64,000 nucleotides of DNA from a virus, in IMG/VR virus record IMGVR_UViG_3300026875_000002; one strand, 5' to 3'. Below the pieces are notes generated by a model. That model was not told the origin of the DNA, made no database searches, and was given only the letters and a program-made list of their open reading frames with translations. Every line of letters begins with the position of its first letter. The first letter of the stretch is position 1. Position numbers and translations under genes: made by a program. Of the stretch, positions 1 to 64,000 are shown piece after piece.

Positions 1-203
1 GTGGGACAGATACTGTATACGCACTATTTCCAGGTACAGAAACAGAAGCAGAAACACAAACAACACCAGTAACACTGGAAATACTTGACCTAATCAAATC
101 TGAATTATCCCATGAGATATCTTCAGATAATCTCATAACATCAATTACTCCTATTAGGGAGAGTTTTCCCCATGGGGGCACAATAAGTGTCACATTCAAG
201 CCT

Positions 204-1337
204 GTGCCTCTATTTACAGTTATTCCCCCATTACAGGATAATTTCAAAGTGGGAGAATCTATAGTAATAAAAGCAAATGTTTCCCTCGAATACAAACCAG
301 CAGTAGATATCCCTGTGATATTAAGAGTAAGTATAACAAAAGAGGATGGTACAGTACAAGACTATGAGTCAATACAAACAATGAAAACAGACTCTGTGGG
401 GGACATAACATGTACTACTGCTCAGGATGTATCAGGTGAATGTAGCTACACACTCTTCATTGAGGGTACAGATGATTATGAACAATGTGTATCAGATGAA
501 ATAATCCTTGATGTAACAAGAATACAAACCACAATATCCTCAACAGTAACAAATAACCAAGCTGGAAGTAGTAGTATAGATGTAACACTCATTGACGAAG
601 ATAACAATGGGGTTGTTGACGTAAATATAATTGTAACACTTACTGATGGGTCAACAAGGTCTGGTACAACAGACAGTTCGGGAAACGTGAATATACCATT
701 AACATCACTCCAAGTAGGGTCCCATACGTTAACAGTATCATTCCCAGGAAATAATAAGTACGAACCTGCAAGTACAACATGTACTATAGATATCGCCCCA
801 AACATAGATTTCTATAATAGTGCGAATTGGGGAGGAAACCCTGTAATAGATGTTACTAACCAAAAAATAACAATGACTGGTGCAAACATCACATATTATG
901 AGGGAGCTTCTGTAAAGGACTTGCTTAGTGACACTGCTATTAGTCTTACATATTTCCATAATGGCCGGGATGGACGGAAAGCATTAGGAGTTTATAATCC
1001 TGAACTAAGTTCATGGATAGGTTACTGTACCCCCAGCCCGAACGGTAGTGAAGGACATGGAGTAAATGAGGAAAAAGGTTACACGCATAACATATCTACA
1101 GATGTAACAAACGCAGCCTCATGGATGCGGGATGGACAGGAAAGTCCACTCGTGATAGGCTATAATGAGGTTGAGGACAATATTTCACTTCAGTATACAA
1201 GTCAAGATGGAACAGAAAATGTGACTGTAACCATCCCTCTTGAGGGAGTGGATCTTAGTAAATATTACCTCGCATTCTATGATTACCGCGGAATGGGAAT
1301 GTATGTGAAAAATATAACACTCATGGAGGACATGTAA
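204..1337 (+). CDS. 3' fragment of Ig-like adhesin/tail protein (full gene at 56257..59094)
   Basis: Identical to the C-terminal 377 aa of the 945-aa ORF; truncated by the window start. Confidence 0.85.
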   Translation: MPLFTVIPPLQDNFKVGESIVIKANVSLEYKPAVDIPVILRVSITKEDGTVQDYESIQTMKTDSVGDITCTTAQDVSGECSYTLFIEGTDDYEQCVSDEIILDVTRIQTTISSTVTNNQAGSSSIDVTLIDEDNNGVVDVNIIVTLTDGSTRSGTTDSSGNVNIPLTSLQVGSHTLTVSFPGNNKYEPASTTCTIDIAPNIDFYNSANWGGNPVIDVTNQKITMTGANITYYEGASVKDLLSDTAISLTYFHNGRDGRKALGVYNPELSSWIGYCTPSPNGSEGHGVNEEKGYTHNISTDVTNAASWMRDGQESPLVIGYNEVEDNISLQYTSQDGTENVTVTIPLEGVDLSKYYLAFYDYRGMGMYVKNITLMEDM

Positions 1338-1380
1338 TAATGAATAATATATACATAGCAACAGTTACAGGAGGAATAAT

Positions 1381-2100
1381 ATGACTATTAAAAATAAAAC
1401 ACTACCTGTAACAGAGGAAAAATGTATTTTTCCCCTCACAAATCTCCGGGGGGAGTATGTATGCACAATTGAATACTCTGGTGATTCACATTATATGGGT
1501 GCTACAGAAGATAATTATCATTTGAAATTAACCCCTACCACAAAAACAGTCAACATGAATGATAATGGGGAATGGGATATCCAGTATTGCGCAGATGCAA
1601 CAAACCCTGTTGACCCTACATTTGGTAGTACAATCAAGAGTGGAGTATTTTCAGAGGTGATTCATAAAATAAGAACACGCGTGAATTCAAGGTATGTTTG
1701 TGAAATAACAGTAAACCAAGAGGGATCGAATCAAGGATTTATTCTTGGTTTTTTTGGTTCAAAACAGGTTGATGATAATATAATCTGGACATACACATGG
1801 GGTATTGAATCAGACGAACTTGGAACTCACTTTACAAGTAATGAATCTCAGGAGAGCATACATGATATTGAAGAATTATTCCCTCAGGGTGTACAAACAA
1901 GAGTGATATTTGATATTCTTGCAGTGAATGAGGGGGATGATTGTTATGTGTCAATCAGTATTGGAAACACTACTTTTGAAAATATTGTACAGTTTGATGA
2001 ACCAGAGGACCTCCGGTTTGGTTTCATGTCAACAGCACCTGAAGACAAACAGTTAGTAATTCACTCTCTGAAATATACTGAGTGGGATGCGGAAGAATAA
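1381..2100 (+). CDS. Tail-associated beta-sandwich protein (Ig fragment plus lectin-like domain)
   Basis: Ig-type motif IEYSGDSHY followed by a beta-rich domain; lies among baseplate genes; GGAGG SD upstream. Confidence 0.45.
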   Translation: MTIKNKTLPVTEEKCIFPLTNLRGEYVCTIEYSGDSHYMGATEDNYHLKLTPTTKTVNMNDNGEWDIQYCADATNPVDPTFGSTIKSGVFSEVIHKIRTRVNSRYVCEITVNQEGSNQGFILGFFGSKQVDDNIIWTYTWGIESDELGTHFTSNESQESIHDIEELFPQGVQTRVIFDILAVNEGDDCYVSISIGNTTFENIVQFDEPEDLRFGFMSTAPEDKQLVIHSLKYTEWDAEE

Positions 2101-3520
2101 TAAAAAAAAACAAAAAGGTAAAGGAATGATAATATTGGTTGATGAAATAATAACAAATTTTGACGGGTCAACAATAAACCGGTCAAATAAATTACAGGAA
2201 CTCATAAATTACTACAATGAAGCATATGGAACTAACCTCTCAGACATATGTGACCTCAGTGAAGGTAGTGAGATAAGAACATTTCTAGAAAGTTTTATCG
2301 TGGAAAGTATGGATATTGAACGTCAAATGTATGCATTATTCGAGCAGACGTTCACAAAATACGCAACAGGATACTTCCTAGACCTCAAAGCATGTGAACA
2401 AAAAATAAGTAGAAAACAAGGAAATGTTGCAACAGGGACGGTAACATTCACCTTATCTGAAACACAAACTGAAGACTATACTATACCCCAAGGGACTGTG
2501 ATTCTTCATAGGCAAACGGGTAATGAATATATTTTGAGTAGTGATGTAACAATACAAAAGGACACCTATAGTGCGGATGGTATTGTGTACAGTAGACTAC
2601 TTGGTAGTGAATATAATGCTGAACCTGATACTTTAACCGCTTTTGAAGATATAATCAGCGTACCAAGTAACCTTGAAGTAACCAATAATGCTGCGATTAC
2701 TGAGGGAGAATCAGTAGAAACCGATGACAGTCTACGTGAACGTATATACAACGCACGTCGTGAAAGGGCGAATGGTACTATCACTGCATATACTAATATG
2801 CTTCTCGCACTCGAGGGGGTACATGATGTATCATTTGTAAACCCCTCAAGGATGACTAATCATTACAAAACAGTGGTTAACGCTGATGGTACAACTAGTA
2901 ATGTTCATTGTACTGATTGTACGAGGGTTATTCTTGTGAATGATGAGAATAGTAAGCCTTGTCGACAGAGTGTACTTGAAAATGTTGAAAACGTCATGAC
3001 GAATCAGGACAATATTATTATAGGGCATATGTTTCATGTTCAACCTGCGACAGTTGCAAGTAGGTGTTTTGATGTAACATTGTATTATTCGGATAGTCGT
3101 GTGTATGAGAAGGATGTTGTTGACGCAATCACATCATACTTTGATGGAGGGGTTGTAGGAACACGAAATTTCACGGGACTTAATATAGGGGAAGATATCA
3201 GAAAAAGTAAAATGATTACCGCAATTGAAGAGGTGCCAGGCGTGGATCAGGTGGAATCTATAGTGCTCACAAGATATAACAAGGATCTTCCAACAAATAT
3301 CAAATACTGGACAAAAAATAGTGCAACTGATTATAGCTACCAAGATACTGATGGATTTGTATACCATAGAGGAACCTCCCAGAGCAGTATCAACAGGTGG
3401 GGGTCACGTAATTTTAACACAATCCCTGTGTATGATTGGCAAATTGCCAGTTTTATTTCAAAAACTAGGCTGGACCCTGAGGCTACGAATGATATTGGAT
3501 TAACTCAATACCCCGCATGA
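2087..3520 (+). CDS. Baseplate J-like wedge protein (likely start ATG 2126)
   Basis: ATGYFLD...RKQG..ATGTVTF, IPQGT, G...ETDDSLRERI and GT..AY motifs of the Baseplate_J family. Confidence 0.85.
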   Translation: MRKNNKKKQKGKGMIILVDEIITNFDGSTINRSNKLQELINYYNEAYGTNLSDICDLSEGSEIRTFLESFIVESMDIERQMYALFEQTFTKYATGYFLDLKACEQKISRKQGNVATGTVTFTLSETQTEDYTIPQGTVILHRQTGNEYILSSDVTIQKDTYSADGIVYSRLLGSEYNAEPDTLTAFEDIISVPSNLEVTNNAAITEGESVETDDSLRERIYNARRERANGTITAYTNMLLALEGVHDVSFVNPSRMTNHYKTVVNADGTTSNVHCTDCTRVILVNDENSKPCRQSVLENVENVMTNQDNIIIGHMFHVQPATVASRCFDVTLYYSDSRVYEKDVVDAITSYFDGGVVGTRNFTGLNIGEDIRKSKMITAIEEVPGVDQVESIVLTRYNKDLPTNIKYWTKNSATDYSYQDTDGFVYHRGTSQSSINRWGSRNFNTIPVYDWQIASFISKTRLDPEATNDIGLTQYPA

Positions 3521-3531
3521 GGTGACAAAGT

Positions 3532-4014
3532 ATGACAAATAGATGGACTCCTATAGAGAATAGACTACATGAAGAAAGTGCATTACACTACCCAGATAAC
3601 ACGATGCGGCGAATACTCGAACCACTCTTAAATGGTCTGTTTGACGCGATAGAAGAGGAAATGAATGATATTATCTATGAATGTTTCCTCCTCACCAGCA
3701 CTGGACAGTACCTAGATTTTTTCGGCGTGGAAATAGGACTTACACGTGAAAATGATGAAAGTGATAATGAGTATAGACAAAGATTGTTCAATGCACTTTC
3801 AGAGTACTTGAGTGTCAGTTTTGTGAAACTTCAAGGAATAATACTATACGCAAAAGAAGAATTGTACAATGATATCCGGATAAATATGACTAGTCAAAAT
3901 CCCTATATGAGCAATATTTATGCAGGGATACCTCGAAATGATGTAAGTAGCAGATTCTTGTTATACGATATGATTTATGAGTATACTGTCTGTCATTATG
4001 TGAAGGGGTGGTAA
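3532..4014 (+). CDS. Baseplate wedge protein (P2 gpI / Mu gp48-like)
   Basis: TGQYLDFFG..GL.R...ESDNEYRQR motif, directly after the J-like gene. Confidence 0.7.
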   Translation: MTNRWTPIENRLHEESALHYPDNTMRRILEPLLNGLFDAIEEEMNDIIYECFLLTSTGQYLDFFGVEIGLTRENDESDNEYRQRLFNALSEYLSVSFVKLQGIILYAKEELYNDIRINMTSQNPYMSNIYAGIPRNDVSSRFLLYDMIYEYTVCHYVKGW

Positions 4015-4017
4015 TTT

Positions 4018-6243
4018 TTGATGCCTAGTTACCATCATCTTCTTGAAGCCGATTTTGCACAAATAGAACACATCAACCAGATTATACACAATAATATCAT
4101 TCATGATAGCTGGGAATGCTTTGACACAGCATTATTACTTGAACAACACCCCCAGTATGGGGTGTATAATTCTACAAATCCTCGGAGTAGTAAAATCACA
4201 AAGAATGTTACAGATGTACGATACAATAGTTTTCTGGTGAATATTGATACTATTTCTTATGCAGATTACAAGGCATATATGTATACTTTTGAAGTAAGGA
4301 ACGTCCTGTGGGATGGTGCGTACAAAATTACGCGGAGCAAAAATAATAATAATGACCCTGACATAACACATAAAGGGGTTGTACAAGTAACAAAAGGCAC
4401 TGATGACAATACAATCAATATTTATGTTGAGGGTGAGGGATGTGAGGATATTCGTGTTTGTTTCCATATGAGTCAGGCGGGAACGGGCAGAAATATCAGT
4501 ACAAGCAGTATTATCATACAGAACGATGACTTGTATGAAGAACAATATGACAAAAGCTTCAATCACACTGGTAAAGTTGTAGATGCACTAGGAAAACCCC
4601 TGTCAAATGTGGAACTAACATTATCAGCGTGTACTAGTGAGGGGCTTGACACCGAAGGAGGGATTCCTTCATGTGTTGGGAAAAGGAGTGATAAAAATGG
4701 AAATTACACACTCACATATGGAGCTACGGACAGACCTGGTTTGTACTATGCCAAAATCACTGCAAAGCAGGGGCTGTTCGAAGTATCAAAAGTAATTCAA
4801 GTGAACAAAATACAGGAAAACAAAAGAGGTGTAATATGGGGTGATGAAAAACAGTACACTGGGGTGTGGAAAGGAAGTATTAAAGAGTTTAAGATACACA
4901 TCGCGGTGTACAACAAGTATAACATACATGACCCTGATTTGGATAAACAACTTATAGGTAGTAGAGTGAATGTGACTATGATTAATCCTCACACAAAGGA
5001 ACAGGTATCACAAACATGCACGATTCAACAGGATGGCTATATAACCCCTCGTGTGAATTACAGGAGATATTATGAGGATAAAAGTATCCTCCGTGTGAGT
5101 CTTGAAGCAAATACAGCGTTTGGTACGGTAATCAGCGAACGAGAGGTAACTCATGAGTATGCAAAAGCAACCAGTTGGGTAAACTTGAACACAATGATTT
5201 CAAGTGATGATGGTCCTGATTGGGTTATGGTCCCTGCAAGTACTATCTCACCAAATGAGGATATTCAAACAATAACTATTGCACGGGATATCACCATTTG
5301 TGGAACAAAAGGAACAAATGCCTGCAAAATTGACGGACTGGATAAATACAATCCATTCGTAGTTTCAAATAGTAGTCCTGCTACTGATAATAGTATAAAA
5401 TTCAGACTTATTGGCGTATCTATTTATAATTGTACCCCCGCAATTCTAGTGAACGAGGGTAGTGCATTGTACATTGATAAATGTGTGTTCAGAGGTAATT
5501 CTCATCCTGCACATCATCACAAAGGCTGTTGTATATACACGCGTAATACTGATTTCACAAATAAACAGCATAACCTTTTCCAAACTCACGTCACAAACAG
5601 TACTTTTTACAACAATGTAGGAAATGAGATACAAAGTATAGGGGAATCTCATCTCGATCATAACTTATTCAGGACAGATAATAGTAAATATCTCATGCAA
5701 CCCGAACCAAAAGTTGTTAGTGTGGTGGCGGGGGAGGTAACATACAAGTATAACAAGTCACACATCAAAATCACAGATAAAGAAATGACAAGTAATCATT
5801 CCTATGCAAAAGCATTGGCGTACGTATACCGTGGAGCAAAATTTAATGGAAGAGGTCCAAATCAGTTGTATGGAGATATGACCTTGCCTCTTTATGATGA
5901 TCCTTGGTATAACCAGGCGTATACTTACGCCATATATTACTATCCTTACCTCCACAGGCCAACAAAAATTGTATGTAGCCCTCGGAAAGGTTTTGAACGG
6001 AAATCGACGGGGCACGGGAGTAGTTCGAAACGATGGATTTTCTACGATGGATACTATTTTATACGAAGAGAACAGGGAAAAGGAAACAAGAATGATCCTT
6101 GGACTAGCACAGAACTAGCAATCCCTGTGAATACAGGGATATATGATTCATATTATGATGAATTCACACAAAAAGAATACGACCCAAGATTAAGCAGTTA
6201 TAAAACCCGAAAAGAAACAAAATTCATGCCGGACACATGGTGA
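4018..6243 (+). CDS. Tail fibre/adhesin-like protein with Ig domain and right-handed beta-helix
   Basis: Ig-like GKVVDALGKPLSNV; pectin-lyase-like repeats (ITICG...IDG, CVFRGN, STFYNN). Confidence 0.65.
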   Translation: MMPSYHHLLEADFAQIEHINQIIHNNIIHDSWECFDTALLLEQHPQYGVYNSTNPRSSKITKNVTDVRYNSFLVNIDTISYADYKAYMYTFEVRNVLWDGAYKITRSKNNNNDPDITHKGVVQVTKGTDDNTINIYVEGEGCEDIRVCFHMSQAGTGRNISTSSIIIQNDDLYEEQYDKSFNHTGKVVDALGKPLSNVELTLSACTSEGLDTEGGIPSCVGKRSDKNGNYTLTYGATDRPGLYYAKITAKQGLFEVSKVIQVNKIQENKRGVIWGDEKQYTGVWKGSIKEFKIHIAVYNKYNIHDPDLDKQLIGSRVNVTMINPHTKEQVSQTCTIQQDGYITPRVNYRRYYEDKSILRVSLEANTAFGTVISEREVTHEYAKATSWVNLNTMISSDDGPDWVMVPASTISPNEDIQTITIARDITICGTKGTNACKIDGLDKYNPFVVSNSSPATDNSIKFRLIGVSIYNCTPAILVNEGSALYIDKCVFRGNSHPAHHHKGCCIYTRNTDFTNKQHNLFQTHVTNSTFYNNVGNEIQSIGESHLDHNLFRTDNSKYLMQPEPKVVSVVAGEVTYKYNKSHIKITDKEMTSNHSYAKALAYVYRGAKFNGRGPNQLYGDMTLPLYDDPWYNQAYTYAIYYYPYLHRPTKIVCSPRKGFERKSTGHGSSSKRWIFYDGYYFIRREQGKGNKNDPWTSTELAIPVNTGIYDSYYDEFTQKEYDPRLSSYKTRKETKFMPDTW

Positions 6244-6250
6244 TAATAAT

Positions 6251-6589
6251 ATGTATTTTAGAAACAAATTTAATGAAGAATTTCTTCAATTATGTAATTT
6301 AATCCCTAAAGGTGCTTCAACAAGAATAGGGAACTATTCCTCCCTTTTTTTTGAATTCAGAAAGAATCCTCACACAAACAGAGTATTAGTGCTTCCCCTC
6401 ATTATGTGTAATCGTATCAAAAGTACGAATAGTCATGATGTTAATTTACAGGATTACGCGATGCTTTGTGAGGATAAGCAGGATACAATAATAACAGCGT
6501 ATTATGATGAAGATTATGTTCAAAATACGAGAGAACAGTATATCTGTGAAATAGCTAGTAATAGTGGAGATTTTATTAGTGAGGAGTAA
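6251..6589 (+). CDS. Hypothetical tail-region protein
   Basis: 112-aa ORF tightly packed in the tail operon. Confidence 0.55.
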   Translation: MYFRNKFNEEFLQLCNLIPKGASTRIGNYSSLFFEFRKNPHTNRVLVLPLIMCNRIKSTNSHDVNLQDYAMLCEDKQDTIITAYYDEDYVQNTREQYICEIASNSGDFISEE

Positions 6590-6592
6590 GTT

Positions 6593-9052
6593 ATGAAATT
6601 GAAACCAAAAAGATTGGGTGATGAATTTACACTTGATGAATACAATGCATGTCAATACTTATTGTACAAAGTACCTTTTGCTGAATCAATACGTTTACAA
6701 GGTGCAGACGCGTATACTGGTAAATTTGCTACATATCTTCTTGATGAATCAAGGAATACAAGTGTGGGTATAGATAAATATGATACTTTTGAAATATTAA
6801 AAGACCTTACACATAATACACAGTACATATACATTACGCTTAGCAACCTTATTAATCAGAATCTTCAGTATACGGCAACAATATATTATCAAACACCTGA
6901 AGTTATAACAGTAGTGGATCAAACAAATGAACAGTATTCCGTAAATCCGCAAGATGCAAAAGATGTGAAAATGGTTACACAGGTAGCAAGTGAGGATGTA
7001 CGAAGAGATTATCAAAGTATCACAGTACAATGTACACAAGAAGGAAATACACTCAAAATACCATTATACATAGAAGGGGAAGATGGAACAAAACAGGGAA
7101 TTTATAGAGAAAATACAGTATTCAGTAGATTAATAGATTTCACACTCACCCTGAGTGACAAACCATATATTGATGTGAATAATGGAAAAGCAAATCAAAT
7201 CGATGAAATACTCCTTGATAATGTACAAGAATTCCAGAAAATAGTCCCTTACACACCTCGAGATAATGTAAAAATAATATACAGACTTGATTCAAACTAC
7301 GATTACAAACTAACAAAAACATTCACAATACAAGAAAATATGAATGTAGAAATAAGGGGAGGAACAAACAAAAAATCAAAAATAATAGGAACAAACACTG
7401 GGAGATTATTTATAATAAAACCAGGAGGAACACTTACACTCCAAAACATACATTGTTATGATGCAACAGCAAACAATACAAGTTATGCGAAAGGATGTGG
7501 AGGAGCAATACTTATAGAAACAAATGAAGAATCATATGGTACACTCACATGTAATGATTCAATATTTGAAAAATGTACAGCAGAACTTGGAGGAGCAATC
7601 TATAGTCCTAATGCAAAATTGGCACTTGAGCGATGTACCTTCCAAAATTGTAGTGTACAAGGTGATGGGGGAGCAGTATTCTATCAAGCAAAACGTGTAA
7701 AAATAGCATTTCCTGATATTATAACAAAACCAGGACAGACAATAACACTAAAAGTTAATGTGACAGATATGGATGGAGAAAAAATTGATACAGGCACAAT
7801 ACAATTCATACTTAACTCAAAAGAATTAGATGAAGTTGATATACATGATGGAGTGGCACAAGTACAATATAAAGTACCAAGTGATTTTAAACAAACATCC
7901 TTCAATGTAATAGCATATCTTCAAGGAACAAGTACAACAAGTAGAGAGTCCGTCCAGAATACAGTGTTTGTTCAACAACCACCAAAACTAACATTTAAAT
8001 GTAACACTAGTCTGAAAGGATATCCTGGCGATAAAATAAGAGTAACTGTTGAAGCATATGAAAAAAATACATTAACAACAGAATGTCCAGGGGTATTCAC
8101 AGTATTTAATAAAACATATAATGCAAACATAGATGCATCTACAAATAAATATTACCTCGATGTAACAATCCCTTCAACAAATACAGCAAAATCATACTCC
8201 ATACAATTCACATGCAAAGATGCAGAATGTACACCACTAAAAGGAACAATAACTGTTCTTGCAACACAAACAAGTGGAATATCTGCAGTATATGTAAATA
8301 ACACGCCATCTGACCTTACAATCTCACAAAAATTAATAAACACCTGGGTAAACAAAGGAATAACAGATGCATATGTACGATGTAGTGATTATACAGGAAA
8401 TAATTTCATTGACAAAGTACTACAATACACGAAAAATACAAAAATAAGAGTACATGCTACATTAAACTGTTTCCATGATGAAAATGGTTTCATTAATCCT
8501 GAAAATACAAATAATATAAATTCTATTAAAAAGGATATTAAAGCAATACATGATAATACAAATATAGCCGGTTTCCACCTTGATTATATAAGGTATGCAA
8601 CTGCGAACTCTGATGAAAATAAACATAAAGTAATAACAAAACAAGTGAAAGCATTATCAGATTATATTTATTCACTCAATACAAAGTATATTGTTTCAGG
8701 TACCGTTATGCCTGAAGGCGCAACAAATAGTCCAGTATACGGCCAAAATTTCAAAGAACTTGGAAGTATTCTAGATTATATATGCCTAATGGCATATAAA
8801 GGAAACTATAAGACAAATGATACCTGGATAGGACAACAAGTAAAATATGCAAAAGATAATGGCAGTAAAGTAGTATGTGCACTTCAAACATACAATAGTG
8901 ATAATGATTCTACTAGACGAACTGTTGCAGATATGGAAGCAAGTATCAAAGTAGCAATCAAAAATGGAGCAATAGGATATGCATTATTCCGCGAAGGAAG
9001 ACTACCAAATTATCCACGAACATATGATACAATTAAAAAGGAGACACAATAA
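6593..9052 (+). CDS. Adhesin-like tail protein: beta-helix, Ig domains and C-terminal TIM-barrel glycoside-hydrolase-like domain
   Basis: GGAI repeats; Ig motif VTD.DGE.I..G.IQF; C-terminal IRVHA...GFHLDYIRY...VMPE...YGQN...DYICLMAY. Confidence 0.72.
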   Translation: MKLKPKRLGDEFTLDEYNACQYLLYKVPFAESIRLQGADAYTGKFATYLLDESRNTSVGIDKYDTFEILKDLTHNTQYIYITLSNLINQNLQYTATIYYQTPEVITVVDQTNEQYSVNPQDAKDVKMVTQVASEDVRRDYQSITVQCTQEGNTLKIPLYIEGEDGTKQGIYRENTVFSRLIDFTLTLSDKPYIDVNNGKANQIDEILLDNVQEFQKIVPYTPRDNVKIIYRLDSNYDYKLTKTFTIQENMNVEIRGGTNKKSKIIGTNTGRLFIIKPGGTLTLQNIHCYDATANNTSYAKGCGGAILIETNEESYGTLTCNDSIFEKCTAELGGAIYSPNAKLALERCTFQNCSVQGDGGAVFYQAKRVKIAFPDIITKPGQTITLKVNVTDMDGEKIDTGTIQFILNSKELDEVDIHDGVAQVQYKVPSDFKQTSFNVIAYLQGTSTTSRESVQNTVFVQQPPKLTFKCNTSLKGYPGDKIRVTVEAYEKNTLTTECPGVFTVFNKTYNANIDASTNKYYLDVTIPSTNTAKSYSIQFTCKDAECTPLKGTITVLATQTSGISAVYVNNTPSDLTISQKLINTWVNKGITDAYVRCSDYTGNNFIDKVLQYTKNTKIRVHATLNCFHDENGFINPENTNNINSIKKDIKAIHDNTNIAGFHLDYIRYATANSDENKHKVITKQVKALSDYIYSLNTKYIVSGTVMPEGATNSPVYGQNFKELGSILDYICLMAYKGNYKTNDTWIGQQVKYAKDNGSKVVCALQTYNSDNDSTRRTVADMEASIKVAIKNGAIGYALFREGRLPNYPRTYDTIKKETQ

Positions 9053-10236
9053 TGGTTAATACTGGATGGAAAACACCAAATACAGTAGTACAGGATGCAA
9101 GATGGAAAGTAGTCAATGGTGGAACAGCAAATAAATGGGTGGATCTACGAAGACTGACAGAAAGAACACAAAATCTAAAACACTACGCAGAAATAGGACG
9201 ATACGGAACAGCAGCAGCAAGAGCAAGTCCTGTACTATACCTCTCGAATTACGGATTTAACATACCCGGGAATGCAACAATAACAAAAGTTACAATAGAA
9301 TGTACAGTAAAAGAAGGAAAAACAAATGAAGGAATCAAAACAAAAACATTAAAACTCAAAACAGGACCAAGTACAACGGATTGGGGAGTAGGAAAAAATA
9401 AAGCAAAAAGTGACCGATGGACTTGTAGAAGTAATCCATGGACTGTTCAGACTTATAGTTTTTCTCCCCAGGACTGGGGGGTTCCTCTTTCTCCTCAAGT
9501 TGTGAATAATAGTAATTTTGGTGCTGTTTTTCAGTGTGTAGGGCTAGATAATTACACTGTTAGTCATGGTACTTGGGGTATTTATTCACGAAATTATAAT
9601 CATTGGAGTTTGCCTCTTGTTAATCGTATTCGTATGAATGTTGAGTATAGTGTTCCTCATAGTGTTACTAGTGCTGAAAGAGGTAAATTTGGTCTTACTC
9701 CTGCGCCTTATTTGAGTAGTAATTCTTTGAATATTAGTAATCCGAATACTCCTATTATTCTGACTATTTCTTATAAGCATATACTTGGAGAAAATGGTAA
9801 GTATAATAGTGGTGAAACACCTGTTACGAAGGTTACTAGTTCTACATTGAAGATTGGGGGTAGTAAACTTTCTTCATATACGGTTCCTACAATTAAGGTA
9901 CCTACTGAGACGGAGAGTAGTACGTATACTACTACTGTTAAGATTTATCCTAGTCTTACTACTGGGGAGCATACTATTATTGTTACTGCTAATGGTGAAT
10001 CTTATACTTTGAAGATTCAGGTTAATAGTGGTAATGGTATTGATGTGAATTATGGTGAGGATGGTCGTGGTTTAATGATTCATGGTTGTATTTTTAAGGA
10101 GGATCATGCTGATAATACTGGTGGGGCTATGCTTGTTGATGGTAAGAATGTGTCTATTAGGGAGTGTAAGTACATTAGTAATAGTGCTACTGTTAAGTGT
10201 CCTAATGCTATACTTAATGGTGAATGTAAATCTTAA
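9052..10236 (+). CDS. Tail fibre/adhesin-like protein with short terminal beta-helix
   Basis: Last gene of the late operon (overlapping TAATG junction); beta-rich; GCIF..D.A.NTGGAM motif. Confidence 0.55.
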   Translation: MVNTGWKTPNTVVQDARWKVVNGGTANKWVDLRRLTERTQNLKHYAEIGRYGTAAARASPVLYLSNYGFNIPGNATITKVTIECTVKEGKTNEGIKTKTLKLKTGPSTTDWGVGKNKAKSDRWTCRSNPWTVQTYSFSPQDWGVPLSPQVVNNSNFGAVFQCVGLDNYTVSHGTWGIYSRNYNHWSLPLVNRIRMNVEYSVPHSVTSAERGKFGLTPAPYLSSNSLNISNPNTPIILTISYKHILGENGKYNSGETPVTKVTSSTLKIGGSKLSSYTVPTIKVPTETESSTYTTTVKIYPSLTTGEHTIIVTANGESYTLKIQVNSGNGIDVNYGEDGRGLMIHGCIFKEDHADNTGGAMLVDGKNVSIRECKYISNSATVKCPNAILNGECKS

Positions 10237-10316
10237 ATATTTTAATGTATACATGTAACATTCTGTTTTAAAATTAGGTATAAAAAAGTATTACTTTTAA
10301 TTAAAAAAGTATATCA

Positions 10317-10339
10317 AAATGAAGGTAAACCCTTCATTT
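10317..10339. other. Inverted repeat upstream of integrase (candidate attP core or operator)
   Basis: aaatgaagg-taaac-ccttcattt, perfect 9-bp arms. Confidence 0.35.
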
Positions 10340-10410
10340 CTATAAAGAGATTAGTTTAATTATTACTCAAAAATGTAAGCTTTTATACTATTTTTTACAT
10401 ATACACTACT

Positions 10411-11553
10411 ATGTCAACACAAACAAAAAAGAATAATATACAAACAATATATAATGATGAACTCTTTAAAGAGTTTTGTATATTAAGAAATTTAAAACAA
10501 AGTAGTATAAAATCATACGCAGTAGTGTTAAATAGTTATGTAAAAGTACAGCAAACAGATTTAACAACACTTATAAATGAAGCAGATGAAGAAGAAGAAC
10601 AAAGAATAAGACTAAGCAAAAGAAAAATTAAACGACGTTTAAATAAGTACAAAATAGAATTACAAAAACAAAAATTAAGTGACAGAACAATAAATGATAG
10701 AATTACAAAAATAAGAACATTTTACTCACAATTTGACATAACTCCTCCAAAAATAACAAGAAAACCAGTGAAAAACATAGAAACATATAAACAAATAATC
10801 ACACCAGAACAAATAAGAAAAGCAGTAAACACGAGTAAAAATAATAAAACAAGAGCATTAATATTATTTATGGCATCATCTGGAACAGCAGCAAAAGAAA
10901 CAAGTAATATAACAATCAAAGATTTTATTGAAGCAACAAGCGAATATCATAATGAAACAAGAATAGAACAAGTAATATATGCATTAAAAAATAGAAAAGA
11001 TATTATTCCAACATTTACAATTATCAGACAAAAAACACAAACTCCTTATTTCACATTCTGCACACCTGAAGCAACACAACAAATATTAATTTATCTCACT
11101 GAAGAATTAATGAAAAGAGACTTAAAAGAAGACGATAAATTATTTAATATTACTCCTCAGAGTATACAAACAAATTTTGAAAGATTAAATGATTGTTGTG
11201 GGTTTGGATGGAAAAATAATCATTGTCGTTTTTTTCATAGTCATGGTTTACGAAAAATGTTTGGATCAAGAATGTTTGATGCAGGATTATCAGAGTTAAC
11301 TATTGATTTCTTAGAGGGACGTAGTATAGGAGCAACTCGTCAAGCGTATTATAAGCCAAAACCTGAAGAATTAAAGAAGAAATATGTTCGAGTATTGAAT
11401 ACTGTTAGTTTTTTTAGTGATGTTGAGTATCATGATATTACCTCTGAAGAAAAAGAAGAGTTATTACAGTATCGTGAAAAAGAAAAAGTGAGGGATGAAA
11501 AAATTAATAATTTAGAACGTATGTTGCAAGATTATTTACGTTCTTCTTCATAA
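10411..11553 (+). CDS. int: Tyrosine recombinase/integrase with N-terminal SAM-like domain
   Basis: LKQSSIKSY SAM helix; ILFMASSG box I; HSHGLRK (HxxR); LEGRS; AYY catalytic Tyr. Confidence 0.9.
   Translation: MSTQTKKNNIQTIYNDELFKEFCILRNLKQSSIKSYAVVLNSYVKVQQTDLTTLINEADEEEEQRIRLSKRKIKRRLNKYKIELQKQKLSDRTINDRITKIRTFYSQFDITPPKITRKPVKNIETYKQIITPEQIRKAVNTSKNNKTRALILFMASSGTAAKETSNITIKDFIEATSEYHNETRIEQVIYALKNRKDIIPTFTIIRQKTQTPYFTFCTPEATQQILIYLTEELMKRDLKEDDKLFNITPQSIQTNFERLNDCCGFGWKNNHCRFFHSHGLRKMFGSRMFDAGLSELTIDFLEGRSIGATRQAYYKPKPEELKKKYVRVLNTVSFFSDVEYHDITSEEKEELLQYREKEKVRDEKINNLERMLQDYLRSSS
10414..10443 (+). repeat. 30-bp direct repeat, copy A (integrase codons 2-11)
   Basis: tcaacacaaac-a6-gaataatatacaa; copy B at 12753. 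Confidence 0.8.
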
Positions 11554-12390
11554 TTCCTTTTTTAGTATTTTAGTTATTATTTCTGTTTGGGTTTGGTTTG
11601 TTTCGTTGAGTTTTATTCCAAATTCTCTGAGTATGTCCCATGCTAATCTTATGTTTTTTGTTTTTGTTATTTTTTCTACGATTAATTCTATTACTTCTTC
11701 TTGTATTGGTATATTAAATGCTATGTTACATCGTTCTTTTATTATATGTGTGTATTGTTCTCTATTGTATGGTTTGAAGTATACTTCTCGTGGGGTGAAT
11801 AGTGTATTTACTTCTTGTTCAAATTGATATTTGAATTCTTGACTTGTTATGATAGGATATATTCCTACTATTATGTTGTAACTTTCGTTTACTCGTGTTA
11901 GTTCTCTGATTATATTTTGTGCTGTGGGGCTTGCCGTGTTTTTGGAACCTAATAGGTAGTTTGCATCATCTAGTGCTATTATTAATGCTTTGTTGGTTTT
12001 AGTTAGTTCTTTCATGATTTTTTTAAATATATTTCTAGTGCTACTTCCAAAGTGTGGGGCTTCTGTATTTAATACTTTTTTGTATATTTGGCCATATATT
12101 GTGTAGGGGGTGTTGTGTTTTCTACAGTTTATGTATACTGGAATTATGTCTGGGATTGTTTCTGTTATTTCTTGAAATAATTTTTGTATTGCAGTTGTTT
12201 TTCCAGTTGCATTGTCTCCTATTATTACTGCATGATTGGGTACTCCTCCATAAAGTATGGGGGCTATGTAACTTGCTATTGTTTCCATTTCATTTTCTCT
12301 ATGGTGGAATTCTCGGGGTATGCATTGGGGGTTTAGGTATTTTATGTTTTTGAACACGTTTTTTTCTGTGTATTTTTTAAAGTATGTCAT
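11548..12390 (-). CDS. cdc6: Orc1/Cdc6 family AAA+ ATPase lacking the C-terminal winged helix
   Basis: YLNPQCIPREFHHRENE, Walker A GDNATGKT, VYINC, Walker B IALDD, F.PY..EQ...II..R, sensor-2 NIR; only 280 aa. Confidence 0.9.
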   Translation of the reverse strand: MTYFKKYTEKNVFKNIKYLNPQCIPREFHHRENEMETIASYIAPILYGGVPNHAVIIGDNATGKTTAIQKLFQEITETIPDIIPVYINCRKHNTPYTIYGQIYKKVLNTEAPHFGSSTRNIFKKIMKELTKTNKALIIALDDANYLLGSKNTASPTAQNIIRELTRVNESYNIIVGIYPIITSQEFKYQFEQEVNTLFTPREVYFKPYNREQYTHIIKERCNIAFNIPIQEEVIELIVEKITKTKNIRLAWDILREFGIKLNETNQTQTEIITKILKKEL

Positions 12391-12474
12391 AGTTCTTTTT
12401 TTATTTTTTGAGTTATTTAAATAAAACTTGTCAAGAGCCCTTATTTAGTTGTTATAAAGTCCCCCTCCCCTTTT

Positions 12475-12487
12475 TTACACTTGCAAT
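12475..12487 (+). promoter_or_regulatory. Mini-ORB-like box upstream of cdc6
   Basis: TTACACTTGCAAT, one mismatch to the Methanothermobacter origin repeat TTACACTTGAAAT. Confidence 0.55.
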
Positions 12488-12752
12488 TAAAGACTATTGG
12501 TAAATTGTACTTTTTATTATAGTTACTTATGTAGTGACCTTACATTTAATTGACCATACTCTAAGGGTTTCCAAAGGAATTTAAATATTACTAAAAATAG
12601 AATTACTAATTGAAAGGGAACTGGAGGTGGAAGTTCTTAAAAAAAGAGAGTAATATTAACAATATGAGAAAAAGATAGTACATGTAATATGTGATTAAAA
12701 AAAATATGATGAGAATGCAAAAATGTATAATTCCTCTTTTTTTTTTAAACTT

Positions 12753-12784
12753 TCAACACAAACAAAAAAAAGAATAATATACAA
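12753..12784 (+). repeat. 32-bp direct repeat, copy B (intergenic)
   Basis: tcaacacaaac-a8-gaataatatacaa; differs from copy A only in A-tract length. Confidence 0.8.
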
Positions 12785-13285
12785 TTTGAACAGACAAAAT
12801 AAATAATTTTCTAATCACTATGTACATGTACTTAATAATTTTCATTTCATTATAGTAAAATAATACAGGTAATAGTAATATTCTACTACATGTACTATTT
12901 TTGTATAGAGCTACTATAATAATTAATCGAATAATTTATATATTTTCTTATGATTAAATGATAAAGTACTCATGAAATAATAATCTAAAATTAATGAAAA
13001 ATGATAAAAATTGGTAAACTTTTAAAATAGAATGATTTTTTTGGTAAAAAAAGGTAAAATTCGTTTTATTCATTGTCCAACCGACTAAAATTAGAACAAT
13101 GAATAAAAAATAATGATTAATTACCTTAAGTACATATCTATATAAGAAAAGTACTATTGTACTATTTTTTTATTAATACTTTATGTACTTTTTCATTAAT
13201 TACATGTATATGTAATTCGTTATTAATCACTACTTTTACCTTTTAATTATATCAAATAATCTATTTTTCAAAGGGGGTATACAAA

Positions 13286-13870
13286 ATTAAAAATAAACTC
13301 ATTGGTGCATTAGTCAGTGAAGAACAATATAATCATATTCAACAAAATATGCAAAGATATGCTTTTAAAAATATGTCTGAATATGTGAGATCTGCTTTAG
13401 ATTTTTTTGATGCACGAAGATATAATGCATCAAAAAATAATGAGATAGCAATAATACAAGAATGCATTACTATACTTCAACATCATAAGAAAGATGTTGA
13501 AAAAAATATGATGCAAGAAACCTTAAATGAATTGAATGAAAATATTAAAAATCAAAATCATAAAAACGAGGAAACATTAAAGGAATTAGATGAAAACCTA
13601 AAACAGAATATTAAATGTTCAGAAAAGCAAAGCTTAAAGGAATTAGATGAAAATATTAAAAAACAAAAAAATAATAAAAGAGAAAATAGAGTAATTCCTA
13701 TGGAATCTGTAATTCAAACGCTTATTCGAATTACACACGTGAAAGGAAGACCTTCAGATCATGATTTTAGTTTTCAGGCAAAACGATGTGGAAAAAGTAA
13801 AAAAGAATTAATTGATTTTTATGATGAGAATTATGATTATTTTACGAAAGAGTCTGATAAATACATGTGA
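13286..13870 (+). CDS. Ribbon-helix-helix regulator with coiled-coil repeats (probable non-ATG start; first ATG at 13349)
   Basis: Frame is open upstream of the ATG and reads KLIGALVSEEQYNHIQQNMQRYAFKNMSEYVRSAL (RHH); three (E/Q)xLxELxEN repeats; SD gggggt at 13273. Confidence 0.6.
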   Translation: MKNKLIGALVSEEQYNHIQQNMQRYAFKNMSEYVRSALDFFDARRYNASKNNEIAIIQECITILQHHKKDVEKNMMQETLNELNENIKNQNHKNEETLKELDENLKQNIKCSEKQSLKELDENIKKQKNNKRENRVIPMESVIQTLIRITHVKGRPSDHDFSFQAKRCGKSKKELIDFYDENYDYFTKESDKYM

Positions 13871-13994
13871 AAACAATCTTTAAATAAAAAACATTAAATG
13901 CTTTAAAAAATTCTTTTTAGTAGGAATATACTTTTTTTCTAATAATATAAAACGTTTTAAAAGCGTTACATATAATAATAAGAGGGATAAAACA

Positions 13995-14213
13995 ATGTCA
14001 TACCATCATATATGTTTACAACAAGATATAATTAACACAATAGGAAATACAATTCACCCCCTTACAAGACAAGAAATATTACATGAAGTAATTAACAGAG
14101 GCTTCAAAAAACAAAGAATATACGTAGATGATGAAATATTAGAAATATTAGAAAACCTTTTAGAACAAGGATATATAATACAAAAAAAGGACAAATATGA
14201 ATGGAAAAAGTAA
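13995..14213 (+). CDS. Small winged-helix protein
   Basis: LTRQEIL...EILEILENLLEQGYII..KDKYEW pattern; gaggga SD. Confidence 0.55.
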   Translation: MSYHHICLQQDIINTIGNTIHPLTRQEILHEVINRGFKKQRIYVDDEILEILENLLEQGYIIQKKDKYEWKK

Positions 14214-14383
14214 GAAAGGGGAGATTGAATATGGTAAAAGAATTAAAAAAAGGAAATAATGTACCTTATCATGGATACTTACTAAATATACATGAATATG
14301 AACAATATACTCAATTCCAGAAGATTGCACCTGCGCTATTGGAATATATTCAACAAGAAAAAGAGGGAAACAGACTCGGATGA
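14201..14383 (+). CDS. Small hypothetical protein (likely start ATG 14231)
   Basis: ORF coupled to the upstream gene; ggga SD. Confidence 0.4.
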   Translation: MEKVRKGRLNMVKELKKGNNVPYHGYLLNIHEYEQYTQFQKIAPALLEYIQQEKEGNRLG

Positions 14384-14603
14384 TAAAACAAGAACAAACA
14401 TTAAAAGCGGTATTATGTATAATTATAATAATATGTATTGTACTATTTAAATTACATTAAGTTATACAACATAATTCCTTTTCTTTAATTATCATTTAAT
14501 TAATGGAATATTTTTTAATTAAAAAGGTGATAAATAATGTATATAGTTAATAAGATAACTATGATACATAAAAAGAGAAATATTTCAGGAAAAGGGAATA
14601 AAA

Positions 14604-15356
14604 ATGAAGAAACAGGCAATAATATTAATTATGGGGGTTATCATTCTAGCTTGTATAATTGGAGTGGGAGTGTATATTCTAACACAACCACAATACAAGA
14701 CAATAAATATGACAGGAATAACACTAGAAGTACCCGATACAAATGCAAATGTACAAAATAATAGTCCAAACTATAATACATACAATGACCAAAAAAATAA
14801 TCTCACAATCAAGACATGGGCATACCGTGATATAAACGATGCAAATGGAACAGCACAAGCAGTACTAGAAATAGGAACACAATATGGATTAAACATGGCA
14901 CAAAATGTTACATATGATAATGTATCAGTAGCAAATAAAAGTGGAACATACTCTTATTATGAAACAGATGAAACCAACAAATGCATTATATTAATTACTG
15001 GTACAAACATAGACCAAGTAACACATGCAGTTAAAAGCATAAACAAAACAGGAATAAATCCAGTAGGAGGAAATATAACACTTGGAAATTTGACGAATCA
15101 AACAGGGAATATTACAAATAATACAACAGTAAGTAATGATAATAATAATAATGGTCAAAGTACAACACAAACAACAAGTAAAACGAGTAAGAAAACAAGT
15201 AGTTCATCAAATAAACCAGATTATACTGATACAGATGATTATAAGAATGGATACATTGATAAAAACGGATATACTACAGGTAAAGGACAGTTTCAAGAAG
15301 CAGGACTTAGTCCACGAGAACAACAGAGAATATTACGTGAAATAGGAGATAGTTAA
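14604..15356 (+). CDS. Membrane-anchored surface protein (candidate superinfection exclusion)
   Basis: MKK plus hydrophobic N-terminal helix, many N-x-S/T sequons, S/T-rich linker. Confidence 0.6.
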   Translation: MKKQAIILIMGVIILACIIGVGVYILTQPQYKTINMTGITLEVPDTNANVQNNSPNYNTYNDQKNNLTIKTWAYRDINDANGTAQAVLEIGTQYGLNMAQNVTYDNVSVANKSGTYSYYETDETNKCIILITGTNIDQVTHAVKSINKTGINPVGGNITLGNLTNQTGNITNNTTVSNDNNNNGQSTTQTTSKTSKKTSSSSNKPDYTDTDDYKNGYIDKNGYTTGKGQFQEAGLSPREQQRILREIGDS

Positions 15357-15681
15357 AGAAAATAATTGAGGAAGGGGGGGGGGTTTTTATGAAAATTATG
15401 ATAAAAAAGAATATCATGGAAATATATGTTATGAAGAGAATAAAATAAGGTTAAATATACTAGCACAATAAAAAAAGATAATCTCCTCCTTCTTATTTTC
15501 TAAAATTGGGCTATAATGTGAATTATAAAATACATGAAATGAACTAAAAAAAAGTATGACTCAAAGAATAAATACCCAAAAAAAGATAAATAATAATTAG
15601 AATTTATAATACTTCAAAAATATTAATAGTTATAATAACAAAATTAGAATTATTATTACATGTTACGGATAGGAGAAAAAT

Positions 15682-16086
15682 ATGATACTAAATGATTTTT
15701 TAGGGGATTCTAATAGAATTAATATTTTAGAATCCTTTTTAGATAATGAAGGTTACAGTTTAACTCTTGAGGATGTTAGACATATTAGTGAAGTTTCAAA
15801 TCCATCATCTGATTTAACTATTTTAGTAAAAATAGGAATACTCTCTGAACGAAATGGAGAATACGAATTAAACCTAAAAGATAAGCGTGTTATTTATTTA
15901 AGTTTAATTGATAATGAAGAATATTCTAGGAAACTTAAAGAAATGGATAAAACGGGAATTTTTAATGAAGTAAAAACATTCTCTTCTGATATAAAATATA
16001 TTGAACAAAATTCAGGGGACAAAGCTACGTTCACGTATTCAGAAGAAGAATCATCTATTAAATCATGTGAATTAGTGAGTACATAG
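15682..16086 (+). CDS. HTH/winged-helix protein with low-complexity C-terminal tail
   Basis: LGDSNRINILESFLDN...LTLEDVRHISEVS...LVKIGIL archaeal HTH pattern. Confidence 0.55.
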   Translation: MILNDFLGDSNRINILESFLDNEGYSLTLEDVRHISEVSNPSSDLTILVKIGILSERNGEYELNLKDKRVIYLSLIDNEEYSRKLKEMDKTGIFNEVKTFSSDIKYIEQNSGDKATFTYSEEESSIKSCELVST

Positions 16087-16106
16087 TATTATTGATGTGA
16101 TAAAAA

Positions 16107-16379
16107 ATGAATAAAAATGTTACTAAAGATATAAATTATGATCAATTTCCTGATGTGGACGATGAATTAGAACAAAAATACGTGAATGGTGGAGGAGTGT
16201 TATCTACTCCAAATGAAATCCACTTGATTTTATTATCTAATCGTATTATTCCTGGAAAACCATTAAGTATCTCAAGAAAAGCAGAAATGGATATTATTTT
16301 AACACCGGAAACTGCTGAACAAATTGGTCAATTATTAATTTCTGAAGCTCAAAAATATAAAAAATCATCTAAAAATTAG
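16107..16379 (+). CDS. DUF3467-like protein
   Basis: YVNG.....TPNEI.L...IILTPETAEQIGQLL pattern. Confidence 0.55.
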   Translation: MNKNVTKDINYDQFPDVDDELEQKYVNGGGVLSTPNEIHLILLSNRIIPGKPLSISRKAEMDIILTPETAEQIGQLLISEAQKYKKSSKN

Positions 16380-16388
16380 GAGGATTAA

Positions 16389-16688
16389 ATGTCAAATGAA
16401 GAAGAATTTTCTGAATATGAAAAGAAAGTTCTGATAATTTTGGGTGGTTTGAATATTTCAAAAAATCGTAATGTTCAAAGACAAACAATTTTGAAACGTG
16501 TTCCTAATAAAATTCATAAGGAATGTAATAAAGCTATTGAGGATTTAATTCGTAAAGGGTATATTGGATATTATAGACGTCCGGATAATTTGATGGTTTC
16601 TCAAAAAGGTCGAAAAGTTACTCATGATTTAAAAGATGAGGATAATAAAAAGAAATATGGTGATTTACGTATTTTATTGATATTTTAA
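16389..16688 (+). CDS. Small basic winged-helix-like protein
   Basis: KAIEDLIRKGYI...VSQKG wing motif; aggat SD. Confidence 0.5.
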   Translation: MSNEEEFSEYEKKVLIILGGLNISKNRNVQRQTILKRVPNKIHKECNKAIEDLIRKGYIGYYRRPDNLMVSQKGRKVTHDLKDEDNKKKYGDLRILLIF

Positions 16689-16825
16689 TTATATAAATTA
16701 TGATATTTACATTAAAAGATGATTATGAAAAATGTACCATCACAATAAAAAAATAATAATATAAGTAAATCAAATTATTCAATTTTTTAAAAAGCAATTG
16801 ATGATAAAAAAGGGGGGTATTCCTA

Positions 16826-17998
16826 ATGACATCAGAAATATTAATAATGACACCTAACGCGATTGCAATGGCAGCAGATAGTGTAGTTACAGTAAGTAAT
16901 AAAAAAACATATGAAGGAGTAAATAAATTATTCATGCTTTCTAATAATCCTCCTGTAGGAATTATGATTTATAATAATGCAAACTTTTTTAACTTTCCAA
17001 TGGAAACAATAATTAAAGATTTTCGAGAAAAACAAGGAGAACCATGTAAAACTGTTAATGAATTTAAAGCAAAATTTGAAAAATATTTAACTAATATATG
17101 TGAATCTAATATTCATCTTTTTCCTATAGATATAAAAGATGAAATTGATTATTTTATAAGAGATTTTAAAGAAGAAATGCAAAAAAATAAGAATATATTA
17201 CATAATTGTAATTATGAAAAAAATACATTTGATTTAAATAAATACACAAAAAACGTTAATACTATTAATTTTAATAGTTACTTTGACGAACAAGTAAGAG
17301 ACTTTGTAAATAACTCAGATGAAATCATATTATTAAAAAAAATATTTTTTGAAAATAAAATAAATACCCAATTTACCGGTGTAGTTATTTCTGGATTTAA
17401 TCAAAAGGATTTATTTCCTTCTTCAATAAGTTTTAAGATTATACCTATAGATAGCTCATTTATTATAGATCATGTTGAAGAAAACTCTGTTAATAGAGAA
17501 ACAAGTGTTGTTTTAACACCATTTGCACAAATTGATACAATAACCAACTTTTTAAATGGTATTGATGAGTCTACTGCTTTTCAAATAATTAATTATTTCA
17601 ATAAAGTTATTGGAGATTATTCTGATAGATTAATACAAGTTATTAATAGTAGTACTCAGGTTAATTCAGGAAAATCACTTAAATTAAATGAAATAACTGA
17701 TGAAAAAAATAAAATATGTAATGATTTTTGCATGTTTATAGATAAATTGAAAGAAGAAAATTATAAGCCTATCATTAAATCAATGGCATCATTACCTAAA
17801 GAAGAATTAGCAAATTTAGCAGAATCATTGATTAATATTACATCTATGAAATTAAAAGTTCAAGATAATCTTGAAACTGTTGGAGGCGATGTAGATGTTG
17901 CATTAATTACTAAAGGTGATGGTTTTATATGGACTAAACGTAAACATTACTTTGATTCAGAGTTAAATCCTCAATTTTTTAGTAGGCATAATTATTAA
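16826..17998 (+). CDS. Proteasome-beta/HslV-like Ntn-hydrolase fold protein
   Basis: Thr directly after Met, AADS..T, K in NKLF; C-terminal ETVGGDVDVALITKGDGF.W.KRKHYF. Confidence 0.65.
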   Translation: MTSEILIMTPNAIAMAADSVVTVSNKKTYEGVNKLFMLSNNPPVGIMIYNNANFFNFPMETIIKDFREKQGEPCKTVNEFKAKFEKYLTNICESNIHLFPIDIKDEIDYFIRDFKEEMQKNKNILHNCNYEKNTFDLNKYTKNVNTINFNSYFDEQVRDFVNNSDEIILLKKIFFENKINTQFTGVVISGFNQKDLFPSSISFKIIPIDSSFIIDHVEENSVNRETSVVLTPFAQIDTITNFLNGIDESTAFQIINYFNKVIGDYSDRLIQVINSSTQVNSGKSLKLNEITDEKNKICNDFCMFIDKLKEENYKPIIKSMASLPKEELANLAESLINITSMKLKVQDNLETVGGDVDVALITKGDGFIWTKRKHYFDSELNPQFFSRHNY

Positions 17999-18046
17999 TA
18001 GAATAAATAAAATATATATTCTTAATAGGATGCTGAAGATGATACT

Positions 18047-18289
18047 ATGACTAAATGGATGGAAAAAAATGAAGCTATGAAGGTGGGAAATCTTCCCGTA
18101 AATTTTGGGGAAATTCAAGCAAAGAAGTCTATGGAATCATTAAATAATATTATTGATGATATATTACAGGGAGATCAAGAAGACTCTGATGATTCATATC
18201 AGTTTAATGAATCTTTTATAAAAACCATAAAGGATAGGGAAAAACAAAAATCTATTGAAATCACTGATTTAAATCAATTATTTGAATGA
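18047..18289 (+). CDS. Putative antitoxin
   Basis: 80-aa acidic ORF directly upstream of the RelE-like gene; ends SIEITDLNQLFE. Confidence 0.6.
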   Translation: MTKWMEKNEAMKVGNLPVNFGEIQAKKSMESLNNIIDDILQGDQEDSDDSYQFNESFIKTIKDREKQKSIEITDLNQLFE

Positions 18290-18298
18290 TATGATATA

Positions 18299-18565
18299 AT
18301 GTATAGAACAACGTTTAAAGAAGGTTTTTTAGAGGATACTAAGAAGATTAAAGATAAAAAATCTCAGGAAAATCTTAAAAAGAAAATTGAAGAAATTGCA
18401 ACTATTTTGGAGTTTAGTCCTAATCATTTTAAACCTCTGAAAAAACCTTTGCAGGGGTATTCTCGTGTTCATGTTAATGATTCATTTGTGTTGATTTTTA
18501 GAGTTTATTCTGATGATAAGACTGTTGATTTTGTTAAGTATGCTCATCATGATGAAGCATATTGA
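18299..18565 (+). CDS. relE: RelE/ParE (YafQ-like) toxin
   Basis: FLEDTKK...P..FKPLK.PLQGYSRVHVNDSFVLIFRV...VDFV..AHHDEAY. Confidence 0.85.
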   Translation: MYRTTFKEGFLEDTKKIKDKKSQENLKKKIEEIATILEFSPNHFKPLKKPLQGYSRVHVNDSFVLIFRVYSDDKTVDFVKYAHHDEAY

Positions 18566-18703
18566 TTTACTTATTTTTTTTTTAATTATTTTATTATTAT
18601 ATATAATATAATATAATATAATCTAATCTAATTTACACTTGAAATTATACTATATGTTTTATTTCTAGTATAACACCTTCCCGCGAATATAGGGGCACCC
18701 CTA

Positions 18704-18868
18704 ATGTACATCATGTACATCGTTCCTTCGAAACAACCATATATTCTTTAAAAAGACAATTAAAATGGCAAGAGAGTATATTTTAATTAAATAAGATGTA
18801 TATTATCATTAAATTATGTATAATCTATTTAAATTTATATTTAATATTTGGATGTACATGATGTACAT
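18704..18868. repeat. Perfect 18-bp inverted repeat flanking a 129-bp AT-rich spacer
   Basis: atgtacatcatgtacatc (18704-18721) and gatgtacatgatgtacat (18851-18868). Confidence 0.85.
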
Positions 18869-18983
18869 CTATAAGAAGGGTATTTTTTGGAAAAATAAAC
18901 TTACATTTGAAATAAAACATGTAGTAATATTACAAGTGTAAATAAATCAAAACATTTATATAGTACTTCTTTTATATTCTAAT

Positions 18984-19003
18984 ATAGTACTATATAGTAC
19001 TAT
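18984..19003. promoter_or_regulatory. 20-bp palindrome (atagtactat)x2, candidate operator
   Basis: Abuts the TTG start of the AbrB-like gene. Confidence 0.5.
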
Positions 19004-19192
19004 TTGAATTTAAAGGAAGTGAAAAAAATTGAAATAAAGAAAACAAGTACGACTATGAAAATTAATAAAACATCTAATGCTTTAAGAACAAATATACCAG
19101 TAGATATACAAAAACAAATGAATTTAACAGAAAAAGATTTGATTTTATGGCATTATGATGGAAAAGATGTTAGAGTGAAAAAAGTAGAATAA
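19004..19192 (+). CDS. AbrB/SpoVT-like DNA-binding protein
   Basis: KINKTSNALRTNIPVDIQKQMNLTEKD.I.W. Confidence 0.7.
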   Translation: MNLKEVKKIEIKKTSTTMKINKTSNALRTNIPVDIQKQMNLTEKDLILWHYDGKDVRVKKVE

Positions 19193-19316
19193 ACTAACAA
19201 CTTCCAAATTACAAGTTTATTCTACTATTGATACATTAAAATAGCAAAAAACTATAGTAATGTAATTACTATTTTTATTAATTACATTACTTATAATTTT
19301 TTACTTATTTTTTGAT

Positions 19317-19679
19317 GTGTCCATTAGGAGGCATATTATGTCTTTAAAACAGTGTCGATTAAATATGGAAGCAGATTTGTGGAACAAGTTTTCTGAAGTA
19401 TGTCGAAATGAGAATACGAACTTCTCTGAAAAAGTCAGAGAACTCATCACCAATTATATTAACACGAATACAGAGGAAACCGTGGACCTCAGTGAAGTCT
19501 ACGACCTCATAGATAGGATCGTCCAAAGGAGTGGTCATATCTCTGTAGAATGTATACAAAGAAACACCACCACAGGACAAGAACAAGCAGTACTCAAGTA
19601 CTGCAAACAAAAAAATTACCCAATCGTATCCGAGAAATGGTACGAGGAAGGACGCGCGCACAAATGGGAAAACTGGTAA
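19317..19679 (+). CDS. Ribbon-helix-helix protein (likely start ATG 19338)
   Basis: RLNMEADLWNKFSEVC.....NFSEKVRELI; aggagg SD. Confidence 0.65.
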   Translation: MSIRRHIMSLKQCRLNMEADLWNKFSEVCRNENTNFSEKVRELITNYINTNTEETVDLSEVYDLIDRIVQRSGHISVECIQRNTTTGQEQAVLKYCKQKNYPIVSEKWYEEGRAHKWENW

Positions 19680-19714
19680 CCACAAATTGAATTGAATTAT
19701 AGAAGGGGAGACTC

Positions 19715-20221
19715 ATGAATGAATGGAACGAATTCAAAAAAGAAATAACCACCAACATAAAAAAACTACAAAAAAAATACAACCAGGAGGGCAACACAGA
19801 AATAAACACCCTCCTAAGAAAACTACAAAGACAAAAAAACTACAAAGAAATAAACACACTACGAAGAGAACTATACACACAAATAGACAAACACATTACA
19901 CCCGAAATACACCTAATATGCAGTGTCAACCGTAAAACCAAAGATGGAATAATCTACGAATCAATAAACCCACAAATAATAGAAGACATCACAGACAAAA
20001 AAATCAGAGAACTAATAGAATATCAAAGACAATACTGCCACGATGAACGCTACAACATAGAATTCATCATGGAAAAAGGCATACTAAACAATAGTCAATA
20101 TGGATCATACACAACCATAGAAAAAAGAGACTGTACTCAGTATGTTATGGGATTACTGGAAAACCTAGAATTCCATACAGCATATGAACAATACACCCAG
20201 CAAGGAGTTGCACAAGAATGA
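19715..20221 (+). CDS. Hypothetical early protein
   Basis: 168-aa ORF with ggggag SD. Confidence 0.6.
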   Translation: MNEWNEFKKEITTNIKKLQKKYNQEGNTEINTLLRKLQRQKNYKEINTLRRELYTQIDKHITPEIHLICSVNRKTKDGIIYESINPQIIEDITDKKIRELIEYQRQYCHDERYNIEFIMEKGILNNSQYGSYTTIEKRDCTQYVMGLLENLEFHTAYEQYTQQGVAQE

Positions 20222-20501
20222 AAAACCTAGACAGATGGAGTACTAGTATGAAGTTAGAAGAAAAATTAATCTTTAAAATATTAAGAAAACTAAAATTACT
20301 TGACCAGAGGGATATTAATACATTCTTCAACTAAACTAAAGGGAGAGGTATTATGTATAGTAAATTAGTTGAATTAAATAAAATTCGGACAGCTATACTC
20401 TATGGAGAAGTAAACTATGAATATTACACATACTGGCTACATAAGTATGGTAAATATTATACTAAAAAAGAATTAAAAGAATTAGAAAAATTATACAGGA
20501 A

Positions 20502-20735
20502 GTGGGAATAATGAATACAAAAACAATATACAATGCATTATTACGAAACTATAAAGACTTTTTAGAAGTATATCATGCTATAGAAAAGGAAATAGACAAA
20601 TATGAGAAAAAAGATTCCGATAAATATCATGAGGATATTTATCACCTTAACGCTCAACATTACCTATTAAACCCGTTAAAAAAGGAGTATCAGAAAATAC
20701 TTCAAGAATTCAAGGAAAGCTACGAGGTGGAATAA
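20502..20735 (+). CDS. Small helical hypothetical protein (likely start ATG 20511)
   Basis: Coupled small-ORF array of the early region. Confidence 0.5.
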   Translation: MGIMNTKTIYNALLRNYKDFLEVYHAIEKEIDKYEKKDSDKYHEDIYHLNAQHYLLNPLKKEYQKILQEFKESYEVE

Positions 20736-20833
20736 TGAAGGGGGATGATGCAGTATTCATAGTAGGACTACTTGCCCTGTTCATCTGTCTATATATAGTG
20801 TCAAGGTATCATGCCCTTGCGTTTTGGTGGTGA
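20735..20833 (+). CDS. 32-aa single-pass membrane peptide (not in the ORF track)
   Basis: MKGDDAVFIVGLLALFICLYIVSRYHALAFWW; TAATG coupling and gaggt SD. Confidence 0.5.
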   Translation: MKGDDAVFIVGLLALFICLYIVSRYHALAFWW

Positions 20834-20837
20834 TATT

Positions 20838-21275
20838 ATGATGGATTACAGTGTGTATATACTCGACTATGAGGAGGAAACGGGCAAGATCATACCTAGC
20901 CGGCAGCGTGTGATGCGTTTTCTCAACTTCGTGCAGACAAAGAATGTTCCCATAACAGAGTGGATCAATACATTCTATGAGTATCAGGATTTATTTTTGG
21001 ATAAATTAAGTCCAAAATCAAAAATAGTATACAGAAGTAATATCATTAGATTCATAAAATACACCATGGAACACTTTCACGGAAAGCAGGAAAGTGTTAT
21101 ACAAGCACATGACCACGGGGAAAACACGATATTAAAAAGTGTACTTGAGAAAGAGAAACAAGAGAAACAATCCCTGTCGAAAATTGGTGAAGTTACAAGT
21201 AAACCTATACGAAAAGATGAAAAAAGGAAGAAGAAGCATACTACGAGGATAGTGAATCATTGGAGGTACATATAA
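20838..21275 (+). CDS. Hypothetical protein with integrase SAM-like helix pair
   Basis: LSPKSKIVYRSNIIRFIKY resembles the integrase N-terminal SAM motif; no catalytic domain. Confidence 0.45.
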   Translation: MMDYSVYILDYEEETGKIIPSRQRVMRFLNFVQTKNVPITEWINTFYEYQDLFLDKLSPKSKIVYRSNIIRFIKYTMEHFHGKQESVIQAHDHGENTILKSVLEKEKQEKQSLSKIGEVTSKPIRKDEKRKKKHTTRIVNHWRYI

Positions 21276-21643
21276 TGATAACACACGAAGGATTAATGAA
21301 GATTTATAAACAAGAAATGGGACGAGCAAAATTGGCGGAAGTCCCATCAACATTCTATGAGGACTGCCGAGATATTATACGTAGAACCACTGAGGCCTAT
21401 AAGAAAACATTAAATCCCCTCCAAAGAAGGTTAATCAATAATTACACGAATATCATAGCACAAATACAAACCAGAAGATATGAAAAAATAGTTTATGCTG
21501 CACTAAATGAAAAAACGTTACAATATATGGTAGGAAGTGAAAAAAACCTCTACCATGACATAAAGAAATTTAATGAGAATAAAGAGAATATAACAGAAGG
21601 AGAAGAAAATGATACAAAATTCAACATACACTACAGCAGATAA
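21260..21643 (+). CDS. GINS-like (Gins15/51 A-domain) protein (likely start ATG 21275)
   Basis: LMKIYKQE....KLAEVPSTFYE...II...R.EKI pattern of archaeal GINS. Confidence 0.6.
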   Translation: MEVHIMITHEGLMKIYKQEMGRAKLAEVPSTFYEDCRDIIRRTTEAYKKTLNPLQRRLINNYTNIIAQIQTRRYEKIVYAALNEKTLQYMVGSEKNLYHDIKKFNENKENITEGEENDTKFNIHYSR

Positions 21644-22373
21644 AATACACAATGAATCTCACATATATAAGAAGATTCAAAGAGGAAAAAAGTATTTCCT
21701 CAACTCCAAAGTAAAACAATCTGGAAGAAACAACTTCCAGAAATACAACTACTTTGAACTAGGAGATATAGAACCAATACTCCTAGACTTCTGTGAAAAA
21801 GAAAACATCACTACTCGTTTTAACTTCACGCGTAGTGAAGCACTCCTTATCATACGAGATGAGGAAACAGGGGAAGAAGTATACTATAGTATACCATTAC
21901 CCGTAGTTGAAACAAAAGATCCCAGAAAAGCAATGCAAGAAATTGGGTCTTTACAGACATATGCTATGAGGTACTTGTACCTCCAAGCATTTGAAATAGT
22001 AATAAATGATTCAATTGATGTACAAGATAATACCCATAAACATCCTGAAAAGAATACCACCAATAAAACAAGAAATACTACTCCATTAAAAAGTAGTATT
22101 CCAAAACAACATAATAATATAACAAGAAACGCAAACACAAGTAACAATACCCAGAAAGTAAGAGATGACAATGAAATAAGCAGAACAGAATTAGAATATG
22201 CAATCAAGAACCTCCAAAAAGAACTCAAAAAGGAGGGTTTGACACGTGAACCTGAATTTGTCATAAATCGTGCTGTGCAGAAGTATGGTAAAGATAGTGA
22301 CATGACCCGCGGGATAAGGAAACTCTACAAAAAAGTAGAGAATAATTATGATAAAAAATATGTGACATATTAG
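21609..22373 (+). CDS. erf: ERF-family single-strand annealing protein
   Basis: GRNNFQKYNYFELGDI...QEIGSLQTYAMRYLYLQAFEI. Confidence 0.8.
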   Translation: MIQNSTYTTADKIHNESHIYKKIQRGKKYFLNSKVKQSGRNNFQKYNYFELGDIEPILLDFCEKENITTRFNFTRSEALLIIRDEETGEEVYYSIPLPVVETKDPRKAMQEIGSLQTYAMRYLYLQAFEIVINDSIDVQDNTHKHPEKNTTNKTRNTTPLKSSIPKQHNNITRNANTSNNTQKVRDDNEISRTELEYAIKNLQKELKKEGLTREPEFVINRAVQKYGKDSDMTRGIRKLYKKVENNYDKKYVTY

Positions 22374-22437
22374 GAAAGGGTATTCTAAAAGCGTTACATG
22401 TATTATAGAATAAATAAAGAAGAGTAGGAACCATGGG

Positions 22438-22833
22438 GTGATAATCATGGTACAAACAGTATTCATAATACAAAATAATAAAATAAACGGAGTACAAAAG
22501 ATAGAAGCACCAAAGAAAAAAGTTAAAATAATTTATAAACAAAAAAGATGTCATTACTCTGGATGTAATAACCGTTTTACACCAAGGGCACCACACCAAC
22601 TCTACTGCTCAGATGAGTGTAGGTACTATAGTGATATAGACCATACACTCGAAAGAGTACGGAAATTCCGAAAGAAATATGGAAATGTTCTTCGAGAATT
22701 ACCAGGATATGTGGGTATGTCTCTTGGTACAGGAAAACTTGGAGAACATAGATGTGATAGTATGGAAGAGGAGAAACGGAAGATACAACAAGAGATAAGA
22801 GCACTCGGCCTTACTTCTGTTGTATCTTATTAA
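22438..22833 (+). CDS. Treble-clef zinc-finger protein
   Basis: CHYSGC..RF.P....QLYCSDECR; C-terminal GTGKLGEHR. Confidence 0.65.
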   Translation: MIIMVQTVFIIQNNKINGVQKIEAPKKKVKIIYKQKRCHYSGCNNRFTPRAPHQLYCSDECRYYSDIDHTLERVRKFRKKYGNVLRELPGYVGMSLGTGKLGEHRCDSMEEEKRKIQQEIRALGLTSVVSY

Positions 22834-22913
22834 ACTCTTTTATTTTTATGAGAATATAAAAATACATAATAAAACAATAACTTACTATATGTAAAAATTA
22901 AGGAGGGACTAAC

Positions 22914-23492
22914 ATGATACATATAGAAACAAGAAGTGTGTTATTTGTAAGAGGATATAGTGATGAGTTATTTAAATATCAGTATACTTCAAAAGAAAAA
23001 ATGATTCTAGAAGATGACTCATATATTACACGACGAATAGACTCTACAAATCCTAGTGGAACATGGAATTACTATAATAAAAACAATAAATTCATAAGAA
23101 AAATACCAATAGAGGAATATCCATTTAAAGGAGTAATACCCGAGAATGGAGATGAAGAAGATGATCAATATGGAGTAATATATTTTGCAGATGTAGACAT
23201 AACCCTAAAGGATTTTAAAAAAGAAAAATTAGACATAACCATGCTTAAAAAAGTACAAGAAAAAATAAATAAACAAATTACTCTTTCAAACTTAGAAAAA
23301 GGTTTGAAAATATTCTTCTTAAAAACCATTGAAGAAGGAGAAAAAGGATGGTGCCCTAATGATCGTTGGTTACCTTGTACTATTTGTAGTTTATTTAACG
23401 ATCTTGACAAGACTAATGCAAGGATTAATGATAAATTTTGGGATTATTTAATGAATAATCTTGACACAATCTATGAATTATCTCAATCATGA
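22914..23492 (+). CDS. Hypothetical protein
   Basis: 192-aa ORF with ggaggg SD. Confidence 0.6.
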   Translation: MIHIETRSVLFVRGYSDELFKYQYTSKEKMILEDDSYITRRIDSTNPSGTWNYYNKNNKFIRKIPIEEYPFKGVIPENGDEEDDQYGVIYFADVDITLKDFKKEKLDITMLKKVQEKINKQITLSNLEKGLKIFFLKTIEEGEKGWCPNDRWLPCTICSLFNDLDKTNARINDKFWDYLMNNLDTIYELSQS

Positions 23493-23630
23493 ATGAAAAA
23501 TATATTTTTCTCCCATCCTTCAACAATTTTCTTTTTTTTAAAATCGTTACATGTAGAGTGATGGGAGATAGTTAATCATAATGTATGGTTATCTTAAAAG
23601 CGGTAATAGTATAGAAATAGAAATGAAAAC

Positions 23631-24017
23631 TTGGAATCAAAAATGAAAATATACAACAAACCCGGAAGAGAACACAACACAAACAATGAAGAACCCATGA
23701 AAAAAGGAATAACAAAAGTAGACAATGGATACACAATACGACACACAATCAACGGAAAGACATACTACTATGGATGCTACAAAACACTAGAAGAAGCAAC
23801 AAAGATAAATCATAAACTACTCACAACAGTAAAAGACATAAAACTATACAGCACACAACACACAAAATTACACGGAAAAAAATACAAACAAAAAATAATA
23901 AGAGAATTATGTGGAAAAAAAGAAAACACAAATGTAAATGGTGCGGAAAAACATACTACCGCAGACAAAAAAACACACAATACTGCAGTGAAGAATGCAG
24001 AAAACAAGGAACATTAG
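23631..24017 (+). CDS. AP2-like DNA-binding domain protein
   Basis: GITK...YTIRHTINGKTYYYGCYKTLEEA. Confidence 0.6.
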   Translation: MESKMKIYNKPGREHNTNNEEPMKKGITKVDNGYTIRHTINGKTYYYGCYKTLEEATKINHKLLTTVKDIKLYSTQHTKLHGKKYKQKIIRELCGKKENTNVNGAEKHTTADKKTHNTAVKNAENKEH

Positions 24018-24172
24018 AAAAAAACCGAAAACGTGTAGAAAAATACAGAAAAAAATATCCACAACAACAAGTAGGAACAAGCAACATAAGCCAACACAGA
24101 AACAAGGAAAATGATAATAACAAAGAACAAAACATCATAGAAAAAGAGAAAAGAAGAATTCATATCAAATAA
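23909..24172 (+). CDS. Treble-clef zinc-finger protein (paralogue of 22438)
   Basis: CKWCGK.Y......QYCSEECR; GTSNISQHR. Confidence 0.65.
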   Translation: MWKKRKHKCKWCGKTYYRRQKNTQYCSEECRKQGTLEKNRKRVEKYRKKYPQQQVGTSNISQHRNKENDNNKEQNIIEKEKRRIHIK

Positions 24173-24191
24173 AATTACTACACTTTATACA

Positions 24192-24266
24192 TGTGTATGG
24201 AAGTATATGCATATAATGACTAACCAATTAATGGTTTGGTGGTTTGAATCCACCCCTACACAACCA
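24192..24266 (+). ncRNA. tRNA-like element (degenerate cloverleaf ending ACCA)
   Basis: Acceptor tgtgtatg/cctacaca (7 of 8 pairs), T-arm ggtgg-TTTGAAT-ccacc, anticodon-like arm aacc-aattaat-ggtt, discriminator A plus CCA. Confidence 0.45.
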
Positions 24267-24389
24267 TTTTATATGAATGATACGTACCAGTACTAATTGG
24301 TTAAAAATGTGTTGTAAAAAAGGCACAGCGTATCCCCTAAGAATAAAACATGATCTTATAAAAAAAAGTAGAATTGGAGGTAATAAAAC

Positions 24390-24596
24390 ATGACAGAAAT
24401 ACCTAAAGCACCAATAACAAGAATAGTAAAAAATGCAGGAGCAGAAAGAATAAGCAAAGAAGCAGAACAAAAAATAGTAGAAGCAGTAGAACAATACACC
24501 AATAAACTAGCATTAGCAGTAATAGACCTAGCAAAACACGCAGACAGAAAAACAATACAAGTAGAAGATGTAGAACTAACACTCAAACACTTCTAA
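24390..24596 (+). CDS. Archaeal histone (HMfA/HMfB family)
   Basis: MTEIPKAPITRIVKNAGAERIS...AKHADRKTI..EDV; ggaggt SD. Confidence 0.95.
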   Translation: MTEIPKAPITRIVKNAGAERISKEAEQKIVEAVEQYTNKLALAVIDLAKHADRKTIQVEDVELTLKHF

Positions 24597-25182
24597 AACC
24601 TCAACTCCTAAATTCACCCCCTCACAAAAAAGTTACTTTTCGTTACATGATACATATGAAGATAATAAAAAATAGTAAATGATATCATGCACGTTGGAGT
24701 AACAGGACACAACAAGATAACAAAAATCTTTTGATGAAAAATGATGGTAACGACAGGATAATATAAAAATAATAATAATAATAATGATTATTTCATTAAA
24801 TTTCTTTGTAAAAAGGAAACAAACTATACAATAGTAAAATTATAATCTAATCAAATAAAAAAAAGTGATATCTACACTAGTAGAAAAGTATGAACTGTAA
24901 ACATAAAGAAAAATTGAAACCGAGTCCTATTTTTCTTTGGATAAAGCTGATGAAGAGTAAATATTATTTTGATTATAAAACAGATTATACCAGACCCCTA
25001 GTTGTAAATATTATTTTCATACGTCTAGTCCTGGTTGATATTTTATATTACAGCAGACGCATAATCCCCCTTAATGGATATATTTCTATTGTATACTAGT
25101 GAATTTATTTAATATTGAATAAATTATACTCATAGTTTAGTATATTAAATTAGTATATTAAAAATAATGTAAAAAAAAAGTT

Positions 25183-25206
25183 GGGGGTTCGATTCCCCCG
25201 TTACCA
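25183..25206 (+). other. tRNA T-arm-like hairpin followed by GTTACCA
   Basis: ggggg-TTCGATT-ccccc is a canonical 5-bp/7-nt T-arm; no cloverleaf directly upstream. Confidence 0.45.
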
Positions 25207-25246
25207 AATAAATCCTTTACGAGATAATTTCAATGAAGATTCAAAA

Positions 25247-25447
25247 ATGACAGAAAAAGAAGTGAAATACAAGAAAATATACGTAAAAGTATGTCCAGAA
25301 TGTAGAAACACGATCTTCAAAAAGGATTACTCCAGAAATGAAGTATACTGTAGTGCTTGTGGACTGGTATTAATAGCTCCTCCCGTATCAGGAATTATAA
25401 CACCAGGATTCAAGATAATTACAATAAAAATACCTATATTAAAATAA
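25247..25447 (+). CDS. Stand-alone TFIIB/TFB zinc-ribbon protein
   Basis: CPEC.......DYSRNEVYCSACGLVL; no cyclin repeats. Confidence 0.8.
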   Translation: MTEKEVKYKKIYVKVCPECRNTIFKKDYSRNEVYCSACGLVLIAPPVSGIITPGFKIITIKIPILK

Positions 25448-25459
25448 AATTTATTAGAT

Positions 25460-25498
25460 GCTCCCATTTAGTTGTGAAAAACTAGGGGGAGCTTATTT
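25460..25498 (+). terminator. GC-clamped hairpin plus T-tract after the TFB-ribbon gene
   Basis: gctccc..tagtt/aacta..gggagc followed by ttatttt. Confidence 0.4.
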
Positions 25499-26305
25499 TC
25501 TGTAACACAAGCAGATTACCATATTTTTTAATTCTCTCTTATTATTAAGAGTCTCCAAAGGGAGTCTGTGGAGAAAGTAAAATGGTTAAAATACGTTGGA
25601 TATATTTTTTTTGAATAGTATTGGGAGAAAAAGAAGAATATTTCATAAAAAAAAATTTAGGGGAAATCATCATGTTTCAAGGAAAAAGTATCCATATCCT
25701 AGCATGGAAGAGATCTATACGTGGAATTAATGAATGAATCAAAATGGTTTTTTTTATAATAAATGTTTTTTTTAAAGTTGTAAATTTTTATCAGAGAAAA
25801 TTATCGTTATATGTTTTTTCATCACCCTGTGAAAAAAAGTAAAAGTAGTCTTTGCTGCAATTATGCTACGTCAGTAATAAATATTTAACAGTATATTATG
25901 TATCCTTGAAAAAAAAGAAAAAGGGAAATCCCCCCATAATTTCCTTATCATTTGTTCCTATAATCTCCCATTTGTATGTTCATTCCACCAGGACATACTC
26001 ACTATTCAAATATATTAGGAAATAACCATTTATTTTTCACCCTCCTTAATTTTATTAAATGATTTTCTACTTGGGAGTTTAAAAGTTACTCCGAAAATCA
26101 AAATACCCTAATCACCCCCCCCCCCAAGGAAGAGTATAACAGGCTGAATCCATATGTACGTGAACCGAAGAACAGGTCAAAGAATCACAGACCACGAAAT
26201 GAATAAGAAACTAAAAAATAATCCCCACTACACACACCCATACTCAAATGAAATCACAATAGAACATGAAACGTGGACCTATATAAAAAGTAGGCTAGAC
26301 TAAAA

Positions 26306-26650
26306 ATGAAATATATTTCAAAGCTAAATAAGAAGTATTGTATTTACAAATGGTGTAATGGGAAAAATGTGTATTTTGGAACATTTAACACACTAAAAGA
26401 AGCCCAGAAATATAGGGATTTCCTAATAAATCATGATTGGGATTTAAAGTATAGGAAAAGAAGTCCACGAAAATATAATCTCCCAAAATATATCTATAAG
26501 AAACCTGGGGAAGACATGTTTATTATCAGGAAAACAGTGGATTATCAGCAAGTACATCTTGGTTATTATAAAACATTACAAGAAGCCATTAAAGAAAAAG
26601 AGTTCTATGAGAGTATCAACTGGGATTTAGACTTACTCGACTTATACTAG
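26306..26650 (+). CDS. Tandem AP2-like DNA-binding protein
   Basis: Two repeats: KYI....Y.I.K..NGK.VYFGTFNTLKEA and KYIY....FIIRK......HLGYYKTLQEA. Confidence 0.7.
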   Translation: MKYISKLNKKYCIYKWCNGKNVYFGTFNTLKEAQKYRDFLINHDWDLKYRKRSPRKYNLPKYIYKKPGEDMFIIRKTVDYQQVHLGYYKTLQEAIKEKEFYESINWDLDLLDLY

Positions 26651-26863
26651 ATTTTAACCCTTATTTTATTGGATTTTATGATTATGTGGGGATATAATAA
26701 ATTATAATTTTTTCAACAAGATCATACAAATACACTTCCCCCCATGTATTATAATATTAAGAGGTAAAAAAAATACAAGGAATATCCACCAAATCCACTT
26801 AAATAAACTATTCACCATTAATTATTAAGAATATCTAATTAATCTAGAGGGAGAACCCCACAA

Positions 26864-27217
26864 ATGAAGAAAAAAATAAAAAATAATCCATACTTAAATG
26901 AAATAACATTCCAAACATTCACAGACACATACAAACGTAAACATGAAAACAATGAATTATACACACAACAATACCATCAACTCACAAAAAAAATAGCACA
27001 ATACCTACAAACCCCCCACCAAAACATAATAATAAACATACCCGACAAAATAATCACAATAAACATAGAACAAGACAGACTCATACTCCTAACACTACAA
27101 AAACTAACAGAACTAACAGAATACCTCGGAGTAGAAGACATCCGCATCTACACCCCAAGTAGAAACACACTCATAATAAATTACAACAATAAAGAAGAAG
27201 AGGAAAAAGACACATGA
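26864..27217 (+). CDS. Hypothetical protein
   Basis: 117-aa ORF with gaggga SD, first of a coupled run. Confidence 0.55.
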   Translation: MKKKIKNNPYLNEITFQTFTDTYKRKHENNELYTQQYHQLTKKIAQYLQTPHQNIIINIPDKIITINIEQDRLILLTLQKLTELTEYLGVEDIRIYTPSRNTLIINYNNKEEEEKDT

Positions 27218-27462
27218 CCACAAATATCAATCTACAATCACTAATAGTAGGAATACTAGGAATATCACTAATAAGTATGATATACCTACACTACGACACA
27301 GAACTAATCCTAGCCCTAATAACAGGACTAGTAGGAGTACTTGTACCAGTCAAAAACACAAATACTATAACAACACAAGAAGCAATAAAACAACTAGAAC
27401 AAGACCCCACAATACAAGTACAAACAGAAGAGATGAACAATGATAAACAAGAATACTCCTAA
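27214..27462 (+). CDS. Holin-like two-TM protein
   Basis: LIVGILGISLISMIYL and LILALITGLVGVLVPV helices. Confidence 0.55.
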   Translation: MTTNINLQSLIVGILGISLISMIYLHYDTELILALITGLVGVLVPVKNTNTITTQEAIKQLEQDPTIQVQTEEMNNDKQEYS

Positions 27463-27799
27463 AACCAAAACAAAAAACATAATGGAGGGAAAAATGCAAA
27501 ACAAGAAAATAGAAGGAAATGAAACAATACAAGACTATCGATTAACCCTCCTAGAAAAACAAATAGCAGAAAACCAGAAAATAATAAACGAAAACCAAAA
27601 ACAACTCATAACAAAACTAGAAAGAATAGAAACACAATTCCAAAAAGACCATGAAAGAATAATACAACACGAAGCACACCTACAACAATTAGACACAAAA
27701 CTAGAAAAATACGATAAATACCTCTTCATGATCATAAGCACAGTCATCGCACAAATATTTGTATTAATAACACAATTAATACCACACATATTCCACTAA
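27440..27799 (+). CDS. Coiled-coil protein with C-terminal TM helix (XhlA-like lysis accessory)
   Basis: Heptad-rich body; YLFMIISTVIAQIFVLI anchor. Confidence 0.55.
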   Translation: MINKNTPKTKTKNIMEGKMQNKKIEGNETIQDYRLTLLEKQIAENQKIINENQKQLITKLERIETQFQKDHERIIQHEAHLQQLDTKLEKYDKYLFMIISTVIAQIFVLITQLIPHIFH

Positions 27800-27826
27800 A
27801 AAAAAGGGGAAGAAGGTGAAAACTAA

Positions 27827-27946
27827 ATGGAATCCATACACATATTCAACATAACCCTCACAATATTAAACATAATAATATGCTTAATATGCATATACAT
27901 ACTCACAAACATGATAAAATACATGAAACCCCACAAAGAAGAATAA
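27827..27946 (+). CDS. 39-aa single-pass membrane peptide (not in the ORF track)
   Basis: MESIHIFNITLTILNIIICLICIYILTNMIKYMKPHKEE; aggtga SD. Confidence 0.5.
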   Translation: MESIHIFNITLTILNIIICLICIYILTNMIKYMKPHKEE

Positions 27947-28088
27947 AAAATAACAAGACATATACTCATAAACCAAAAAAACAACCCAAAAAAATAACAA
28001 GTACCATAATTAAAAAATTTTTTTTTAAACCACGAATTGAATAAAAATGTAACTTTCAAAAAAAAACTGCAAAAGAAGGAAATTCAAG

Positions 28089-28667
28089 ATGACAAAACAC
28101 AAATTTGACCAACAACCCCACGAATCAGAAAAATTATACAATAGATTCAAAAGATACAGAGCAAAACACAAATCCATCACTCTTGAAAAATTTGCAGAAG
28201 AAGAAGGAGTAACAAAATCAACAATAGCACAAAACAGTGCAAAATGGAATTGGGATGCACGAGCAGATGCATGGGATGCATATGAAGCACAAAAATTATA
28301 CAAGAAAGTTCAAGATGACTTCGAAAAACTCAACAAGAAAGGATTACATGACATGGATAACTTCATTGATGAACTTAATGAACTAAGAAAAGATGCAATG
28401 AAACGATTCAGAAAAGAAGCAATTAACAGTACTACTTGTCTTAATATTATGAAGAATTATATTACCTGTTATCGTGAGGCTACTGAAATTTATTATATTA
28501 ATTGTCGTAAACCTTTATTCCCTCCAGATATTGTTGAAGAAGATAAGGGTGCTGATGATAAAATTGATAATATCTTATCTGAAAATGAGGCTCATAATCA
28601 TGTTGTACAGTTACGTAAAGAGGGGAGTGCTAAGATTATGAGACCTGGATCTAATATTTCAGATTAA
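28089..28667 (+). CDS. terS: Terminase small subunit
   Basis: QQPHES...Y.RF..Y; HTH TLEKFAEEEGVTKSTI...KWNWDARADAWD; upstream of TerL. Confidence 0.75.
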   Translation: MTKHKFDQQPHESEKLYNRFKRYRAKHKSITLEKFAEEEGVTKSTIAQNSAKWNWDARADAWDAYEAQKLYKKVQDDFEKLNKKGLHDMDNFIDELNELRKDAMKRFRKEAINSTTCLNIMKNYITCYREATEIYYINCRKPLFPPDIVEEDKGADDKIDNILSENEAHNHVVQLRKEGSAKIMRPGSNISD

Positions 28668-28794
28668 GTTTTATGTGTTTGTTCAGCATTTCTATTTTTT
28701 TATTGAACACCTCTGATTTAAATCCCCCTATTTATTTTTTAGTAATATACATTGTTTACAATATTATCTTATTTTATACATATTTTATAACTGA

Positions 28795-30240
28795 GTGATT
28801 ATTACCATGTTAGTCAACTACGATAAATTAAACCAAACCATCACCGAAAGTGAACAACAAACATATATAGATGAAGTTCTACGCAATCCATACATTCCTC
28901 ATGGTAATAAAAAGGAACCATGGAAAAAAGTAGACCCATTCTATGAACAAATGTTAATACTCATGGATGAATGTGACAAAAAATACCCTGATTATAAATT
29001 AATCAGTGGAGGAGCATTTAGTGGAAAAAGTCAAATGACAGCAATCATGGCAGCAAGATACCTCATATATCCTAACTATCGTGGACTAATACTACGAAAC
29101 ACATATAAACAAGTAGTAAGTAGTGGCGGAGCAGTTGACAAACTCCGTGGATGGTTAGGTGATAAAAAAAGACTTGGAAAATACACATGTAAAGAAAACA
29201 AAACAGAAATGTTCTTTGAAGCACCCAACGGGGCAAGAATATACTACAGTTACTGTGACACACCAGAACAAATGGATAAAATAAGAGGAACAAGTTACCA
29301 TGACATATTCATAGAAGAAGCAAGTGAAATACCTGGAGACATACTAGAATTTCTACCCCGCTCCATACGACCACACAGAGGAAAAGATTATATTCCTGAG
29401 GGATATGTACTTAACAGTAACCCATCATTTGGGCCTGGTGTTGACTGGCTTCATAAAATGTTTCTTGATGAAGATAGTCCTCATAAACATTACACATTAG
29501 ACCTTATGATGAATCCCTTCGTGGATAGAATTGCATATGATAAAAGACTTGCAGAAATGAGTCCAGTACAACAAGCATTCATGCGTTTTGGTGACTGGAA
29601 TTATGTTCCTGATGGTGGACTTCTTCTTACACGTGAACAATTAGAAGAAGCTGAAATTGACCCCCTTGAATTTGATTATAATGATACTATTTTTAGTTTG
29701 ATTGGTGTTGATATTGCTGGTGAAGGTGATGATTACACTAGTCTTACAAGTATACTTTACCTTAAGAATGGTAATGTTATTCTTGATGATAATATTCTTC
29801 TTAATGATAGTACCCTTGAGGAACAAGTAAAACATTTCGTAGAAGAACAGACTGAGAAAACAAAACTCAATCGTATCATCTTTGAAGAAGAAGGAGGAGG
29901 AAGTGCAACCTATGCACTTAAACATTTCAAGCATGTACTAAGTGATATTCAGAAAAAGAATTATTTCAGTGTGAAAATGAAACCAGTACGAAAAAATAAA
30001 TTTGAAAGAGCAAGACCACTAGCATATGGTATACGAAATGGATTTGTACGTATCAACAAGTTTATCCCAAACAAGCAGTTACTACAAAATCAATTCATGT
30101 ATGTAAATCCAGATAAGCAGATAATGAAAAAACATAAAAGTCCGGATTTCCTTGATAGTGCCACTATCGGATATAATAGTCTTAACAGTATGTATAATCT
30201 TGAAGAATACAATAGAAAAATTAGGAGAAATAATAAATGA
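28795..30240 (+). CDS. terL: Terminase large subunit
   Basis: Walker A GGAFSGKS, ILR, Walker B FIEEASE, SNP, nuclease GVDIA..GDDYT and PDFLDS. Confidence 0.93.
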   Translation: MIITMLVNYDKLNQTITESEQQTYIDEVLRNPYIPHGNKKEPWKKVDPFYEQMLILMDECDKKYPDYKLISGGAFSGKSQMTAIMAARYLIYPNYRGLILRNTYKQVVSSGGAVDKLRGWLGDKKRLGKYTCKENKTEMFFEAPNGARIYYSYCDTPEQMDKIRGTSYHDIFIEEASEIPGDILEFLPRSIRPHRGKDYIPEGYVLNSNPSFGPGVDWLHKMFLDEDSPHKHYTLDLMMNPFVDRIAYDKRLAEMSPVQQAFMRFGDWNYVPDGGLLLTREQLEEAEIDPLEFDYNDTIFSLIGVDIAGEGDDYTSLTSILYLKNGNVILDDNILLNDSTLEEQVKHFVEEQTEKTKLNRIIFEEEGGGSATYALKHFKHVLSDIQKKNYFSVKMKPVRKNKFERARPLAYGIRNGFVRINKFIPNKQLLQNQFMYVNPDKQIMKKHKSPDFLDSATIGYNSLNSMYNLEEYNRKIRRNNK

Positions 30241-31676
30241 CTACATTAAATGAATTATTTCCAGAATTAGAAAATTTTCAACAAGAATTAGAGGAATATC
30301 TTACACTTGATGAAAGTAGTACAACACAAAAAAGAGACACAATCCAACATGAATATCTTAAACCTATTGTTGATCCAAGATTATCAAGGTATGTGTATCA
30401 TCGTTGTGATGACCTTCAAAAAGTTTTAACAGTATATGCAAAAGATGTTATTCTTAATGATTTTTCATTAGAAGATGTTGATGAAAACGATGAAAACATT
30501 GAATTAATCAATACAGTATGGAATAATAATGAAAACAAAATACAATTATACTATGCAGTACTTGAATACTTCATATATGGATATGGAGCATTAGAAATTA
30601 TTCAGCAAAGAAAAGGATATTCATTCCAACAAATACCTGCTCATACAATTAAAATAAGAGTAGAACCATTAACAAGTACTGTTACAGGTAATACATATCA
30701 ATTTTATTTTCTTGAACAAGAAATTAACGGAATCAAAACACTACTAAAATTCAGTCATCTTGATTATACTCTTCTTGAAAAATATGGTGATAAGGGTATT
30801 CTTGAGCAACTAGATTATGATAATCTTAATGAATGTCTCTGGTTTGGAGGATGTAATGAAGACCAATTCTTTGATATTCCTGCATGGGAAAGTTGTAGTG
30901 AGAAGATATATACCAACATTGCAATCAAGAAGATGAATCTTAAGAAAATTAATAAGGGAAATGTTCCTGCGGGCGTATTAATGTTTGAAGGACCTCCAGC
31001 ATTACCTGACCCTGATAATCCTGATGAAAAACGTATTGATCATATTCTTGAAGAGAATATTGATGCTACAGAGGGAGGTACCATGTTTACTTATATTACT
31101 AGTGATAGTGAGGAGCGTGGCGTTACTATGCAGTATCAATCTCTTGTTGATAATAATTATGAATATTTTAATGGGTTAGAAGAAGCTAATCGTAAAAGTA
31201 TTTATAAATGTATTGGTGTTCCTCCTATTCGTTTAATGCTCATGGATCAAAAAGAATCTATGAATAGTGATAAAAGTGATAAGGTTTTCAGTATTTATTG
31301 TGATAATGAAATACGTCCAACACAGATGCTTTTTAAGTCACCGATTAATCAGTGGAATAGGAAATATTTAAAGATTACTTCAAGTATTGTTATTGATACT
31401 CCCGAGTTTGTTGATAAGACAGGTATTCGTATTGATAATATTCTTAAAGGTTTTAATGCTGGATTATTAACTCTTGGACAAGCTCTTGAAGGATTAGTTG
31501 ATATTTATCCTCAACTTGACCTTCAAAGGAATGTGGATGATCCAGAATTACTGAACATGAGATTCTATAATGGTAATGCACTAGGTACCAATAATAATGT
31601 TAGTGATAAAGAGGAACAATACACTGACATGATTAAAGGTATGGAATCCTACCTTAACAATATGGACTCAATATAA
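30237..31676 (+). CDS. Portal protein
   Basis: Follows TerL; YFIYGYGALE, QIPAHTI, NVPAGVL, IGVPP motifs. Confidence 0.85.
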   Translation: MTTLNELFPELENFQQELEEYLTLDESSTTQKRDTIQHEYLKPIVDPRLSRYVYHRCDDLQKVLTVYAKDVILNDFSLEDVDENDENIELINTVWNNNENKIQLYYAVLEYFIYGYGALEIIQQRKGYSFQQIPAHTIKIRVEPLTSTVTGNTYQFYFLEQEINGIKTLLKFSHLDYTLLEKYGDKGILEQLDYDNLNECLWFGGCNEDQFFDIPAWESCSEKIYTNIAIKKMNLKKINKGNVPAGVLMFEGPPALPDPDNPDEKRIDHILEENIDATEGGTMFTYITSDSEERGVTMQYQSLVDNNYEYFNGLEEANRKSIYKCIGVPPIRLMLMDQKESMNSDKSDKVFSIYCDNEIRPTQMLFKSPINQWNRKYLKITSSIVIDTPEFVDKTGIRIDNILKGFNAGLLTLGQALEGLVDIYPQLDLQRNVDDPELLNMRFYNGNALGTNNNVSDKEEQYTDMIKGMESYLNNMDSI

Positions 31677-31682
31677 TGTGGG

Positions 31683-33545
31683 ATGGGATGTGATTACCCT
31701 ATGCTACATAAAAAGAAATTATTAAAGGTAATTGATTACCTTTACACTGCCAAGGCATATGATGATGCAATGACTCATTACATGATGGATGCCATTGATG
31801 ATGCTACTCTTTTTGAACTTCTTCGTAACCCCTCTCTTTTTATGAATATTGCCCTTTATAATCAGTTTACACGTAAATATTTTCCACAAATAAACACATC
31901 CAGTGATATTCAAAGAGCTGGAACACCCCTTCATAGAACAATAATTGAACAAACAATAAAACAAAACATGACAACACAGGAACAACGAAGACAAAGAATA
32001 TATAAAATTAACTATGAACAACTACTACGAGACTCTAACAGAATACGACAAAACAAACAAGTACCTAACACAACAACAAACAATGTACGAATACATGACA
32101 TACAAAACAAGACAACAAGAGACCTCACAGAACAACATGAAAAACTAATAAACGCCCAAATAGACAAACTAGAAAAAGAATTCAGAGAACTAGTAGAACA
32201 AGATGAACCAATAATCAAGGGACCAAACATAAAAGAAAACAAGGAAATAAAAAAACTAAGAAAAGAACACAACAAACAAATAGCGAGACAAAACAAGAGA
32301 TTAGCAAAAAACAAGGACAACAGAGTCAAATGGATGACAGAACGCTTGAAAGATAAGCCCCACATCTACAAAGTATGGAATCAAACACCAAATCCAAAGA
32401 CAAGACATACTATAACAGATGGACAAAAAGTACCACTAGAAGAAAAATTTGAGGTAATTAATGATAAAACAGGACAAATAGATATGATGGATTACCCTGG
32501 AGATTGGAAGGGTAGTCCTGCAAATACTGCTAATTGTTTATGTGAATTAAGTTTTACTGATGATGACAGTAATGTGTATGATCCTAAGAAGAAATCAGTA
32601 CGAGAGGAATATCTAGAATTACAGAAAAAAGTAGATAGACTAGAAGAAGGATTTGGTGAACGAGCAATAAAATTGATTAATGATGCGACTTTTCTAGGAA
32701 ATGATAATGATATAAAATGGGTATTAAAACATTTGGGGATAGGTTACAAAGAAAGGAATAGACTACATATATCTGATATTAATAAAGCGTTAGATGTACG
32801 TGATAAGTATATTCAAGAGGGATATTATGAATCTGATTTTAATTTAGAAAAAGCATATGGTAAAATATATATGGAACATGTGACAGCTAATATAAATAAT
32901 TTATTAGTTGATAGTGTTTCAAAAAAAAGTAATTCACATAGTTATAATATTTTATCTAAACATTATAACCGTAGAAGAATAGAAAGGGATAAGGCGCTAT
33001 ATTCCCCTGAAGAACTTAAAGCTTTGGATTTTTATTCAAAACCTATTTTTTATTCAACATTTAACGCATGGCAACGTCAAAATTTTTCAAAAAAAGTATT
33101 AGAAGATGAAACTAAAAGGGAACACAGTCTTTTAAGAAAGTATGATGCCGATTCTTTAGAAAAGATCTTTAAAAAAAATTACAATATTTTAAAAGATATG
33201 AGTATTCCATTAAACCAGGATATTATATTATATCATGGACAAGGAAATTTATATCCTAGCGATGGGAAGGAATTAAAAGAGAAGGGAGTGTGGAACAATA
33301 CTTTAAGTTTAGGTGCTTTTAAGCAAAGTGGGTTAAAATATGCAACTAATAATGGTGAAAAAATGATATTATTCAAGGTATATATTCCAAAAGGTACAAG
33401 AGTAACACCTATATTACAATTAAGTAGTAAACTTGGTAATACTGTTGAATCAGAATTATTACTTGATAGAGGACATGAGTATAAAGTAGATCATTATTAC
33501 TATGATGAAGGCTGTGCTACTAGAGATGTAAGATTAATTAATTAA
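31683..33545 (+). CDS. MuF (SPP1 gp7-like) head protein fused to a C-terminal Vip2-like ADP-ribosyltransferase
   Basis: MuF motif KVW....KTRH...DGQKV...F......YPGD..GSPANTANCLC; ART motifs E..AL.FY, DIILYHG, YIPKGT, ESELLLDRG. Confidence 0.85.
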   Translation: MGCDYPMLHKKKLLKVIDYLYTAKAYDDAMTHYMMDAIDDATLFELLRNPSLFMNIALYNQFTRKYFPQINTSSDIQRAGTPLHRTIIEQTIKQNMTTQEQRRQRIYKINYEQLLRDSNRIRQNKQVPNTTTNNVRIHDIQNKTTRDLTEQHEKLINAQIDKLEKEFRELVEQDEPIIKGPNIKENKEIKKLRKEHNKQIARQNKRLAKNKDNRVKWMTERLKDKPHIYKVWNQTPNPKTRHTITDGQKVPLEEKFEVINDKTGQIDMMDYPGDWKGSPANTANCLCELSFTDDDSNVYDPKKKSVREEYLELQKKVDRLEEGFGERAIKLINDATFLGNDNDIKWVLKHLGIGYKERNRLHISDINKALDVRDKYIQEGYYESDFNLEKAYGKIYMEHVTANINNLLVDSVSKKSNSHSYNILSKHYNRRRIERDKALYSPEELKALDFYSKPIFYSTFNAWQRQNFSKKVLEDETKREHSLLRKYDADSLEKIFKKNYNILKDMSIPLNQDIILYHGQGNLYPSDGKELKEKGVWNNTLSLGAFKQSGLKYATNNGEKMILFKVYIPKGTRVTPILQLSSKLGNTVESELLLDRGHEYKVDHYYYDEGCATRDVRLIN

Positions 33546-33586
33546 GAAAAACACAGTAATATATAACAACAAAATTTTGGTGAAGA

Positions 33587-33907
33587 ATGTTGAAAAAATA
33601 TCATGTAAAATATAGTGGGGAAAGTTTAGTAGAACATAGAGAATACTTAAAGGAAATAATAAAATATCTCAAAAAACATCCTGAAGAAGAAGGATTATAC
33701 TTATTTGCCAGTGAGTTCCAATATACTCTTGGAACTGAGGATCCATTGTATGCAAGAGTTCAAGATTTATTTGATGAAAATCCATGGTGTACAATATATA
33801 GTAACCTGCATACTAAGGCTAGAAATGGAGATATGATGGATCAAAAGGAGTTTCATGATTATTTTGTTAAGAAGTTTCCGCAGTGGAAAGATATCTATTA
33901 CTACTAA
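33587..33907 (+). CDS. Small protein after MuF-ART (candidate immunity/inhibitor)
   Basis: 106 aa, aromatic and acidic, ggtga SD, directly after the toxin domain. Confidence 0.55.
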   Translation: MLKKYHVKYSGESLVEHREYLKEIIKYLKKHPEEEGLYLFASEFQYTLGTEDPLYARVQDLFDENPWCTIYSNLHTKARNGDMMDQKEFHDYFVKKFPQWKDIYYY

Positions 33908-34251
33908 CTCTCTTTCACTCTCTTTTTTTAACTTTATTATTTTTTTTGTTTTTCAGCATTAATAGAATTCCCTCCACATGTATTAATAGTAGTGAAGAAA
34001 TGTACAATAACCTGCCTTAAATTATACGAAAATAAAAACTTTTCACCTCCACACTCCATTTTTGCCGATGATGAATTTTACTAATTTTTTTTTATAATAC
34101 TATTAATTCGGAGGTAAAAAATACAATAATTAATCCCATAATACTTAAGGGTATAATTTAATGGTTTTATTAATATAATATAAATAATTGCTAAACCAGG
34201 TAATCCTCATTAATTATAATCCAAGAGCATAATGGAGGAGGAATAAAACAC

Positions 34252-35325
34252 ATGCCAACTGATGTAATCTACATAAAATGCTGTGTACTCGCAAGCCAAA
34301 TACCAGACATAACCAATGATGTACTACAAAGAAGCGACATCAAAAAAATATTCGCAAACACTAAAAACATCAATTTCGACATAGAACACCAACGAAAATA
34401 CCTAAGTGGGATAGAGATTGTTGAGAATTATATAAATCAAACAGAAGAACACATCAAAGGTACAATGATACCTCCTGGTTCATGGATAATGGTCTTAGCA
34501 ATCTACAACAACCAACTACAAAACAGTATACAAGAGAACAAGATAAGAGGAGTAAGCCTAAGAACAGCACTAGGAGAAGCAGTAAACCTAACAGACAATA
34601 CACTAACCGGAAGAATAGAATACAAAGACATACTAAACAAGGAAGAAATGCAACCAGAAAGCATAAGCTTCACAAGTGACCCAGCAAATGAAATACCAAT
34701 AGAAGTAATGACATACGAGGCATACACGGCAAAAAATAAGAATAGAAGAACAGGTGACAAAATGATAAATGAAGATAGTGAAAACAGTTTTTGGAGAAGA
34801 CTCTTCAAAGAAAATTTCACAGCAAAAAATACTGCAAACCCAACACCTCAACCAACAAGTGAATTACTTGGAAGTGTTGATGCAGAAGAATTTATGAATT
34901 CTATGATAGAATCTCAAAAAGCAATATCAAAACAAACCGAACTAATACAAAAATTAGTAGAAAGTCAGACAAAAAGTGCTGATGCAATAAATAATCTAAA
35001 AATAGAACTAGAACAATTCAAACTAAATCTTTCAGACATGAAACTAGCAACAACAAACACAGAAGAAACTACAGAACCCAAAGAACAAGACACAGAAAAT
35101 CAAGAAGAAAACACAGAAGAAATAGAAACAAAACCCCAGGATGCTAAAGAAAAACAAAACACAGACAAAGAACAAGATGAAAACAAAGAAAAAGAAAAAC
35201 CGGAAGAAAAACACACAGCAAAATCAAGAAAACCAGTAAGAAGGTTAGTACAAACTAATCAAGAACAAGAAGAAATCCTAAAATTCATAGCAAACAGAAG
35301 TTATGAAAACTTTATGAAAAACTAA
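34252..35325 (+). CDS. Prohead protease (XkdF-like) with scaffolding C-terminus
   Basis: D..NDV....DI...FDIEH...VENYI...PGSWI....I.ENKIRGVS; acidic coiled-coil tail. Confidence 0.75.
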   Translation: MPTDVIYIKCCVLASQIPDITNDVLQRSDIKKIFANTKNINFDIEHQRKYLSGIEIVENYINQTEEHIKGTMIPPGSWIMVLAIYNNQLQNSIQENKIRGVSLRTALGEAVNLTDNTLTGRIEYKDILNKEEMQPESISFTSDPANEIPIEVMTYEAYTAKNKNRRTGDKMINEDSENSFWRRLFKENFTAKNTANPTPQPTSELLGSVDAEEFMNSMIESQKAISKQTELIQKLVESQTKSADAINNLKIELEQFKLNLSDMKLATTNTEETTEPKEQDTENQEENTEEIETKPQDAKEKQNTDKEQDENKEKEKPEEKHTAKSRKPVRRLVQTNQEQEEILKFIANRSYENFMKN

Positions 35326-35350
35326 AAACAACCTTGGAGGAAAAAGAAAC

Positions 35351-36595
35351 ATGAATAATTTCATATTACCAGATAGTGCATTTGCACCAGGTGTAATACC
35401 ATCCTACGATGAATTAAACAAAAACAAACATGGAGTAATCAGATGGTTACCACAAAACAAATTATTATCTGAAACAGCTGCATACACAGCAAAAAGTGCT
35501 AATCGTATGAGCTTTGAATCAAATGTAGGTGAACCATTCTATCACACAGATAATGGATCAATAGTAAAACCCGGTATGCTTCCAGCAGCAGAAGCAACAG
35601 CATTTCTAGCTGAAAGAACATACAGAAGCACATTCCACAAACTATGTAATTATGAACCATTAATTGCAAAGGAAACCAAACGTGTATACTATGGTGTTGA
35701 TGAAAACATAGAAGGTCTTGCAAATATACAAGATGGAAAACAAAGAGTAAGAAACGACATCAAAAGAGATACACACAAAACTAGAGATAAAGTACTAAGA
35801 AGTGAAACATACGTAGAAACAGCAGACTTCACAAGAGAAGACCTTAAAAACAATCTTGAGGGTCAACGATTCCTACAAACATACATCAACACAATCAGTC
35901 AAAAAAGAGAATGGAATTTAGGATTACTTGAATTATATTCTAAAAAAGATACAACAGCAGGGGACACTAGTGGACTTCATGTAAATGATGGATTATTCAA
36001 ACAATTAGATGATGCATATACCTTCTACAAAGAACACCTTGAAGACACAGATAGTGTACTATACGGACAAGGATACTATTGTGGTATTCATGGAACAGGT
36101 ACTGATAAAATACCACTCGACTTCACAAAAACAGATAGAAACCAAAGTGGAAACATTATAGAACAATTAGTTGACATGAACACACAATATTACACACAGC
36201 AAGGTCTTGACCAACAACAATTCCTAGTAAGTCCAGAAGCATATGGTAACCTAGGTAAACTTGCAAGTAGCAGAGAAACAGAACGTGGGGATAAATTATA
36301 CTTTGATGGAGATGCACTAAGAGTAAATGGAGTACCAGTAATACCATGTATGGAACTTGGACTCCCACGTAATGGATACAAACAACATGTACTCCTAGGT
36401 AACTTCAGAAGTGGTGTAACAAATGGATTCAGAGAAGAATTTAACACTGAAATTAATTATGATTTCAATGAATTCATGTGGAAAGTATCCACCTTTGTCG
36501 AATTTGGTACACTCCTTGAACATGAACAAGATGTACTTGCAGCTGAAGTAACTGGTCTTCCAACTCAGAAAGCAGAGACAAAGGTAACGCCCTAA
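35351..36595 (+). CDS. Major capsid protein (HK97 fold)
   Basis: Position after the protease; 414 aa; NDGLFK, FLVSPE.Y, GVPVIP, VLLGNF motifs. Confidence 0.82.
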   Translation: MNNFILPDSAFAPGVIPSYDELNKNKHGVIRWLPQNKLLSETAAYTAKSANRMSFESNVGEPFYHTDNGSIVKPGMLPAAEATAFLAERTYRSTFHKLCNYEPLIAKETKRVYYGVDENIEGLANIQDGKQRVRNDIKRDTHKTRDKVLRSETYVETADFTREDLKNNLEGQRFLQTYINTISQKREWNLGLLELYSKKDTTAGDTSGLHVNDGLFKQLDDAYTFYKEHLEDTDSVLYGQGYYCGIHGTGTDKIPLDFTKTDRNQSGNIIEQLVDMNTQYYTQQGLDQQQFLVSPEAYGNLGKLASSRETERGDKLYFDGDALRVNGVPVIPCMELGLPRNGYKQHVLLGNFRSGVTNGFREEFNTEINYDFNEFMWKVSTFVEFGTLLEHEQDVLAAEVTGLPTQKAETKVTP

Positions 36596-36689
36596 CCCTG
36601 CAAAATCAAGTATAGGTATAACAGTATTTGAAGACTGATAAACCAGTAGTAGATAATACATTTGTCAAGGAGGGAGGTGAAAAAGTACT

Positions 36690-37241
36690 ATGACAGAAGA
36701 AACCAAAGAAAAAACAACTCTTGCAAATGCAACAGTAATCCTTGAAGGAAAAAGAAATAGTTTCACTGGTGAAACTGGAGAAACAGGAAATGTTGACTTC
36801 ACAAAATTACCTCCAGATACATACACACTTCTGGTACAAAAAGAAGGATATGAAGACTACGTCCACAAAAAACCAATAAAAATAGATGAAAAGAAATACA
36901 ACAACATCCAACTCAACATCAAATTAAAACCACTTGAAACAGAACAAGAAACAACAACAGATGAAGAGGATACAACAAGAACAATCATAATAGAGACAGA
37001 ACCTGTAATAGAAGGAGCAGAAATAAACTTATTATCAGACAATGAAATAATAAAAACTGCAACAACAGACAATACAGGAATTGTAACATTTGAGGATGTA
37101 CAATTTGGGTCCTACACAATACAATCAAACACAGTAGGATATGAAGAAGTCACAAAAAATATCACAATAAACAGTAACAATAAAAATCCACGAACTATCA
37201 GTATATCATTTGTAGAAACAACTAATAATACAGAGGAGTGA
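36690..37241 (+). CDS. Two-domain carboxypeptidase-regulatory-like (Ig/prealbumin) decoration protein
   Basis: LANATV...TGETG.V.F..LPPDTYTL.V.KEGY, repeated twice. Confidence 0.65.
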   Translation: MTEETKEKTTLANATVILEGKRNSFTGETGETGNVDFTKLPPDTYTLLVQKEGYEDYVHKKPIKIDEKKYNNIQLNIKLKPLETEQETTTDEEDTTRTIIIETEPVIEGAEINLLSDNEIIKTATTDNTGIVTFEDVQFGSYTIQSNTVGYEEVTKNITINSNNKNPRTISISFVETTNNTEE

Positions 37242-37247
37242 AAACAA

Positions 37248-37697
37248 ATGAATACAATAGTAGAAGATGTACTCATATATCTTCCGGAATGGACAATTAA
37301 ACCACCATCTAAACCACATAAGGAATATGCAAAAGCATTCCTAGAAAATGATTCAAATGAACTAACAAGTGAAATAAATGTAAGAAAACATATTTCACCA
37401 GAAGAGATACTGAAAACATATCATTTAACAAAAATAAGAGTATCTAATTATTTATGTCGTAAACAAGTTCCAAATGTTAATACATGTTATGTAGCTACAT
37501 GCATGTGGACAGCAGGGGTACTTGAAGAAAAATATAAATTTAAAAGTATAACACGTTCACAATTAATAGTAGATGCTCAGAAAATGTTAGCACCATATAT
37601 TAAGCATTATTTCAGAGTGCTTAATGGACATCCTCACCATCATTGTAAACCTATTTTTCATAATGAAATCCATCTAACCGTGTATGAGGATGAGTAA
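37248..37697 (+). CDS. Head-tail adaptor (putative)
   Basis: Size and position after the capsid genes. Confidence 0.5.
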   Translation: MNTIVEDVLIYLPEWTIKPPSKPHKEYAKAFLENDSNELTSEINVRKHISPEEILKTYHLTKIRVSNYLCRKQVPNVNTCYVATCMWTAGVLEEKYKFKSITRSQLIVDAQKMLAPYIKHYFRVLNGHPHHHCKPIFHNEIHLTVYEDE

Positions 37698-37702
37698 TTT
37701 TT

Positions 37703-38191
37703 ATGCCAGGACGTTATTCTCATAGTATATATATTAAGTGTAATATACGTGCTTTAGAAAATCTTGACTTACCCGTACCATTTTTTCCAATCAAAAAAAT
37801 GCTCCGAAGATCAGCACAGGAAATTGAAAAACAAGTTGATTTCATTGTACCTGAACTTGCAGAATACAGTCAAGTAGCACAACGTAGTGCACTTGCAGAT
37901 ACAGGTAGTATAATAACAGGAAAACTCGATGAAAGTATACGAATTAAGAATGGACATAATTATGCGGATATTGGGACAAGTCTATTCTATGCACAATATG
38001 TTGAAGAAGGACGGGGCCCAGTACATGCAAAAAATAAACCATACCTAGTATTTAAAATACCTGGACGAGGATGGATAAGAAAAAAAAGTGTAGGACCTGC
38101 ACCTGCACGCTACTTTGTAAAAAGAAGTAGTAAGGAATTAGCAAAAGAAATACCTAAACGTCTTGAAGCGTTAGGTGATGCAATAGGATGA
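37703..38191 (+). CDS. HK97 gp10-like tail completion protein
   Basis: TGKLDESI...IGTSLFYAQYVEEG.G...G..AR.F. Confidence 0.75.
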   Translation: MPGRYSHSIYIKCNIRALENLDLPVPFFPIKKMLRRSAQEIEKQVDFIVPELAEYSQVAQRSALADTGSIITGKLDESIRIKNGHNYADIGTSLFYAQYVEEGRGPVHAKNKPYLVFKIPGRGWIRKKSVGPAPARYFVKRSSKELAKEIPKRLEALGDAIG

Positions 38192-38201
38192 TTGATGAAT
38201 T

Positions 38202-38873
38202 ATGGTGCAACAATATAACAATACACCACCAAGAGAAGGACTTGAAGCTCTTGAAAGTGATATTGAATTCTATAATATGTTAATAGATCAACAAAGAGAT
38301 GGGGACTCACTACTATCTCGTTTTAATATTGTATTAAGTGCACATTATGAGGATTATGATGCAGAAGAAGTTAATACAATATATGTAGTACGAGGAAAAT
38401 CAGAGAATATACGTACAAGTACTGAAGCAGAATGGTTTGCAGTACATATTCAAGTAATAATTCAAGTTAGTAATAATGATTCTCTTATAGCAAATCAAAT
38501 ACTTCGTTCAACGTATAGACGTATAAAATCATACCTTGTACGTAATCCTATATGGGGATTTATGACTACAGATACATTAACACCTCTCTATCGTAGTGAT
38601 GGATGTGTTAGTGAATTTGTAATAGATTTCACTGCTACAGAAGTAGAAGAATTTGAATTATATAATGAATTAGATGACTGGGAATTAGACTTATGCCTAA
38701 CTGCTGGTATAGATGGAACTGATGAATTAAATAAAATATTCCCCCCACTAGAAATAGTGAAAGAGAAAATACCTCATCATAAAATACAACAAACAATAAA
38801 AGAGGAAAACTCTGAAGAAATAAGCAAACAAATAAATAAAATACACTCCAAACAAAGGAGGATGTTTAACTAA
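38202..38873 (+). CDS. Tail terminator (putative)
   Basis: Position before the sheath; beta-rich fold pattern. Confidence 0.5.
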   Translation: MVQQYNNTPPREGLEALESDIEFYNMLIDQQRDGDSLLSRFNIVLSAHYEDYDAEEVNTIYVVRGKSENIRTSTEAEWFAVHIQVIIQVSNNDSLIANQILRSTYRRIKSYLVRNPIWGFMTTDTLTPLYRSDGCVSEFVIDFTATEVEEFELYNELDDWELDLCLTAGIDGTDELNKIFPPLEIVKEKIPHHKIQQTIKEENSEEISKQINKIHSKQRRMFN

Positions 38874-40243
38874 TGACAATGGATATAAATACAAGAATAG
38901 AACTTTCCAATGAAACTATAAAAAATAATACTGTTCCTGGACAAGCAGGAAAAGTAGGACTTATTGGTGCATTTCCAAGTATCAATCAAGATGTACATGC
39001 ATATACAAATCTTGCAAATTTAAGAGCAGATTATGGTATAGTAGCAAATAGTGGAAGTGAAAAAAACTTTGATGGTGCAGTTGCAGCAAAACGTATCTTC
39101 ATGGATGGTATTGAAGATTATGATGGTGCAAGTAGCATTACTACTGTGAATATCTGTGATGAAAAACTTGATACCAGTAAAATAAGTGTACAAGTAAATG
39201 ATGGTAGTGAATCAACAGAGGATAATGAAAATGGTGCGAATGCAATAGTAAATACTGATAAAGCAACACTCCTCAGTTACAGCAAACTTAGAACTGCCCT
39301 TACTAAACTTGCTGATGAAGATATTGATTTACTATTCATATCAGCAGATATCAATAATGCAATACCAAAAACAGGAGATGTACTATATGATGGTACAAAG
39401 CTTGAAAAAGATGGATCAATCGACAATGTACTAGACCTCATCTTATACTACTTGAACAAAATCTACTCTACCAAAAAACCATGTAACTGGATATATTGGA
39501 TGAACTGTGTAACAGGTGCAACAGAAGGACAGGAAACAGAAGGAATAGGTAGTAAAATAATCAATGTAAAAGAAGCGGTAAGACAAGCAGAATACATTGC
39601 ACAACATGATACAACAAATCTTGCAACAGCAGGATTATACTACCAACCAGGATACATACGAAAAAGTACATATGGTACAAGTCAAACAGTAGGTAGAATG
39701 GAAATAGCAGCACATATGACCGGATTCACTGCTAGTTTACCAGTAACACAATCACTTACTAATCAGACCATCCCTGGAATAACTGGAGTTACAGAAGAAG
39801 CATACTTTGGTGAAAAAGATGCAGGGGGACTCCTCATGAATGCAGGCATACAAGTCATCAAACCAAATGACAGACTTAATGGTACTTACTGTGTAAAAAA
39901 TAGTATTCAACCAAACTTCTTTGATGTTAATCATATAAGAGCAGTAACATACCTTCTTAAACAATACAATCTTATCGATACAATTGGTGAAGAAACCTAT
40001 GATATAAATATTGAAGCACTAAAAGCACAACTTGAAGCAATCAATAAAGATGTGCTTGCAACAGTACCTGTAATCAAAGAAATAACAGTAGGTAATCATA
40101 AAATATTATCCCCATGGAAAATTTACATCCCAATTAACATCAAATTATATGGTACAATAGATGTAATTAAAATTGGAGTTAACATGGAAATAGTAGATGA
40201 ATCGAATGCTACAGAAGTTACAAGTACAATTGTAGTTTCCTAA
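38873..40243 (+). CDS. Tail sheath protein
   Basis: 456 aa; VGLIGAF, SLTNQTIPGI, L..AGIQVI, CV.NS; precedes a 134-aa tube gene. Confidence 0.75.
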   Translation: MTMDINTRIELSNETIKNNTVPGQAGKVGLIGAFPSINQDVHAYTNLANLRADYGIVANSGSEKNFDGAVAAKRIFMDGIEDYDGASSITTVNICDEKLDTSKISVQVNDGSESTEDNENGANAIVNTDKATLLSYSKLRTALTKLADEDIDLLFISADINNAIPKTGDVLYDGTKLEKDGSIDNVLDLILYYLNKIYSTKKPCNWIYWMNCVTGATEGQETEGIGSKIINVKEAVRQAEYIAQHDTTNLATAGLYYQPGYIRKSTYGTSQTVGRMEIAAHMTGFTASLPVTQSLTNQTIPGITGVTEEAYFGEKDAGGLLMNAGIQVIKPNDRLNGTYCVKNSIQPNFFDVNHIRAVTYLLKQYNLIDTIGEETYDINIEALKAQLEAINKDVLATVPVIKEITVGNHKILSPWKIYIPINIKLYGTIDVIKIGVNMEIVDESNATEVTSTIVVS

Positions 40244-40286
40244 AGAAAATATAACATTAAATTACTTTTTTGAGGTGTAAAAGAAT

Positions 40287-40691
40287 ATGGCAACAAAAAC
40301 TCAAACATTATATGATACAACACTATTCATAGATGGTGTTCCAGTAAGTTGGGCTACAGAAGTAGAATTTACTGGAGAATATGAAAGTGAAAAAGAAAAA
40401 ACTCATAGCGGAACAATGACAAAAACAAACACTCAACCTGGATGTAGTATTGATATTACAAAATATACTAAATTCAATGCTACAAGTGAAAATAGTTTAC
40501 TTGATGCTATTGATAAATTAGCAGTTCAAGGTGGAACTGTTACTATGGTTGTACGTGAACCTCAAGCATCTTTTGTAATTAATGCTTATGGTTGTAGGCC
40601 AGATGAAGAAACATACACTAACAATCCTGGTGAATTCCTTGAGATAGGAATTAATCTTGTTGGTGAATCATTTGAAAGGTATTATGTTTAA
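40287..40691 (+). CDS. Tail tube protein (XkdM-like)
   Basis: TLFIDG.......V; 134 aa; directly after the sheath. Confidence 0.72.
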   Translation: MATKTQTLYDTTLFIDGVPVSWATEVEFTGEYESEKEKTHSGTMTKTNTQPGCSIDITKYTKFNATSENSLLDAIDKLAVQGGTVTMVVREPQASFVINAYGCRPDEETYTNNPGEFLEIGINLVGESFERYYV

Positions 40692-40832
40692 ATTAAAATA
40701 GTTTACCTCCCCCCCCCACATTCTCCTCCATATTATAAGACATGTTTTTATATTATTTTAATTCTATTAGCTTATTAACTTATTCTTTAAATGAATTAAA
40801 ATAATTTACTCCATTAAATAAAATAAAAAGAG

Positions 40833-41471
40833 ATGAATACAATGAATAAAGAAGAATACACAGAAAAAATCAAACAAATAGAAAAAGAAGCACCACAAAA
40901 ACCAGAAGTAACATTCAATGAAGCACAACCACAACCAAAAATAAATCCTGAAGCATTTGAAATGAAAAAAGGAGATCCAACAAACAGAGACAAAATCAGA
41001 GACTTAATCAACAAATACGATGATCAAATACCAATACATACAAAAGAAGAAAGAGAACAAGAAAACAAGGATAAATCACTCACAGAATTATCTTTAGAAC
41101 AACAAACAGAAGAAGCATTAGATATAAGTGAATTTCTACAAACACCAGAATACATAAGGATGGGAACTGATGCAAGAACAGCAATTCCAATCAAACTGTA
41201 TGGAAAAACATACAATATTTACATCAGACCACTTTCATCAAACGAATATTACAAACTACAACTAAAACAGATAAATGAGAAAAAAAGTCTCAACTATCTT
41301 GCAGCTGTAAAAGTATGTACTGATGTGAATGGTAATACACTTCCAAGTAAATTCTGGGATACTCTTGGATTTGAACTTGTGGAACGTATTGGGGAAGCAA
41401 TAAGTATAGCTAGTGGTGGAGAACCACAAGAAAAAGTACAAGAAGCGATATCAAAGTTACTCGAAGATTAG
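40833..41471 (+). CDS. Tail assembly chaperone
   Basis: IYIRPLSSNEY motif; lies between tube and tape measure. Confidence 0.6.
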   Translation: MNTMNKEEYTEKIKQIEKEAPQKPEVTFNEAQPQPKINPEAFEMKKGDPTNRDKIRDLINKYDDQIPIHTKEEREQENKDKSLTELSLEQQTEEALDISEFLQTPEYIRMGTDARTAIPIKLYGKTYNIYIRPLSSNEYYKLQLKQINEKKSLNYLAAVKVCTDVNGNTLPSKFWDTLGFELVERIGEAISIASGGEPQEKVQEAISKLLED

Positions 41472-41473
41472 AT

Positions 41474-41662
41474 TTGAATAAACGTGGAAATTTATCCTAT
41501 CTTACTCAATTGTATTGGAGTAGTGGGTATGATCCACGTATTGTTTTTTTTAATTATCCTGAACTTACTTTTTTCCAAGAGTATCTATTGAATATCATGT
41601 TTATTAAGATTGTTGAATATAAAAATAAAGAACTTGAAGGCGTATTTCCAACGCTTAACTAA
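41474..41662 (+). CDS. Second tail-chaperone ORF (gpT-like, -1 frame)
   Basis: YPELTFFQEYLL; frame is open from 41414. Confidence 0.55.
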   Translation: MNKRGNLSYLTQLYWSSGYDPRIVFFNYPELTFFQEYLLNIMFIKIVEYKNKELEGVFPTLN

Positions 41663-41674
41663 TTTTGACCTATT

Positions 41675-42523
41675 ATGTCTAATGAAATCTATGATAAATT
41701 TACTAAATCATTATCTAATTTTATCCAAACAAATCAGGAACTTAATCCACCGATTATTCTTGGTTATATTACCGCTGTAAGTGGTAATCGTAAATTTGCA
41801 GATGTACAGATAACCGCAGGTAGTGCTACTGGTGTTCTTTCAAGTGTACCATGTAAAGGTTTTCCTGTTGTTGGAGATACAGTTACTGTACTGTTTATTG
41901 GCAATAATTATGAACAAGCTATATGTGATTGTCCTCGTAGTCTTCCTATTCCTGAGGGGGATTTACGTGAGTATTATAGTGGGCAATGTTATAATTACTT
42001 GGATAATGGTAATTTTGCAAATAAGAGTAAAAGATTTACAGGGGATTTTGAAATATATGAGGGGGAATCATTTACAGAGGATAATGAATATTCTTGTTTA
42101 TTATCTGAATGTGATAAAAATCTTATTTTTACTGTTGATATAAGTGATTGTACCTCTGATTACTTTAAATTCCAGATGAATTATAAGGGTCTTGGCCAGT
42201 TAAATATCGTCTGTAAAGACACTGATTCAAATAAACTAATCCCCACACTGCCAGTTAATATGAGTCACACAAGTAAAACATGGATTGGTACAAATAGATG
42301 GGTGTGGAATTATAATAAAGAGGTATACCCACGGAAGTCTGAGGGGACAATACATAAACACATACAATTTACAATAACCAATACAAGTAAAAAAGTTACA
42401 GATACCAGTATTAATAATGAGAATAGATATGTTGCAATGCTCCTTGATTGTCTTCTTGTATATGATGAAAATGGTGATGAAAAGTATTATAACTCACTAA
42501 GAGATGTGGAGGATAGAATATGA
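41675..42523 (+). CDS. Baseplate spike-like (gpV OB-fold) protein with C-terminal beta-sandwich
   Basis: GYITAV....ADVQ......VPC...PVVGDTVTVLF.GN. Confidence 0.55.
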   Translation: MSNEIYDKFTKSLSNFIQTNQELNPPIILGYITAVSGNRKFADVQITAGSATGVLSSVPCKGFPVVGDTVTVLFIGNNYEQAICDCPRSLPIPEGDLREYYSGQCYNYLDNGNFANKSKRFTGDFEIYEGESFTEDNEYSCLLSECDKNLIFTVDISDCTSDYFKFQMNYKGLGQLNIVCKDTDSNKLIPTLPVNMSHTSKTWIGTNRWVWNYNKEVYPRKSEGTIHKHIQFTITNTSKKVTDTSINNENRYVAMLLDCLLVYDENGDEKYYNSLRDVEDRI

Positions 42524-45500
42524 GTGGTCAAAATTACAAGTTCACAATAGATATTGATGCAGAAGTCAATGAAAAACCATTACAAAAAGCAGTAGTATTA
42601 CTCAAAGAAATAATGACACTCGGTGATGGAGTAAAAGACAAACTCAAAGGACTTGACACAAAAATCAATATAAACACTACAAACGCAACAAAAAACGTTG
42701 ATGACATAATAAATAGTGCGGGTAATGCTCAACAAGCAGTAAAAGGACTGGATGGTCAGGACGTAACACTTGACACAAAAGGTGCTGTAACAGGTCTGCA
42801 AAATGTTGAACATGAAGCAGGTAACGCTCAACAAGCAGTGAACAGTTTCGATGGTGCCAGTCTTGAGGGTCTTGCGACTAGTGTGAATAATGCTGCGAAA
42901 AGTTTTGACACCTTAGCAAGTAAAGCTGAAAATGCTTACAAAAGTACAAGTAAAGTATCACAAAAAAGTGGAAAAAGTAGTGGTGGTTTTGGCAGTTCCC
43001 TTTCTAGTGCAGCCAGTGGGCTTGGTGGTAGTGGAATACTATCTTACCTGGGTCTTGGTACTGCATATGATGCGACTGTGGGCAATGCAATGACCAAGGA
43101 GATTAACCGGGTCACAAGTAGTCAACGTGGTTATCAGATTGATGGTGCTGGAGGTCTTGATGAGATTACTAATAAGAGTCTTGTGAAGATGAATAATCTT
43201 ATTCCTGCAATGAATGCTAACCAATCAGCACTTAATGTGAATATGATGCAATATGCTGATACAATAGCTAATGTGGGAAGTAAAGTAAAAGCACTTGGAT
43301 ACAGTGAAGCTGAAAGTACCAATGCCATGTATGACTTGGCGAAAGGACTTAACGGTGCATTCGCCAGTCTGGACCAATACGGTATAAGCGAACAGGCCCT
43401 GATGAACACAGGCCTATGGTCGGGAAAAGCAGATGATGTTGAGGGATACTTCAAAGCAGTTGACGCTGTAGTAGGAGACACCTCCGCCTATATGGATACT
43501 CTGAGTGGTGATGTCACAACACTTGGAAAAGTATTCAGTAGTGCAGGGGGACAAATAGGACAAGAATTCAATCCTTTCCTCAGAAAAGCAGTGCAAGGAG
43601 TTACAGACTTACTCAGCAGTACTGATGCAGAAGGGAACAAGTCACCTAACGCGCTTGGGAAAGGATTAATGGGTGCGTTCATGGTATTTAGTGCTGTTCA
43701 ACCTGTCGTGGACGGACTGAATACTGTGAAAAGTACTTTTGACACGATTAAGGATGCTGCTACGGGTGCCGCGGGGGGTGTGAAAAAAATAATCCAAGGC
43801 GCCCAAGACTTGAAGGAAAGTATATCCGAGAAAGGATTAAAAGGTACAATCCTTGATAAGATAAAAGGTAACGATAAAGGAATGGATAGTCCCTGCGAGG
43901 ATAATGACACTTGTATCAAGAATGCTCAGAAAATTGGGAAAGAAAAAAAGAAGAATAATAATCTTGATAAAAAGTCTAAAAAGACTAAAAATAAGAAAGA
44001 AAAAAGTCTGAAAGATAGAATCAAAGATAAATTCTCACGAAATAAGGAAGATAAAGGGCTTGACTCTGAACCAAGCACACATACACGAAAAGACAGAAAG
44101 CAAAGAGAAGCAGAGAAAGGAGTTCCAGGCTCACCAAAACGAAGGAAATACAATAGAGAACATGGAATTATCGAAGCAGGCCCAGGGCGTGGGGGTGATT
44201 CGAACAGGTATGGTGCGGGGTATACTCCACGCGACCGTGCATTGGGTCGTTCCCCACAAAAACCTCGAAAACCTCGAAAACCTCGAAAACCAAAACCAAA
44301 ATCAAAACCTGAGTCAACTGGGATGGACTGGAATGATAACTGGCTAAACAAATACCAGAATAACAGTACCTCAGGCACATTCACAGGAGGAGGAGTATTC
44401 AACGCAGGGGGTGCTGGGGGCAGTACCTCATCTACTAGGAAAACTGGGAAATCTCTTGATAAAAAATACAATAAAAGCGCTAAAAAGAAGATTAAGACAA
44501 GTCTTGGGGACTGCCCATCTGAATGCCCTCTTGGAAACCTAGGTAAAAGCAAAGGTAAAGGTAAAGGAAAAAGTAAACCTACAAAAACGGGTAAATCAAC
44601 AAGATTATCCACATCGTTAGACCCAGGATTAGGAGGTATCTCTTCAACAAAAGGGAAAACAAAAACCCCCTCACGGGATGTCAGCAAAAGTTTAAATCCA
44701 AAAGCTACAAGTAAAACAGGAGCTAATGCAGGAAAAGGAATACTCAGCAAAATGGGAAGTACCTTCAAATCAAGCGGTGCTAGTGTATTCAGTAAACTTG
44801 GGGGAGGAAAACTAGGTAAAATTGGTGGAACTATTGGAAAAACACTTGCTGGTGGAGCAGGGGGAGGTATTCTTGGAGGACTTGGAAAAGTATTTAGTAA
44901 AGGAGCCGGGGGTATACTTGGTAAGGGAATAAGTGGTGCTGTTGCAAAAGTTGGAGCAAAACTAGGAGGAAAGTTACTAGTTGGGGGACTTGTAAGTTGT
45001 ATTCCTATTATTGGTCAAGTTGTTGATGCATTTCTTCTTCTCACAACAGTATTAGATCTTCTTGGTATTGATTGGTGGACTCCACTCATGGGGGGACTTC
45101 AATCTATTGCTTCAACAGTATCTGGTGTTCTGGGTCCTGCATTTGAATGGATTATGGGAGCTGCTGGTAATACTGTTCAATGGTTATCTGATGGTTTCCA
45201 ACAAATATTACCAACACTTCAACAAGTTGGTTCTATGATTATGGGAGGATTAGGTCAGGCTTTCCAATTCCTTTCAAGTGTTGCTCAACAAGTATGGCCT
45301 ACTATTAAAGCTGGTGCTGAAGCAGTTGGTCCAGTACTTCAGAAAATTGCTGAGATTGCTAGTGGTGTTCTTGGTCAAGCTTTCCAAACACTTTGTGATG
45401 TAGCCGGTCGTGTATGGGATGCATTTAGTAAACTTGCTAGTGGAGATATATGGGGTGCTGTAACAAGTGCTATTGATACTATCAAAGCAGGTCTTGAAAA

Positions 45501-47220
45501 AGTATCGGAAATTATTCAACCTATCATTGATGGATTGAAAGGTATTGGTGAATTTGTAAGTAGTCATCTTCCTGGAGGTGGTGGTGAACAACAACCTGCA
45601 ACTACAGAGGGTACACAAGCAACACCACAAGGAGGTATGGATACAAGTGCTATTACTGGTGTTCTCACTCAACTACAAAGTGCAGGTAGTCAAATACAAC
45701 AAATTATGCAAGGAGTACTAAGTACTGCTGTGTCTACACTTCAAACTATTGTGGGTACAATTACATCTGCAATTACAACAATTATCACAACTATTGGTAC
45801 AACAATTACTAGTATTATTTCAACTATTGCTGCTAGTATTATGAGTATTATCACAACAATAGGTACTATTATAACTGGGATTATTACTACAATTACGGCT
45901 AGTATTCAAGCAATTGGTACAACAATTACTAGTATCATCATGACTATTACTGCAAGTATTCAGGCTATTGGTGCTACTATTAATGGTGTGATTAGTGGTA
46001 TTGGTGGTGCTATTAGTGGAATTGTTTCTACAATTGGTGCGACTATTATGGGTATTGTTACCAGTATAACATCTAGTATCCAATCTATTGGTAGTACTAT
46101 TATTGCAGTGATTGGATCTATCACAAGTAGTGTTACAAGTATTGGAAATACAATCCAAAGTACTGTTACAAGTATTAGTAGTAGTATTAGTAGTATGGCG
46201 GGTACTCTTCCAGGTATGGTTGCTACACTTACTGGGGGTTTTACTACTCTTGCTGCGACTATGGGTGGAGCTCTTCTTGGGGCTATAGTTACACTTCAAG
46301 GAACATTCACATCTGCATTACAAGCAGTTAATGATAAAATTACAACAACAAATAGTTCTTTATCCACCATGCAAGGTACAATTACTACTATTGCTAGTAT
46401 GAGTACTATGATGGCTAACTCATTTGTCACTATGAGTACTGCAGTAGTTGCTGTTAATGCAGGTCTTGCTGCTATTGTTGGTAGTGTGGGTGCTGTTCAA
46501 GGAGCTTTCCAAGGACTTGCAAGTGTGGTTACAGCTGCATTTGCACAAATTGCAGCAGCTGTTAATGCATCACTTACTCAGGCTATTGCAAGTTTACATG
46601 CTTTTTCAAATCAGGCAATTAATATCATGAGAACCACAGCGACAGGTATGGTAAACGCCTTTAAGAGTGGATTCAATGGGATTGCAGCTGCGGTGAACGC
46701 TGAAATGCAGAGTGCCTATGAAGCTCTCAGTTCCTGGGGAGATAAAATGATTGCTAAAGCAGAAGAAGTAGGGTCAGCAGTACAACAAGCATATAACCAT
46801 GAAGGTCTGGGTAGAAACTCACCTGGACTCATCTATAAAGGAATGTACGCTGAGATGAAAAGTGCTTACGGGGCACTGAACGATGCAGAATACCCTATGG
46901 TGAAACAAGCAAATCAACTAGGTTCCGCAGTAGCTGACACATTTAACGGTAATGTTGTACCAAATACGTTTGGTAATATTACACGTATTCCTGCTAATAT
47001 TTCACTTCCAACCATACAAAACACGCCACAAAATAGAAATGCTGTACAAAACAATGAAAAATCACGAACAAACGACACAATAATAAATAACACATTTAAC
47101 ATAGAAGGAACATTTGAAGATGAAGACAACATGAACAGACTTGTACAAAAAATAGTTGACGCGATGGACTTTGAAAACACAAGAGCAGGAAGAAAAGTAG
47201 GAACAATATATCAATCATAG
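42520..47220 (+). CDS. Tape measure protein
   Basis: 1566 aa, helical A/G/T/I-rich repeats, LDQYGI core, terminal NNTFNI motif. Confidence 0.9.
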   Translation: MSGQNYKFTIDIDAEVNEKPLQKAVVLLKEIMTLGDGVKDKLKGLDTKININTTNATKNVDDIINSAGNAQQAVKGLDGQDVTLDTKGAVTGLQNVEHEAGNAQQAVNSFDGASLEGLATSVNNAAKSFDTLASKAENAYKSTSKVSQKSGKSSGGFGSSLSSAASGLGGSGILSYLGLGTAYDATVGNAMTKEINRVTSSQRGYQIDGAGGLDEITNKSLVKMNNLIPAMNANQSALNVNMMQYADTIANVGSKVKALGYSEAESTNAMYDLAKGLNGAFASLDQYGISEQALMNTGLWSGKADDVEGYFKAVDAVVGDTSAYMDTLSGDVTTLGKVFSSAGGQIGQEFNPFLRKAVQGVTDLLSSTDAEGNKSPNALGKGLMGAFMVFSAVQPVVDGLNTVKSTFDTIKDAATGAAGGVKKIIQGAQDLKESISEKGLKGTILDKIKGNDKGMDSPCEDNDTCIKNAQKIGKEKKKNNNLDKKSKKTKNKKEKSLKDRIKDKFSRNKEDKGLDSEPSTHTRKDRKQREAEKGVPGSPKRRKYNREHGIIEAGPGRGGDSNRYGAGYTPRDRALGRSPQKPRKPRKPRKPKPKSKPESTGMDWNDNWLNKYQNNSTSGTFTGGGVFNAGGAGGSTSSTRKTGKSLDKKYNKSAKKKIKTSLGDCPSECPLGNLGKSKGKGKGKSKPTKTGKSTRLSTSLDPGLGGISSTKGKTKTPSRDVSKSLNPKATSKTGANAGKGILSKMGSTFKSSGASVFSKLGGGKLGKIGGTIGKTLAGGAGGGILGGLGKVFSKGAGGILGKGISGAVAKVGAKLGGKLLVGGLVSCIPIIGQVVDAFLLLTTVLDLLGIDWWTPLMGGLQSIASTVSGVLGPAFEWIMGAAGNTVQWLSDGFQQILPTLQQVGSMIMGGLGQAFQFLSSVAQQVWPTIKAGAEAVGPVLQKIAEIASGVLGQAFQTLCDVAGRVWDAFSKLASGDIWGAVTSAIDTIKAGLEKVSEIIQPIIDGLKGIGEFVSSHLPGGGGEQQPATTEGTQATPQGGMDTSAITGVLTQLQSAGSQIQQIMQGVLSTAVSTLQTIVGTITSAITTIITTIGTTITSIISTIAASIMSIITTIGTIITGIITTITASIQAIGTTITSIIMTITASIQAIGATINGVISGIGGAISGIVSTIGATIMGIVTSITSSIQSIGSTIIAVIGSITSSVTSIGNTIQSTVTSISSSISSMAGTLPGMVATLTGGFTTLAATMGGALLGAIVTLQGTFTSALQAVNDKITTTNSSLSTMQGTITTIASMSTMMANSFVTMSTAVVAVNAGLAAIVGSVGAVQGAFQGLASVVTAAFAQIAAAVNASLTQAIASLHAFSNQAINIMRTTATGMVNAFKSGFNGIAAAVNAEMQSAYEALSSWGDKMIAKAEEVGSAVQQAYNHEGLGRNSPGLIYKGMYAEMKSAYGALNDAEYPMVKQANQLGSAVADTFNGNVVPNTFGNITRIPANISLPTIQNTPQNRNAVQNNEKSRTNDTIINNTFNIEGTFEDEDNMNRLVQKIVDAMDFENTRAGRKVGTIYQS

Positions 47221-47231
47221 AGGAATGACAT

Positions 47232-48074
47232 ATGGCAAAACAAAAAACAAAGATAATTCCAATAAACATTTATTTTAAAATAAATGGACACCCCTTCAGA
47301 ATAGGACTTGATGCAAAAACAACAAGTGATCTTAATATAAAACAAAATAAAATGTTTGTAGCAAAAGAATCATGGGGATACACTGACTTGCAATGGTCCA
47401 ACTTCACTGGTGAAGAATTACAACTTGACATATACACAAGAATCAGTGAATCCTACACTGGAGATCCAGTACAACCAAGTTGGGGTGGAGTAAAAAGTTT
47501 TTATAATACAACAAGAACACCTCACTCTGTCCTCAAATACTGGGCTCAGGAAGGATGTCCATGCAATGTTCTTACAAACCTACAAAGCTATGAAAGTGGA
47601 GTATATATGATAACAGAGTTTTCTCAATCCAGTCCAACATATGATATTGTTCATACAGAGTTAACACTACGACAATATGAGAAACCAGAAAATATAACTC
47701 AAACGTACTGGAAACCAGTGGAACCAGGAAAAACAGTTATAAACAATAAAACAGCAAAACTCAGTGGAACAGCACTTGAAATAAGTAAACTTGAATTTTG
47801 TGAACAAAAATGTAACTGTACAGAAAAAAGTAATCCCCAAGAATGTACAGCAGCTGCAAGTACAAATGTAGCTACGATTCAGAAATATCTTCGATTATTT
47901 GGTTATCTTCCCATCTATTCTCGTACTATTGGCCGTATTGAAATCAGTGGTCGTTTTTGTTATCATACAACTCAGGCAATTAAACAGTTACAACAGGATT
48001 ATGGTTTAACTGTTAATGGTAAATTTAATAAAGAAGTAAAGGATGTTTTCAGTAAACTAAGTGGAAGTGTATAA
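47232..48074 (+). CDS. Tail tube initiator-like protein with C-terminal PG_binding_1-like domain
   Basis: Follows TMP; VATIQKYL...GY...G.F...TTQAIKQLQQDYGL.V.G. Confidence 0.6.
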   Translation: MAKQKTKIIPINIYFKINGHPFRIGLDAKTTSDLNIKQNKMFVAKESWGYTDLQWSNFTGEELQLDIYTRISESYTGDPVQPSWGGVKSFYNTTRTPHSVLKYWAQEGCPCNVLTNLQSYESGVYMITEFSQSSPTYDIVHTELTLRQYEKPENITQTYWKPVEPGKTVINNKTAKLSGTALEISKLEFCEQKCNCTEKSNPQECTAAASTNVATIQKYLRLFGYLPIYSRTIGRIEISGRFCYHTTQAIKQLQQDYGLTVNGKFNKEVKDVFSKLSGSV

Positions 48075-48322
48075 TGATGGCAAAGGATAAAAATAAAAAA
48101 AAGGATAAGGATAAAGTAAAAAATTATAGTAATAAATATAATCCATATTGGGATTTTAAAAAAGATGATAAAAAAGAAGAATCACCAGATATCCCAGAGT
48201 ATCATATTTATATAAGTCATCAGAAACTTGGTACAGAAACAGCAGCAGTACCATATGAAGACCAAGGAAAAGATGACACGAAAAAGAGTAGTTCTTCAGA
48301 TAATAGTAAAACAAGCACATAA
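48074..48322 (+). CDS. Small charged hypothetical protein
   Basis: 82-aa coupled ORF. Confidence 0.45.
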   Translation: MMAKDKNKKKDKDKVKNYSNKYNPYWDFKKDDKKEESPDIPEYHIYISHQKLGTETAAVPYEDQGKDDTKKSSSSDNSKTST

Positions 48323-48335
48323 GAGTTGATTCATA

Positions 48336-50144
48336 ATGGTAAATATTGCATTAGCAATAGATAATATTCATGGAAGCTCAAAAGATACTGCAACACTTAA
48401 CACAGTAAAATCAGTACTTGAAAGTGCAGGACATACTGTGACAAGTTATGGAGTAGGACCTAATAAGGTACAGAATGCAATGCTTAGAAACTCTGCAGAT
48501 GTGATGATACAAATAGGAGGAGGAATTTGTTTAGGGACTCTTGTTGATTTCATGGCAGGTATCCGAAAAGGATATTATCATGCAAAAAAGGGAGGATTCA
48601 TGTACTATGACATCACCCGTTTCGATGTTCCATCTTGGAAGGCTGTACGTGCACATGATGATCATTTCAGTAGCCAAGCAAGTTTACAACCTTACATCGG
48701 TAAAACACTAGATAGTATTTACCAACAAAATAGTGATATCATGACATATAGTTATGGTACTGATGCAACAAAAATGGCTCAAGATTGGCTAACAAAATTT
48801 GGTGGGGGTAGTGTCTCTGGTGGTGCTGAAATAGTTGAAGGTTTTATTGAAAGTGGTCGTGGGGGAAACAAAAAAAGCAGTCCCCAATTTTGGAATCAAG
48901 AAAACTATGAACCATACAAAGAAATACCCTTCCAAAACTTCAAAGTAGTAGAAGAATTTCCCAGAACAATGACAGCAGAATTTGAAACAATAGAAAATAT
49001 AGACCTTACACAGGGACGTGTAGCAGTACTGATAACAGGTGATTGCAACCCCTTTGGGGGAATAATAATCTCCAAACAGTACAATAGTAAAGAAGGCAAC
49101 TACACTTATAAATGTCAGGGGTTCATGGAGCGAATCATGGCAAACAGTATTTATGCAGTGTATAATGGAGGAAAAGATGTATACACTGTACTTCAAGAAG
49201 TACTCGCAGATATAGGATTACCAGATACAGGGTTACTTAAAAAGAAAGAATATGATACAGCAATCACTAAAGAAAACAAGAAAAAACTAGCATCCGACAC
49301 AAAACTAACAGAAACAAGTGACATGTATGATAGTGACACAAGTGACACTATCACAGATAATACAAAAAACATCACAGGAAAAGATAAACTGAACCCTATG
49401 ACCACAAAAGTAAAAGGAATCTATGATAAACCAACCGTGTACGATTTCATCGCTACACTGCTTTTCAAGTACGGGGTGAATATTGATTTTTATGGGGATA
49501 TCAATGGTATTCCTCATTTCGATGTTCAAACACTTGACTCGTGGAAAAATGATGTGTGGGTGTTTGCTTCAAAACGTGGCTTTGAAAATAATTATAAATA
49601 TGGGTTTGACATCACTAACGCGGTTACACAAGTAGCCGTGAAAAACATCAGCGCTACCAATGGTACTGGTGAAATATACACAAGTAAAGAACTGCTCGGA
49701 GTGCCCCTTGAGAATTATATAGGGCGTATGGGTATAGTTGTAGATAACCCTACAAGCAGTAGCGGTAATGGAAGTAGTACAAATCAGAGCCAGAATGGTG
49801 AGTATCAAGACAGTACGAGTAAGAAATATACGAGTACACAGATAATTACAACCAATGGGAAACCATCTTGTACAAAATGTAAGGAGATAAATGGGGGTAA
49901 AAAACCAACCTACAAATCATACAAGAAGTACTGGTATAATAAGTGTCCCTCATGTGAGGAAGAAGGAGAATTATCAAGTACAAATAAAGGAGATGGAGTA
50001 ACAGTATGTAATGAATGCAATACAAAATACTGCCAATACTGCGGATATGAACTAAAAAACCATAAATTAAGGTTAACAGAACTGTTCAAGACAAGTAGTA
50101 ATAATAGTACAAATACTACCTCGGAGGATGATGATAATGACTGA
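48336..50144 (+). CDS. Baseplate hub, N-part, with extra N-terminal domain and C-terminal multi-CxxC finger
   Basis: Hub-like YTYKCQG, VLQEVL, FYGDINGIPHF, DITNAVTQV; four CxxC pairs at the end. Confidence 0.6.
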   Translation: MVNIALAIDNIHGSSKDTATLNTVKSVLESAGHTVTSYGVGPNKVQNAMLRNSADVMIQIGGGICLGTLVDFMAGIRKGYYHAKKGGFMYYDITRFDVPSWKAVRAHDDHFSSQASLQPYIGKTLDSIYQQNSDIMTYSYGTDATKMAQDWLTKFGGGSVSGGAEIVEGFIESGRGGNKKSSPQFWNQENYEPYKEIPFQNFKVVEEFPRTMTAEFETIENIDLTQGRVAVLITGDCNPFGGIIISKQYNSKEGNYTYKCQGFMERIMANSIYAVYNGGKDVYTVLQEVLADIGLPDTGLLKKKEYDTAITKENKKKLASDTKLTETSDMYDSDTSDTITDNTKNITGKDKLNPMTTKVKGIYDKPTVYDFIATLLFKYGVNIDFYGDINGIPHFDVQTLDSWKNDVWVFASKRGFENNYKYGFDITNAVTQVAVKNISATNGTGEIYTSKELLGVPLENYIGRMGIVVDNPTSSSGNGSSTNQSQNGEYQDSTSKKYTSTQIITTNGKPSCTKCKEINGGKKPTYKSYKKYWYNKCPSCEEEGELSSTNKGDGVTVCNECNTKYCQYCGYELKNHKLRLTELFKTSSNNSTNTTSEDDDND

Positions 50145-51087
50145 AGATACAAGTACAAGTACTGGAACAGTAGCAACACAGAGCGATGGTACAACAGGTA
50201 CTACTACTGGAAGTACGGATGGTACTGCTGAGCAAGTTGCGAAGAATGATCCTGAGAAGAATAAGACTCTTGCAGAAATTGAGATGAGTGAATCACTCCG
50301 TGATATGTATGACCTTGAGTTTGAACTGCCTCACACGTTTAAAGGACTACATACGAATCGATTTATATTTATGGAGTTGAATGATCAGTTTTATGAGCAG
50401 AATTATGCGAAGATTATTGACGCTATTAAGAATAAGAAGTTTGCTCGTTATGCTGGTTTTGAGAAGGGTCGTTTTTTTGTTGAGCGTCATGAATATGGCG
50501 GGGGGATTGATGGGAGTTATACAAAGCTGAAGGTTAATCCCTTGGCTAATAGTTATGGTACCTATATGAAGCAACAGCAACAGGCTGAGAAAACTTTGAT
50601 TCAGGCAATGAACCAAGGAAAAGGAGGAAATAATAGTGGTGGAGGATTAACAAATGTAAGTGGACAAGATTGTGGAGCTGATGTGTCCACATGGACTTCA
50701 CATTCATGGGGACCAGCACAATTTGAAAAAACAGCACAAAAAATAATAGGAAATTCCTCTGCAAATTATGCTACTGATACAGCTAATATGAGTGCGGAGG
50801 AAGCAGTGAAAAGCATCAAACATAGTTATTCCTATTATAATAATAATCTGCATTGCCCTCAAGAATTATGGAAAAGTTATCCTAATATCGCCTGTAATTG
50901 TGCTGATTGGGCACGTCTTGTTAAGTGTATTTGTGATGTGCATGGAGTAAAATGTGCGATACACCACGGTAGCCATCACTATTGGAATTATGTATATATT
51001 AATAATAAATGGGAATCAGTGGATCTTTGTACAAATAGAAATAACACATGGGATGGACATCTACGAAATACTGCGGGGTGGCAATGA
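50128..51087 (+). CDS. Hub C-part fused to a transglutaminase-like Cys peptidase (PeiW/PeiP-like tail lysin); likely start ATG 50137
   Basis: FFVERHEY....GSYTKLKV hub end; NCADWA...HYWN.V.IN.KW..VD Cys-His-Asp triad. Confidence 0.72.
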   Translation: MMIMTEDTSTSTGTVATQSDGTTGTTTGSTDGTAEQVAKNDPEKNKTLAEIEMSESLRDMYDLEFELPHTFKGLHTNRFIFMELNDQFYEQNYAKIIDAIKNKKFARYAGFEKGRFFVERHEYGGGIDGSYTKLKVNPLANSYGTYMKQQQQAEKTLIQAMNQGKGGNNSGGGLTNVSGQDCGADVSTWTSHSWGPAQFEKTAQKIIGNSSANYATDTANMSAEEAVKSIKHSYSYYNNNLHCPQELWKSYPNIACNCADWARLVKCICDVHGVKCAIHHGSHHYWNYVYINNKWESVDLCTNRNNTWDGHLRNTAGWQ

Positions 51088-51333
51088 ATGATAAGTAATG
51101 AACTAAAAAATTTGATAATACCTAACCTGAAATTACATCTTCCTGAAGAAAGATATCAGTATATTGAACAATGTTTTGCGGAATGTTATATCACAATTGA
51201 GGATGGTCAACAAATAGTATCCTTGGCTCCTGTCCTTGATGATGGGCTTTCCCTCCAATTTGATTTTTTGACTGGCACATTTTTTGATATTGTGAACTGG
51301 GAAGAGGTGAAAAAGGAGGGTAAATTGTTATGA
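51088..51333 (+). CDS. Small acidic hypothetical protein
   Basis: 81-aa ORF abutting the tail lysin stop codon. Confidence 0.5.
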   Translation: MISNELKNLIIPNLKLHLPEERYQYIEQCFAECYITIEDGQQIVSLAPVLDDGLSLQFDFLTGTFFDIVNWEEVKKEGKLL

Positions 51334-53765
51334 AATACACAACTGAAGTTGGTGAAAATGGGGAGTTCCACGCCCCCACAGAACTAATACCAGGAAGGTA
51401 CAAGACAACAATCAACTATACAGACAACAAAAACCAGAAATTCGGGTCCTCAGAATGGACTGGAAAACTACACATCCGGCACAGCGTATACCTTGAATGT
51501 AAGGACATTTCCGTGGATGCATACAGTACGACCACAATAAAAGAACGTTTGGTTGATTACCAAAAAGAACCTCTCGTAAACGCTGAAGTTAAAATGAAAT
51601 ATTCAAATAGTAGTACTGTCACTACTCTTACTACTGACTCTGAAGGTTATTTTTCTTTTGTGTACAATGCTACTCGGAGTGGTACTGTTGACGTCACTTT
51701 CTCTTATGCGGGAAGTAAGTATTATATTCCCATAACTGGAACTATTACTATTACTACATTACCTTCAACGCCTACAATTACAATAAGTGATGTGAAGAGG
51801 TATATAAAACAAGACCTTGAAATACCGGTTACGCTTAGTGTTCATAATCATAAACTAATTAATAAAACACTTATTTTCACAATCAATAATAATACATATA
51901 CTGTTACAACTGATAGTGGTGGGAATGCTACACTTACAGGGTGTTCTATTGATACTACAGGCACATATAACTGTACAGTTTCATACACTCCTAGCACAGA
52001 GAAGGTTAATGGGAGATGTGACAGCTGGGATTATAATAGTGTTTCAAAGAGTTTTATAATCATAGTTATGCCAAAAAGAACGCCTATCGTCACTGCTACT
52101 GTTACAAGTCCTGTGGATTATAAGGGGACTAGTAACTTTGTGTTAACGTACGTGGATCCTGCTACAAATCAGCCTGTGAGTGGTGTAGGTATAATTATAC
52201 AGATTCCACGCGAATCTTTTTCGGATTATCTCATCACTGATAGTAATGGTCAGATTAGTTTGAGTCATACCATGACAGTGGTAGGGTTGAATGATATTGT
52301 ATTTATCACGAATGAAAGACGAGCTTTTAATAGGGTACGTGTTTCAAAAGTTGTTATTGTCAACCCTGTACAAACGAAACTTTCTGGAACAACAAATAGT
52401 ATAATGTATAGTGAGGAAGCGAGTGTTACATGTACATTAACAGATGTAGATGGGAATAAGTTGAGTAATAAACGTATTACTGTATATTCTAATGATGGTG
52501 ATTTTGTAGGTAATGGTACAACAAATAATAATGGGCAATGTATCATCAAATTCACTCCAGCCAATGTAGGTACACTTACCTATACCCTACAATTCGAGGG
52601 AGACAATCAATATTCTTCACAAAACGCACAGTTTACACTCACCGTACAGAAGATATCTACAAAATTCACTGGAAATACTACAATATCCCCACATGCAGGG
52701 GAAGAAATACCAATTACATTAACCCTTGTAACAAACAAGGGAAAAACATTACCCAACAGGACAATCACAGTCACAGATAATAATAAAACAATTACAACAA
52801 CAAGTGATTCAAAGGGACAATTCACATTCAACACCATTGGAGGATTAAATGAGAAAAGAAGCGCAACAGTAAAATATCTGGGAGACACGTATTATAACAC
52901 ATGCACAGCAACAATAACACTCAATTTTGGAAAATATGTTCCAACATTAAATGTAGACACAAGGGAGAATAGTATAGGGTCACCATGTGTATTCTATGTG
53001 AAAGTATCAGGAGCTAATAATGTAACCCCTACTGGTAGTGTTACTTATGAAGCAGAATCACAGAAAAATACAGTTACATTAAGTCCTGGTGAGTGGAGTA
53101 TATGTGACAAGTATGTCCCTACAGAGGCAGGGTATAACGATATCACACTAACTTACAAGGGTGATGATAATTATATTTCAGTAACAAAGGACATATCAGT
53201 CTACACTTCTCCAGGGATTGTTGAAGATTGTTCTAGTCTTGATCATTTTTACATACGAACAATCAAGTATCAAGATTATTACCCTACTCCTACAGAGAAC
53301 CCTATTGTTGACGGAGGAGGAATTCATGGGTTTTACGGTCGAGCAATCTGGGCTGAAAACCTGAAAGTAACAAATAACTGTAAGGTTACCATGGAGATAC
53401 AAGTGAAAAATGTGGATCATGGTTTCAATTTTGGACTTGTAACAAAGGGAAATATGTCCCGTACTGCGGTACTTCTTGAACAGAGTTCGAGTAGGGCTTA
53501 TTTTTATTTTGCAACAAATACAAATGGAAAATATAATATTCCAAGCGTGAACTGGAATAGATTATCTCTGAATACATGGTATACTGTTGAGTTCAATATT
53601 CAAAATGGTAAATGTACAGTGAAGGTGAATAATTCTACGTATACTCATGATATTATTATTGATGATAATACGTATCCTGCGATTTTTGTGTGGAGTCCTC
53701 GTTTGAGTGGTGAATCTTCTTCTAGTGAAATTATATGTAGAAAGATTGTATTAATCAAAAGGTGA
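51330..53765 (+). CDS. Adhesin-like protein: several Ig (Big) domains plus C-terminal lectin-like domain
   Basis: Repeated TTD..G...F, Y.GD..Y, ..PTL motifs; beta-rich terminal domain with LNTWY.VE. Confidence 0.75.
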   Translation: MKYTTEVGENGEFHAPTELIPGRYKTTINYTDNKNQKFGSSEWTGKLHIRHSVYLECKDISVDAYSTTTIKERLVDYQKEPLVNAEVKMKYSNSSTVTTLTTDSEGYFSFVYNATRSGTVDVTFSYAGSKYYIPITGTITITTLPSTPTITISDVKRYIKQDLEIPVTLSVHNHKLINKTLIFTINNNTYTVTTDSGGNATLTGCSIDTTGTYNCTVSYTPSTEKVNGRCDSWDYNSVSKSFIIIVMPKRTPIVTATVTSPVDYKGTSNFVLTYVDPATNQPVSGVGIIIQIPRESFSDYLITDSNGQISLSHTMTVVGLNDIVFITNERRAFNRVRVSKVVIVNPVQTKLSGTTNSIMYSEEASVTCTLTDVDGNKLSNKRITVYSNDGDFVGNGTTNNNGQCIIKFTPANVGTLTYTLQFEGDNQYSSQNAQFTLTVQKISTKFTGNTTISPHAGEEIPITLTLVTNKGKTLPNRTITVTDNNKTITTTSDSKGQFTFNTIGGLNEKRSATVKYLGDTYYNTCTATITLNFGKYVPTLNVDTRENSIGSPCVFYVKVSGANNVTPTGSVTYEAESQKNTVTLSPGEWSICDKYVPTEAGYNDITLTYKGDDNYISVTKDISVYTSPGIVEDCSSLDHFYIRTIKYQDYYPTPTENPIVDGGGIHGFYGRAIWAENLKVTNNCKVTMEIQVKNVDHGFNFGLVTKGNMSRTAVLLEQSSSRAYFYFATNTNGKYNIPSVNWNRLSLNTWYTVEFNIQNGKCTVKVNNSTYTHDIIIDDNTYPAIFVWSPRLSGESSSSEIICRKIVLIKR

Positions 53766-53799
53766 AGTAAATAATACAGTAGGGAGGAAAAGAAGTAAA

Positions 53800-54861
53800 A
53801 TGATAAATTGTACAAAAATAAACATAAAAGAAGGAAGTACTGGAGATAATGTAAAAGAGGTACAAAAATACCTCAAATACCTCGGGTTATATGAGGGAAA
53901 AATAGATGGAAACTGTGGAAAACTAACAGTGAATAGTATCAAACAACTACAAAAACAAGAAAATATTGTACAAGATGGAAATTTTGGACCAATAACGTGC
54001 AAAAATAGTGGTATAAATGGAAAAGATATAAGTGAATCAAATATTACACTAGATATTGGGACATGGCTTGACATGGTCAAAAGATATGATAAATATGTGG
54101 CAACAAACAAAAAAGAACCACAAATATCATATATAGATGTAAATAATAAGTATCAATACATCACAAATGTAAAATACAAAGAGATAAAAAGAAGGTATGA
54201 TGAATACCTATCAAAAAATAATAATAAACCTAACTTTGTCTATATTAACTATCCTAAAACAATAACTTCAACTCCTAATATAACAACAAAAAATTCTAAT
54301 TCTAATACAACATTATATGCAAGCAGCCCTCATTTTGTATCAAGTGGTTGTAATAAGCTTGGTCAATGTACTCCTTATTATTGTGGTGTTCATAGCCTAC
54401 GACAAGTTCTATGTAAATTTGGTATAGAAGATTATAAAGAATCTACTCTTGCAGGGTGGGCTGGAACAACAACAGCGGGTACAAGTCATGGAGGGATAAA
54501 TACTGCAATAAAAAAGGTAAACAGTAAAAAAGGAACCAATATTGTAATTACTTGGAAAAATTTCAGTGATTTTGGCAGTACAACAAAGGAACGTTTCAAA
54601 AACTTAGGAAAAGAAATCAGTAAATCAAATACGGATGCAATTATTCATAATCTCTACAGGAATAAGTATGGTCATTATGAGGTAATTAAATCAATTGATA
54701 CAAAAAATAATATTGTAAAAGTATTGAATAGTCTTGGTAATCGCTGTAGTAGGCCTGCTTATTGTGGTTATATTGAAAATCGTAGTTTCAATACATTTGC
54801 TTCTTATATTGCTAATACTCCTGGTGGTCAACCTAGTATTGGTTTAGTTGTAAAAAAATAG
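53800..54861 (+). CDS. Endolysin: PG_binding_1, pseudomurein-binding repeat and C39-like peptidase (PeiR-like)
   Basis: GSTGDNVKEVQ.YL..LG.Y.G.IDG..G..T..IKQLQ; WLDMVKRYDKYV..NK.EP; QCTPYYCG...GHY...NSL. Confidence 0.82.
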   Translation: MINCTKINIKEGSTGDNVKEVQKYLKYLGLYEGKIDGNCGKLTVNSIKQLQKQENIVQDGNFGPITCKNSGINGKDISESNITLDIGTWLDMVKRYDKYVATNKKEPQISYIDVNNKYQYITNVKYKEIKRRYDEYLSKNNNKPNFVYINYPKTITSTPNITTKNSNSNTTLYASSPHFVSSGCNKLGQCTPYYCGVHSLRQVLCKFGIEDYKESTLAGWAGTTTAGTSHGGINTAIKKVNSKKGTNIVITWKNFSDFGSTTKERFKNLGKEISKSNTDAIIHNLYRNKYGHYEVIKSIDTKNNIVKVLNSLGNRCSRPAYCGYIENRSFNTFASYIANTPGGQPSIGLVVKK

Positions 54862-55081
54862 TAAGGTAATGTGAATTGAAAGTGAAAAGATTTAAGGGTA
54901 GCTTTAAAAAACCATTACGTGAAATAAGAGAATTTAAAACTCATTGGGAGTGAAAACAAATGAATATACAATTTGAATGGAAAATACTCAAAAACAAAAT
55001 TAGAAATAAATTAAACATCCCACGAAAAAACGAAACAATAAATGAAGAAGACGGAAGAAAATTTGTACAATAAAAGAGGGA

Positions 55082-56260
55082 GTGTACACATATATGACAC
55101 TTGAGTATGAACTTGGTACTGATATTGATAGGCATTGGATTCTGAATAGTGAAGGTGACCTTCAAACAGTCAGTGGAAAAGATAACCTGCGACAAGCTAT
55201 TTATAATAGGATTACATGTTATTTTGATAATCTTTCATGGTGTTATGACAATTATGGTAGTTATGTGAAAGATTGGTTCGGGAGAATTAATGATGAGTAT
55301 CATAAAAACACTCTAACCCATGAAATAGAAGTAAGAGTACAAGAAGATTTACGGATAGCAGAAGTAACATGTACTATTACAGATTATTCACCTTATTATA
55401 TTGGTGTTCTTATTAAGGGTATTGTTGTTGAGGATTCTAGTGAGTTTAATGAATATTATATATTTGCATCAGGAACTCATGATACTATTGTAGATAATTA
55501 TAATGAAACATTTCATGAGACACATATTGTTACGGAAGGTGTTGGGTATTATAGTACTTATGGTAATGTTGTACGTGTTCATTGTCATGTACTTGATGAA
55601 AGGAATAAACGTGTTCCAATTGGTAATGTAAGCCTTTGGTTTGGGGGTCATTTTGTGGATAGTCTTGAAATAGAGCAAAGTGGTGATACTGAGCCAGGTA
55701 GTGTTACTTTTAATGTGACCACACCTTTGTATATGAATTATGGTCGACACGAACTCAAATTTATGTATCAAGGAAAACCGGGGTATAACCCATGCGAACA
55801 CACTGCGTATATTACTATTCTTGAAAAACTTCCAACGACTTCGATGATTGAAGATGAAAGTAGCCTGTATGTTATCAATAATACGGATAACGTTGGAAGG
55901 AACGTGAATGTGGATGTGAAAGATGTTAATCTTCAACCTGTGAACATGGGTGTGGCAAATGCATCTGTGGATGATGGAGTTATTGACACAATTACAATAA
56001 CGAATCCTATTATTTATTGTAACGCAAATCTTGTTGAAGAAAAAGTATCAATAACTACAATACCTCTTCTTAGTCAACTTACAAAAAGGTATATTTTTGT
56101 AATATCACGTAACTTCAGAGATAATGATATTATTCGTTTGATTGATAAAGATGCAAATCTTATTGATAATCTTCTTATAAGGTACCAAAATGGAAAATAT
56201 TATTTTACAACTACGAAAAAGGAATATAATACAGAAACAGTGTTGAAGGTGTATGCATGA
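55082..56260 (+). CDS. gp25/gpW-like baseplate wedge protein fused to Ig domain
   Basis: GDLQTVSGKDNLRQAIYNRI...YGS...D.RI.EV; Ig motif YQGKPGYNP. Confidence 0.75.
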   Translation: MYTYMTLEYELGTDIDRHWILNSEGDLQTVSGKDNLRQAIYNRITCYFDNLSWCYDNYGSYVKDWFGRINDEYHKNTLTHEIEVRVQEDLRIAEVTCTITDYSPYYIGVLIKGIVVEDSSEFNEYYIFASGTHDTIVDNYNETFHETHIVTEGVGYYSTYGNVVRVHCHVLDERNKRVPIGNVSLWFGGHFVDSLEIEQSGDTEPGSVTFNVTTPLYMNYGRHELKFMYQGKPGYNPCEHTAYITILEKLPTTSMIEDESSLYVINNTDNVGRNVNVDVKDVNLQPVNMGVANASVDDGVIDTITITNPIIYCNANLVEEKVSITTIPLLSQLTKRYIFVISRNFRDNDIIRLIDKDANLIDNLLIRYQNGKYYFTTTKKEYNTETVLKVYA

Positions 56261-59094
56261 CTAAGAAAAAACTTGGAAGTAATAAGGTACGTGAAGGAAA
56301 AAGTAGTATCCCCCTGAAAGTTAAGGATAAACTAGAATTAGGACAATACCCATTAAACATTGAATACGAAGAAAATAGAACGTATGCAGAAAGTAATGCC
56401 TATGGAACACTATTTTATGGTTGGAAAAGTTTTGTACATTGTCCGAATGTTTATGTTGTGGAGGGGGAGGATATGTATACTACACTTCGTGCAAATATAT
56501 TCAGTAATGAAGATATTGTTTATGCTGGAGAAGGTAGTTTTAGCATAAAAGAGAAAACACAAGAAAAAGTTCCTGTAGAAGATGGGTGTGCTACTCATCA
56601 CTTATCTGATATTCAAAGTTGGAAAAATAAGAATCCTTACTTTAGTTTTCTGTATGATGTGCACCTGCCCTTGAATTATTGTTCTGCGCGTAGTAATACT
56701 GCTGAAATAATATACCTTCCTCATACAAAACGGTACGCGGTGGTTGTCAAAATTATCACAGATCCTGTGATAGGATACACTGGGGATACAGTACGTGTTA
56801 TTGCAAGGATATACAAAGCACAGTATGGTAGTCTGATTGATCATAAGGATGTACCAGATAATGGGTATGCGCGGTTACTAATTGATGGAGCGGTAGCTGG
56901 TACTACTAGTATAACTGACACGGGATATGTGTCATTTGATTATACTGTACCTGAAATGGGTTGTGGGGTGTACTCCGTGGTTGTGGAGTATGTTTCTCAA
57001 GATGAATACTATGATGATAGTGCATGTGAAGGCACATTATTCGTACCGTCCCACGACGTAACACTTCCTACTGCCACATGTACCCAAATATGGCACTCTC
57101 TTGGTGGTACTGCTAGTATCCCTGTTACTTTTTCTGATATATCCCTATTTGACAAGGTGCAAGTGTATATTGATAGTCAGCTTGTACCTGTAGAGGGAAG
57201 TGATGAAAATGGTTACTTGATTGTACAAGGTACAGAAGTTACGCTTACGTTTAATATTCCCAAGGGATATTCCTCAAAGTGTGTGTGGGCTTATTCAGGG
57301 GAGCATCTTATGTACCTTGAGTATACGGATAATGTTCATCATGTTACACGAAAACTATTTCTCCCATTCCTTCTGATTCAGTATCCTACAGCAATCCAGC
57401 TAAAATCGTATGGACTTGATGATACAAGCACAATGATTGTAGGAAATAATATTGAAGGGACGGTAATTAATACATTTGAACCGAAACGGTTTGTAAATCA
57501 TGGACTTATTACTATTGATATTGAAGGATTGGAGGTTCTTCTTTCAGTAACACGTGATGTTGATTGTAGCATGGGGGTGCAACATCCTCAGGGTATATTG
57601 TTTGTAAATGAAACATGTACGTTCAGAGTAACAGCTCAAAGCAATACTACTGTACCCATCCCTAATCGGACTGTAACACTTGTTACAGGAAATCAAAATT
57701 ATACATCTACTACTGATGAGGATGGTGTTGCAACATTTTCAAAGAAATACACTCAGAGTGGGACAGATACTGTATACGCACTATTTCCAGGTACAGAAAC
57801 AGAAGCAGAAACACAAACAACACCAGTAACACTGGAAATACTTGACCTAATCAAATCTGAATTATCCCATGAGATATCTTCAGATAATCTCATAACATCA
57901 ATTACTCCTATTAGGGAGAGTTTTCCCCATGGGGGCACAATAAGTGTCACATTCAAGCCTGTGCCTCTATTTACAGTTATTCCCCCATTACAGGATAATT
58001 TCAAAGTGGGAGAATCTATAGTAATAAAAGCAAATGTTTCCCTCGAATACAAACCAGCAGTAGATATCCCTGTGATATTAAGAGTAAGTATAACAAAAGA
58101 GGATGGTACAGTACAAGACTATGAGTCAATACAAACAATGAAAACAGACTCTGTGGGGGACATAACATGTACTACTGCTCAGGATGTATCAGGTGAATGT
58201 AGCTACACACTCTTCATTGAGGGTACAGATGATTATGAACAATGTGTATCAGATGAAATAATCCTTGATGTAACAAGAATACAAACCACAATATCCTCAA
58301 CAGTAACAAATAACCAAGCTGGAAGTAGTAGTATAGATGTAACACTCATTGACGAAGATAACAATGGGGTTGTTGACGTAAATATAATTGTAACACTTAC
58401 TGATGGGTCAACAAGGTCTGGTACAACAGACAGTTCGGGAAACGTGAATATACCATTAACATCACTCCAAGTAGGGTCCCATACGTTAACAGTATCATTC
58501 CCAGGAAATAATAAGTACGAACCTGCAAGTACAACATGTACTATAGATATCGCCCCAAACATAGATTTCTATAATAGTGCGAATTGGGGAGGAAACCCTG
58601 TAATAGATGTTACTAACCAAAAAATAACAATGACTGGTGCAAACATCACATATTATGAGGGAGCTTCTGTAAAGGACTTGCTTAGTGACACTGCTATTAG
58701 TCTTACATATTTCCATAATGGCCGGGATGGACGGAAAGCATTAGGAGTTTATAATCCTGAACTAAGTTCATGGATAGGTTACTGTACCCCCAGCCCGAAC
58801 GGTAGTGAAGGACATGGAGTAAATGAGGAAAAAGGTTACACGCATAACATATCTACAGATGTAACAAACGCAGCCTCATGGATGCGGGATGGACAGGAAA
58901 GTCCACTCGTGATAGGCTATAATGAGGTTGAGGACAATATTTCACTTCAGTATACAAGTCAAGATGGAACAGAAAATGTGACTGTAACCATCCCTCTTGA
59001 GGGAGTGGATCTTAGTAAATATTACCTCGCATTCTATGATTACCGCGGAATGGGAATGTATGTGAAAAATATAACACTCATGGAGGACATGTAA
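56257..59094 (+). CDS. Multi-Ig adhesin-like tail protein with terminal beta-sandwich
   Basis: Repeated TDE.G.A.F, FPGN.KY.P Ig motifs. Confidence 0.7.
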   Translation: MTKKKLGSNKVREGKSSIPLKVKDKLELGQYPLNIEYEENRTYAESNAYGTLFYGWKSFVHCPNVYVVEGEDMYTTLRANIFSNEDIVYAGEGSFSIKEKTQEKVPVEDGCATHHLSDIQSWKNKNPYFSFLYDVHLPLNYCSARSNTAEIIYLPHTKRYAVVVKIITDPVIGYTGDTVRVIARIYKAQYGSLIDHKDVPDNGYARLLIDGAVAGTTSITDTGYVSFDYTVPEMGCGVYSVVVEYVSQDEYYDDSACEGTLFVPSHDVTLPTATCTQIWHSLGGTASIPVTFSDISLFDKVQVYIDSQLVPVEGSDENGYLIVQGTEVTLTFNIPKGYSSKCVWAYSGEHLMYLEYTDNVHHVTRKLFLPFLLIQYPTAIQLKSYGLDDTSTMIVGNNIEGTVINTFEPKRFVNHGLITIDIEGLEVLLSVTRDVDCSMGVQHPQGILFVNETCTFRVTAQSNTTVPIPNRTVTLVTGNQNYTSTTDEDGVATFSKKYTQSGTDTVYALFPGTETEAETQTTPVTLEILDLIKSELSHEISSDNLITSITPIRESFPHGGTISVTFKPVPLFTVIPPLQDNFKVGESIVIKANVSLEYKPAVDIPVILRVSITKEDGTVQDYESIQTMKTDSVGDITCTTAQDVSGECSYTLFIEGTDDYEQCVSDEIILDVTRIQTTISSTVTNNQAGSSSIDVTLIDEDNNGVVDVNIIVTLTDGSTRSGTTDSSGNVNIPLTSLQVGSHTLTVSFPGNNKYEPASTTCTIDIAPNIDFYNSANWGGNPVIDVTNQKITMTGANITYYEGASVKDLLSDTAISLTYFHNGRDGRKALGVYNPELSSWIGYCTPSPNGSEGHGVNEEKGYTHNISTDVTNAASWMRDGQESPLVIGYNEVEDNISLQYTSQDGTENVTVTIPLEGVDLSKYYLAFYDYRGMGMYVKNITLMEDM

Positions 59095-59137
59095 TAATGA
59101 ATAATATATACATAGCAACAGTTACAGGAGGAATAAT

Positions 59138-59857
59138 ATGACTATTAAAAATAAAACACTACCTGTAACAGAGGAAAAATGTATTTTTCCCCTCACAAAT
59201 CTCCGGGGGGAGTATGTATGCACAATTGAATACTCTGGTGATTCACATTATATGGGTGCTACAGAAGATAATTATCATTTGAAATTAACCCCTACCACAA
59301 AAACAGTCAACATGAATGATAATGGGGAATGGGATATCCAGTATTGCGCAGATGCAACAAACCCTGTTGACCCTACATTTGGTAGTACAATCAAGAGTGG
59401 AGTATTTTCAGAGGTGATTCATAAAATAAGAACACGCGTGAATTCAAGGTATGTTTGTGAAATAACAGTAAACCAAGAGGGATCGAATCAAGGATTTATT
59501 CTTGGTTTTTTTGGTTCAAAACAGGTTGATGATAATATAATCTGGACATACACATGGGGTATTGAATCAGACGAACTTGGAACTCACTTTACAAGTAATG
59601 AATCTCAGGAGAGCATACATGATATTGAAGAATTATTCCCTCAGGGTGTACAAACAAGAGTGATATTTGATATTCTTGCAGTGAATGAGGGGGATGATTG
59701 TTATGTGTCAATCAGTATTGGAAACACTACTTTTGAAAATATTGTACAGTTTGATGAACCAGAGGACCTCCGGTTTGGTTTCATGTCAACAGCACCTGAA
59801 GACAAACAGTTAGTAATTCACTCTCTGAAATATACTGAGTGGGATGCGGAAGAATAA
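59138..59857 (+). CDS. Tail-associated beta-sandwich protein (copy of 1381..2100)
   Basis: Identical translation. Confidence 0.45.
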   Translation: MTIKNKTLPVTEEKCIFPLTNLRGEYVCTIEYSGDSHYMGATEDNYHLKLTPTTKTVNMNDNGEWDIQYCADATNPVDPTFGSTIKSGVFSEVIHKIRTRVNSRYVCEITVNQEGSNQGFILGFFGSKQVDDNIIWTYTWGIESDELGTHFTSNESQESIHDIEELFPQGVQTRVIFDILAVNEGDDCYVSISIGNTTFENIVQFDEPEDLRFGFMSTAPEDKQLVIHSLKYTEWDAEE

Positions 59858-61277
59858 TAAAAAAAAACAAAAAGGTAAAGGAATGATAATATTGGTTGAT
59901 GAAATAATAACAAATTTTGACGGGTCAACAATAAACCGGTCAAATAAATTACAGGAACTCATAAATTACTACAATGAAGCATATGGAACTAACCTCTCAG
60001 ACATATGTGACCTCAGTGAAGGTAGTGAGATAAGAACATTTCTAGAAAGTTTTATCGTGGAAAGTATGGATATTGAACGTCAAATGTATGCATTATTCGA
60101 GCAGACGTTCACAAAATACGCAACAGGATACTTCCTAGACCTCAAAGCATGTGAACAAAAAATAAGTAGAAAACAAGGAAATGTTGCAACAGGGACGGTA
60201 ACATTCACCTTATCTGAAACACAAACTGAAGACTATACTATACCCCAAGGGACTGTGATTCTTCATAGGCAAACGGGTAATGAATATATTTTGAGTAGTG
60301 ATGTAACAATACAAAAGGACACCTATAGTGCGGATGGTATTGTGTACAGTAGACTACTTGGTAGTGAATATAATGCTGAACCTGATACTTTAACCGCTTT
60401 TGAAGATATAATCAGCGTACCAAGTAACCTTGAAGTAACCAATAATGCTGCGATTACTGAGGGAGAATCAGTAGAAACCGATGACAGTCTACGTGAACGT
60501 ATATACAACGCACGTCGTGAAAGGGCGAATGGTACTATCACTGCATATACTAATATGCTTCTCGCACTCGAGGGGGTACATGATGTATCATTTGTAAACC
60601 CCTCAAGGATGACTAATCATTACAAAACAGTGGTTAACGCTGATGGTACAACTAGTAATGTTCATTGTACTGATTGTACGAGGGTTATTCTTGTGAATGA
60701 TGAGAATAGTAAGCCTTGTCGACAGAGTGTACTTGAAAATGTTGAAAACGTCATGACGAATCAGGACAATATTATTATAGGGCATATGTTTCATGTTCAA
60801 CCTGCGACAGTTGCAAGTAGGTGTTTTGATGTAACATTGTATTATTCGGATAGTCGTGTGTATGAGAAGGATGTTGTTGACGCAATCACATCATACTTTG
60901 ATGGAGGGGTTGTAGGAACACGAAATTTCACGGGACTTAATATAGGGGAAGATATCAGAAAAAGTAAAATGATTACCGCAATTGAAGAGGTGCCAGGCGT
61001 GGATCAGGTGGAATCTATAGTGCTCACAAGATATAACAAGGATCTTCCAACAAATATCAAATACTGGACAAAAAATAGTGCAACTGATTATAGCTACCAA
61101 GATACTGATGGATTTGTATACCATAGAGGAACCTCCCAGAGCAGTATCAACAGGTGGGGGTCACGTAATTTTAACACAATCCCTGTGTATGATTGGCAAA
61201 TTGCCAGTTTTATTTCAAAAACTAGGCTGGACCCTGAGGCTACGAATGATATTGGATTAACTCAATACCCCGCATGA
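59844..61277 (+). CDS. Baseplate J-like protein (copy of 2087..3520)
   Basis: Identical translation. Confidence 0.85.
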   Translation: MRKNNKKKQKGKGMIILVDEIITNFDGSTINRSNKLQELINYYNEAYGTNLSDICDLSEGSEIRTFLESFIVESMDIERQMYALFEQTFTKYATGYFLDLKACEQKISRKQGNVATGTVTFTLSETQTEDYTIPQGTVILHRQTGNEYILSSDVTIQKDTYSADGIVYSRLLGSEYNAEPDTLTAFEDIISVPSNLEVTNNAAITEGESVETDDSLRERIYNARRERANGTITAYTNMLLALEGVHDVSFVNPSRMTNHYKTVVNADGTTSNVHCTDCTRVILVNDENSKPCRQSVLENVENVMTNQDNIIIGHMFHVQPATVASRCFDVTLYYSDSRVYEKDVVDAITSYFDGGVVGTRNFTGLNIGEDIRKSKMITAIEEVPGVDQVESIVLTRYNKDLPTNIKYWTKNSATDYSYQDTDGFVYHRGTSQSSINRWGSRNFNTIPVYDWQIASFISKTRLDPEATNDIGLTQYPA

Positions 61278-61288
61278 GGTGACAAAGT

Positions 61289-61771
61289 ATGACAAATAGA
61301 TGGACTCCTATAGAGAATAGACTACATGAAGAAAGTGCATTACACTACCCAGATAACACGATGCGGCGAATACTCGAACCACTCTTAAATGGTCTGTTTG
61401 ACGCGATAGAAGAGGAAATGAATGATATTATCTATGAATGTTTCCTCCTCACCAGCACTGGACAGTACCTAGATTTTTTCGGCGTGGAAATAGGACTTAC
61501 ACGTGAAAATGATGAAAGTGATAATGAGTATAGACAAAGATTGTTCAATGCACTTTCAGAGTACTTGAGTGTCAGTTTTGTGAAACTTCAAGGAATAATA
61601 CTATACGCAAAAGAAGAATTGTACAATGATATCCGGATAAATATGACTAGTCAAAATCCCTATATGAGCAATATTTATGCAGGGATACCTCGAAATGATG
61701 TAAGTAGCAGATTCTTGTTATACGATATGATTTATGAGTATACTGTCTGTCATTATGTGAAGGGGTGGTAA
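61289..61771 (+). CDS. Baseplate wedge protein (copy of 3532..4014)
   Basis: Identical translation. Confidence 0.7.
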   Translation: MTNRWTPIENRLHEESALHYPDNTMRRILEPLLNGLFDAIEEEMNDIIYECFLLTSTGQYLDFFGVEIGLTRENDESDNEYRQRLFNALSEYLSVSFVKLQGIILYAKEELYNDIRINMTSQNPYMSNIYAGIPRNDVSSRFLLYDMIYEYTVCHYVKGW

Positions 61772-61774
61772 TTT

Positions 61775-64000
61775 TTGATGCCTAGTTACCATCATCTTCT
61801 TGAAGCCGATTTTGCACAAATAGAACACATCAACCAGATTATACACAATAATATCATTCATGATAGCTGGGAATGCTTTGACACAGCATTATTACTTGAA
61901 CAACACCCCCAGTATGGGGTGTATAATTCTACAAATCCTCGGAGTAGTAAAATCACAAAGAATGTTACAGATGTACGATACAATAGTTTTCTGGTGAATA
62001 TTGATACTATTTCTTATGCAGATTACAAGGCATATATGTATACTTTTGAAGTAAGGAACGTCCTGTGGGATGGTGCGTACAAAATTACGCGGAGCAAAAA
62101 TAATAATAATGACCCTGACATAACACATAAAGGGGTTGTACAAGTAACAAAAGGCACTGATGACAATACAATCAATATTTATGTTGAGGGTGAGGGATGT
62201 GAGGATATTCGTGTTTGTTTCCATATGAGTCAGGCGGGAACGGGCAGAAATATCAGTACAAGCAGTATTATCATACAGAACGATGACTTGTATGAAGAAC
62301 AATATGACAAAAGCTTCAATCACACTGGTAAAGTTGTAGATGCACTAGGAAAACCCCTGTCAAATGTGGAACTAACATTATCAGCGTGTACTAGTGAGGG
62401 GCTTGACACCGAAGGAGGGATTCCTTCATGTGTTGGGAAAAGGAGTGATAAAAATGGAAATTACACACTCACATATGGAGCTACGGACAGACCTGGTTTG
62501 TACTATGCCAAAATCACTGCAAAGCAGGGGCTGTTCGAAGTATCAAAAGTAATTCAAGTGAACAAAATACAGGAAAACAAAAGAGGTGTAATATGGGGTG
62601 ATGAAAAACAGTACACTGGGGTGTGGAAAGGAAGTATTAAAGAGTTTAAGATACACATCGCGGTGTACAACAAGTATAACATACATGACCCTGATTTGGA
62701 TAAACAACTTATAGGTAGTAGAGTGAATGTGACTATGATTAATCCTCACACAAAGGAACAGGTATCACAAACATGCACGATTCAACAGGATGGCTATATA
62801 ACCCCTCGTGTGAATTACAGGAGATATTATGAGGATAAAAGTATCCTCCGTGTGAGTCTTGAAGCAAATACAGCGTTTGGTACGGTAATCAGCGAACGAG
62901 AGGTAACTCATGAGTATGCAAAAGCAACCAGTTGGGTAAACTTGAACACAATGATTTCAAGTGATGATGGTCCTGATTGGGTTATGGTCCCTGCAAGTAC
63001 TATCTCACCAAATGAGGATATTCAAACAATAACTATTGCACGGGATATCACCATTTGTGGAACAAAAGGAACAAATGCCTGCAAAATTGACGGACTGGAT
63101 AAATACAATCCATTCGTAGTTTCAAATAGTAGTCCTGCTACTGATAATAGTATAAAATTCAGACTTATTGGCGTATCTATTTATAATTGTACCCCCGCAA
63201 TTCTAGTGAACGAGGGTAGTGCATTGTACATTGATAAATGTGTGTTCAGAGGTAATTCTCATCCTGCACATCATCACAAAGGCTGTTGTATATACACGCG
63301 TAATACTGATTTCACAAATAAACAGCATAACCTTTTCCAAACTCACGTCACAAACAGTACTTTTTACAACAATGTAGGAAATGAGATACAAAGTATAGGG
63401 GAATCTCATCTCGATCATAACTTATTCAGGACAGATAATAGTAAATATCTCATGCAACCCGAACCAAAAGTTGTTAGTGTGGTGGCGGGGGAGGTAACAT
63501 ACAAGTATAACAAGTCACACATCAAAATCACAGATAAAGAAATGACAAGTAATCATTCCTATGCAAAAGCATTGGCGTACGTATACCGTGGAGCAAAATT
63601 TAATGGAAGAGGTCCAAATCAGTTGTATGGAGATATGACCTTGCCTCTTTATGATGATCCTTGGTATAACCAGGCGTATACTTACGCCATATATTACTAT
63701 CCTTACCTCCACAGGCCAACAAAAATTGTATGTAGCCCTCGGAAAGGTTTTGAACGGAAATCGACGGGGCACGGGAGTAGTTCGAAACGATGGATTTTCT
63801 ACGATGGATACTATTTTATACGAAGAGAACAGGGAAAAGGAAACAAGAATGATCCTTGGACTAGCACAGAACTAGCAATCCCTGTGAATACAGGGATATA
63901 TGATTCATATTATGATGAATTCACACAAAAAGAATACGACCCAAGATTAAGCAGTTATAAAACCCGAAAAGAAACAAAATTCATGCCGGACACATGGTGA
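61775..64000 (+). CDS. Tail fibre/adhesin beta-helix protein (copy of 4018..6243)
   Basis: Identical translation. Confidence 0.65.
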   Translation: MMPSYHHLLEADFAQIEHINQIIHNNIIHDSWECFDTALLLEQHPQYGVYNSTNPRSSKITKNVTDVRYNSFLVNIDTISYADYKAYMYTFEVRNVLWDGAYKITRSKNNNNDPDITHKGVVQVTKGTDDNTINIYVEGEGCEDIRVCFHMSQAGTGRNISTSSIIIQNDDLYEEQYDKSFNHTGKVVDALGKPLSNVELTLSACTSEGLDTEGGIPSCVGKRSDKNGNYTLTYGATDRPGLYYAKITAKQGLFEVSKVIQVNKIQENKRGVIWGDEKQYTGVWKGSIKEFKIHIAVYNKYNIHDPDLDKQLIGSRVNVTMINPHTKEQVSQTCTIQQDGYITPRVNYRRYYEDKSILRVSLEANTAFGTVISEREVTHEYAKATSWVNLNTMISSDDGPDWVMVPASTISPNEDIQTITIARDITICGTKGTNACKIDGLDKYNPFVVSNSSPATDNSIKFRLIGVSIYNCTPAILVNEGSALYIDKCVFRGNSHPAHHHKGCCIYTRNTDFTNKQHNLFQTHVTNSTFYNNVGNEIQSIGESHLDHNLFRTDNSKYLMQPEPKVVSVVAGEVTYKYNKSHIKITDKEMTSNHSYAKALAYVYRGAKFNGRGPNQLYGDMTLPLYDDPWYNQAYTYAIYYYPYLHRPTKIVCSPRKGFERKSTGHGSSSKRWIFYDGYYFIRREQGKGNKNDPWTSTELAIPVNTGIYDSYYDEFTQKEYDPRLSSYKTRKETKFMPDTW

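Follow-up and report, generated by a model that had tools for sequence, protein, structure and literature searches.

The window analysed here, a 64,000-nucleotide stretch of DNA from IMG/VR virus record IMGVR_UViG_3300026875_000002, holds the circular 57.8-kb genome of an archaeal tailed virus in which a 620-aa gene, placed after the portal gene and before that of the prohead protease, is followed by a gene of 106 aa (Table 1). Both open reading frames were found as an initial annotation, made from the letters of the sequence, had given them, and so was the Shine-Dalgarno sequence it had assigned to the smaller one. The gene order is TerL, portal, MuF-ART (a fusion of a MuF head protein to an ADP-ribosyltransferase), the 106-aa gene, XkdF-type protease/scaffold and a major-capsid-like gene, which places the MuF-ART gene inside the DNA-packaging and head module and next to the portal gene, the position characteristic of MuF polymorphic toxins. 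Relatives are found in genome assemblies of Methanosphaera, a gut methanogen, and this genus is the host, not the Methanothermobacter that the initial annotation had named for its experimental checks. By blastn the head module matched none of the GenBank phages, and the window contains neither a second ART nor a second copy of the 106-aa gene. A scan for sigma-70 promoters and hairpin terminators is uninformative for an archaeal virus.

Table 1. Features of the MuF-ART locus and of genes around it, by position in the 64,000-nucleotide window
Feature	Position	Strand	Basis or remark
Integrase-like ORF	10411-11553		PF00589 match, E 1.8e-5, under the curated cut-off
TerL	28795-30240		head/packaging module
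Portal	30237-31676		head/packaging module
MuF-ART fusion gene, 620 aa (P0001)	31683-33545	+	ORF; portal upstream, XkdF-type protease downstream
N-terminal region, aa 1-140	31683-32102	+	kept in sister viruses (L015, 99%; L002, 65%)
MuF (SPP1 gp7-like head morphogenesis) core, aa 141-300	32103-32582	+	phrog_2468, E 9e-10; phrog_859, E 6e-10
Linker, aa 301-400	32583-32882	+	no family match; divergence hot spot begins here
C3/Vip2-fold ADP-ribosyltransferase domain, aa 401-620	32883-33545	+	AF2, Foldseek, VIA, link to P0011
His518 codon (CAT) where R-S-E has arginine (LYHG)	33234-33236	+	alignments A3/A4; His restricted to one clade, where every member has it
Ser542-Leu543, S-T-S reduced to S-L (NTLSL)	33306-33311	+	Ser invariant in A4; Thr to Leu in His clade only
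Glu589-Ser-Glu591, ExE of ARTT loop	33447-33455	+	Glu591 invariant; first position E or Q
Shine-Dalgarno-like GGTGA of 106-aa gene	33579-33583	+	sequence reading; 3 nt before ATG
106-aa all-helical partner (P0002), candidate ART inhibitor/immunity protein	33587-33907	+	AF2 pLDDT 94, seven helices; family 3' of ART genes
T-rich tracts 3' of 106-aa gene, putative archaeal oligo-T terminator	33915-33948	+	sequence reading
Divergence hot spot (linker, ART, partner, intergenic spacer)	32580-34250	.	in the interval 28-38.3 kb, extended runs under 95% nucleotide identity to L015 occur here alone
XkdF-type protease/scaffold	34252-35325		head module
Major-capsid-like	35351-36595		head module

The 620-aa protein had been read as a MuF core, a linker and a Vip2-fold ART, an architecture that is confirmed by PHROG, tblastn and AF2/Foldseek comparisons, the fold of the last part being of the Vip2/C3 type. 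PHROG families for head morphogenesis and MuF cover aa 76-316 and 219-299 (E 9e-10 and 6e-10, respectively), and aa 144-300 matches actinophage 'MuF-like fusion proteins' by tblastn; the Pfam MuF model gave no match to the protein at E values up to 1. Across related loci the MuF core is 38-99% identical, and remnants of the N-terminal region persist in the Methanosphaera chromosomal loci L006 and L010. The contrast in composition between the two halves of the gene also holds: the linker and ART, together with the 106-aa gene, are poor in C (10-11%) and rich in T, whereas the MuF part, the protease and the major capsid gene have about 18% C, and the GC skew changes sign near 32450-32600.

Fold and active site of the ART domain

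The AF2 model of the ART domain (pLDDT 81) has the alpha-lobe, split beta-sandwich and ARTT loop of the ART fold, and was matched by Foldseek to C3, Vip2, iota and CDTa ARTs at E 1e-10 to 1e-8 and by VIA to solved ARTs with Z scores of 14-16 (rmsd about 3 Å over 165-178 residues). At the level of sequence the relationship is remote. The domain gave no direct match to PF03496 or to other Pfam models and only chance matches when searched alone against PDB sequences; it is similar to P0011 at E 3e-13, and P0011 in turn passes PF03496 with 32 bits, the cut-off being 23.4. A profile built from the clade described below reached C3stau at E 0.04 and C3larvin at E 0.12. The domain shares with the R-S-E ARTs of PF03496 (C3, Vip2, iota, CDTa) the fold, the helix Asn, the aromatic residue before the first motif, the Ser of S-T-S, the Phe-Lys/Arg of the PN loop and an ARTT loop with ExE, and differs from them in having His for the triad Arg, Leu for the Thr of S-T-S and a score below the Pfam threshold. 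Furthermore, those enzymes are secreted, whereas the ART described here is fused to a virion protein.

The alteration of the triad proposed in the initial annotation is largely, but not entirely, as described. Alignments A3 and A4 place His518 at the position of the triad Arg, so that LYRG reads LYHG, in the window protein and in every member of its clade; the other ARTs surveyed in 314 Methanobacteriaceae genomes nearly all have Arg, with rare exceptions that have K or E. The S-T-S motif is indeed changed, but the residue lost from it is the Thr, and Ser542 remains. The ExE motif is retained as ESE in the alignments, one relative having Q-T-E at the [EQ]-x-E site. This "H-S-E" form is confined to a single monophyletic clade of Methanosphaera viruses (support 100/99), which is sister to Arg-type ARTs of Methanosphaera and whose stem branch is long (1.12 substitutions per site). 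Within the clade, whose members may be only 52-55% identical, the NAD pocket is otherwise kept (Asn461, Tyr517, Ser542, Phe546, Lys/Arg547, Glu/Gln589 and Glu591), and dN/dS between distant members is 0.28-0.43, so that the domain is under purifying selection.

The arginine of the R-S-E triad contacts the phosphates of NAD, and mutating it in characterised toxins strongly reduces activity. The clade-wide replacement of both this residue and the S-T-S threonine, the length of the stem branch and the failure of PF03496 to recognise the domain all favour a pseudo-enzyme explanation, in which the ART-like C-terminal part has lost catalysis and persists because it binds a host protein or serves in head assembly, with His and Leu marking the loss of NAD use and with a partner that is structural or regulatory. 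Inactive domains of this fold exist, including domain 2 of anthrax lethal factor, which matches the model at Z 14.3, and the N-terminal domains of binary toxins. We nevertheless consider a dead module improbable, because known dead ARTs have lost pocket residues of the kind kept here at about 52% identity, because selection between distant members is purifying, and because the partner family is common to canonical R-S-E ARTs. In the ancestral H-Y-E ARTs, which bind NAD, the residue at this place in the structure is likewise a histidine. With the rest of the pocket kept, the H-S-E ART is taken, on its sequence, to be a probably active enzyme whose handling of NAD may be altered.

The helical partner and its linkage to ART genes

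Searches with the 106-aa protein returned little. Pfam gave no match to it or to ten further partner-like ORFs, and PADLOC gave none; a profile search of the PDB returned only weak matches, the best suggestive one being EsaG at E 0.17, which is not relied on. Comparisons of the predicted structure were no more productive, with Foldseek E values above 1, VIA wide Z scores below 5, and TPR-like helical look-alikes as the only ESM Atlas matches (TM about 0.5). The partner belongs to a previously undescribed helical family, for which no similarity to known immunity families or folds was found.

What does characterise the family is its position. The partner or its kin lies 12-90 bp downstream of the ART in the window, in L001, L002, L003, L005, L006, L013 and L015-17, and in many genome loci, and a family member follows the ART in every related locus, including those of stand-alone ARTs of 150-233 aa without MuF. 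Of 314 Methanobacteriaceae species genomes, 39 encode homologues of the ART, almost always with a small downstream ORF, and many of these ORFs share one C-terminal motif; the motif common to the partner family is F-[IV]-x-K-[HYF]-P-[QE]-[WFY]. (A weak 'ART' match at L035 was rejected, as it proved to be an XkdF protease.) Canonical R-S-E ARTs have partners of this family too, and its subfamilies track those of the ARTs. Pairwise identities of ART and partner are correlated with r = 0.90, which is weak evidence because adjacent genes share history.

A comparison with related viruses, as proposed in the initial annotation, found that the C-terminal domain does diverge independently of the MuF part and that cognate small genes do follow the ARTs. 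Identity to the sister virus L015 is 98% over aa 1-400 and 79% in the ART domain; it is 98-100% for the head proteins and 81% for the partner. Nucleotide identity falls at the linker from at least 97% to 92-94%, and elsewhere in the 28-38.3 kb compared only a few isolated 100-nt windows drop to 94-95%. The ART and partner have dN/dS values of 0.66 and 0.68 against 0.05-0.13 for the flanks, values of 0.66-0.68 being also expected under relaxed constraint. Replacement of the cassette by recombination was rejected as the sole cause of the hot spot, since dS there is about twice that of the flanks and dN is 15-40 times theirs. Substitutions in the ART fall in loops, the alpha-lobe and the turn of the ARTT loop, leaving the core strands unchanged; in the partner, helices 3 and 5 vary, whereas the C-terminal FPQW..YYY segment is invariant. 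In the distant virus L001 the ART is 53% identical, compared to 38% for the portal and 38% for the N-terminal MuF part.

The partner gene is also found on its own. The orphan L007-9 retains 97% nucleotide identity with a breakpoint directly after the ART stop codon, and has as neighbours genes for MazG, an SLFN-type helicase, an MmeI-type RM system and PLD-SNF2; another, L014, is 98.7% identical to a viral copy and lies directly after cas2-cas1. At a chromosomal locus the ART has been lost and two intact partner genes are kept in many strains, and distant paralogues occupy conserved housekeeping neighborhoods (XPD-like helicase, F420 ligase, TiaS) that lack an ART. The initial annotation had held that conservation of the small gene independently of the C-terminal domain would speak against an immunity role, and in part such independence is seen, at cas1-cas2, at RM/helicase genes and at decayed chromosomal loci. 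Orphan immunity genes are a known feature of polymorphic-toxin systems, and the close orphan copies may be of this kind.

These observations bear on whether the 106-aa protein acts on the ART at all. It could instead be an independent accessory moron, with a role for instance in anti-defence or superinfection exclusion, or a chaperone for loading MuF, its link to the ART being one of position. The mobility of the gene as a separate cassette, with breakpoints that coincide with its ends, its presence without an ART in several genomes, the housekeeping contexts of its distant paralogues and its lack of similarity to known immunity proteins are all in keeping with such a role, and SPP1-like head modules often have small ORFs between their MuF and scaffold genes. 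The partner is found, however, 3' of non-MuF ARTs outside head modules as well (L039, L042 and L044, and chromosomal L003 and L006), which argues against a part in head assembly, and next to the cas or RM genes of a host a chaperone for a viral protein would serve no purpose. The faster amino-acid change of the partner is restricted to the hot spot that contains the ART and has the same dN/dS, and the correspondence of partner and ART subfamilies is likewise difficult to reconcile with a link of position only. A role unrelated to inhibition of the ART thus seems unlikely to us, and the tests made here support the view that the 106-aa gene is functionally tied to the ART.

A candidate virion-delivered effector and its proposed antidote

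The initial annotation had proposed an injected effector/immunity cassette, and the architecture, the altered triad, and the linkage of the partner to the ART and its co-divergence with it speak for this proposal; occurrence of the partner without an ART speaks against it. On balance, the locus is probably an archaeal-virus form of the MuF polymorphic toxin/effector cassette that operates in the following manner, with packaging, ejection, catalysis, binding and inhibition being steps that we infer. SPP1 gp7-type MuF proteins bind the portal and exit with the DNA. By analogy, the 620-aa protein would enter the procapsid through its MuF part, and, so packaged, the ART would be delivered with the genome into the next Methanosphaera cell, where it would use NAD+ to modify a host macromolecule. 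The alpha-lobe and ARTT loop, which are the usual substrate-recognition surfaces of ARTs, are fast-changing in this one, and the enzyme would act as a derived H-S-E version (Arg to His518, Thr to Leu543). The 106-aa helical protein would bind its cognate ART and most likely inhibit it stoichiometrically, as an immunity protein that would silence the ART in the producing or lysogenic cell; hosts with orphan copies would blunt the incoming enzyme.

Phage T4 Alt, a virion-borne ART that is injected with the DNA, is packaged by means of a capsid-targeting sequence and not a MuF fusion, keeps the R-S-E triad, and has no known immunity gene. Its likeness to the present proposal is that of a head-carried ART which is delivered at infection and modifies host proteins (cited in PMC5576092). 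Closer parallels are the MuF polymorphic toxins of temperate bacteriophages, which likewise have an N-terminal MuF domain, a gene located right after the portal gene, a variable C-terminal toxin and a small downstream gene (PMC5576092; PMC3482391); the virus described here may be temperate too, having an integrase-like ORF, with a PF00589 match under the cut-off, and relatives in Methanosphaera assemblies. It differs from them in its methanogenic archaeal host, in the His that replaces the Arg of the ART and in the undescribed helical family of its partner. MuF toxins and ART fusions have been described (PMC5576092, PMC9503650), and in a survey of MuF toxins, which covered bacteria and their phages and did not mention archaea, ARTs made up 14% (PMC5576092). 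One such MuF-ART, Bxa of a Bacteroides stercoris prophage, is neutralised by the small binding protein Bsi and the hydrolase BAH (PMC11699363). Bxa is an ART toxin encoded by a prophage and has an N-terminal trafficking domain, and Bsi, encoded next to it, is a non-enzymatic binder modelled in the active site (PMC11699363), an arrangement that the MuF-ART and its candidate immunity protein resemble. Unlike the Bxa system, no ADP-ribosylhydrolase gene was found in the virus, as tblastn of the window, with the L006 hydrolase as query, detected no BAH-like gene, and no Tad2-like gene was detected either. MuF-ART toxins are already known in bacteriophages, and the locus appears to be an archaeal counterpart of their phage-carried scheme of toxin and antidote.

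Virion-delivered effectors are well studied in bacteriophages, and no description of them in archaeal viruses was found in the literature searched, which excluded Medvedeva et al. 2023 on methanogen viruses. With an enzyme domain of 220 aa and a partner of 106 aa, this virus, whose methanogen host lives in human and animal guts, offers a tractable pair for testing enzyme injection by an archaeal virus, and the replacement of the NAD-binding Arg by His in a pocket that is otherwise essentially kept amounts to a natural experiment on the active site of ARTs. The pace at which enzyme and partner have evolved together points to an active arms race, as does the occurrence of almost identical partner copies next to cas and restriction genes of hosts. 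Two linked readings, which we regard as doubtful, go further: that the H-S-E ART works with a changed chemistry or target, acquired in one neofunctionalising step in Methanosphaera viruses, and that hosts have repeatedly captured the antidote gene and placed it near CRISPR-cas and restriction genes, where it would disarm the injected enzyme and so defend against the virus. If this is true, the host-captured antidotes would be the archaeal equivalent, directed at viruses, of the orphan-immunity islands that gut bacteria acquire.

The virus genome and its host

The window begins and ends with the same sequence, repeated exactly, and thus represents a circular genome of ~57,757 bp that overruns its own end. 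The genome is that of a tailed virus, encoding TerL, a portal, an XkdF-type protease/scaffold and a capsid-like protein, and it carries an integrase-like gene with a score under the Pfam cut-off. Other genes encode an archaeal histone and large proteins with Big_3_5, Big_1 and CarboxypepD_reg Ig-like domains, which resemble adhesin-like proteins of Methanobacteriaceae and probably serve as tail fibres or for receptor binding. GC content is ~30%. Because the nearest relatives of the MuF-ADP-ribosyltransferase (MuF-ART) gene and of the small partner gene behind it are found in Methanosphaera MAGs and genomes, the host is not Methanothermobacter but the gut methanogen Methanosphaera.

Coordinates of features in the window and in related loci
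Feature	Record	Position	Detail
Terminal repeat	window	1-6243; 57758-64000	exact
Patch shared with L007	window	22871-23746	a 192-aa ORF; inverted relative to L007
Patch shared with the window	L007 (221-kb contig)	624-1323	95% identical to window
Archaeal histone gene	window	24390-24596	PF00808, E 1e-15
MuF-ART gene	window	31683-33545 (+)	620 aa
Stretch divergent from L015	window	about 32580 to about 34250
His518 codon	window	33234-33236	CAT
Partner gene	window	33587-33907 (+)	106 aa
Partner-protease spacer	window	33908-34251	344 bp
Ig-like-domain proteins	window	51330-53765; 56257-59094
ADP-ribosylglycohydrolase gene	L006	482-1273	PF03747
Tad2-like gene	L013; L005	4769-5035; 4753-5112	PF11195, E 6e-18
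MuF remnant with two partner genes	L010	4395-5964	also L011, L012
Same arrangement	G293:C1	977328-978267
Three partner-like genes	L035 (G291:C42)	1-2278	122-136 aa

A MuF protein with a derived ADP-ribosyltransferase domain

Both open reading frames named in the initial annotation are present where it placed them. The MuF core is real, as PHROG head-morphogenesis families match aa 76-316 and aa 219-299 of the 620-aa protein and MuF-like fusion proteins of actinophages match aa 144-300 by tblastn; Pfam's own MuF model gave no match. The C-terminal 220 residues had no direct sequence match in Pfam or the PDB, and an exhaustive phmmer search linked them to the related ART P0011 (E 3e-13), to P0013 and to P0014, all three of which pass PF03496, ADPrib_exo_Tox. 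A profile restricted to the closest relatives, the His clade described below, found only two PDB matches at E ≤ 1, both ARTs (C3stau2, E 0.04, and C3larvin, E 0.12), and a mixed profile matched Vip2 at 1e-30. The AF2 model of the domain (pLDDT 81, pTM 0.79) matched a Listeria ART toxin, C3larvin, Certhrax, CDTa, C3bot, iota and Vip2 (Foldseek E 1e-10 to 1e-8), superposing on ART toxins with Z 14-16 and rmsd ~3 A over 165-178 residues.

The catalytic triad had been described as altered at both its arginine and its serine motif, with ExE kept. In alignments A3 and A4 the first-motif arginine is indeed replaced, by His518, and ExE persists as Glu589-Ser-Glu591; the S-T-S serine, however, is retained (Ser542), the residue lost being the threonine (Leu543). 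Helix Asn461, Tyr517 and the PN-loop Phe546-Lys547 are likewise retained, with Lys or Arg at 547 among relatives. With this amendment, the observation as a whole, from ORFs and MuF core to ART and altered triad, was confirmed.

Across 314 species genomes of the family to which Methanosphaera sp. WGK6 belongs, ART homologues occur in 39. In nearly all alignable ARTs the motifs are Arg, S-T and [EQ]-x-E; a few deviate, with K or E at the Arg site, or with D, H or K in place of the first Glu. Among aligned ARTs, Y-H-G with S-L is limited to the window and its kin (L001/L036, L002, L015-17, L023/L037, L024 and L031). This monophyletic His clade (100/99) sits on a long stem, with Arg-type Methanosphaera ARTs as its sister (85/87), a topology indicating that the Arg-to-His change arose once and has since been maintained. 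A real rival is that the C-terminal domain is a dead ART-like domain, and anthrax LF domain 2 is among the structural matches of the model (Z 14.3). Between distant His-clade members, dN/dS of the ART domain is 0.28-0.43, and from these sequence comparisons we conclude that the domain is a derived, possibly active ART under selection, its NAD pocket largely intact.

The partner gene and its divergence with the ART

A GGTGA Shine-Dalgarno site precedes the small gene by 3 nt, and T-rich tracts follow it. Its product is a seven-helix protein in a very confident AF2 model (pLDDT 94), with no significant family or fold match in Pfam, PDB profile, PADLOC, Foldseek, VIA wide or ESM Atlas searches. 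Homologues form only ~25 clusters, the few source-named ones being from Methanosphaera. All related viruses and remnants examined (L001, L002, L003, L005, L006, L013, L015-17) have one directly 3' of the ART gene, as do genome loci G277 and G281. Outside Methanosphaera, an ORF of 50-150 aa lies 12-90 bp 3' of nearly every ART gene in the family. Many such ORFs end, like the window's FVKKFPQWKDIYYY, in a shared motif, F-[IV]-x-K-[HYF]-P-[QE]-[WFY]. Of 1007 unique ORFs, 37 match a pattern composed post hoc, and almost all of these are ART partners or orphan family members. Since the pairing extends to stand-alone ARTs of 150-233 aa, the partner is tied to the ART and not to head assembly.

Between the window and its sister virus L015, TerL, portal, MuF aa 1-400, protease, MCP and three further head or tail proteins are 98-100% identical, against 79% for the ART and 81% for the partner. 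Nei-Gojobori dN/dS is 0.66 for the ART and 0.68 for the partner, as compared with 0.05-0.13 for flanking genes, so that these two genes gain amino-acid changes much faster than their neighbours; because their dS is only ~2x that of the flanks, simple cassette replacement is insufficient to explain the hot spot and was rejected. ART substitutions cluster in the alpha-lobe, surface loops and first ARTT turn, leaving the catalytic strands unchanged, and those of the partner in helices 3 and 5, leaving the termini unchanged. Pairwise identities of the two proteins are correlated (r = 0.90; Mantel, 0/2000 permutations), which is weak evidence given that adjacent genes share history. The ART and partner regions are both C-poor and T-rich, unlike their flanks. 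In the distant virus L001, identity is higher in the ART (53%) than in the portal or MuF-N part (38% each), which suggests that the cassette was exchanged between virus backbones.

Within the head module, the spacer between partner and protease is unusually long, non-coding and hypervariable. Its identity to L015 is 27-67%, with indels, as against at least 96% in the flanks, and it yielded no convincing ORF or motif. In L013 and L005, viruses with canonical Arg-type MuF-ARTs, a Tad2-like gene of the Thoeris anti-defence sponge family lies directly 3' of the partner, so that the slot also holds a second NAD-related gene for counter-defence; the window's spacer holds no Tad2 remnant. In another provirus head module, L035, three tandem partner-like genes surround a short XkdF-type protease gene.

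Orphan partners and parallels with known systems

Temperate bacteriophages are where MuF toxins and their immunity genes were defined, with ARTs making up 14% of the toxins, in a paper that does not mention archaea (PMC5576092), and Alt/VIP2-type ART fusions to MuF have been noted (PMC9503650). No description of MuF-ART and partner cassettes in archaeal viruses was found in the literature searched, one key paper lying outside that search. Elsewhere, the toxin Bxa is neutralised by a small binder, Bsi, and a hydrolase, BAH (PMC11699363). On the host chromosome of Methanosphaera sp. WGK6 (L006), an ADP-ribosylglycohydrolase gene 3.5 kb 5' of a fragmented MuF-ART and partner cassette could, by analogy, encode a BAH-type enzymatic antidote.

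Partner genes also occur alone. An ART-free contig of 221 kb carries a copy 96% identical to the window's (97% in nucleotides), among genes for a MazG-like protein, an SLFN-type helicase, a transposase fragment, an MmeI-type RM and a PLD-SNF2 protein; homology to the virus starts 12 bp ahead of the start codon, immediately beyond the site of the ART stop. The same contig shares a second patch with the window, which suggests that the virus and this host island have exchanged DNA in a mosaic manner. Another orphan follows cas2-cas1 directly on a 2-kb contig, with 98.7% nucleotide identity to the L013 partner. At a chromosomal Methanosphaera locus, one allele (L003) has the MuF-ART and partner, and the other, on dozens of contigs, has lost MuF core and ART and keeps two intact partner genes. 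In L010 this second allele comprises an N-terminal MuF remnant, the last 26 ART codons and the tandem partners, which are separated by a fragment of a SocA/Panacea antitoxin.

Polymorphic-toxin systems typically include orphan immunity genes, and by that analogy the orphan copies would fit a host that disarms the incoming enzyme. An argument to the contrary is that distant members of the family (E 1e-5 to 1e-9; L028, L033, L030, L034, in G291, G274 and G284) adjoin an XPD-like (DEAD_2) helicase, F420 ligase or TiaS in conserved, housekeeping neighbourhoods with no ART nearby, and the partner family may also have a cellular role. What distinguishes the window's cassette is its H-S-E (His) clade, the sharp bounds of the hot spot in which ART and partner co-diverge, and the near-identical orphan partners next to cas and RM genes. 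Of the injected-effector cassette initially proposed, the architecture, fold and partner linkage were borne out, and we infer that the protein would be injected and act as an ART on a target, with the partner conferring immunity.
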